Shown here in pieces: positions 1 through 32,000 of a stretch of 32,000 bases of DNA; position 1 is the first letter of the stretch; every line of letters begins with the position of its first letter. The position numbers were made by a program, and so were the translations under genes. This stretch comes from Xanthomonas campestris pv. campestris str. ATCC 33913 (GTDB lineage: Bacteria > Pseudomonadota > Gammaproteobacteria > Xanthomonadales > Xanthomonadaceae), in contig NC_003902.1 of the NCBI RefSeq assembly GCF_000007145.1, forward strand, positions 150,001 to 182,000, read 5' to 3'. Below the pieces are notes generated by a model that worked only from the letters and a program-made list of their open reading frames with translations, had not been told where the DNA came from and ran no database searches.

Positions 1-113
1 TCACCAACGAAGCCTCCGACGAATGGGTGTCGTCGCCGCGCACCGGCCAGCTGCCGCTGCAATACGGTGAAACCGGCCGCCAGTACCTGCTGGGCCTGCG
101 CTACAAGTTCTGA
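1..113 (+). CDS. TonB-dependent outer-membrane receptor, 3' end only (5' end off-window)
   Basis: Frame 3 reads ...GETGRQYLLGLRYKF* with TGA at 111-113. It has the same terminal RYKF beta-barrel ending as the complete receptor at 292-3492. Confidence 0.7.
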   Translation, partial: TNEASDEWVSSPRTGQLPLQYGETGRQYLLGLRYKF

Positions 114-123
114 GTGTCACCCG

Positions 124-147
124 CCCGCTGCGCACACGCGCAGCGGG
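124..147 (+). terminator. Perfect 10-bp stem hairpin after the upstream receptor gene
   Basis: cccgctgcgc-acac-gcgcagcggg lies 11 nt after the stop codon. No T-tract follows, so it may be only a stabiliser or a weak terminator. Confidence 0.4.
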
Positions 148-291
148 CCCCATTGCAAACGCTTGATCGCCGTGTATGCGCTGCCGAGACGCACGCATGC
201 AACGCGGTGGGCGTGATGTTTCGTTCGACGCCGGTGGCCTAGGGGGGCTGAGCGCGTCATTGCACCCCAGTGCCCTGGAGAGAGCCGCATC

Positions 292-3200
292 ATGCAAGCC
301 CGTTCGTGTCGTCCTGCCCAAGAGGCGGGCGCCCGCCTGTCCGCCGCGCGTTTGTCGGTGGCCATCGTTCTGGCCTTGCACGGTGTTGGCGCTGCCGCGC
401 AAACCGTGGGCCCACCGGCCACCCCGGCCGATGCGGTGGACCTGGACCGCGTGCAGGTCAAGGCCACCTATCGCGAAAGCCTGCAGCAATCGCTGGACGC
501 CAAGCGCTACAGCGTGGAGCAGGTGGATGCGATCTACGCCGAAGACATCGGCAAGTTTCCCGATCTGAATCTGGCCGAATCGATGCAGCGCATCGCCGGT
601 GTGTCCATCGACCGCGAAGGCGGCGAGGGCAAGCAGATTTCGGTGCGCGGCCTGGGCTCGGATTTCACCCGCGTGCGCATCAACGGCCTGGAAGCATTGG
701 CCACCGCCGGCAGCGGCAGCGATGGCGTCAACCGCAGCCGTGGATTCGATTTCAATACCTTCGCCTCGGAACTCTTCAGCCGCGTCACCATCAGCAAGAC
801 CCAGTCGGCGCAGACCGACGAAGGCTCGCTGGGCGCCACGGTGGATCTGCGCGGCTCGCGCCCGTTCGACTTCGACGGCTTCGAAGCAGCCGCCTCCACC
901 CAGTACGGCTACAACGATCTCTCGCGCGAACAAGATCCGCGTTTTTCCGGCCTGATCAGCAACATCTGGGCCGATGGCCGCTTCGGCGCATTGATGTCGG
1001 TGTCCTACAGCGAGCGGCATCTGCGCGAAGAAGGCTACAACCCGGTGCGCTGGGAGCACGGCAACTACCGCAACTCCAACCAGAGCACCGCCACCAACAA
1101 CGGCACCTACGGCTTCTGCTCGCCGGTGGGCTACAACCCGCAGACCCCGCGTAACCCGTTGTCGAACGAAACGCGCGCCGGCGTGGGCTCGCAGGCCAAC
1201 CAGGACCGCAACAACGGCTGGGGCAGCTACGGCATCAGCGCCACCACCTGCGGCACCGGCATCGCGCGCCCGGCCAACACACCGGAAAACATCCAGGCCT
1301 ACGAAACAGCCACCGATGCGTGGATTCCACGCTACCCGCGCTACATCCGCACCGATCACGAGATCAAGCGCCTGGGCGTCACCGGCGCGCTGCAGTTCAA
1401 GGTCAGCGACGACACGCTGCTGAATTTCGACATGCTGTATTCGAAGCTGGACAAGGACCAGCGCGAAGATTCGGTCGGCGCCAACCTGCACCGCACTGCC
1501 AACTTCGGCGGCAAGACCCAAATTGCGGTGCGCGAAGCGCAAGTGGACGAGCAAAACCGCTTGGTTTACGGCGTATTCGACAACGTCGACTACCGCACCG
1601 AATCCAGCAGCATCGAAGAATCCACCGAGTTCAAGCAATTCAGCCTGGACCTGCAGCACCGCTTCAATGACCAGGTGCGCATGACCGCGCTGGTCGGCCA
1701 TTCCACCTCCGATTACGAGCGGCCGGTGTTCTCGCTGGTGAGTTTCGACAACACCAACCTGGATGGTTTCGTGCTGGACCGGCGCGGTGGTGGCGACTAC
1801 CCGAGCATGACCTTCCCATTCAATGCCGCCGATGCCAACAACTGGCAATGGCTGGGCTATGGCGCGGTGCCGGTGAACAGCAATGGCACTGCGCGCGGCA
1901 CCAACATCAGCGAGGTGCGGCTCAACCCGCAGTCGGTGAGCAACACCTTCGACACCGCCAAGGTGGACCTGGAATTCAACATCAGCCCCACCTTCACCTT
2001 CCGCACCGGTCTGGCCTACAAGGACTACGACATGGAGACGTCGGAGTCGCGGCATGTCTCCTACGGGCGCCTGGCGCAGGGCTTGCCGGCCGGCGTGGGC
2101 GTGGGTGATCTGAGCACTACGCTGGATGGCTTTGGCCGCAGCTTGAACGGCAACTTCCCCACCAGTTGGGTGATTCCGGATTTCCAGAAAGTCGCCGACC
2201 TGCTCAACATCAATTGCAACTGCGACACCGGCGTGCCGGGCGGCGATTACCGGTTGGCCGATGTCGGCCACTTCGGTTCGTCCAACAACAATTTCCAGGT
2301 CAACGAAAAGAGCCTGGGCACCTACCTGCAGCTGGACTTCAACACCGACCTGTGGGGCCGCGCGCTACGCGGCAACCTGGGCGTGCGCTATGTGCAGACG
2401 CAGATCGCCGCCAGCGGCTATGCGCCGTGCACGGCCACCGCAAGCGGTGCGATTTCGCCAGCCTGCGAATCGTTCTTCGGCGTGGCCAGCGCTACTGCCG
2501 CGGCCGGCGAGCGCCTGCTGGTGCCCACCACCGTCAATCACAATTACCGCGACATCCTGCCCTCGTTGAATCTCTCCTGGGATGTCAGTGATGAGGTAGT
2601 GCTGCGCTTCGGCGCGGCCAAGACCATGGCGCGGCCCACGCTGGCCTATCTGTCGCCCAGCGTCAGCGGCGGCCCCACCCAGTTCTTCGATGACGGGCGC
2701 TTCTTCTCGATCAACCTGGGCAACCCCAAGCTCGACCCGTTCCGCTCCACCAACTACGACCTCAGCGCCGAATGGTATTTCCGCGAAGGCTCGCTGTTGT
2801 CGGCGGCGGTGTTCTACAAGGACATCGACAGCTACGTGCAGCGCACCCGCGTACTCACCACCTGGGAAGCGATGGGCTACTCGCTGGATCTGCTGCCGGC
2901 CGGCTTCACGCCGGACACCATTTTCAATGTGCAGAGCTACTTCAACACGCCCGGCGGCCCGCTCAAGGGCTTCGAGCTGACCTACCAACAGGCGTTCGAT
3001 TTCCTGCCCGGCTTCTGGCGCAACTTCGGCATCCAGCTCAACTACACGCAGGTCGATTCCAAGATCAATTATCTGTTCAGCACCGCCGGCAACAGCAATA
3101 CCAGCATCACCACCACCACCACCGAGCGCGACCTGCTCAACCTCTCGCCGCAGTCCTACAACGCCACCGTCTACTACGACGACGGCCGCTTCAGTGCGCG

Positions 3201-3492
3201 CGTATCCACCAGTTACCGCGATGGCTACATCAACAACATCCTCGCCCAGGAAGACGTCTACAACCTCGATGGCCAGCGCCTGGCCACCGCCGATGTCACC
3301 GGCAAATACAGCGTGGAAAACGTCGATTTCAACATGTCCTACAAGATCAGCGACCACCTGTCGCTGACGTTTGAGGCCATCAACCTGCTCGATACCCCCG
3401 ACCGCCGCTACGTCGATTCCGCACTGGAACTGCCCGACAAATACACCGTCACCGGGCGCCAGTACTACGTCGGCGCGCGCTACAAGTTCTGA
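292..3492 (+). CDS. TonB-dependent receptor (1066 aa), probably for pectin/oligogalacturonide uptake given its neighbours
   Basis: ggagag RBS precedes the ATG at 292. The signal peptide reads LSVAIVLALHGVGAAAQ and a TonB-box-like DLDRVQVKA follows. The plug motif is EDIGKFPDLNLAESMQRIAGVSIDREGGEGKQISVRGLG. The C-terminal end is YYVGARYKF. High GC3 throughout. Confidence 0.92.
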   Translation: MQARSCRPAQEAGARLSAARLSVAIVLALHGVGAAAQTVGPPATPADAVDLDRVQVKATYRESLQQSLDAKRYSVEQVDAIYAEDIGKFPDLNLAESMQRIAGVSIDREGGEGKQISVRGLGSDFTRVRINGLEALATAGSGSDGVNRSRGFDFNTFASELFSRVTISKTQSAQTDEGSLGATVDLRGSRPFDFDGFEAAASTQYGYNDLSREQDPRFSGLISNIWADGRFGALMSVSYSERHLREEGYNPVRWEHGNYRNSNQSTATNNGTYGFCSPVGYNPQTPRNPLSNETRAGVGSQANQDRNNGWGSYGISATTCGTGIARPANTPENIQAYETATDAWIPRYPRYIRTDHEIKRLGVTGALQFKVSDDTLLNFDMLYSKLDKDQREDSVGANLHRTANFGGKTQIAVREAQVDEQNRLVYGVFDNVDYRTESSSIEESTEFKQFSLDLQHRFNDQVRMTALVGHSTSDYERPVFSLVSFDNTNLDGFVLDRRGGGDYPSMTFPFNAADANNWQWLGYGAVPVNSNGTARGTNISEVRLNPQSVSNTFDTAKVDLEFNISPTFTFRTGLAYKDYDMETSESRHVSYGRLAQGLPAGVGVGDLSTTLDGFGRSLNGNFPTSWVIPDFQKVADLLNINCNCDTGVPGGDYRLADVGHFGSSNNNFQVNEKSLGTYLQLDFNTDLWGRALRGNLGVRYVQTQIAASGYAPCTATASGAISPACESFFGVASATAAAGERLLVPTTVNHNYRDILPSLNLSWDVSDEVVLRFGAAKTMARPTLAYLSPSVSGGPTQFFDDGRFFSINLGNPKLDPFRSTNYDLSAEWYFREGSLLSAAVFYKDIDSYVQRTRVLTTWEAMGYSLDLLPAGFTPDTIFNVQSYFNTPGGPLKGFELTYQQAFDFLPGFWRNFGIQLNYTQVDSKINYLFSTAGNSNTSITTTTTERDLLNLSPQSYNATVYYDDGRFSARVSTSYRDGYINNILAQEDVYNLDGQRLATADVTGKYSVENVDFNMSYKISDHLSLTFEAINLLDTPDRRYVDSALELPDKYTVTGRQYYVGARYKF

Positions 3493-3505
3493 CAGGAGAA
3501 CCGCC

Positions 3506-4483
3506 ATGCAAGAACATCGCAGACGCGTGTTACGCAGCATCGCCGCCAGCGCCGTGTTGGCGATGAGCGCACTGGGCAGTACCGCGGCCTTCGCTGCAGA
3601 CCCGGTCTATACCGTGGCCAAGCAGGGCAACGCTGGTTACCGCACCGTGCAGGCCGCGGTGGACGCCGCCGTGCAGGGCGGCAAGCGCGCGCAGATCAGC
3701 GTCGGCGCGGGCGTGTATCAAGAGCTGCTGGTGGTGCCGGCCAACGCACCGGCATTGAAGATGGTTGGCGCTGGCACCACGCAAACCGTCATCACCTACG
3801 ACAACTACGCCGCGCGCATCAATCCGGCCACCGGTAAGGAGTACGGTACCTCCGGCTCGTCCAGCGTCATCATCGCCGGCAACGACTTCACCGCCGAGCA
3901 ACTGAGCTTCGGCAACCACGCGGGCCCGGTGGGCCAGGCGGTGGCGGTGCGCGTGGATGGCGACCGCGCGGCGTTCCGCAATGTGCGTTTCCTCGGCTAC
4001 CAAGACACGCTGTACCTGCGCGGCGCCAAGCTCTCGTATTTTCTCGACTGCTATGTCGAAGGCACCGTGGATTTCGTCTTCGGCGCCGGCACTGCCCTGT
4101 TCGAAAACGTGCAGCTGCATTCGCTGGGCGATGGCTATCTCACCGCTGCTTCCACGCCGCAGGAGAGCGCACGCGGCTTCGTGTTTCGCAATGCACGCAT
4201 CACCGCCGCCAGCGGTGTCTCGCGCGTGTTCCTGGGCCGGCCGTGGCGGCCGTACGCCAGCGTGAGTTTCATCACTAGCCAGCTCGGCGCGCACATCGTG
4301 CCCGAGGGCTGGAACAACTGGGGCAACGCGGCCAACGAGGCCACCGCCCGCTACAGCGAATACCAGAACACCGGCGCCGGGGCCAACCCGTCGCGCCGCG
4401 TGAAATGGTCACGCCAGCTCACCGCCGCACAGGCCGCTGCGCTGGACCGCTCCACCGTGCTGGGCTCCTGGAGGCCGTTCTGA
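3506..4483 (+). CDS. pme: Pectin methylesterase (pectinesterase, CE8), secreted
   Basis: ATG at 3506 follows a caggag RBS and sits 14 nt after the receptor stop. The signal peptide ends AFAADP. CE8 signature blocks are present: GVYQE, GQAVAVRV, GYQDTLY, VDFVFG, LGRPWRPYA. Confidence 0.9.
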   Translation: MQEHRRRVLRSIAASAVLAMSALGSTAAFAADPVYTVAKQGNAGYRTVQAAVDAAVQGGKRAQISVGAGVYQELLVVPANAPALKMVGAGTTQTVITYDNYAARINPATGKEYGTSGSSSVIIAGNDFTAEQLSFGNHAGPVGQAVAVRVDGDRAAFRNVRFLGYQDTLYLRGAKLSYFLDCYVEGTVDFVFGAGTALFENVQLHSLGDGYLTAASTPQESARGFVFRNARITAASGVSRVFLGRPWRPYASVSFITSQLGAHIVPEGWNNWGNAANEATARYSEYQNTGAGANPSRRVKWSRQLTAAQAAALDRSTVLGSWRPF

Positions 4484-5526
4484 TGAACCGTTCGCGCACG
4501 CTGCACCTGTCCACGCTCGCCTTCGCCGGCGCCCTGTTGCTCGCACCATTGGCGGCCATGGCCGACCACATCGCCGACAACATGCTGCTGCTGCAGACCG
4601 CCTCCGGTGGCTGGTCCAAGCAGTACAAGGGCGTGGCGGTGGACTACACCCGCACCTTCACCGCCGCCGAAATCGCCGAGCTCAAGCAACCCGGGCGCAA
4701 GGACGACGCCACCATCGACAACAAGGCGACCACGTATGAAATCACGTACCTGTCCACCGCCTTCAAGAACGAAAAGAACGCCAAGTACATTGCCGCCGCA
4801 CGTCGTGGCGTGGAGTACCTGCTCAAGGCGCAATACGCCAACGGCGGCTGGCCGCAGTTCTATCCGGACCTGTCGTCCTACCACCACCAGATCACCTACA
4901 ACGACGACGCCATGGTGCGCGTGCTCAACCTGTTGCAGGACATCGGCGAGGGCAAGGGCGACACCGGCGCGCAGCTGCGTGGCAGCCACGGCGCACGCGC
5001 GCAGCAGGCGGTGACCAAGGGCCTGGAATGCGTGCTCGCCACCCAGGTCAAGATCGGCGGCACGCTCACCATCTGGGGCGCGCAGTACGACGAAGTCACG
5101 CTCAAGCCGGCCAAGGCGCGCGCGTATGAGCTCGCTTCGCTGTCGTCCAGTGAGTCGGTCAGCATCGTGCGGTTCCTGATGCGCCAGCCCAGCCCCTCGG
5201 CCAAGATCAAGACCGCGGTGCAAGCGGCCGCCACCTGGTTCGACACCCATCGCATGCGCGACCTGGCCACCAAGAAGATCGACGACCCCACCCAGGAAAC
5301 CGGCAAGGATGTGATCCTCGTCGCGCAACCGGGTGCGTCATTATGGGCGCGCTTCTACGACCTGCAGAATCAACGTCCGCTGTATGCCAACCGCGAAGGC
5401 GTTGCATTGACCGACTACATGAAAGTGCCCAACGAGCGCCGCGTCGGCTACGCCTGGCATGGCACCTGGCCGGACAAGTTGTTGAAGGAGGACGTGCCCA
5501 AGTGGCGCGCCGCCAATGGCCTGTAA
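4483..5526 (+). CDS. Pectate lyase, PelA/Pel-15E (PL10-like) family, secreted
   Basis: The ATG overlaps the pme stop (TGATG at 4481-4485). The signal peptide is LAFAGALLLAPLAAMA. Blocks QTASGGWSKQY, TIDNKATTYEI, ANGGWPQFYP and ITYNDDAMV recall the PL10 pectate lyases. The family call is from memory of that family, not from a search. Confidence 0.8.
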   Translation: MNRSRTLHLSTLAFAGALLLAPLAAMADHIADNMLLLQTASGGWSKQYKGVAVDYTRTFTAAEIAELKQPGRKDDATIDNKATTYEITYLSTAFKNEKNAKYIAAARRGVEYLLKAQYANGGWPQFYPDLSSYHHQITYNDDAMVRVLNLLQDIGEGKGDTGAQLRGSHGARAQQAVTKGLECVLATQVKIGGTLTIWGAQYDEVTLKPAKARAYELASLSSSESVSIVRFLMRQPSPSAKIKTAVQAAATWFDTHRMRDLATKKIDDPTQETGKDVILVAQPGASLWARFYDLQNQRPLYANREGVALTDYMKVPNERRVGYAWHGTWPDKLLKEDVPKWRAANGL

Positions 5527-5550
5527 GGTGGGCTGAGCAAGTGCGTCTCC

Positions 5551-5580
5551 GCCACCGCCAACCAGGCGGTGGCTGCTTTA
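5551..5580 (+). terminator. Rho-independent-type terminator after the pectate lyase gene
   Basis: 9-bp stem gccaccgcc / ggcggtggc with loop aacca, followed by tgcttta. Confidence 0.5.
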
Positions 5581-5636
5581 CGTGGTGAAAAGTACGTGGT
5601 GAACAGTACGTGGTGAACAGTACGAGGTGAGCGTGT
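5581..5636 (+). repeat. 14-bp tandem repeat, about 3.5-4 units, running into the start codon of the next gene
   Basis: Units are cgtggtgaaaagta / cgtggtgaacagta / cgtggtgaacagta / cgaggtgagcgtgt. The last, degenerate unit contains the GTG at 5627. Confidence 0.85.
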
Positions 5637-8600
5637 CGAAGGTTTTGTTGGGAATGCTGTGCATGATCGCGCTGCCGCTGAGCGCGGCCACCCCCACCGC
5701 GCCGGAACTGTTGTTCCGTGTCTCGGCCGACCGCAGCCTGGAGGCCGATGTCGCACGCGGCGATGGCGTGCCCAACTTCCGCGACAAGATCGCGCTGGTG
5801 CCCACCGGCAAACGCGGCAACGCCATCGAATGGGCCGACGACGGCGTGCTGTCGTGGAATGCGCCCGGCAACCTCTACACCCAGCGCGGCACGCTGAGCT
5901 TTTTCTGGCGCGCGCGCTACGCCGTTGGCGAAGCGCCGTTCGTGATCTTCCGCGTCGGCTACGCCGACCACACCAGCTGGGACATGGCCTGGCTGCGCAT
6001 CGACTGGAACGGCCACGGCTTCGATGCCTTCGTCACCGACGCCAACCTCGCGCGCACCCGCGTCTCCTTCAAGCTGGATAAACATCCCACTGCCAGCGAC
6101 TGGACCCACATTGCCTTCGCCTGGGATGAAACCCGCGGCGTACGCCTGTATGTGGACGGCAAGGAAGCCGCACGCGTGGACTGCGGTGCGCCCTGCGCCA
6201 ACGGCGGCGCGCTCGACTTCGACGCCGCGCTCGACCAGTTCGGCCTGGCCGGCCGCGTGATGTCGCCGCACCAGGTGCAGAGCCGCTACAACTTCCTGCG
6301 CGGCAGCGACTTCGACGAGATCCGTATCTACGACCGCATGCTCGATGGCGCCGGCGCCGCCGCACTGGCGCGCCTGCAGGAGCCCACCAGCGCTGAAGCA
6401 CCCACCAACGACGCGCAACACGCCGCCTTCCTGCACCGCTACGGCTGGGACAACGGCCACACGCCGCCTGCGCTCACCGCACCGGTCACCCGCATCCGCA
6501 AGGTGGAATTCACCGACGCGCGCGATCTCAAGCAATGGATGTGGAAGGCCACCGACGGCATCGCCGAAACCACCTGGCCCGGTGTCTACAACCGTTCGCG
6601 CCTGCCCGGCCGCAACGACTACTTCCAGCTGCCGGACTGGAACACCTACGTCGAAGGCGGCAAGGCGCTGGACCTCACCCTGCCAGACGAGCCGGTCAAC
6701 CGCATCGAGCTGCGCGGCGCCGCCTATGGCCAGGCCAGCTACACCGCGCCCACCGCCACCGGTGCAACCAACGCGCAAGCGCAACCGTTGTTCGACCGCA
6801 AGCAAGGCGTGGTGCGCAGCGTGGATACGTTTGCCGAGCGCCGTGGTGGCACGCTGCGCTTTGCCAACACCGCGCAGGAAACCCCCATCCAGGAAATCTG
6901 GGCCTACAACGTCCAGCCGGGCGAGGTGCCCGCCGTCAGCGCGCAGCTCAGCTACACCGTGCGCAGCGACATCCAGCCCGACTACGACAACCTCGCCACG
7001 CTGCGCGATGTCATCGCCGGCCGCTACCCGCCGGGCGAGCGCCAGACCGTGGTCGCGCTGCCCACCAAGGCCCCGGCCCGCAAGCGCCCCAGCGACAAGA
7101 CCGCCGCCAGCCGCGCGCAGCACCCCATCGTGCACATCCTGGTGCCGTCCAGCCTGGGCGACCCGCCGCCAGACCAGCCGCTGATGCGCAGCTGGTCCTA
7201 CGGCTGGGAAAACATGCACGACGGCCTCGATGGCATCGCCATCACGCTGCCCGCGCTCAACCTGCCGGCCACCCATAACGGCAGCATCCCGCTCAACATC
7301 CGCATCAAGGACCCCATCTGGCCCGCACGCGACATGATCGATGTCTCGGTCGCGGTCGCCCCCGGCCAGGCCCGTACGCTGTGGCTGGATCTGCGCGATC
7401 GCATCCTGAGCAACGACAGCCTGATGCTCAGCATCGCCGCCGCCGCACCCGGCTTCGATGCCAACGCGCTCGATGGCACCCAGCTGCAGCTGGTGTTCAA
7501 GCCGCGCGCCGAGGCGATCAAGGAGCACGTCGCCGACCGCTTCAACCAGGTCAAGGACAACTGGGGTTTTCTGGTGGAAGAACACACCACCTCCAAGCGC
7601 CAGCTGCTCTACAAGCGCCTGGATGCCGACATCACCGACCTGCTGCGCGTCGACCCGGACCACGCCCTCGGCCGCCAGTACTGGAACGACATCAGCTACG
7701 CCAACCAGGGCGCGTTGCCTGTCGAGATGCCCAGCGTGCCCAAGGGCGTGCCGGCCTGGGCGTTCTGGCAGCTGCAAGACCTCAGCGCTACGCGCCGCTA
7801 CATCCGCTGGTGGATCGAGCAGCGCCAGGTGGCCTACGGCGATTTCGGCGGCGGCATCTCCGACGACTCGGACCTGGTGCAGCAATGGCCCGGCGTTGCC
7901 CTGATGGGCGTGGACCCGGACATGCTCAACGCCTCCATGCTGGCGCTGTCCGATGCCAACTACCGCAACGGCATGTTCACCAACGGCCTGTCCACCATCG
8001 AAACCGACGAGCTGCATGCCTACGAAGAAGGCATCAACCTCAACAGCGCCCTGCTGTACCTCAACTGGGGCGACCCGCGCACCGTCGAGCGCCTGATGGA
8101 AACCGTCAAGGCCTTCGATAATGTCATCCAGGTCAACCCGCAAGGCCACCTGCTGTTTGCCAGCAACTGGTTCGGCGGCCGCAAGGTCTACCGCGAACCC
8201 AACTGGCAATGGCAAAAACCGTATTCGTTCCCGGTGGTGCACCCCGCCATCATCCTGGGCGCCTATAACGCCGACCCCAACAGCCGCCGCATCGTCACAG
8301 GATTAGCCGACGGCTATCTCGCCCACGCCTACACCAACGGCAAGGGCAACTGGGCGCTGCCCAACGAGATCAACTGGCAGACCGGCAAAACCCGCGGCGG
8401 CGAACTGTTCGAAGGCAGCGGCGGCGCCGACACCTTGCACACCTTCTGGGCCGCCTACCGCTTCACCGGCGATGCGCGTTACTTAAAGCCCATCAACTAC
8501 CGCGTCGCCAACAGCGGCCCCAATGGCCTCTCGCTGCTCAACGAAAACTTCCTCGATGTCATGGGCAAGCGCAGCGACTGGAGCGGCAAGCTCATCGACG

Positions 8601-9514
8601 CCGCAAACAAGGACGACGGCAGCGCCCCGGACTTCCCACACCATGTGGCCTGGGAACAAACCGGCAATCTCGATTATCTCGCCACCCTCTACCGCAGCGA
8701 GGCACGCGAGAAACTGCAGAACTTCTACATGAACACCGAAGGCCACTGGTGGAGCGACCGCGTGGAATCCCCCACGGTCAACCTGCAACGCGCACGCCTT
8801 GGCGGCGTGGCCCTCAAGCGCAACCAGACCTACCCCGGCCACACCGTGAGCTGGCGCTTCAATGACCCAGAGGCCGCCACGCAAGTAGCCATCGCCATCC
8901 CCGCACCACAGCAAGACCGCTTCACCGTCATCGCCTACAACACGTCCAACAAAGCGCAGCGCGCCAGCATGACCGGCTGGAACGTCGCCCCGGGCCAATG
9001 GCGCATCACCCAAGGCGTGAGCAAAGCCAATGACGACAAGCTCGATGGCGCAGGCAAAACGCGCGAAGTGGCTTTCGAAAAAAGCGCATCCCTCGACATC
9101 GACTTCCCCGCAGGCCGCACCACCGTCCTGCAGCTCGAACGCATCGCAGCCACCACCCCGGTCGAACTACGCCCGGACCTGGGCATTGGTCATGGCGACG
9201 TGCGCGTGACTGCAGACGCCATTGAAGTGACCGTGCACAGCCTCGGCCATGCTGACGCGCCGGCCGGGTTTGTGGTGCTGGAAGATGCGCGTGGCAAGGA
9301 GTTGGCAAGAGCTGCATTCCCGGCACTTGCGGCACCACGCGATCTGCAGCCCATCACCACGCAGGTACGCCTGCCGCTAACCAACGCAGCAAGCGCAAAA
9401 GCCGCGCAACTGCGCGTCATCACCGACGGCAACGTCGCAGAGATTACCGACCTCAACAATAATCTCGCTCTACCCGCGCAGGCGAAGCCGGCAATCGCAG
9501 AAAACAGTCAATAA
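5627..9514 (+). CDS. Large secreted protein (about 1295 aa) with an N-terminal LamG/concanavalin-A-like domain; function unknown
   Basis: Uninterrupted high-GC3 ORF. The N-terminal signal is LLGMLCMIALPLSAATP. The LamG-like pattern is GTLSFFWRA...WTHIAFAWDETRGVRLYVDGKE...FDEIRIYDR. The start is uncertain: GTG 5627, or the ATGs a few codons downstream. Confidence 0.8.
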   Translation: MSVSKVLLGMLCMIALPLSAATPTAPELLFRVSADRSLEADVARGDGVPNFRDKIALVPTGKRGNAIEWADDGVLSWNAPGNLYTQRGTLSFFWRARYAVGEAPFVIFRVGYADHTSWDMAWLRIDWNGHGFDAFVTDANLARTRVSFKLDKHPTASDWTHIAFAWDETRGVRLYVDGKEAARVDCGAPCANGGALDFDAALDQFGLAGRVMSPHQVQSRYNFLRGSDFDEIRIYDRMLDGAGAAALARLQEPTSAEAPTNDAQHAAFLHRYGWDNGHTPPALTAPVTRIRKVEFTDARDLKQWMWKATDGIAETTWPGVYNRSRLPGRNDYFQLPDWNTYVEGGKALDLTLPDEPVNRIELRGAAYGQASYTAPTATGATNAQAQPLFDRKQGVVRSVDTFAERRGGTLRFANTAQETPIQEIWAYNVQPGEVPAVSAQLSYTVRSDIQPDYDNLATLRDVIAGRYPPGERQTVVALPTKAPARKRPSDKTAASRAQHPIVHILVPSSLGDPPPDQPLMRSWSYGWENMHDGLDGIAITLPALNLPATHNGSIPLNIRIKDPIWPARDMIDVSVAVAPGQARTLWLDLRDRILSNDSLMLSIAAAAPGFDANALDGTQLQLVFKPRAEAIKEHVADRFNQVKDNWGFLVEEHTTSKRQLLYKRLDADITDLLRVDPDHALGRQYWNDISYANQGALPVEMPSVPKGVPAWAFWQLQDLSATRRYIRWWIEQRQVAYGDFGGGISDDSDLVQQWPGVALMGVDPDMLNASMLALSDANYRNGMFTNGLSTIETDELHAYEEGINLNSALLYLNWGDPRTVERLMETVKAFDNVIQVNPQGHLLFASNWFGGRKVYREPNWQWQKPYSFPVVHPAIILGAYNADPNSRRIVTGLADGYLAHAYTNGKGNWALPNEINWQTGKTRGGELFEGSGGADTLHTFWAAYRFTGDARYLKPINYRVANSGPNGLSLLNENFLDVMGKRSDWSGKLIDAANKDDGSAPDFPHHVAWEQTGNLDYLATLYRSEAREKLQNFYMNTEGHWWSDRVESPTVNLQRARLGGVALKRNQTYPGHTVSWRFNDPEAATQVAIAIPAPQQDRFTVIAYNTSNKAQRASMTGWNVAPGQWRITQGVSKANDDKLDGAGKTREVAFEKSASLDIDFPAGRTTVLQLERIAATTPVELRPDLGIGHGDVRVTADAIEVTVHSLGHADAPAGFVVLEDARGKELARAAFPALAAPRDLQPITTQVRLPLTNAASAKAAQLRVITDGNVAEITDLNNNLALPAQAKPAIAENSQ

Positions 9515-9529
9515 CCCGAGACACCAAGC

Positions 9530-9553
9530 CCTTCTCCCGCACGCGGGAGAAGG
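9530..9553 (+). terminator. Hairpin after the LamG-like gene
   Basis: ccttctccc-gcacgc-gggagaagg is a perfect 9-bp stem 16 nt after the stop. No T-tract follows. Confidence 0.4.
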
Positions 9554-9700
9554 TGTACGCAGGACGGATGAAGAAAAAGCCGATAAAGCCAGCGACCAGT
9601 CGCGCAAGCGCATTGACGCAACCCAAAAACTCGGCGAGGATCAAGGCACGCAGTATTAATGCAGCCGCAAAGCCACACATTTCTTCAGGGGGAAGAAACA

Positions 9701-9910
9701 ATGTTGAGCAAGGGATGGAGCATCGTGGCACTGACTGTGGCCGCATTGGGATTGTTTACCGCATCCGCGCAGGCGCGTGTTAGGGCCGCCGGCACGCACC
9801 ACACCACCAGTCATGGCGGCCACTACAGCGCAGGCCACGGCGCCTCGCACAAGGGTGGCAGCTACCGCAGCACAAGTACCAACAACCACTATCGGCGTCA
9901 CAAGTCCTAG
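9701..9910 (+). CDS. Small secreted His/Gly/Ser-rich protein (69 aa), cassette-like
   Basis: gggggaag RBS precedes the ATG at 9701. The signal peptide is MLSKGWSIVALTVAALGLFTASAQA. The mature part is GTHHTTSHGGHYSAGHGASHKGGSYRSTSTNNHYRRHKS. Confidence 0.6.
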   Translation: MLSKGWSIVALTVAALGLFTASAQARVRAAGTHHTTSHGGHYSAGHGASHKGGSYRSTSTNNHYRRHKS

Positions 9911-9951
9911 CAGGCCTCGAGCCAACGCCACTCGGAAGTGCAGCGTAATGC
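9905..9951 (+). other. Possible degenerate, short attC site
   Basis: TCCTAGC (overlapping the stop codon, as in the attC at 12378) ...GAGCCAACGCC... GTAATGC. It is only about 47 bp and its R' is imperfect. Confidence 0.3.
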
Positions 9952-9970
9952 AAGAACTAGGACGCGAAGA

Positions 9971-10354
9971 ATGCGCTATCAAAAACTCCTAAAGCTGCTG
10001 GCTGGCCTTGCCGGTGTCATGCTCGCGGCGACAGGCGCATTGCTGGTGGCGCTGGTTACAGCAGGCCAGGTACGTGAGGGACAGACGGGCGCATTGATCA
10101 GCGGCATCGGATTTCTGGTGATGGCCGCTCCTGCATTGGCAACGCCGTTTTCCTTACGCGCTGCCAAGCGATTGCTGATGCTGACACTGTGCTGCCTCGC
10201 GGCACTCGCGATTTGGCTTTCTTTCTGGCCGAAGGAGGGCGTGATGCCGACGCTCCAACTGCGAATCGCCGTCCTTGCGTTCCCGGCACTTCTGATACTC
10301 CGCATGCTGCTGGCTCGCCATCGCAAGGTGACGAAGCTTAGCGCTGACAGTTGA
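9971..10354 (+). CDS. Small integral membrane protein (about 127 aa, about 4 TM), unknown function
   Basis: From the ATG at 9971: MRYQKLLKLLAGLAGVMLAATGALLVALV..., followed by three more hydrophobic spans. The antisense ORF 9979-10359 is Arg/Ser-rich and looks non-coding. Confidence 0.55.
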   Translation: MRYQKLLKLLAGLAGVMLAATGALLVALVTAGQVREGQTGALISGIGFLVMAAPALATPFSLRAAKRLLMLTLCCLAALAIWLSFWPKEGVMPTLQLRIAVLAFPALLILRMLLARHRKVTKLSADS

Positions 10355-10401
10355 TGCAAGCAGAAGCCACGATGTGGTGCGACTTAATTCAAACGCTAGG
10401 A
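10336..10401 (+). other. attC recombination site (66 bp), slightly degenerate
   Basis: Sequence is GCTTAGC...AGAAGCCACGATGTGGTGCGACTTAATTCAAACGCTAGGA. The R'' TAGC and R' GCTA variants are mutually complementary. The L' block TTAATTCAAAC is shared with the other sites. Confidence 0.55.
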
Positions 10402-10407
10402 AAATCG

Positions 10408-10608
10408 ATGGATATGATTCGCGTCACCTCGTCGGCCATCAGCGCTATTGGCTACGACCCGGCTAGCATGCGTATGAAAATTCAATTCGTGCAGGGCCAC
10501 ACATACGACTTCTGCGGTGTGCCCTCGCACGTGTTTCAGGGGCTCCGCGATGCGGGGTCACAAGGCCGTTACTACAACGATCACATCCGTGACCGCTATC
10601 AGTGCTGA
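10408..10608 (+). CDS. KTSC-domain protein (66 aa)
   Basis: MDMIRVTSSAISAIGYDPASMRMKIQFVQGHTYDFCGVPSHVFQGLRDAGSQGRYYNDHIRDRYQC fits the KTSC pattern (V.S..I.A.GYD....L.I.F..G..Y.Y..VP..V...L....S.G.Y.N..IR..Y), recalled from memory. Confidence 0.7.
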   Translation: MDMIRVTSSAISAIGYDPASMRMKIQFVQGHTYDFCGVPSHVFQGLRDAGSQGRYYNDHIRDRYQC

Positions 10609-10630
10609 CTGCTTCGCTTTGGGGCGTGCC

Positions 10631-10688
10631 GTAGCAACTCATTCAAGCCGAACCCGCTTAGCGTGTTTTTTTAATTCAGGCGTTAGAA
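10631..10688 (+). other. attC recombination site (58 bp)
   Basis: GTAGCAACTCATTCAAGCCGAACCCGCTTAGCGTGTTTTTTTAATTCAGGCGTTAGAA. The R' core GTTAGAA lies 4 nt before the next ATG. Confidence 0.7.
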
Positions 10689-10691
10689 CTC

Positions 10692-10997
10692 ATGGCAAGC
10701 ATCGGAATTATCTTGCGAGCAAATGAAGAGTTGGATGAGTTGTCTGAGGACTGGGCGCCAGAGTCGCTTGGTTCAAGGGCAGATGTCCTGGCTGCAATCG
10801 GAAGTTGCATGCAAGCTGACGACACCAGCTTGGCACTAAATTTCCGAGTCGAGGAACCTGAGGACAGCGGAGAGCCGCGGACCATATCCGTATCAGGCGT
10901 CTGGGGCCAAAGAGAGTCTGCAATCTTGCATAGGTTGTGCAATCTGCTTGGTGCCCGATTCTACGATGCCGAGTCTGGGGATTTCATCGATTTATGA
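10692..10997 (+). CDS. Acidic 101-aa protein of unknown function (cassette ORF)
   Basis: The ORF fills the cassette between two attC sites and is very rich in Asp/Glu. No motif was recognised. Confidence 0.5.
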   Translation: MASIGIILRANEELDELSEDWAPESLGSRADVLAAIGSCMQADDTSLALNFRVEEPEDSGEPRTISVSGVWGQRESAILHRLCNLLGARFYDAESGDFIDL

Positions 10998-11056
10998 GTA
11001 CTAAAAATTGATTCGAGCCGAACCCGATCCCTTTTGGCTTAATTCAAACGTTAGAG
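10998..11056 (+). other. attC recombination site (59 bp)
   Basis: GTACTAAAAATTGATTCGAGCCGAACCCGATCCCTTTTGGCTTAATTCAAACGTTAGAG. Confidence 0.7.
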
Positions 11057-11113
11057 CGCACCAATCATTGTCGCCCCTAATTGAAGATTAGGCCCCAGAC
11101 AGAGGAATGATTC

Positions 11114-11809
11114 ATGGCAAGATGCACAGCACCAGTTCGTGGCCACAGTTCAGCAGCGGCAGCCGCCGCGTGTCCTGCTTGTCGCTACCGCAGCAGCTCT
11201 CGTTACAGCAGCGGAAATGGCGGTTCCTACTACCCATCAACGAGTAGCCCTAGCTATACCAGCTCAAGCAGCGGCAGTGGGCGCAAGAGCTCAAAGCCGC
11301 GCTGGTCAAAGACAGGATCGACTATTCTCTACACACCGGCCGAGGTGCAATCACTTGCACCGGTCCGCGAGGCTGTGGAGGTCCAGGTCGCGCGGCACCC
11401 AGACAAACGAGATGTATTTCTTTGCCACGCCTGGGATGATCGTCAGGGAGCTGCGAAAGAACTGCATGACCTTCTTGAAGCTGCAGGGGTAAAAGTCTGG
11501 TTCAGTGAGAAGGACCTTGGACTTGGCGTCCCTATGATGCGCGCAATTGATAAGGGCCTAGCCAACTCCAAAGTCGGCCTCGTGCTTGTGACACCTGCAC
11601 TTTTGGCACGCCTTCCAAAAGAAAGTGTCGCAGACAAGGAGCTCTCAACACTGCTTGCGGGAAATCGACTTGTGCCTATCGTTCACAAGACAACATACGA
11701 GGCGCTTCGCGAGATAAGTCCAATGCTCGCTTCAAGAACGGGTCTTGACACCGCAGAGGACTCGATGTCTGAAGTAGCTGCAAAAATCGCTGAGCTAGTT
11801 GATTTCTAG
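11114..11809 (+). CDS. TIR-domain protein (231 aa) with a Ser/Tyr/Gly-rich low-complexity N-terminus
   Basis: gagga RBS sits 7 nt before the ATG. From about aa 99 the sequence is TIR-like: RDVFLCHAWDDRQGAAKELHDLLEAAGVKVWFSEKDLGLGVPMMRAIDKGLANSKVGLVLVTPALLARL...ADKELSTLL. That is the DxFxSHA-type start, the W.D/E block, and a Glu in the position of the NADase catalytic residue. Confidence 0.8.
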   Translation: MARCTAPVRGHSSAAAAAACPACRYRSSSRYSSGNGGSYYPSTSSPSYTSSSSGSGRKSSKPRWSKTGSTILYTPAEVQSLAPVREAVEVQVARHPDKRDVFLCHAWDDRQGAAKELHDLLEAAGVKVWFSEKDLGLGVPMMRAIDKGLANSKVGLVLVTPALLARLPKESVADKELSTLLAGNRLVPIVHKTTYEALREISPMLASRTGLDTAEDSMSEVAAKIAELVDF

Positions 11810-11823
11810 GGGGGGGGGGGGGG
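11809..11823 (+). repeat. Homopolymeric G15 tract
   Basis: 15 consecutive G. The first is the G of the TIR gene TAG stop. The tract ends 4 nt before the attC R'' box. Confidence 0.95.
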
Positions 11824-11827
11824 CGCG

Positions 11828-11888
11828 CTCTAAAAAATTCTTGCAAGCCGACGTCGCTTCGCGGCGCGGCCTAACTTAGGCGTTAGGT
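11828..11888 (+). other. attC recombination site (61 bp), the best-preserved copy
   Basis: CTCTAAAAAATTCTTGCAAGCCGACGTCGCTTCGCGGCGCGGCCTAACTTAGGCGTTAGGT. It is almost colinear with the aadA-type attC of class 1 integrons as I recall it (GTCTAACAATTCGTTCAAGCCGACGCCGCTTCGCGGCGCGGCTTAACTCAAGCGTTAGAT). Confidence 0.85.
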
Positions 11889-11903
11889 GTCAAGGAGATA
11901 TAC

Positions 11904-12383
11904 ATGGATTATTTAATTGAATCAAGGCCGATGCAGAAGTGGGATGTCCGGTTCTGTGATTTGGCCAGATACATATCAGCCTGGTCTAAAGACCCGAACG
12001 CTAAGGTTGGAGCAGTTCTCTTCTCGAAGAAGGGCGGAAATGTGTCAATTGGATATAACGGATTCCCTATCGGTGTTGAGGACTCCGCAGAGCGGTTGAC
12101 TGACAAAGATGTAAAGTTAGAATTAGTCGTACACGCAGAAGTCAACGCCATTATCGCAGCAGGTGTTCGCGCAGAGGGTTCAACGATTTATGTATGGGGA
12201 AAACCAATTTGCGCGCGGTGCGCCGGTCCAATCATTCAGGCGGGAATAAAAAGAGTAGTTGCCCTTGCGCCTGGTGAGTCAGAATCTCATTGGGATAAAA
12301 GTGGAAAGACTGCTCGTGACATGTTCATAGAGGCAGGCATTACAGTTGATTTTTATACGGCTAACGAGCCAGTGACTACTTAG
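11904..12383 (+). CDS. dCMP/cytidine deaminase-family zinc enzyme (159 aa, ComEB/dCMP-deaminase-like)
   Basis: aaggag RBS at 11892. Motifs are VGAVLFSKKGGNVSIGYNGFP, HAEVNAI (the H-A-E zinc/catalytic motif) and PICARCAGPIIQAGIKRVV (the PCxxC motif). Confidence 0.85.
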   Translation: MDYLIESRPMQKWDVRFCDLARYISAWSKDPNAKVGAVLFSKKGGNVSIGYNGFPIGVEDSAERLTDKDVKLELVVHAEVNAIIAAGVRAEGSTIYVWGKPICARCAGPIIQAGIKRVVALAPGESESHWDKSGKTARDMFIEAGITVDFYTANEPVTT

Positions 12384-12436
12384 CAATTCATATAGATCGA
12401 CACCGCTCGCGGAATGAGTTAATTCAGGCGTTATGC
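12378..12436 (+). other. attC recombination site (59 bp)
   Basis: ACTTAGCAATTCATATAGATCGACACCGCTCGCGGAATGAGTTAATTCAGGCGTTATGC. R'' overlaps the deaminase stop codon. Confidence 0.7.
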
Positions 12437-12500
12437 CCATAGAGCCGCCGTCCACTTCAGCAGGAGCATGCATGAACATCTACGCTGCAATAGATAAACT

Positions 12501-13720
12501 TAAGGATGGTCTGATCAACGGCGTCGGAGGATGAGCCCAACTACATCGGCCAGGCTGACGGCGCTCAGATCCTCGATTTTTTTGCCGTTTCCGGCGCGTT
12601 TGCAGGGTGTTGCCTGCGTTACAGGCGCACGCTCCCCATAGCAGGCAATAACTGCTTTCGCTTCATCCACAGGTTTGACAGCGCAAACAGCGTCAGCACC
12701 TGCGCGGTGTTCTTCGCCAGGCCGCGATAGCGGACCTTGGTGTAACCGAACTGGCGCTTGATCACCCGGAACGGATGCTCCACCTTCGCACGCACGCTGG
12801 CCTTGAAGTGTTCCCAGCGCTGTTCCCGAGCACGCTCCCGCTTGTTGCCGATGGCTTGAAGCACCGAACGCTTGGCAGCAATGAAAAATGCAGCCTCGCA
12901 GTCCTGCAGTTCTTCGCGCTTATCCGCACCGGTGTAGCCGCTGTCGCCAAACACGCTGTCTTCTTTGCCATGCAGCAATGCGTGCGTCACCGTGACATCG
13001 GCGACGTTGGCGGCTGTGCAATGGACGTGGTGCACCAACCCGGAAAATTCATCCACGCCGATGTGCGCCTTCATCCCGAAATACCACTGATTGCCCTTCT
13101 TGGTCTGATGCATCTCAGGGTCGCGCGCATGGTCGGCGTTCTTGGTCGAACTGGGCGCCGCGATCAGCGTCGCATCGACGATCGTGCCCGACCGCAGGCT
13201 CTGGCCCTTGCGCGCCAGATGCGCGTTGACCGCTTCCAGCATCCGCGCGGCAAGGCCATGGGTCTCCAGCAGGCGGCGAAAGTTGAGAATCGTGGTCTCG
13301 TCCGGAACGTTGTCCAAGCCACCGAGCTGGGCAAAGCGCCGCAAGGTCGGGATCTCGTGCAGTGCTTCTTCCATCGCCGGATCGCTCAACGCATACCACT
13401 GCTGCAGCAGATGAATCCGCAACATCGTCGCCAGTGCGTACGGCTGCCGACCTGGCCGCCCCGAGACCGGATAGTGCGGCGCGACCAGCCCGAGCAGTTG
13501 CTGCCACGGGACGACCTGCTCCATCTCGGCCAGAAAGATCTCCCGGCGCGTCTGCTTGCGCTTGCCCAGGCCCTCAGCGTCACCGAACGTCAGTTGCATG
13601 GATCACCCCTCAACATCAGGCGGGTAGTGTCGCGTATCTGTGGTGCGTTGTTCAGAGGTTCCTTAAATCCAGCATTCCGCGGTCCGTCGCGGATGCACAA
13701 GTTTTCTTAGACACCCTTCC
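12501..13720 (-). mobile_element. IS5-family insertion sequence (IS5 group), about 1.2 kb
   Basis: It contains the transposase at 12619-13599. The end at 13701-13720 reads (reverse complement) GGAAGGGTGTCTAAGAAAAC. The other end, around 12501, is TTAAGGATGGTCTGATCAAC, an imperfect match. The exact left boundary and target duplication are not resolved. Confidence 0.75.
12619..13599 (-). CDS. IS5-family DDE transposase (326 aa)
   Basis: It is colinear with E. coli IS5 transposase as I recall it: QLTFGD...KRKQTRREIFLAEMEQVVPW, TMLRIHLLQQWY.LSD.AMEEAL, DPEMHQTKKGNQWYFGMKAHIGVD, VEHPFRVIKRQFGY.KVRYRGL.KN. Confidence 0.93.
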   Translation of the reverse strand: MQLTFGDAEGLGKRKQTRREIFLAEMEQVVPWQQLLGLVAPHYPVSGRPGRQPYALATMLRIHLLQQWYALSDPAMEEALHEIPTLRRFAQLGGLDNVPDETTILNFRRLLETHGLAARMLEAVNAHLARKGQSLRSGTIVDATLIAAPSSTKNADHARDPEMHQTKKGNQWYFGMKAHIGVDEFSGLVHHVHCTAANVADVTVTHALLHGKEDSVFGDSGYTGADKREELQDCEAAFFIAAKRSVLQAIGNKRERAREQRWEHFKASVRAKVEHPFRVIKRQFGYTKVRYRGLAKNTAQVLTLFALSNLWMKRKQLLPAMGSVRL

Positions 13721-13997
13721 TTCCAATGTACAAGAGCAACTCATAAGCGCTGTATATCTTGGTCGCGAGCACATCCATTCCAGCAGCCTGCGCGACGACT
13801 TGGAGGTCAATCGCTCGTACACCGACCACCTCAGCAAGGATGAATACGCAGAAATTCTCCACGAGAAGGGGGAAAACTTGATCATCTATCTCGACAAGCT
13901 TGAGTCGTGTGCAACTGCCGCTGATTTCGACCTAAACAGGCTCTAAGTCGAGCGGGCCAGGTTCACTTTAGGGCGATCTGACCCCTAAGGAAACAGC

Positions 13998-15391
13998 GGG
14001 GTAAGGTTTAACTAATAAGTCAATCTGACTCTGAGGTTTCCCCACATTTCCTCCTGGCAAATCAATCACTTGCGACGTAATTGCCTGGAAGAAAGTGCGC
14101 GCATGGCGCAATCTTCAAGGTGACTAAGCCAGAGAAGGTTGACGACCATGCGCGCCAGCGAAGTATTGCAGAAGTGCCTGCCCAACTCACTGTCCGGGAT
14201 GCATGCGTTGCGCGAACGCGCGTTGCTGCATGCGGTCGAGGCGTTGTTGCACGGACGCAGGCTGACACTGATGGACATCGCACGTTCGTGGCCGAGCGCA
14301 CTGCGGGTGCGCGCGCCGCTCAAGGCAGTTGATCGCCTGTTGAGTAATCGCAATTTGCAGGTCGAGCGATCAGTGATCGACCACGAGATGGCGCACTGGC
14401 TGCTGCGCGGCGCGCAGCCGGTAATCGTCATCGACTGGAGCGATCTGAAGCCAGACAAATCGTGGTGTCTGCTGCGCGCAGCGGTGCCGGTGGGCGGCCG
14501 CACGCTTACCTTGCTGGACATGGTAGTGCCAGGAAAGCAGCAGGGATCGCCTGGTGCAGAAAGACGCTTCTTGCAACAACTGAGGGCACTGGTTCCGGAC
14601 GATGTTCGCCCGATCCTGGTCACTGACGCCGGCTTCCGGACACCGTGGTTCCGCGCTGTATCGGCCATGGGCTGGTGTTGGGTTGGGCGACTGCGCGGGC
14701 GCACGCAAGTCAAGCCGCAGGACGTGCGGGATGAAGCAGATCAGTGGATCGACAGCCGGAAACTGCATGTGTTGGCGTCCAATCGTGCATGCGAGTTACC
14801 GCCGATGCAGGCCAATCGCAGCGATCCACTCGATTGCAGGTTGGTGATTTACGCCAAGGCACGGCAAGGGCGCAAACAGTGCAATCGCCGCTCACCCGCC
14901 AAAGTCTCGCGTGCGTCATCGAGTCTGAAGGCCGCAGCGCGCGAGCGCGAGCCTTGGCTCATCGTTGCATCCCCGCAGCTGCAGGCGCCCAGCGCAAAGC
15001 AGTTGGTCAATGTGTACGCACGACGGATGCAGATCGAGCTTGCATTTCGCGATCTGAAATCACATCGCTACGGCCAGGCGCTGGAAGACAGTTTGACCCG
15101 ACGCGGCGAGCGACTGCAGATCCTGCTGCTGATCAATACGTTGGCTGCATTCGCCAGCTGGTTGGCGGGGCTGGGATGCGAAGCGACCGGTATCGCCCAG
15201 TGGCTGTCTCCTCGCAACAGCACACGCAAGCTTTACTCCACGCTACGCATCGGCCGAGAAGCGCTGGTCAGGCAGTGGCCGATGGAACCCGTCTCACGGT
15301 GGATAGGGCGCTTGCGCGCACTGCCTGCGGCAGTGCGCGAGCAGATGACGCTTACGGTGTAAAACGTGGGGATACCTTAGAACCTGACCCC
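13998..15391 (+). mobile_element. IS4-family insertion sequence, about 1.39 kb
   Basis: Terminal blocks on the left are GGGGTAAGGTT (13998-14008) plus CTGAGGTTTCCCCACATTTCC (14031-14051). The reverse complement of 15361-15391 is GGGGTCAGGTTCTAAGGTATCCCCACGTTTT. The left end carries 22 extra bp between the two blocks. No flanking direct repeat was seen. Confidence 0.75.
14148..15362 (+). CDS. IS4-family DDE transposase (about 404 aa)
   Basis: gagaagg RBS, then ATG 14148 (the ORF is open from TTG 14139). The DDE_Tnp_1-like layout shows VIVIDWSDL (first Asp region), ILVTDAGF (second Asp) and YARRMQIELAFRDLKS (the Y-R-E-K region). Confidence 0.88.
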   Translation: MRASEVLQKCLPNSLSGMHALRERALLHAVEALLHGRRLTLMDIARSWPSALRVRAPLKAVDRLLSNRNLQVERSVIDHEMAHWLLRGAQPVIVIDWSDLKPDKSWCLLRAAVPVGGRTLTLLDMVVPGKQQGSPGAERRFLQQLRALVPDDVRPILVTDAGFRTPWFRAVSAMGWCWVGRLRGRTQVKPQDVRDEADQWIDSRKLHVLASNRACELPPMQANRSDPLDCRLVIYAKARQGRKQCNRRSPAKVSRASSSLKAAAREREPWLIVASPQLQAPSAKQLVNVYARRMQIELAFRDLKSHRYGQALEDSLTRRGERLQILLLINTLAAFASWLAGLGCEATGIAQWLSPRNSTRKLYSTLRIGREALVRQWPMEPVSRWIGRLRALPAAVREQMTLTV

Positions 15392-15411
15392 CCTTCCCTC
15401 CGCACGGGTGA

Positions 15412-15543
15412 CGCCAGGCTTTTACCCGCAATCGCACCGGCAGCCTCATCTACCCGCAAGTGGCTGCAGCAATGGGCATCTCGATCAAGATGGTGGAAAT
15501 GTACATTAGCCACGCACTGGCTGCGTGCCGGGCTGCTGCGTAG
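15412..15543 (+). pseudogene. 3' remnant of a FecI-like ECF sigma-70 factor gene (region 4 only)
   Basis: Frame reads RQAFTRNRTGSLIYPQVAAAMGISIKMVEMYISHALAACRAAA*. This is the sigma region 4.2 HTH pattern (..G.sy.eIA..lGiS...V...i..A...Cr). An in-frame TGA at 15409 and the IS4 end at 15391 remove everything upstream. Confidence 0.65.
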
Positions 15544-15563
15544 TTGAAGCCGATCAACAAGGC

Positions 15564-15593
15564 TTGACGAAGAAAATTTCTGCGGGAGATGAT
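15564..15593 (+). promoter_or_regulatory. Candidate sigma-70 promoter for rhs
   Basis: TTGACG (15564-15569), an 18-nt spacer, then GATGAT (15588-15593), about 75 nt upstream of the rhs ATG. Pattern match only. Confidence 0.25.
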
Positions 15594-15668
15594 AACGATG
15601 ATTTTTAGCTGCGGCATCTTGATGTCGTCTGCAGCATCGTCAGCTGCCAAAATTTGAAGGAATAGGAC

Positions 15669-18600
15669 ATGGAAGTTCTGAAGCCCCTGCGGCTGCGTCG
15701 TTACGCTTGCGCATTGTTGCTAAGCACTGTCTGCGGAGTCTGTGCGCAGGAGGTCAAGCAAGAATGGACGGTTTCTGCCAAGCACCCAGAAATTCCGACG
15801 ACAACCGTTGGCGTTTTTGACAATCAACATCGTGCAATTGAGGCCATGGCGCAGATCGCTGGTCCTAGCGATGCAGAGTATGCGTATCGTTTAGCTACGC
15901 ACGTAAAAGAAACAAAAACGAACGAAGACCAGACAGTTACGCTCACATACTGGCTTGGTAACGATCAACCATCCGATCCCGAATGGACTTACTCTGCACT
16001 AGGTAGCTCCTACGCAACTGAGGTCGAGATGGCTGCAGGTATTGAGTCCTTCTACACTCAATTTAACGAATGTGGCAAGGTTTCTCTGAAGCCAGCAACC
16101 GAATGGACGCCATATTCGGCGGAATTCGAGGGTCGTATTGATTCAAAACGTTTTGATGTTATAGCGAACGTGCTTTATTACGATGGAACGTGCTTACCCG
16201 TAGAGCACACTGGGTTCGGTACTCGCCAGCGCAGGCTATTCTGTCCTTTATATACGACCTGGAACGATGATTATCAAGCCTGTGTAAATCTGGAAATATT
16301 TGCTTACTTGACCGGGCCTTCTTTAGAGGATACGTGTTCGGTTGGCAATCCGTGCGATGTAAAGACCGGTGAAAAATCACAACCTGAACAGGATTTCGAT
16401 CTTGGATGGATACGTCTCGTTCGAACGTTCCGGTCCTCGCAGGTTGGACGGCGATCGAACCTTGGGGCGGGCTGGTTCAACTCACATGAAATCAGTGTTT
16501 CTTCAAATGGCTCTCACGCAATACTTGCTGAAGGAAACGGGCTTCAACGTAATTTCGAATCGGTCGGAAATTCTTTTATTGCTTCTGATGGCTCTGGGGA
16601 TCGGCTTGAGAAAATAGCCAACGGGTGGAGACTTTTTAGGTCGGAAACGGTTTCGGAATTTGATGCTACAGGCGCGTTGGGCTTGGTGTCGAAGGACGAC
16701 GGTAGTTATCTTCGATACGCGTACGATCGATCCTCGAGGTTGGAATCGATTACGCACTCTACCGGACGCAAGTTGGTTTTTAACTACGCTGATGGCTCCC
16801 GTTATGCCCAGCTTATTCGAGTTGCGCTGGACGGAGTCGCGTTGGCTACTTACGCTTACTCTGACACTTTCCCGGACAGCGCGGTGCTGGAGAGCGTGAC
16901 CCATGCGGACGGCCGGGTCAGGTCGTATCTGTATGAAGACGAGGATTTTTACCGCTTCCTGACCGGTGTGGTCGCGGAGGATGGAATGCGCTACAGCACA
17001 TTCGCCTACAACGCTACGGGGCGTGTTGTGTCAAGCCAACATCACGATGGCGCAGACGGTGTGACGCTTGATTACACCGATGGCGCCACCGTTGTAACCG
17101 ACGCGTTGGGGGAACAGACGACATATACGTTGAGCCAGCGTTCCGCAGGTCCTAGAAAAATAGATGACGTCACCGACAGCGCAGGTACTCTCAGCAGCGA
17201 CTATCTGGACGCAAGTGTTGATTTTCGTCGGCGCTTGAGAGCTTCTACCGATCGTGCCGGGGTTATCACGCAACACGCCTATGCCGAACTTGCGGATGCT
17301 GGCGTGCCAGTCAATGTGCACACGGTCACCGAGGCGGCTGGTTTACCCAGTCAGCGAATCACAAGTACGCGCACCGCTGTCGACAGCAATCGATTGATGT
17401 CAGTTCAATCAAGTGACAAGCAAGTAGGCTATGTCCGAAATGCGCGACTGCAGCCGCAGCAAGTCATCACGACCGACGTCGCAAGTGGTCAGACCAGGGT
17501 TCTCAGTATGAACTACTGCGAGCCAGCCGATGTGGCTGCCGGTAGCGACTGTCCCGTACTTGGCTTACTGAAGTCCATCGATGGCCCGCGCACGGATATC
17601 GACGACCGTACGACCTACAACTACTACCCCATCGATGCCGCTGGGTGCCAGACCGGCACCGGACCGTGCCTGTACCGTAAGGGTGACCTCAAGCAAACTA
17701 TCAACGCCCGCGGCCAGATCCGGGAAAATCTGAGCTATGACGCAGCAGGCCGCGTTCTTTCTGCCGTTGATGAGAACCGGGTACTAACCGATTACAGCTA
17801 CCATCCGCGTGGTTGGTTGGCATCGACCACCGTGCATGGCGCGACTTCCGCGCAGAATCGCGTGACCACGTTCGAGTACTGGCCCACCGGCTTGGTCAAA
17901 CGCATCACCCAGCCCGATGGCAGCTACGCCACGTTTGTCTACGACCAGGCCCAACGCCTCACCGATGTCACCGATACGCTGGGCAATACCCTCCATTACG
18001 TGCTTGATAAGGCTGGCAATCGTCTGGAAGAGCAGACCAAGGACGCGCAGGGTGCGCTCAAGCGCAGTTTGAGCCGTATTTACAATCAATTGGGGCAACT
18101 GGAAACGCAGGCGGACGCAGCCGCAAATCCTACCGACTACGCCTACGATGCAAACGGCAACCTGCGCTTGATCACCGACGCATTCGGTCGTAGAACCCTG
18201 CAAGAGCACGACCCACTCGGTCGGCTTGCGCGCACGTTGCAGGATGTCGATGGCATCAAGGCCGAAACCAACGTGGGTTACGACACGCAGGATCGCCCGC
18301 TGCAGGTCAAGGACCCGAAACGTCTGGACACGCGCTACACGTACAACGGGTTAGGCGACATCCTGAAACTGACCAGCCCGGATACCGGCGCCACCAGTTA
18401 TACCTACGACAGCGCCGGTAACCGCGCCACGCAGACCGATGCGCGCGGCGTCATCTCCACCTATGGCTACGACGCGCTCAACCGGGTTTTGAGCATCAGC
18501 TACCCGACCGCCGCCTTCAATGTCAGCTATACCTATGACGTCACGCAGAACGTGTGCGCCAGCGGTGAGACGTTCACCGTCGGGCGCCTGGCCAAGCTCC

Positions 18601-20174
18601 AGGATGGCAGCGGTACCACCCAATACTGCTACAACCGCTTCGGCGAGGTGGTGCGCAAAGTGCAGACGGTCAACGGCAAGGTGTTGGTGCTGCGCTACGA
18701 CTACACAACCGGCGGCCGCCTGCGGTCGATGGTCTACCCGGACGGCACCACGGTCGACTACGTCCGCAACGCACAAGGGCAGACGACCGAAGTTGGGGTG
18801 ACTGCCTCGGCCGGCAGCCGCCAGCGTCTGCTGAGCGGAGCGACCTACTATCCGTTCGGCCCATCCGCCGGCTGGACCTACGGCAACGGCCGCAAGCTGG
18901 CGCGCACGTACGATCAAGACTACCGGCCGCAGAGCATCCAGGACACCCGCGCTGGAGGGCTGGAAATCGGCTTCGGCTTCAATTCCGTTGGCGACCTCAC
19001 TGCCCTGACCCCGGCCGGCAACCCAACACCAGACCTTCGTCTGAACTACGACGCGCTCGGTCGACTCACTGCGCTCAAGGATGGCACTACCGAGGCGGTG
19101 ATCGACGGCTATAGCTACGATGCCACCGGCAATCGTCTGAGTGCCAAGGTCGGCGCCGCCACGCAGGCCTACACTTATCCGACGACCAACCACCGTCTGA
19201 GCGCAGTCGCAGGCGTGGCACGCACCTACGACAAGATGGGCAACACCCTCACCATCGGCGGCAAGGCACGCGAATACCTGTACGACACCACCGGTCGCAT
19301 GACCCAGGTCAAGCGCGCAGGCGCCGCGGTCATGAATTACCGCTACAACGGCCGAGGCCAGCAGGTACGCCGCTATCTGGGCACCACCAACACCTATACG
19401 CTTTACGACGAGGCCGGCCACTGGCTCGGTGACTACGACACCAACGGCGCACCTAAGCAGCAAGCGATCTGGCTGGACGACCTGCCGGTTGGGCTGCTGG
19501 CAAACGGCGGTCAGTTGCACTACATCGAACCCGACCACCTCGGCAGCCCTCGCGTTGTCGTCGATGCCGCCCGCGACGTTGCCGTGTGGAGCTGGAGCCT
19601 GAAAGGCGAAGCCTTCGGTAATACCGCACCCAACCAGGATCCGGATGGGGATGGCATCGCAATGGTGTTCGACATGCGGTTCCCTGGGCAGCGCTTTGAT
19701 GCAGCGAGCGGATTCAATCAGAACTACTTTCGTGATTATGATGCCGCTACTGGTCGGTATGGGCAGAGTGATCCGATTGGGTTGGCGGGAGGAGTGTCTA
19801 CCTATGATTATTCAAATGCTAATCCCTTAACCACCTCTGACGTATTTGGCCTAACAGGAAATCCTTTGTCTGGCTACAATCCGGCTCTAGGTCCAATAAT
19901 TATTAAAACCCCTACCTCCAAAATAGGTTTTTTAGATAAATTATTTTCGTCATGGATTGTAGGGAAAGTCACGGGGGGTATAAGTACTGTTAATAAATAC
20001 GGGCAAATTGTGCCAAAGCCGACTACTTTTCTGGGTAGGGCGAATATCTTCGTATGGGCAATGTCTCCAACGGAAATGTCATGTTCTGAACTGGATTGCG
20101 GTAAAAATAGTTTACCTGATTATTTTGAAAGGCAGCATCCAATCGAGAGTTGCGAGTCTGGAAATGAATATTGA
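15669..20174 (+). CDS. rhs: Rhs/YD-repeat polymorphic toxin (1501 aa) with an N-terminal Sec-type signal peptide and a variable C-terminal toxin domain
   Basis: The signal is LRLRRYACALLLSTVCGVCAQE. Many YD repeats are present (YAYDRSSRL, YTYDSAGNR, YGYDALNRV, YAYDANGNL, YSYDATGNRL). The Rhs core end is FPGQRFDAASGFNQNYFRDYDAATGRYGQSDPIGLAGGVSTYDYSNANPLTTSDVFGL. An AT-rich 106-aa tail follows at 19854-20171. Confidence 0.93.
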   Translation: MEVLKPLRLRRYACALLLSTVCGVCAQEVKQEWTVSAKHPEIPTTTVGVFDNQHRAIEAMAQIAGPSDAEYAYRLATHVKETKTNEDQTVTLTYWLGNDQPSDPEWTYSALGSSYATEVEMAAGIESFYTQFNECGKVSLKPATEWTPYSAEFEGRIDSKRFDVIANVLYYDGTCLPVEHTGFGTRQRRLFCPLYTTWNDDYQACVNLEIFAYLTGPSLEDTCSVGNPCDVKTGEKSQPEQDFDLGWIRLVRTFRSSQVGRRSNLGAGWFNSHEISVSSNGSHAILAEGNGLQRNFESVGNSFIASDGSGDRLEKIANGWRLFRSETVSEFDATGALGLVSKDDGSYLRYAYDRSSRLESITHSTGRKLVFNYADGSRYAQLIRVALDGVALATYAYSDTFPDSAVLESVTHADGRVRSYLYEDEDFYRFLTGVVAEDGMRYSTFAYNATGRVVSSQHHDGADGVTLDYTDGATVVTDALGEQTTYTLSQRSAGPRKIDDVTDSAGTLSSDYLDASVDFRRRLRASTDRAGVITQHAYAELADAGVPVNVHTVTEAAGLPSQRITSTRTAVDSNRLMSVQSSDKQVGYVRNARLQPQQVITTDVASGQTRVLSMNYCEPADVAAGSDCPVLGLLKSIDGPRTDIDDRTTYNYYPIDAAGCQTGTGPCLYRKGDLKQTINARGQIRENLSYDAAGRVLSAVDENRVLTDYSYHPRGWLASTTVHGATSAQNRVTTFEYWPTGLVKRITQPDGSYATFVYDQAQRLTDVTDTLGNTLHYVLDKAGNRLEEQTKDAQGALKRSLSRIYNQLGQLETQADAAANPTDYAYDANGNLRLITDAFGRRTLQEHDPLGRLARTLQDVDGIKAETNVGYDTQDRPLQVKDPKRLDTRYTYNGLGDILKLTSPDTGATSYTYDSAGNRATQTDARGVISTYGYDALNRVLSISYPTAAFNVSYTYDVTQNVCASGETFTVGRLAKLQDGSGTTQYCYNRFGEVVRKVQTVNGKVLVLRYDYTTGGRLRSMVYPDGTTVDYVRNAQGQTTEVGVTASAGSRQRLLSGATYYPFGPSAGWTYGNGRKLARTYDQDYRPQSIQDTRAGGLEIGFGFNSVGDLTALTPAGNPTPDLRLNYDALGRLTALKDGTTEAVIDGYSYDATGNRLSAKVGAATQAYTYPTTNHRLSAVAGVARTYDKMGNTLTIGGKAREYLYDTTGRMTQVKRAGAAVMNYRYNGRGQQVRRYLGTTNTYTLYDEAGHWLGDYDTNGAPKQQAIWLDDLPVGLLANGGQLHYIEPDHLGSPRVVVDAARDVAVWSWSLKGEAFGNTAPNQDPDGDGIAMVFDMRFPGQRFDAASGFNQNYFRDYDAATGRYGQSDPIGLAGGVSTYDYSNANPLTTSDVFGLTGNPLSGYNPALGPIIIKTPTSKIGFLDKLFSSWIVGKVTGGISTVNKYGQIVPKPTTFLGRANIFVWAMSPTEMSCSELDCGKNSLPDYFERQHPIESCESGNEY
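18856..19781 (+). repeat. Main-gene copy of the rhs core-end repeat (partners at 20377-21300 and, partially, 22128-22377)
   Basis: Direct nucleotide comparison by eye. The 3' 600 bp has only scattered mismatches; the 5' about 350 bp is more diverged. No identity was computed. Confidence 0.9.
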
Positions 20175-20349
20175 GAGCAAGCGAAAAATCGCAGTCGTAA
20201 TCTACTCCTTGCTACTTTTCCTGGGGGTTGTTGGAGCATGGGGTGCTTTTAATGGGCCGAGCTGGTGGACCTTGCCTCTTGCGCTAATCTGGCTGTGGAT
20301 AGCTAATTTTTTGACTAAGTGTGTTGTCGCTATTATTCCAGGGGATTAA
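20164..20349 (+). CDS. Candidate Rhs immunity protein (61 aa, 2 TM)
   Basis: The ATG at 20164 overlaps the rhs stop by 11 nt. Sequence is MNIESKRKIAVVIYSLLLFLGVVGAWGAFNGPSWWTLPLALIWLWIANFLTKCVVAIIPGD. It is AT-rich like the toxin tail, and position is the only functional evidence. Confidence 0.6.
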   Translation: MNIESKRKIAVVIYSLLLFLGVVGAWGAFNGPSWWTLPLALIWLWIANFLTKCVVAIIPGD

Positions 20350-20479
20350 AAGTTTGAATATGCTGACTTGTCGCATTCAGCCCATCCTCCAGGTGGACCT
20401 ACGGCAACGGCCGCAAACTGGCGCGTATGTACGATCTTGACTACCACCGCGCATCATCCAAGACACCCGCGCAGGCGGC

Positions 20480-21730
20480 TTGGAAATCGGCTTCGGCTTC
20501 GATGCTGTTGGCGACCTCACCGCTCTGACCCCGGCCGGCAACCCGACACCGGAGTTGCGACTGGATTACGACGCCCTCGGTCGGCTCACAGCGCTGAAAG
20601 ACGGCGCCGCCAATACCGTGATTGGCGGCTACAGCTACGATGTCACCGGCAATCGCCTGAGTGCCAAGGTCGGTGGCGTCATGCAGACCTACACATATCC
20701 AACCACCAACCATCGTCTGAGTGCGGTGGCAGGCGTGGCGCGCACCTATGACAAGATGGGCAACACCCTCACCATCGGCGGCAAGGCACGCGAATACCTG
20801 TACGACACCACCGGTCGCATGACCCAGGTCAAGCGCGCAGGCGCCGCGGTCATGAAATACCGCTACAACGGCCGAGGCGAGCAGGTACGCCGCTATCTGG
20901 GCACCACCAACACCTATACGCTTTACGACGAGGCCGGCCACTGGCTCGGTGACTACGACACCAACGGCGCACCCAAGCAGCAAGCAATCTGGCTGGATGA
21001 CCTGCCGGTAGGCCTGCTGGCCAACGGCGGTCAACTGCACTACATCGAACCCGACCACCTCGGCAGCCCTCGCGTTGTCGTCGATGCCGCCCGCGACGTT
21101 GCCGTGTGGAGCTGGAGCCTGAAAGGCGAAGCCTTTGGCAACACTGCGCCCAACCAGGATCCGGATGGGGATGGCACCGCGATGGTGTTCGACATGCGGT
21201 TCCCAGGGCAGCGCTTTGACGCAGCGAGCGGATTCAATCAGAACTACTTCCGGGATTACGATGCGGCGACTGGTCGGTATGGGCAGAGTGATCCGATTGG
21301 CTTAAGAGCAGGAATTGGTACATACGTTTATGTTGAAGGAAGCCCAGTTAGCCACGTAGATCCTTCCGGTCTATGTGAAGACAAACCAAAAGAAGACTGT
21401 CTTGATGCTGCTTTAAGTACCTACTCTATGGAAGAGTCAGTTAATTCGATTGTGGGATTTGGCGCCGGTTCCGCAATCTTTGGTGGGTCGGCGCAAGTAG
21501 TCAATAAATCAGCAATTAAGCCTCGCGGTGGTGTAGCAGGTGGAGGTCCCAGCGGGCGTTACACGAGCTACTCCAGACGTTACCTGGGAAATGGAGTTGG
21601 GAGAACCATTGGTAGACTCGGAATAGGAACAGTGATTAAGAGGGCAGGTATTATCGGGGCAGGGATTGGTGCAATAACAGAGCACGTTGAAGCGCTGAAT
21701 GCTTTTATAAAATGTCGAGGTGCTCAGTGA
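20480..21730 (+). CDS. Orphan rhs core-end plus alternative C-terminal toxin (416-aa ORF with no obvious native start)
   Basis: Nucleotide homology to the main rhs runs 20377-21300, matching 18856-19781. The ORF opens only at TTG 20480, where the main gene has CTG (Leu). The canonical end is GSPVSHVDPSGL. A different 118-aa Gly-rich tail follows at 21374-21727. Confidence 0.65.
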   Translation: MEIGFGFDAVGDLTALTPAGNPTPELRLDYDALGRLTALKDGAANTVIGGYSYDVTGNRLSAKVGGVMQTYTYPTTNHRLSAVAGVARTYDKMGNTLTIGGKAREYLYDTTGRMTQVKRAGAAVMKYRYNGRGEQVRRYLGTTNTYTLYDEAGHWLGDYDTNGAPKQQAIWLDDLPVGLLANGGQLHYIEPDHLGSPRVVVDAARDVAVWSWSLKGEAFGNTAPNQDPDGDGTAMVFDMRFPGQRFDAASGFNQNYFRDYDAATGRYGQSDPIGLRAGIGTYVYVEGSPVSHVDPSGLCEDKPKEDCLDAALSTYSMEESVNSIVGFGAGSAIFGGSAQVVNKSAIKPRGGVAGGGPSGRYTSYSRRYLGNGVGRTIGRLGIGTVIKRAGIIGAGIGAITEHVEALNAFIKCRGAQ

Positions 21731-22089
21731 TCGACCATGCTGCTAGAAATATCGGAGTTGAACTCCTGCTTAAGCTGGATGAACATCGATTGTCTTCGGA
21801 TGAATTTGAGGGTAATTGGCCAAAAAAAACTGACGATAATGCGGTTAAGTCAATCGGCTACTGGGTGTGGACTTTGTTTGACGATGAGCATGATTGCATC
21901 ATTGAGATAAAAGAAAATTCAGAAGAAAAATTAATTTTGAGAAATTCAATTGAATTTTTAAATTCAGATCAAATTTTACATTTAAAGATGCTTGGCCGGT
22001 ATGAAAAGATTAAAACAATATTCTCAGAGGGTACGGAATGGCTAGGGTGTGAATTGCCTTGGCATAAGAAGTGGCCTTTCCCTGAGTAG
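21712..22089 (+). CDS. Candidate immunity protein for the orphan toxin (125 aa)
   Basis: The ATG at 21712 overlaps the orphan toxin stop by 19 nt. It is very AT-rich and acidic with no TM segment. The call rests on position only. Confidence 0.55.
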   Translation: MSRCSVIDHAARNIGVELLLKLDEHRLSSDEFEGNWPKKTDDNAVKSIGYWVWTLFDDEHDCIIEIKENSEEKLILRNSIEFLNSDQILHLKMLGRYEKIKTIFSEGTEWLGCELPWHKKWPFPE

Positions 22090-22127
22090 ATAATCCATGC
22101 AGAACTGTGTAGGGGCCTTAAGAGGAT

Positions 22128-22377
22128 GAATTGGCTTCGGTCCGGTCGGTACCTCATTGCCCCAACCCCGGCCGCCAACCCAACATCAGAACGTTGTTTG
22201 GACTACGACACGCTCGGCCGACTCACTGCGCTCAAGGATGGGACTACCGAGACGGTGATCGACGGCTATAGCTACGATGCCACCGGTAATCGCCTGAGTG
22301 CCAAGGTCGCCGCCGCCACGCAAGCTTATACATACCCAAACACCAACCACCGCCCAAGCGCAGTCGCAGGCGTGGCC
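22128..22377 (+). pseudogene. Third rhs core fragment (about 250 bp), truncated on both sides
   Basis: It aligns with main rhs 18964-19218 (...LDYDTLGRLTALKDGTTETVIDGYSYDATGNRLSAKV...NHRPSAVAGVA). Homology stops at 22377, 7 nt before the IS end at 22385. Confidence 0.8.
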
Positions 22378-22384
22378 CAAGAAC

Positions 22385-22473
22385 GGGGTCAGGTTACGGT
22401 GCGCTCATGTTGCGGTGATCCAGTGCCACGAAGACCGGCGCATCCAGCAGCAAATCAGTGTGTCGGTGAAGCT
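22385..22473 (-). mobile_element. Solo terminal remnant of an IS4-family element related to the one at 13998-15391
   Basis: It starts with the same 11-mer GGGGTCAGGTT as the right end of the intact IS, but inverted. The - strand reads ...LLLDAPVFVALDHRNMSAP* with its stop just inside the end. This mirrors the intact element (...ALPAAVREQMTLTV* near its end). Confidence 0.5.
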
Positions 22474-23145
22474 TCACTTATCCCGCCGATACACCCCATT
22501 AAAACTCACACTCGCGCCGCCGCATTGCAGGTTGTCTGCAACGATCAATAAGTCGCCAAGCAGCTGCAGACGTACCGTGCAGTCATCCTCTCGTACTTCC
22601 AGACGGTTGCCCTCCGCAAAGCTGCGTGCGGTGACCGCGCCGAAGTGTGGGCCGCCGGGCACCTGCTCCGGGCTGGGATTGGCGCTGGGCCAGTAGGCGT
22701 CGCCATTGACGGTGATGCTGCCGTCGCCATTGGCGGTCAGCTGTAGCGTGTTGTCGCCGTTATGCCAGTGGGCGTTCCACGCACTTGCGGGTGGCGTGGC
22801 GGTGCTGGCGATGGGCTGCAGGCTGCGCTCGGCGACCCAGCCGGCACTGACGCCCACCTTGTTGGGATAGGACGCGCAGGCGTAGCCGCCACGGTGCTGG
22901 GCCAACACCACCACGTCGCCCTTGACCACGTAGCTGCGCTGCCGGCAGGCTACCTCGCCCTTGCTGGGGCAGCCGTCGCTGTCGTTGAGCAGATACAGGC
23001 GGGGTATTTCGACGCGCGCCAGCGTAAATCCTGACGGGCTATTGGTGAATGACCCGTTGCGGCAGTCGGCCGCTTCGTCATCGTGTGGCGCGGCATGCGC
23101 CATGGCTGACACCGACAACAGGAACAGCAAGCAGGCCTTGTGCAT
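22474..23145 (-). CDS. Secreted/periplasmic hypothetical protein (about 223 aa)
   Basis: ggag RBS 8 nt before the ATG at 23145. The signal peptide is MHKACLLFLLSVSAMAHA. High GC3. No family was recognised. Confidence 0.7.
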   Translation of the reverse strand: MHKACLLFLLSVSAMAHAAPHDDEAADCRNGSFTNSPSGFTLARVEIPRLYLLNDSDGCPSKGEVACRQRSYVVKGDVVVLAQHRGGYACASYPNKVGVSAGWVAERSLQPIASTATPPASAWNAHWHNGDNTLQLTANGDGSITVNGDAYWPSANPSPEQVPGGPHFGAVTARSFAEGNRLEVREDDCTVRLQLLGDLLIVADNLQCGGASVSFNGVYRRDK

Positions 23146-23330
23146 CTCGATCACTCCACGGGCAAGGCACTAGTGTGGCCTAACGTGGCGTGCGTTGTGC
23201 ATCAGCGCGCATGACGTGAACCGGTGTCTTCTTCGGCCACGATGGGCGCCATGCGCGCGTGCGTTGCCGGAGGACAGCTGGGTTATCGCATGCAGTCACC
23301 GCTACCCAGTGCAGCTCAGACTAGGGCAGC

Positions 23331-23663
23331 TCAGATCGGCAACGCGCTCGACTTGCGGCGCAGGTAGTTGGTGATGGCGCGCCGCGTGGATTTGCCGCGC
23401 CACGAGGCCCAGCACAGGTGCGAGCCCACGGCGATCTGGCCGCCGCGATGTCCCAGCCCGAACCAGGTGCGGTCCGGATGGAAGGCGTCGCGTGCAGGAC
23501 AGTGGATGCCTTGAAAACCGCACTCGCGTGAGAGGTAGAAGTTGGTGAGCCCCCTGGGCCCGGACACCATCGGAATCTGCCGGTGATCGGTCAGGCGCTC
23601 CGGCAGGTGCGCCACGAAGATGTGTTCGATCAGCGATGCCCAGAATGGGTGGCCGGCCGCCAC
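23331..23663 (-). CDS. Hypothetical protein (about 110 aa), start uncertain
   Basis: High GC3 ORF opening with GTG at 23663. No convincing RBS and no recognised motif. Confidence 0.4.
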
Positions 23664-23924
23664 CGTCGCGCTTGTTTGTTTTTCGTCAATACGACCGACA
23701 CACGGTATTCGCAGGCGGAGTGTTTAGGTGTAGGGGTCAAGAATCGTTGCGGAGTTGCGCATGAGTGCAGTCACGGTAGGCATGATCGGCCAGGGGCCGG
23801 TTTCGGCGGGAGTGGGCCTGGTGCGTCCAGGGCGGGTCGTTGCAGGCGCCAAGCGCTGCGCAGGCCAGGTCGTTCCCTGCAACGCGGTGCGTTCGCGCAC
23901 CGCTGCCTGCTGAAGGGGCGCGCC

Positions 23925-26900
23925 ATGCGGATGTGTGTAGTGAATGAAGCGGCGGTTGCCGATCCATCCAGGCTGGAAGCGCGCTGCGTGGCGGCGCGTG
24001 AAGCCGGTTGTGACTATGTAGTGGTGGCGCCGCCGTTTGCGCATGACGCGCAAGGGCGCCTGGTGGAACCCAACGCCGGCGATGCCCAGGCGCAGCAACT
24101 GCAGACCTGCGTGGAGGCCGCGCAACGGGCGGGCGTCAAGCTGCTGCTGGATGTGCGCCTGGACGAGGTGGGCGGCTCCAGTGCGGTGGTGCGCGATAAC
24201 CCGCAGTGGTTCCGCGCCCGCAGCACCGCAGTACCGGATCCGCGCCAGCCGCGTGCCACGCCCGAGGTGGCTGAGGCGCGCTTTGCCTATGCGCAGGAAG
24301 GTGCGGCGCTGGTGGAGTGGTGGAGTGCGCGCTTGCTGGAGTGGGTCAACCAGGGCGTGGGCGGCTTCTGTTTGCTACAGCCCCAGCAGATCCCCGCACA
24401 GCGCTGGCGTGAGCTGATCACCCGTGTGCATGCACAGGCGCCGGAGGTGATCTTCGCGGCGTGGACACCCGGGTTGGGTAGCGAAGCGCTGCAGCAGCTT
24501 GCCGGTGCCGGCTTCGATGCGGCGTTCTCCTCGTTGGCCTGGTGGGATGGCCGTGGCAGCTGGTTCTTCGATGAAGACGCCGCGCTGCGTGCGCTGGCCA
24601 AGCGGGTGGTGGCGATTGTCGAGGCTGCCGACGGCAGCAGCGCCGCACGCCGCGCGCAGCATTGGCAGCTGGCGAGCGCACTCGGTGGCGCCTGGGTGCT
24701 GGAAGACCATCAGCTGGAGTCGTTGCCGTTGCGCGTGCGCGCCACCGATGGCCCGCAGCCGGACAACGCCGGCCTGCGGCTGCGGCCGCTGTTGCGCGAA
24801 GGCACCGGCCTGACGGCGGTGGCGGTGGAGCCGCTTGGCGGGCTGCCCTCGCTCTTGCTGATCAACGGCGACCCCGATCATGTGGTGCCGGTGCCCGCAC
24901 CGGATCTGTTGCGCCTGCTCGGCGACGCCGAGGCATTGGTGGCCGAAGACGGGCGTACGCTCTCCGGCTCCACGCTGGAGGCGCTGGAACCCGGCGAAGT
25001 GCGTGTGTACCGCAGCGTGCCGGCGCGGCACGTGCTGGCAGTCCCGCGCATGCGCCCGCGTGTGCAGACGGCGGCGGCGTGGCCACGGGTGTGCATCGAG
25101 TCGGTGACGCCATCGGTGGACAACGGGCGCTTCCCAGTGAAGCGCACCGTCGGCGACCGCATCTGCGTGGAGGCCGATGCCTTTTGCGACGGGCATGACC
25201 GCATTGCGGTAGCGGTGCTGTGGCGCCCGGCCGATGCCAAGACCTGGGCCAGTGCGCCGATGCGTGCGCTGGGCAACGACCGCTGGCGCGCGGAGTTCCC
25301 GCTCGAGCGCATCGGCACCTACGAATTCCGCGTGGAAGGGTGGCGCGACGTGTTCGCTACCTTGCATGCGGATCTGGAAAAGAAGCGCGCCGCCAGCACC
25401 GTGCTGCCGGTGGACGTGCAGGAAGCGGTGGCGGTGGTGCAGGCTGCGCATGCACGCAGCGAAGGCGCGCTGGCCACCCAGTTGCAGGACATCCTCACCC
25501 GCATCGGCGCACAGAGCGAGCCGTTGCAGCAATTGGCGATCGTGCTGGAGCCCGACACCGCGCAAGCGATGGCGCTGGCCGACGACAAGCCGTTCCGCTC
25601 CGAATACCCGGTGACGTTCCGGGTGGAATCCGAGCGCCGCGCGGCGCATTTCTCCAGCTGGTATGAATTGTTCCCGCGCTCGCAGAGTGGTGACGGGCAG
25701 CGCCACGGCACCTTCGACGATGTGATCGGGCGGCTGGCGCATATCCGCGCGATGAACTTCGACGTGCTGTACATGCCGCCAATCCACCCGATTGGCGCCA
25801 AGAACCGCAAGGGCCGCAACAATGCGGTCACCGCGCAGGATGGCGAACCCGGCAGCCCGTACGCCATTGGTGCCGCCGATGGCGGGCACACCGAAGTGCA
25901 TGCCGAACTCGGCGGGCTGGAGGGCTTCCGCCGGCTGATCCAGGCCGCACGCGCGCATGGCCTGGAAGTGGCGTTGGATTTTGCAATCCAGTGCGCGCCC
26001 GACCACCCGTGGCTGCAGGAGCACAAGGACTGGTTCACCTGGCGCGCGGATGGCTCGATCCCGTACGCGGAGAACCCGCCGAAGAAATACCAGGACATCG
26101 TCAACGTTGATTTTTACGCCAGCGGTGCGGTGCCGGATTTGTGGAACACGCTGCGCGACGCGGTGCTGTTCTGGGTCAACGAAGGCGTCACCCTGTTCCG
26201 CGTGGACAACCCGCACACCAAGCCGTTCCCGTTCTGGGAATGGTTGATTGCCGATGTGCGCGGGCGCCGCCCGGACGTGGTGTTCCTGTCCGAAGCCTTT
26301 ACCCGGCCGAAGATGATGTACCGCCTGGCCAAGTGCGGCTTCTCGCAGTCGTACACCTACTTCACCTGGCGCAACCACAAGCACGAGCTGCGCGAGTACA
26401 TCGAAGAGCTCAACGACGGCGTGCCGCGCGAGTGTTTCCGCCCGCATTTCTTCGTCAATACGCCAGACATCAACCCGCTGTTCCTGCAGACCAGCGGGCG
26501 CAACGGGCACCTGATCCGCGCCGCGCTCGCCACCACGCTCTCCGGGTTGTGGGGCATGTACCAGGGCTTTGAACTGTGCGAAGCCACCCCGTTGGCGCCG
26601 GGCAAGGAAGAGTATCTGGACTCGGAGAAATACCAGCTGCGTGCCTGGCCCGAGCGGGCACCGGGCGACATCGTCGATGAGATCACCCGCTTCAACCAGC
26701 TGCGCCGCATGCACCCGGAATTGCAGTCGCATCTGGGCACGCGCTTCTACCAGGCGCACAACGATCAGGTGCTGTACTTCGGCAAATTTCTGGATGCCGG
26801 CTACCTGTCGCGCAGCCGCAGCATGGTGCTGGTGGCGATCAACCTGGACCCGCAGGCGGGCCAGGATGCCGAGGTTGAAATTCCGCTGTGGGAGTTGGGC

Positions 26901-27037
26901 CTGCCCGATCACGCCAGCGTGGCGGTGGAAGACCTGTGGGACGGCCATCGCTTCACGTGGCATGGCAAGACGCAACACATCCGGTTAGAGGCGACGCGGC
27001 CGTTCGCGTTATGGCGCATCCGCGCAGGAGAGGTCGC

Positions 27038-27041
<4 letters not shown>
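23925..27041 (+). CDS. glgE: Alpha-1,4-glucan:maltose-1-phosphate maltosyltransferase GlgE, with an N-terminal extension of about 390 aa (1038 aa total)
   Basis: From about aa 390 it is colinear with GlgE as I recall the mycobacterial enzyme: [115 protein letters not shown]. The ATG at 23925 follows aagggg. The same frame stays open and high-GC3 through the extension. Confidence 0.88.
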
Positions 27042-30384
<3,343 letters not shown>

Positions 30385-30388
<4 letters not shown>

Positions 30389-32000
30389 TGAGTGGAGTAA
30401 TGACTGCAGTGACGAATCGATGGGACCCCGGCGTGACCCGCGCCCTGGCCGAAGCGCGGCACGGCGATGCATTCGCCGTGCTGGGCGCACATCCCAGCAC
30501 CAACGGCCGCCTGCTGCGCACCTATCACCCCGGCGCCGAGCACGTCACCGCCGTGCTGGCGGATGGGCGCGAGGTACCGCTGGAAGCCGGCCCGGAACCG
30601 GGCCTGTTTGCCGGTGAATTGCCGGCGGAGGGGCGCTACCGCCTGCGGATCGGCTGGCCGGGCGGCACCCAGGACACCGCAGACCCGTACGCGTTCGGGC
30701 CGCTGCTCAGCGACTTCGACCTGCACCTGATCAGCGAAGGCCACCATCTGCAGCTGGCCGATGCGCTGGGCGCCAATGCGGTGGAAGTGGACGGCGTGCG
30801 CGGTACGCGCTTTGCGGTGTGGGCACCGAACGCCTCGCGCGTGGCGGTGGTAGGCGACTTCAATAGCTGGGACGCGCGCCGGCACCCGATGCGGCTGCGC
30901 CACCAGGCCGGCGTGTGGGAGCTGTTCGTGCCCGACGTGGGCCCCGGCGCGCACTACAAATATCAGCTGCGTGGTCCGCATGGGCATGAACTGCCGGCCA
31001 AGGCCGACCCGGTGGCACGCCGCGCCGAACTGGCGCCGGGCACTGCCTCGATCGTGGCCGACCCCACGCCGCACCAGTGGAGCGACGACGGCTGGATGGC
31101 CACGCGTGCGCGCCGCCAGGCGCACGACGCACCGATGAGCATCTACGAGATCCATGCCGGCTCCTGGCTGCGCGAGGAAGGCCTGGATCTGGATTGGGAT
31201 GGCCTGGCCGATCGCCTGATTCCGTACGTGGCCGACATGGGCTTCACCCATGTGGAGCTGATGCCGGTGACCGAGCATCCGTTCGGTGGCTCGTGGGGCT
31301 ACCAGCCGTTGGGCCTGTTCGCGCCCACCGCGCGCTTCGGCAGCCCGGATGGCTTTGCGCGCTTTGTCGACCGCTGCCACCGCGAAGGCATCGGCGTGAT
31401 CGTGGACTGGGTGCCGGCACACTTTCCCACCGACGCGCACGGCCTGGCCCACTTCGACGGCACCGCGCTGTATGAACACGCCGACCCGCGCGAGGGCTTC
31501 CACCGCGACTGGAATACGCTGATCTACAACCATGGCCGCCGCGAGGTGTCTGGCTTTCTGATCGCCAGCGCGCTGGAGTTCCTGCAGCGCTATCACGTCG
31601 ATGGCCTGCGCGTGGATGCGGTGGCCTCGATGCTCTACCGCGACTACAGCCGCAATGCCGGTGAGTGGGTGCCCAACATCCATGGCGGCCGCGAAAACTA
31701 CGAAACCATCGCCTTCCTGCGCCGGCTCAACGAGGTGGTGCGCGAGCACGCGCCGGGTGCGGTGACCATTGCCGAAGAATCCACCGCCTGGCCGGGCGTG
31801 ACCGCGGATGTGTCGCATGGCGGCCTGGGCTTCCACTACAAGTGGAACATGGGCTGGATGCACGACACGTTGCATTACATCGGGCTGGACCCGATCTATC
31901 GCCGCTACCACCATGGCGAGCTGACTTTCAGCATGGTGTACGCGTACTCGGAGCGCTTCGTGCTGCCGATCTCGCACGACGAAGTGGTGCACGGCAAGGG
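30385..32000 (+). CDS. glgB: 1,4-alpha-glucan branching enzyme GlgB, 5' part (3' end off-window)
   Basis: The ATGATG start overlaps the treS stop. Blocks are [95 protein letters not shown] and the closing [10 protein letters not shown]. Confidence 0.93.

Follow-up and report, generated by a model that had tools for sequence, protein, structure and literature searches.

Integrons of Xanthomonas, integrase-less cassette arrays (CALINs), the lamG position and the attC family of the aadA type are already known, and CALINs beside lamG in X. campestris have been published (Colombi et al. 2025, Microb Genom, PMC12444791). These match the locus described here in genus and species, in the neighbouring lamG gene, in the lack of a nearby integrase gene (intI) and in the retention of an intI beside ilvD. 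X. hortorum, which is named in that study, carries an orthologous array with shared cassettes. In X. campestris pv. campestris (Xcc) strain 8004, intI lies at 413.8 kb beside ilvD, ~250 kb from the array (PMC12444791, Table S2). For this strain and three other genomes that carry the array, the published IntegronFinder census rates intI as functional and lists total attC numbers of 22, 22, 15 and 14 together with 0 CALINs; the table holds counts without scores, and its attC figures are genome totals whose assignment to the ilvD array we infer. The more eroded array version of these carriers goes undescribed in that study and seems to fall below the IntegronFinder threshold.

Two further relatives belong to the same attC family. 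The ilvD-linked integron, represented by X. campestris pv. asclepiadis (L120) and X. melonis (L088), combines intI with arrays of the 60-nt consensus described below; it has an adjacent intI, near-perfect attC (50-95 bits) and strain-variable content, whereas the lamG array lacks intI and combines eroded sites with a fixed content. The aadA attC of a class 1 integron (L020) reaches 82.6 bits with our model and matches the consensus at 55/60 positions. A looser likeness exists to the sedentary chromosomal integrons of Vibrio with anti-phage cassettes (bioRxiv 10.1101/2024.07.02.601686), in that a cassette array harbours a gene of defence type, here that of the ThsB-like TIR protein. In our case, however, the TIR gene comes without ThsA, the array is integrase-less and decayed, and a defence role is a prediction.

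An integrase-less attC array downstream of lamG

We analysed a 32-kb stretch of 8004-like Xcc DNA from ~150 kb on the chromosome (the window) and read its part from 9.6 to 14.0 kb, with a probability of about 0.85, as a relic CALIN-type array at the conserved Xanthomonas lamG position, with decayed attC sites, fixed content and cassettes that are probably no longer rearranged by the organism's own IntI. The integrase-less cassette array directly 3' of lamG is real but decayed (Table 1).

Using a covariance model (R1) trained solely on attC sites adjoining integron integrases in other genomes (19 intI-linked sites, whose tight consensus of 60 nt shows covariation and 95% pairing), we searched the full window with filters off. 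Exactly five matches were obtained (sites B-F; 28-48 bits, E 3e-5 to 1e-10). All lie on the + strand within 2.1 kb, each 3' of a short + strand ORF, and nothing else scored in the rest of the window, the next best hit reaching 11.8 bits. We relied on R1 E-values since match counts to the 60-nt consensus were too noisy for significance (up to 42/60 in shuffled sequences). In addition, the 16-mer TTAATTCARRCGTTAG occurs five times in the window with at most 3 mismatches (10384, 10671, 11039, 11871 and 12419; 0.2 copies expected), in 5/5 cases on the + strand.

Searches for an integrase in the window gave no gene or remnant. With tblastn over the 32 kb, IntI1 had no match at E 1e-3 and Xanthomonas IntI a best E of 1.8; no Phage_integrase domain was found in the large ORFs (Pfam). 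A CALIN is defined by at least two attC less than 4 kb apart with no intI gene within 4 kb and no intI pseudogene within 10 kb; the locus has five R1 sites in 2.1 kb and neither gene nor pseudogene in these ranges. The features of a complete integron were likewise missing from the window, which holds no intI, no half-site resembling attI where the array meets lamG and no promoter-like site at the array head. Rfam at gathering thresholds had no match in the window, and 0 CALINs are given for this genome in the published IntegronFinder results.

Elsewhere, in Lysobacterales and Methylophilaceae, copies of the same motif are arranged as same-strand arrays, and IntI adjoins such arrays in the expected divergent orientation at at least nine loci (L120, L088, L104, L035, L038, L107, L076, L053 and L108). 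Sites B-F are thus homologous to attC of arrays with an adjacent intI; for site A the similarity is not significant. Since R1 scores five sites, intI is absent, the repeat family lies beside intI elsewhere and lamG CALINs have been published, we assign the array to the integron type.

These results bear out the first-pass annotation, which had proposed a CALIN-like array after a LamG-like gene with no integrase in view. Five of its six attC sites were scored by R1; the one at 9905, which it had itself called weak, is not significant alone (6.6 bits). Its suggestion that each site directly follows a short + strand ORF holds, the sites lying at or just past stop codons and the next ORF starting 6-60 nt past the end of the core. 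Spacings of 287, 368, 832 and 548 bp were confirmed, and the first is ~439 bp instead of the 450 given. The covariance-model check that it had proposed thus came out in favour of the sites, while the 0 CALINs in the published IntegronFinder table come near to its refuting case, that attC models score none of them, for a generic model.

Table 1. Features of the lamG-linked array and its borders (window coordinates)
Feature	Position	Strand	Description
GC-rich hairpin	9528..9556	+	14 nt past lamG stop codon (9514); read-through into the array must cross it
Cassette 1 ORF (orf83)	9659..9910	+	83 aa (69 aa from ATG 9701); small, His/Gly-rich, hydrophobic N-terminus
Site A	9904..9962	+	probable, strongly diverged attC; core ACTAGGA, GTT gone, hairpin kept
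Cassette 2 ORF (orf138)	9971..10354	+	127-138 aa; hydrophobic, probably membrane protein
Site B	10338..10405	+	eroded attC; core GCTAGGA, GTT lost; R1 30.1 bits, E 1e-5; dG -6.0, z -0.8
Cassette 3 ORF	10408..10608	+	KTSC-domain protein, 66 aa from ATG (85 aa from TTG 10351); Pfam KTSC E 1.5e-22
Site C	10625..10692	+	eroded attC; core GTTAGAA; R'' arm and terminal stem broken; R1 42.7 bits; dG -6.2, z -0.3
Cassette 4 ORF	10692..10997	+	101 aa, acidic; not present in X. hortorum or L141
Site D	10995..11060	+	eroded attC; core GTTAGAG; terminal stem lost; R1 38.7 bits; dG -2.6, z +1.0
Cassette 5 ORF	11114..11809	+	stand-alone TIR-domain protein, 231 aa, ThsB-like; Pfam TIR_2
Poly-G tract	11810..11823	+	between TIR stop codon and site E; 14 G in window
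Site E	11824..11892	+	best-preserved attC, aadA-type; core GTTAGGT; R1 48.3 bits, E 1.4e-10; dG -10.3, z -0.9
Cassette 6 ORF	11904..12383	+	small dCMP/cytidine deaminase-like protein, 159 aa; Pfam dCMP_cyt_deam_1 E 1.2e-16
Site F	12374..12440	+	eroded attC; core GTTATGC; R1 28.2 bits; dG -3.9, z +0.7
Last ORF	12472..13946	+	103 aa when intact; IS-split: 12472-12503 and 13667-13946
IS5-family IS	12504..13661	-	transposase 12619-13599; Pfam DDE_Tnp_1 and DUF772; CTTAA repeat flanks; terminal inverted repeats (I8)
IS4-family IS	14032..15390	+	transposase 14139-15362; Pfam DDE_Tnp_1; breakpoints vs L008, L011; right end approximate

Erosion of the recombination sites

The attC sites of the window are eroded. 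Real sites of the family that had not been used for training reached ~50-95 bits with R1 versus 28-48 bits for the window sites; as R1 covers a single attC family, a low score indicates divergence and not loss of function, and the functional aacA4 and dfrA1 attC score only 30 and 17 bits. Base pairing amounts to 76% in the window sites versus 95% in the intI-linked sites, and to 66% in the R box. Bottom-strand folding of sites B-F (dG -2.6 to -10.3, z -0.9 to +1.0) is no better than that of shuffled sequence, whereas functional class 1 attC controls reach dG -14 to -25 and z -2.4 to -4.7, in a free-energy calculation that takes no account of protein-assisted folding. A stable bottom-strand hairpin with paired R and L boxes is missing in B-F, and site A alone keeps a hairpin. 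We initially considered the poor unconstrained folds as an argument against attC identity, and dropped it when the comparison with real sites showed erosion instead. The recombination of attC tolerates much sequence change.

The GTT crossover triplet survives in four sites (C, D, E and F), whereas A has ACT and B has GCT in its place. Of the terminal GTTRRRY core, first thought to be common to all sites, a strict version is present at site E (GTTAGGT, 11882), and all others deviate. Site E is also the one for which a resemblance to the aadA attC had been noticed, and it is identical to the attC of the AadA-family cassette in L020 at 49/60 and to the family consensus at 52/60 positions; the aadA attC, known to be functional, folds well (dG -14.4, z -3.4), whereas site E folds no better than chance. 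Its ortholog in X. hortorum has a near-consensus sequence and reaches 79.2 bits. The adjoining poly-G tract varies in length among strains, with 9-14 G in other Xcc strains, and is missing in X. hortorum.

Site A is a probable attC, judged by position, hairpin and orthology. Its E-value was 0.1 even in a 151-nt search, and its fold has dG -11.8 and z -2.1. It aligns position by position with an X. vasicola attC of 72 bits and is 97% identical in X. hortorum.

Cassette genes, borders and conservation

Purifying selection still maintains at least three genes of the array, namely orf83, orf138 and that of the ThsB-like TIR protein (dN/dS 0.11-0.25). The orf83 protein is 95% identical in X. hortorum (dN/dS 0.11) and present also in L135 and L141; dN/dS is 0.25 for orf138 versus X. 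hortorum, 0.12 for the TIR gene and 0.51 for the KTSC cassette. A value computed for lamG was set aside, as its 263-nt fragment was out of frame. Neither the orf83 nor the orf138 protein had a family match. The deaminase-like protein of cassette 6 gave weak, partial matches only to models of anti-phage dCTP deaminases. The 103-aa last ORF is uninterrupted in L002, L004, L007, L008, L011 and L012.

The TIR protein belongs to a very large conserved family and matched the PADLOC ThsB model PDLC00424 over its full length with 403 bits, as expected for the ThsB component of Thoeris. The gene family also circulates (74-91% identity) in the form of an integron cassette, a prophage 'moron' and a plasmid gene. 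The scanned window proteins had no ThsA/SIR2/SLOG-type match (Pfam, PADLOC), and hence ThsB has no ThsA beside it; the called genes around TIR homologues in Aeromonas, a prophage and Rhodanobacter likewise had no such Pfam domain.

On the left, read-through from lamG, which in the first-pass annotation might be the sole promoter of the array, would have to pass the strong hairpin behind lamG (RNA fold -22.5 kcal/mol, z -2.9). X. hortorum conserves this hairpin, which lacks a U-tract and was not flagged as a terminator. Promoter-like sites were lacking at the array head and numbered two in the whole region, approximately the chance level. Inspection of the lamG junction across five taxa gave no convincing attI-like or half-site remnant. 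The end of X. vasicola lamG contains an R'-like string. On the right, the array had been described as cut by IS elements. This applies to the last ORF, which is split by an IS5-family element missing from L008 and L011, with an IS4-family element following as the approximate right limit of the array region. Strains without the IS insertions show no further attC rightward, where a search for a seventh site after the 103-aa ORF of L008 gave only a 5.9-bit relic; the IS elements therefore did not cut short a longer array.

Despite a functional IntI, all Xcc strains examined have retained the five sites, with scores in L004, L007, L008, L009 and L011 that are equal or within 0.3 bits; these strains were found via an identical TIR or LamG protein and are biased towards close relatives, and the invariance may reflect short divergence. 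Between species, the alignment that the first-pass annotation had suggested did reveal differences in cassette content, in X. hortorum and a related lineage, with breaks at attC where examined, whereas within Xcc no such variation was seen. The X. hortorum array has orf83, orf138, the KTSC and the TIR gene in common with Xcc, its homology ending at site C and breaking again at site E, and L141 shares the first three cassettes only. A single attC follows lamG in X. vasicola and none in Stenotrophomonas. Since attC and shared cassettes immediately follow lamG in X. hortorum, X. vasicola, L135 and L141, the lamG position is old.

Alternative readings and proposed history

Could the array be a live cassette store, still excised and reshuffled in trans by a functional IntI, for example into the ilvD integron? 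Four sites with an intact GTT, the 48 bits of site E, an IntI rated functional in the same genome, functional attC of other families that score no higher with R1, and a cassette content that varies among lineages are all compatible with this. We nevertheless consider it improbable, as folding at shuffled level and 66% R-box pairing argue against it, the array is the same in all Xcc strains examined despite total attC numbers from 14 to 22, and IntegronFinder called no CALIN in these genomes. With eroded sites and no listed CALIN, the array has probably lost its capacity for recombination. Alternatively, the array could be a recently detached piece of the ilvD integron, brought in by IS-mediated rearrangement within Xcc; this would fit the two IS elements on the right side, and Cury et al. 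2016 tie IS to the origin of CALINs in IntI-encoding genomes. This is very unlikely given the age of the lamG position and the strain-specific IS insertions, which L008 and L011 lack.

Least probable of all, and hardly tenable, is a reading in which the small ORFs are ordinary genes and the repeats belong to a dispersed intergenic element, REP-like or other. REP elements, too, are typically short intergenic repeats with weak hairpins, and IntegronFinder left the locus unflagged. But the motif occurs in other genomes as same-strand arrays with cassette spacing, often directly beside intI, and is the attC of the aadA cassette; in the window it is confined to one strand of 2.1 kb, and interspecies homology breaks fall at the sites. 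As to the scattered copies outside cassettes that the first-pass annotation had envisaged for such an element, the multi-copy loci were same-strand arrays, and single matches lay in unrelated taxa at an estimated chance level.

Returning to the relic array, we propose that an integron integrase acted in trans on attC of the Xanthomonas/aadA family at the lamG position, where six, perhaps seven, co-oriented cassettes without recognisable promoters of their own would have been inserted and exchanged. How the array first arose and how it is transcribed we infer; for its ancient origin, insertion at a secondary site, loss of a second integrase or an old rearrangement may be considered. Later, in the Xcc lineage, point mutation would have decayed the attC sites, with loss of hairpins and, in two sites, of the GTT triplet. 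The array would thereby have become a fixed and presumably inert piece of the chromosome, probably beyond rearrangement by the ilvD-linked IntI.

The locus thus exemplifies an integron array after the death of its recombination sites, with genes kept, sites eroded and content frozen while a live integron persists elsewhere on the chromosome. It was recognisable from the raw sequence although the standard tool reported none in this genome. The TIR gene and the small deaminase, present in every Xcc strain examined, are candidates for phage defence or competition. Tentatively, and with odds that are not in its favour, one may see a case of cassette domestication, in which integron-delivered genes became fixed in the pathovar after attC decay and selection keeps the stand-alone TIR gene, which could be a ThsA-independent single-gene module against phages or competitors. 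If so, such arrays would be missed by standard integron finders, and the integron share of fixed gene content would be underestimated.

attC sites and the missing integrase

With up to three mismatches allowed, the motif TTAATTCARRCGTTAG has five copies in the window (0.2 expected). All are on the + strand within 10384–12434, with motif-to-motif spacings of 287, 368, 832 and 548 bp. Elsewhere, we scanned one genome per species for the exact motif. Among the matches listed, same-strand arrays with 300–1500 bp spacing were found in Lysobacterales and Methylophilaceae, and single matches in unrelated taxa were at about the estimated chance level. Using tblastn with IntI1 (a query 100% identical to the integrase of a Citrobacter class 1 integron, L020), integron integrases were found to adjoin motif arrays in the expected divergent orientation in at least nine loci, including those of X. 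campestris pv. asclepiadis (L120) and X. melonis (L088). The 60-nt consensus GCCTAACAATTCATTCAAGCCGACGCCGCTTCGCGGCGCGGCTTAATTCAGGCGTTAGGC is common to 19 sites of these intI-linked arrays. These sites conform to the canonical attC structure: pairing reaches 95%, and the terminal stem shows compensatory changes. The same attC family also fills Methylophilaceae arrays of Methylotenera and Methylobacillus (L014, L089, L038).

We then ran a covariance model (R1), trained only on the intI-linked sites, unfiltered over the whole 32 kb. Exactly five matches were obtained (48.3, 42.7, 38.7, 30.1 and 28.2 bits, E values 1e-10 to 3e-5), while the next-best match reached 11.8 bits. All five fall where the first-pass annotation had placed attC sites (B to F). 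The sixth site it had claimed, site A, scored 6.6 bits, but keeps a good hairpin and aligns with a 72-bit attC after the LamG-like gene (lamG) of X. vasicola; it is probably an attC, though not proven. The proposed likeness of site E to the aadA attC was confirmed: 49 of 60 positions are identical to the attC that follows an AadA-family gene of the Citrobacter integron, an attC that itself scores 82.6 bits with R1. Judged by sequence, a Xanthomonas/Methylophilaceae-type origin of the aadA cassette recombination site would fit.

No integrase domain was detected in the large ORFs of the window, and tblastn with IntI1 or the L120 IntI gave no intI there (best E value 1.8), in agreement with the claim that no integrase is in view. 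In strain 8004, an intI rated functional lies at 413.8 kb beside ilvD, and 22 attC sites were counted in the genome (Colombi et al. 2025, PMC12444791). With five attC sites scored and no intI in the window, the initial reading of the element after lamG was right. The element is a cassette array without an integrase, and both its kind and its position have already been published for X. campestris.

Locus layout and conservation

The GC content drops from ~0.65 to ~0.50 in an island comprising the small + strand ORFs of the cassette array, two IS elements and an Rhs locus. By exact-protein look-ups, the window corresponds to ~145–170 kb of X. campestris pv. campestris (Xcc) strain 8004 (CP000050.1), and many other Xcc assemblies have the same layout.

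Features of the locus (window positions)
Feature	Position	Remarks
Part of the left flank (next row): second TonB-dependent receptor, pectinesterase, pectate lyase	292–5526	upstream of lamG
Left flank: TonB-dependent receptor, pectinesterase, pectate lyase, 1295-aa LamG-like protein	LamG-like end at 9514	
Low-GC island	9.5–22.5 kb	
Hairpin after lamG	9528–9556	strong, without U-tract
Sites A to F	9905, 10336, 10631, 10998, 11828, 12378	each after a short + strand ORF
TIR gene	11114–11809	
Poly-G tract	11810–11823	directly after TIR stop codon
Local pairing in site E	11865–11892	CCTAAC with GTTAGG
IS5-family element	12504–13661	CTTAA repeat; splits 103-aa ORF, intact in other strains
IS4-family element	~14032–15390	follows IS5-family element
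Rhs locus	15669–21730	1501-aa Rhs protein, then Rhs C-terminal fragments; low-GC DNA
Right flank		glgE, then treS

No promoter-like site was found at the array head; two occur in the region, about the chance level. Transcription of the cassettes might conceivably come from lamG by read-through past the strong hairpin. On the right, the array had been described as cut by IS elements. The IS5-family element does split the last ORF, but no longer attC array is truncated and the insertions are strain-specific; no further attC was found right of the array in any of the Xcc strains examined. In an Xcc strain without the IS4 insertion of the window (L008), ~320 bp right of the array (11750–12070) hold the start of another ORF, which by eye looks like a putative YiiX/papain-like amidase. 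This ORF start is missing from the window, and in L008 it is interrupted by an IS and an assembly gap. The Rhs protein measures 1414, 1501 or 1513 aa among Xcc strains, with neighbouring IS content varying too, and strain L007 lacks a called Rhs gene between array and glgE.

Within Xcc, the five sites have R1 scores that are unchanged or differ by no more than 0.3 bits in five additional strains. The genomes of these strains encode a functional IntI and contain 14 to 22 attC sites in total (Colombi et al. 2025, PMC12444791), counts that we read as ilvD arrays because no CALIN (attC cluster without nearby integrase) was called there. In X. hortorum (L106), an orthologous array directly follows lamG and has orf83, orf138, KTSC and TIR in common with Xcc; homology ends at sites C and E, at the latter just past GTTAGG. 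Only the first three cassettes are in common with L141 (LamG 92% identical), X. vasicola (L133) and L135 have one good attC each after lamG, and none was found after lamG in Stenotrophomonas. Since cassettes and attC sites after lamG recur and differ across species, the position is old and was once active. Without an integrase, the array may have arisen by insertion at a secondary site, by an old rearrangement or because a second integrase was lost, options listed by Cury et al. 2016.

The 3'-terminal codons of lamG in X. vasicola (L133 13830–13860) hold GTATTAGGCCGCA, resembling the R' core and flank of the attC consensus, GCGTTAGGCCGCA; judged by this likeness, it could be an old cassette junction, or chance. 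The second TonB-dependent receptor, pectinesterase and pectate lyase are missing in L141 (5856–9001), X. vasicola (5991–10001), where an IS occupies their place, and L135 (7102–10001), so the pectin genes adjoining lamG are accessory themselves.

Erosion of the sites

The attC sites of the window are eroded. Their R1 scores are 28–48 bits versus ~50–95 bits for real sites outside the training set. R1 is specific to one attC family and gives low scores to functional sites of others too; the argument is borne by structural measures. Canonical pairing is 76% (G–T wobbles counted) versus 95% in the reference set, with 66% remaining in the R-box stem. Bottom-strand folds of sites B to F range from -2.6 to -10.3 kcal/mol (z -0.9 to +1.0), whereas functional class 1 attC sites (aacA4, dfrA1, aadA) reach -14 to -25 kcal/mol (z -2.4 to -4.7). 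The GTT triplet is gone in sites A and B, and a strict GTTRRRY core is left in site E only. In X. hortorum, the ortholog of site E is near-consensus (79 bits); in Xcc, this site has many substitutions and a poly-G run. Here, the L' arm has mutated to CCTAAC and pairs with GTTAGG, the R' core shortly downstream, in a small local hairpin competing with the normal attC fold. Xcc strains differ in the length of the G run (9–14 G), which X. hortorum lacks; in strain L011 it directly abuts non-ACGT characters that apparently mark an assembly gap.

An IntegronFinder census lists 0 CALINs for strain 8004 and three other genomes (Colombi et al. 2025, PMC12444791). Those three carry the array, as we show here, and the erosion of its sites explains such zero counts in array-bearing genomes.

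Cassette genes

Comparing Xcc with X. hortorum, dN/dS was 0.11 for orf83, 0.25 for orf138, 0.51 for KTSC and 0.12 for TIR, so at least three of the cassette genes are being retained. From end to end, the TIR protein matches the PADLOC ThsB model (403 bits), but no ThsA accompanies the cassette in the PADLOC search. The TIR protein family is very large (~8000 matches) and highly conserved across Gamma- and Betaproteobacteria, with 74–91% identity across Xanthomonas, Rhodanobacter, Gallionellales, a Pseudomonas plasmid and Aeromonas. In the loci viewed (the window, L137, L138, L139 and L140), the ThsB-like protein is always solitary. Its settings comprise an integron cassette, a lambdoid-prophage moron between Q and holin (OZ176268.1, L138, a 6.8-Mb genome) and a prophage-like island in Aeromonas; in Rhodanobacter, two attC-like sites precede the gene. 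The deaminase cassette gave only partial matches to anti-phage dCTP deaminases.

The only mildly new aspect of the locus is the particular state of this array (eroded, fixed and not reported by IntegronFinder), together with its TIR cassette.

Follow-up and report, generated by a model that had tools for sequence, protein, structure and literature searches.

Does the only gene of an integron cassette in Xanthomonas campestris pv. campestris ATCC 33913, which encodes a small protein with a TIR domain, defend its host by itself, or is it a stray half of a two-gene system, an instrument of the elements that carry it, or cargo with no present use? The gene had been singled out in a preliminary description made from the letters of the window alone, the window being the whole 32,000-nucleotide stretch analysed here (NC_003902.1, positions 150,001 to 182,000). 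By analogy with single-gene systems described in other bacteria, the gene is probably a one-gene cell-suicide defence, and the evidence for and against that role is set out below.

A mobile one-gene cassette beside lamG

The cassette is 831 bp long and spans 11052-11882, with recombination taken between G and TT. Its features, and that of the attC site directly ahead of it, are as follows.

11006..11057, forward strand: attC of the preceding cassette (repeat families D1/D2/D3), with the R' core GTTAGAG at 11051-11057
11052..11113, forward strand: cassette leader of 62 nt, read from the sequence
11114..11809, forward strand: coding sequence of the 231-aa TIR protein (ORF call, Pfam, PADLOC and homologue search)
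11810..11823, forward strand: G14 homopolymer, immediately 3' of the stop codon
11828..11888, forward strand: attC of the TIR cassette, with the R' core GTTAGGT at 11882-11888

The attC-like repeat unit of family D1 ends at 10686, 11054, 11886 and 12434 (spacings of 368, 832 and 548), and a weaker copy belonging to family D5 ends near 10399. The first base of the TIR cassette comes directly after the G at 11051, and the 5' end of the cassette (GTTAGAGCGCAYC) was found again at 8 of 114 homologous loci. Both ends are attC sites with the GTTRRRY core, the one ORF runs in the orientation of the array, and no second plausible gene lies between the two cores, which bears out the earlier view of a single-ORF integron cassette. 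The attC of the TIR cassette (∼11828-11888) is conserved across four genera, matching base for base in the copies from X. hortorum, Stenotrophomonas and a Rhodanobacteraceae MAG; its left-hand box reads TCTAAAA here as against TCTAAC in the relatives. These attC calls rest on repeat structure and on conservation between genomes, and the generic single-strand DNA fold of the sites returned z-scores of 0.2-1.2, a measure that is uninformative for short, bulged attC hairpins. The same cassette stands in different arrays and at different positions in these three relatives: in X. hortorum it sits between pYEATS and Abi_C cassettes, and in Stenotrophomonas it belongs to an array (L016) with ∼20 similar attC copies. 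The TIR cassette is, in short, bona fide and mobile.

The 62-nt leader can be aligned with the leaders of the Stenotrophomonas and Rhodanobacter cassettes and holds a Shine-Dalgarno-like AGAGGAA at 11101-11107, 6 nt ahead of the ATG. A search for a sigma-70-like promoter in front of the gene found none. At the other end of the gene, homologous cassettes have only GG or GGG where the G14 tract stands here. The array adjoins lamG, and its genes all share the orientation of that upstream gene. No integron integrase was found among the ORFs of the window, and the integrase/attI/Pc combination is missing. Since it lies beside lamG and is without an integrase, the array fits the lamG-adjacent, integrase-less attC clusters described for Xanthomonas, which were interpreted as relics of past integron activity (10.1101/2025.06.18.660453).

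Surroundings of this kind could mean that the gene is silent cargo in this genome, that is, intact, not transcribed from the integrase-less array and of no current function in X. campestris pv. campestris. The lack of an integrase and of a promoter-like site, the altered left-hand box, the inserted G14 tract and an IS5-family element that interrupts the array 0.8 kb downstream would all agree with such a relic, and yet we think silence somewhat unlikely. Many strains of the pathovar carry the ORF intact and unchanged (the 231-aa protein is present on 99 contigs, and the DNA of CP156004 is identical), a Shine-Dalgarno sequence is in place, and read-through transcription is possible because the array genes point the same way as lamG. 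In weighing a defence role as such, we counted against it the missing integrase, the lack of a recognisable promoter and the altered left-hand box, and likewise the few frameshifted copies elsewhere (loci L050 and L086).

Architecture and active site of the protein

The ORF given in the preliminary description exists, with every quoted peptide inside it, and its product matches AAY47222.1 of X. campestris pv. campestris 8004 in every residue. Many Xanthomonas annotations leave out the conserved N-terminal 77 residues. The resulting 154-aa records had the look of N-terminally truncated genes, a reading that we rejected: their DNA is identical to the window, and the shorter form is a choice of annotation. 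From its N-terminus the full protein runs through a Cys/His module of 27 aa and a disordered linker rich in Ser, Gly and Tyr to a conserved helix, with the TIR domain last.

11114..11194, forward strand: Cys/His module, aa 1-27, pattern M-A-R-C4-T-A-P-x-x-G-H11-x8-C20-P-x-C23
11195..11293, forward strand: Ser/Gly/Tyr-rich linker, aa 28-60, of variable length with indels
11294..11407, forward strand: pre-TIR segment, aa 61-98, KPRWS..GS..YTP.EVQSL.P.R..VE
11408..11800, forward strand: TIR domain, aa 99-229 (Pfam TIR_2, PDB sequence matches and Foldseek)
11627..11629, forward strand: Val172 (GTC codon), at the position of Trp in WxxxE
11639..11641, forward strand: Glu176 (GAG codon), predicted catalytic, invariant in 101 of 101 proteins and aligned to WxxxE

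The ratio pN/pS is 0.12 in the TIR domain, 0.19 in the N-terminal module and 0.56 in the linker, with pS at 0.72-0.83 (saturated); on this comparison of sequences, strong purifying selection acts on the protein as a whole.

A C-terminal TIR domain had been proposed, and the profile search agrees: Pfam TIR_2 matches aa 101-216 with E=9.2e-16 and 58.9 bits against a cut-off of 28. Sequence matches in the PDB are to TcpB/BtpA, PdTIR, AbTir and BtTir (E 1e-17 to 1e-14), and Foldseek returns the same bacterial TIR structures with probability 1.00, TM ∼0.8 and 28-33% identity over the alignments. Judged by these matches, the domain belongs to the TcpB/PdTIR/AbTir clade. The glutamate that had been singled out as putatively catalytic is indeed retained, as E176 aligns with the Glu of WPAREL in TcpB and of WPQKEL in PdTIR, and its AbTir equivalent is E208 (10.1101/2022.05.07.491051).

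Four residues ahead of this glutamate the family departs from its relatives. Residue 172 is Val in 70 of the 101 proteins, Ile in the other 31 and aromatic in none, whereas a sister clade has W or F there in 4 of 5 aligned sequences and I in the fifth. A 5-6-residue insertion also precedes the catalytic helix relative to TcpB, PdTIR, AbTir and BtTir. Cyclisation of ADPR requires an aromatic residue at this place, every cyclase TIR tested has one, and in AbTir the W204A substitution lowers the share of 2'cADPR in the product from 93% to 24% (10.1101/2022.05.07.491051). The aromatic residue of a cyclase-type TIR domain being absent, plain hydrolysis of NAD+ is predicted rather than cyclic-ADPR signalling, because Val or Ile fills the cyclase-determining position, and this argues against the ThsB-like, signal-generating role that had been considered. 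The prediction of a hydrolase rather than a cyclase hangs on one residue.

The N-terminal ∼98 aa had been described as low-complexity sequence with no match to a sensor domain. The first half of that description applies to aa 28-60 only: structure prediction gives the linker as disordered at aa 28-56 (pLDDT <50), while aa 1-27 carry the Cys/His motif and aa 61-98 are conserved, with a predicted helix at aa 75-94. In the pre-TIR segment W64, S69, Y73, L81 and R85 are invariant among the 101 unique proteins, and the segment is common to this family and to the sister clade with the coiled coil. In the module C4, T5, A6, P7, G10, H11, C20, P21 and C23 are likewise invariant, each encoded by two to four synonymous codons; with pN/pS at 0.19, the module is under purifying selection. 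The spacing of its Cys and His residues is presumed to be that of a zinc knuckle, and the module is probably basic and zinc-binding.

The second half of the description holds for the databases, since Pfam, NCBIfam and PHROG gave no match over aa 1-27. An HMM of the module, however, also picks it out at the start of unrelated, non-TIR proteins of mobile elements (LRV-repeat and DUF2958 proteins), and genes headed by the module sometimes form tandem arrays of three to eight. A search with the DNA pattern alone includes chance matches, among them a ∼440-aa family that gets no score with the module HMM and that we take to be threonine-synthase-like. Identity of the module with a published effector-associated domain was also considered and rejected. 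Such domains are small adaptors that an effector has in common with a core NTPase whose gene is close by, and are helical or alpha+beta without a Cys/His motif (Kaur et al. 2020). The module of the TIR protein is no adaptor of that kind, and none of the TIR copies has a second module-bearing ORF within 6-8 kb.

Spread, carriers and the search for a partner

The gene has 535 confirmed matches, in several phyla, in a collection with one genome per species. At 64-97% identity the family occurs in soil, marine and groundwater bacteria, including Gallionellales, Methylobacter, Nitrosospira and Bacillus as well as Planctomycetota and Acidobacteria MAGs, and an E. coli member (WP_001389195.1, 73% identical) is present in 110 of 5426 complete genomes. 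The preliminary description had stressed the integron as carrier, which is right for this locus and for only ∼10 of 114 copies overall. Other copies reside in prophages, plasmids or ICEs, islands and sites by IS transposases. A lambdoid prophage copy occupies the slot between antiterminator Q and holin, plasmid and ICE copies neighbour Abi_C, BrxR and HTH/M78 genes, the E. coli copy lies in an island with YagK/YfjJ-domain, inovirus Gp2-family, DUF905 and DUF932 genes, and one copy follows an ISNCY transposase gene at a distance of 164 bp. Carriage by prophages is visible through IMG/VR, where 22 viral contigs hold the gene, and not through phage GenBank, whose proteins include only distant TIRs of 28-32% identity. 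The gene moves alone, aboard five or more kinds of mobile vehicle, in several phyla of bacteria. Mobile contexts of this sort are typical of defence cargo and were counted for a defence role, and solitary carriage on many vehicles was counted toward the gene being sufficient alone.

The same contexts could serve the vehicles themselves, the protein being an addiction-like toxin, a factor of exclusion between elements or an anti-defence enzyme that benefits the prophage, plasmid or IS on which it travels. The gene is almost always on such elements, the Cys/His module also starts genes clustered beside an ArdC-like anti-restriction gene and a DUF2958 gene, and its strong conservation would be easier to explain by a target conserved among cells than by one that varies among phages. 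Domains that sense phage proteins tend to diversify, and the near invariance of the N-terminus across phyla was counted against a defence role. Nonetheless we consider weaponry or maintenance of the elements distinctly unlikely: no antitoxin-like partner or conserved small ORF accompanies the gene (DUF2188, tried as a partner, was rejected because it is upstream at 5 loci only), the searches made turned up no known anti-defence TIR, and exclusion encoded by a prophage operationally equals phage defence.

None of ThsA, STING and Argonaute, which the preliminary description had not seen nearby either, was found among the ORFs of the window scanned with Pfam and PADLOC, nor was a SIR2, SLOG or Macro domain. 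Across 85 other loci no neighbouring family recurs at more than 6. The 149 nearest ORFs contain no PADLOC family more than twice and no Pfam family more than four times (phage integrase is the most frequent), and ThsA is absent from the 25 flanking-ORF families listed by member count. The choice between a self-contained system and an orphan had been left open; with no partner here or beside the 85 copies, the former is favoured over an orphan of a two-gene system.

The orphan in question would be a ThsB of Thoeris type that makes a nucleotide signal, either a cADPR isomer or His-ADPR, for an effector whose gene lies at another place in the genome. The PADLOC model PDLC00424 'ThsB1|ThsB' does match residues 1-230 (E=7.8e-122), so that the family is filed under ThsB, and the role of the N1-cADPR made by the TIR protein SpbK is still open (PMC12847820). 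Thoeris, too, has a small TIR protein of this type, but the ThsA gene expected in the same operon is missing here, and ThsA was neither in the operon nor nearby in any copy examined. The copies without a recurrent partner come from very different hosts, and a gene moving solo between phyla cannot depend on an unlinked receptor. With Val or Ile at the cyclisation residue in all 101 proteins, the product is moreover predicted not to be a cyclic signal. We consider the orphan reading quite improbable, and the ThsB label in defence-annotation tools likely a mis-filing, as the family never occurs with ThsA in the copies examined. Because PDLC00424 already models its full length, the family is not new to databases; NCBIfam has no model specific to it.

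Mode of action and known relatives

The best reading, by analogy, is an abortive-infection NADase encoded by one gene, of the kind represented by SpbK or E. coli TIR-V/VI/IX. In its full form it holds that the gene encodes, on a promoter-less cassette, a self-contained TIR NAD+ hydrolase whose clustering upon a trigger would deplete NAD+ and abort the infected cell with no cyclic signal, a proposal that we judge about evenly balanced between right and wrong. As in other TIR NADases, the monomer or dimer would be inactive and head-to-tail clustering of TIR domains would activate it. The N-terminal module and the Tyr-rich linker may supply clustering that depends on a trigger, which could be a component of a phage or other invader or a perturbed state of the host. 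The products would be ADPR and nicotinamide, so that NAD+ would be depleted and the infected cell aborted; with Val or Ile in place of the aromatic residue, no cyclic-ADPR signal would be expected.

Single-gene TIR defence has precedents. SpbK, of the Bacillus subtilis element ICEBs1, consists of one TIR protein, which becomes active when it clusters on a phage portal, and trigger-induced clustering with depletion of NAD+ is thought to be its mode of action (PMC12847820). Like the gene studied here, it is one gene on a mobile element, with a non-catalytic N-terminal region and a C-terminal TIR NADase. The N-terminal regions differ, ours being a 27-aa Cys/His motif with a disordered linker and not the SpbK domain, and SpbK makes N1-cADPR whereas the present family is without the aromatic residue linked to cyclisation. 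The PDB search at E<=1 matched 13 sequences, and no entry named SpbK is one of them. In E. coli, TIR-V/VI/IX are single short TIR proteins with abortive-type defence, triggered by portal or tail-fibre proteins and dependent on the TIR active site, and 20 of the 32 TIR clusters tested in that study gave no defence (Wang et al. 2024; PMC11350192). The E. coli member of the present family is frequent enough for that test set. It was probably among the 32 clusters, and it may equally be among the 20 inactive candidates. In the literature we found no report of NADase activity, toxicity or phage resistance for this TIR family.

The nearest relatives of the TIR domain, TcpB/BtpA, PdTIR, AbTir and BtTir, provide its best sequence and fold matches and have the xxxE-L active-site helix and the pre-TIR segment in common with it. 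In the present family their coiled coil is replaced by the Cys/His module and Ser/Gly/Tyr linker, and the Trp of WxxxE by Val or Ile; the TcpB/PdTIR-type coiled-coil N-terminus is present in the sister clade. A virulence factor of Tcp type aimed at eukaryotes (TcpB/BtpA-like, or a suppressor of plant immunity like HopAM1) is very improbable. In its favour are the plant-pathogenic host, the Ser-rich N-terminus and the fact that, among solved structures, Brucella TcpB/BtpA and further 'Tcp' proteins come nearest. Against it, the family occurs in environmental bacteria without a eukaryotic host, no secretion-related family (e.g. T3SS or T4SS components) recurs among its neighbours, and 3'cADPR, the HopAM1 product, is unlikely without the aromatic residue.

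As an abortive-infection NADase the gene would resemble the defence cassettes of chromosomal integrons (Darracq et al. 2024, 10.1101/2024.07.02.601686), being a compact candidate defence gene in one cassette of a chromosomal array, but its array has no integrase, and the gene is found for the most part outside integrons. The words 'TIR', 'Thoeris' and 'Xanthomonas' are absent from the text of that preprint. If active, the protein would rank among the smallest and most host-independent of TIR immune effectors (231 aa; 64-97% identity in several phyla), and it would be a convenient model for the partner-free off/on control of TIR NADases.

The Cys/His module, common to other proteins of mobile elements, offers a new handle on an uncharacterised set of genes. 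A bolder proposal, which we think unlikely though worth stating, is that C-x6-H-x8-C-x2-C is an undescribed small zinc knuckle, which mobile elements would place at the N-terminus of TIR, LRV-repeat and DUF2958 proteins as a portable tag for sensing or assembly, the tandem arrays included. In the TIR family, paired with a FUS-like [G/S]Y[G/S] linker, it might respond to a conserved cue (e.g. invading nucleic acid or a change of host state) by making a TIR NAD+ hydrolase condense or form filaments, giving a one-gene immune or suicide device that functions unaltered from Bacillota to Pseudomonadota. In the linker, for all its indels, 88-90% of proteins retain Tyr at alignment positions 35 and 39.

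Anatomy, selection and active site of the TIR protein

The preliminary description reported a single ORF with a C-terminal TIR domain, and both claims held: the ORF, at 11114-11809 (+), encodes 231 aa, every peptide string quoted from it is present in the translation, and Pfam TIR_2 covers aa 101-216 (E=9.2e-16, 58.9 bits vs a cut-off of 28). An identical protein (AAY47222.1, Xanthomonas campestris pv. campestris 8004) occurs on 99 contigs. In an AlphaFold2 model (32 sequences, mean pLDDT 74), aa 28-56 are disordered, aa 75-94 form a helix and aa 99-229 adopt a TIR fold. The view that the N-terminus is unmatched low-complexity sequence needs correcting: it consists of a conserved Cys/His module (aa 1-27), for which Pfam, PHROG and NCBIfam hold no matching model, a disordered linker and a conserved segment with the helix.

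Nine residues of the module (C4, T5, A6, P7, G10, H11, C20, P21, C23) and five of the pre-TIR segment (W64, S69, Y73, L81, R85) are invariant in 101 unique homologues, and each is encoded by two to four different codons. Synonymous differences are saturated (pS 0.72-0.83); pN/pS is lowest in the TIR domain (0.12) and in aa 1-26 (0.19), higher in aa 62-98 (0.38) and highest in the linker (0.56). Invariant residues in varied codons, together with low pN/pS, indicate that translation does start at 11114 and that the N-terminal module is genuine and works as protein. The linker differs in length among homologues while retaining Ser, Gly and evenly spaced Tyr, and the four invariant Cys/His ligands of the module make it a putative zinc-binding element. 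Many Xanthomonas records place the start of the gene at residue 78 or 88 and so give a product of 144-154 aa (P0287, P0288, P0290); in the one case compared (P0288, L194:1195-1965, X. campestris CP156004) the DNA further upstream matches the window exactly, so the short form is an annotation choice and such records omit the conserved module. In copies from Halomonas (L050) and a Magnetococcales MAG (L086) the TIR domain and module lie in different frames, and these frameshifted-looking copies appear to be pseudogenes.

The closest solved proteins are Brucella TcpB/BtpA, Paracoccus PdTIR, AbTir and BtTir (phmmer E 1e-17 to 1e-14; Foldseek TM ~0.8), and the TIR domain groups with those of TcpB, PdTIR and AbTir. 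When the active-site alignment is bridged through a sister clade, E176-L177 falls opposite the E-L of WPAREL (TcpB) and WPQKEL (PdTIR), as expected of the glutamate proposed earlier as catalytic, and V172 falls opposite the Trp. The AbTir counterparts are W204 and E208; E208A is inactive, and W204A cuts 2'cADPR from 93% to 24% of product (10.1101/2022.05.07.491051). Among the 101 homologues the residue at the Trp position is Val in 70 and Ile in 31, and never aromatic. The sister clade, whose N-terminus is a coiled coil as in AbTir, has Trp or Phe there in four of five aligned members and Ile in the other (P0161). From sequence we infer that the protein would act as a hydrolase, releasing ADPR and nicotinamide, and not as a cyclase that makes a signal.

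The cassette and its array

The earlier single-gene cassette claim is likewise upheld, as attC-like repeats bound the TIR gene and the same cassette occurs in other arrays. Repeat units of one family (D1) end at 10686, 11054, 11886 and 12434, and a weaker attC-like copy (family D5) ends at ~10399.

Features of the array and its 3' flank
10408-10608, KTSC protein cassette gene, bounded by attC-like repeats
10692-10997, cassette gene, 101-aa ORF, bounded by attC-like repeats
11114-11809, +, TIR cassette gene, bounded by attC-like repeats
11904-12383, cytidine/dCMP-deaminase-like cassette gene, bounded by attC-like repeats
12619-13599, minus, IS5-family transposase gene, beyond the last cassette
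14139-15362, second DDE transposase
15669-20174, Rhs protein, 1501 aa
20480-21730, ORF with Rhs repeats
22126-22551, ORF with Rhs repeats

The array is interrupted by the IS5-family transposase gene, within a stretch (12436-15400) that also holds the second DDE transposase, and an Rhs toxin locus lies beyond (15669-22551). Genes 5' of the array encode a pectinesterase, a pectate lyase and a LamG protein of 1295 aa. No integrase was found in the window, and the arrangement agrees with the lamG-adjacent attC clusters lacking an integrase described in Xanthomonas (10.1101/2025.06.18.660453). No promoter-like site was found upstream of the TIR gene.

The whole TIR cassette (11036-11887) recurs at 85% identity in a Stenotrophomonas array with ~20 related attC copies, at 93% in X. 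hortorum, flanked by other cassettes (pYEATS, Abi_C), and in a Rhodanobacteraceae MAG; its 5' end, GTTAGAGCGCAYC, is shared by 8 of 114 loci, among them those of Methylobacter, Thiobacillaceae and a Planctomycetota MAG. Since the same cassette stands in other arrays and genera, it is a true mobile cassette. The window copy has an altered left attC box, and between the TIR stop codon and attC it carries a G14 tract (11810-11823), where the X. hortorum and Stenotrophomonas cassettes have only GG or GGG; the tract may be prone to slippage, or may have arisen as an artefact of sequencing. A ~70-nt leader (…CATCGGCTGCTTAACCCTCTACTTGAAAGGGCGATTACAAATGGAAGGATTACGAC-ATG) is kept 5' of the gene in six of eight prophage, ICE and integron-cassette copies in one alignment (A5: L002 at 7930-8000, L009, L021, L054, L083, L092), and the mobile unit therefore slightly exceeds the CDS.

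The 159-aa deaminase-fold protein (11904-12383) weakly matches the NCBIfam anti-phage dCTP deaminase model (35 bits vs a cut-off of 400) and, over 45 residues only, PADLOC dCTPase (E=6e-11). Two ORFs occupy the interval from lamG to the first attC. One of 69 aa (9701-9910), which begins like a signal peptide and ends in a tail rich in His, Gly, Ser and Tyr, had no match in PADLOC, the one library scanned; the other, of 138 aa (9938-10354) and with four hydrophobic segments, had none in Pfam, NCBIfam or PADLOC.

Distribution, vehicles and neighbours

Of 8000 candidates scored, 7999 proteins matched at E<=0.001, the best 120 of these with full-length identities of 73-100%. A one-genome-per-species scan gave at least 535 confirmed matches, the top 80 of which (64-97% identity) include Alpha-, Beta- and Gammaproteobacteria, Bacteroidota, Bacillus, Paenibacillus, Peribacillus, Acidobacteria, Planctomycetota and Myxococcota. 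The E. coli homologue (73% identity, first 24 residues identical) is present in 110 of 5426 complete genomes.

Vehicles of the TIR gene
Integron cassettes
Lambdoid prophage (Pseudomonas), slot between antiterminator Q and holin
P. luteola plasmid
Aeromonas island
ICE/plasmid cargo near Abi_C, BrxR, HTH/M78 and Tra genes
E. coli island with YagK/YfjJ-domain, inovirus Gp2-family, DUF905 and DUF932 genes
164 bp 3' of an ISNCY-family transposase gene, E. coli plasmid (L146:4490-6705) and chromosome (L147:4491-6687)
22 IMG/VR viral contigs

The 164-bp spacing in each of two unrelated E. coli replicons suggests that the gene co-travels with the ISNCY element.

PADLOC matches the protein full-length to PDLC00424, 'ThsB1' (E=7.8e-122). 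Clustering every ORF up to 4 kb from each of 85 TIR copies gave no neighbour family that occurred in more than six loci; among the 149 nearest ORFs no PADLOC family had more than two members and no Pfam family more than four (the top one being phage integrase), and ThsA was absent from the families listed for them. The ThsB1 label therefore lacks gene-context support, a linked ThsA being the defining feature of Thoeris, on which this family fails. A DUF2188 gene (74 aa) lies 76 bp 5' of the TIR gene in ICE/plasmid copies at five loci only (L009-L013 at 5700-5924; L063).

Proposed mechanism and the module on other proteins

The earlier reading as a compact anti-phage module survives in part: the features of a single-gene TIR effector are present, whereas the N-terminus is conserved rather than plainly low-complexity. 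In TIR NADases the active site arises where two TIR domains meet head-to-tail, and activity follows once accessory domains raise local concentration (PMC12847820). Here the accessory part would be the Cys/His module with its Tyr-rich disordered linker, and the most economical model is that a trigger binds the N-terminus, TIR domains cluster, and the ensuing NAD+ hydrolysis would abort the cell. The extreme conservation suggests that the trigger may be a feature common to many hosts or invaders, not a single phage protein. In this proposed working the closest counterparts would be the single-protein systems SpbK (PMC12847820) and E. coli TIR-V/VI/IX (PMC11350192). With such precedents known, the protein is a candidate single-gene TIR effector whose novelty would lie in an N-terminal module that the libraries searched do not name and a predicted non-cyclase active-site signature.

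What makes the family notable is its breadth, its conservation and a module common to other proteins. DNA-pattern scans and an HMM built on TIR-family N-termini recovered the motif M-x-x-C-[TS]-A-x3-G-(x)-H-x8-C-P-x-[CH] at the very start of proteins that are not TIR proteins. Identity of the module with a published effector-associated domain was considered and rejected. No second module-bearing ORF was found near any TIR copy.

Loci with module-bearing non-TIR proteins
L142:4351-6205, three consecutive module ORFs beside an ArdC-like gene
L145:1628-2560, two module ORFs
L154:641-8332, at least six module ORFs
L185:1739-2257, module-DUF2958 fusion
L191:576-1478, module-bearing non-TIR protein(s)

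HMM E-values for the module-bearing non-TIR ORFs run from 2e-8 to 0.05 (set of 9494 ORFs), at 2e-3 or better in six of seven loci, and chance pattern-only matches give no HMM score. The proteins lie on mobile elements, with C-termini of LRV repeats, DUF2958 or unknown kind, and their genes often stand in tandem arrays of 3-8, in one instance directly 5' of the ArdC-like gene.
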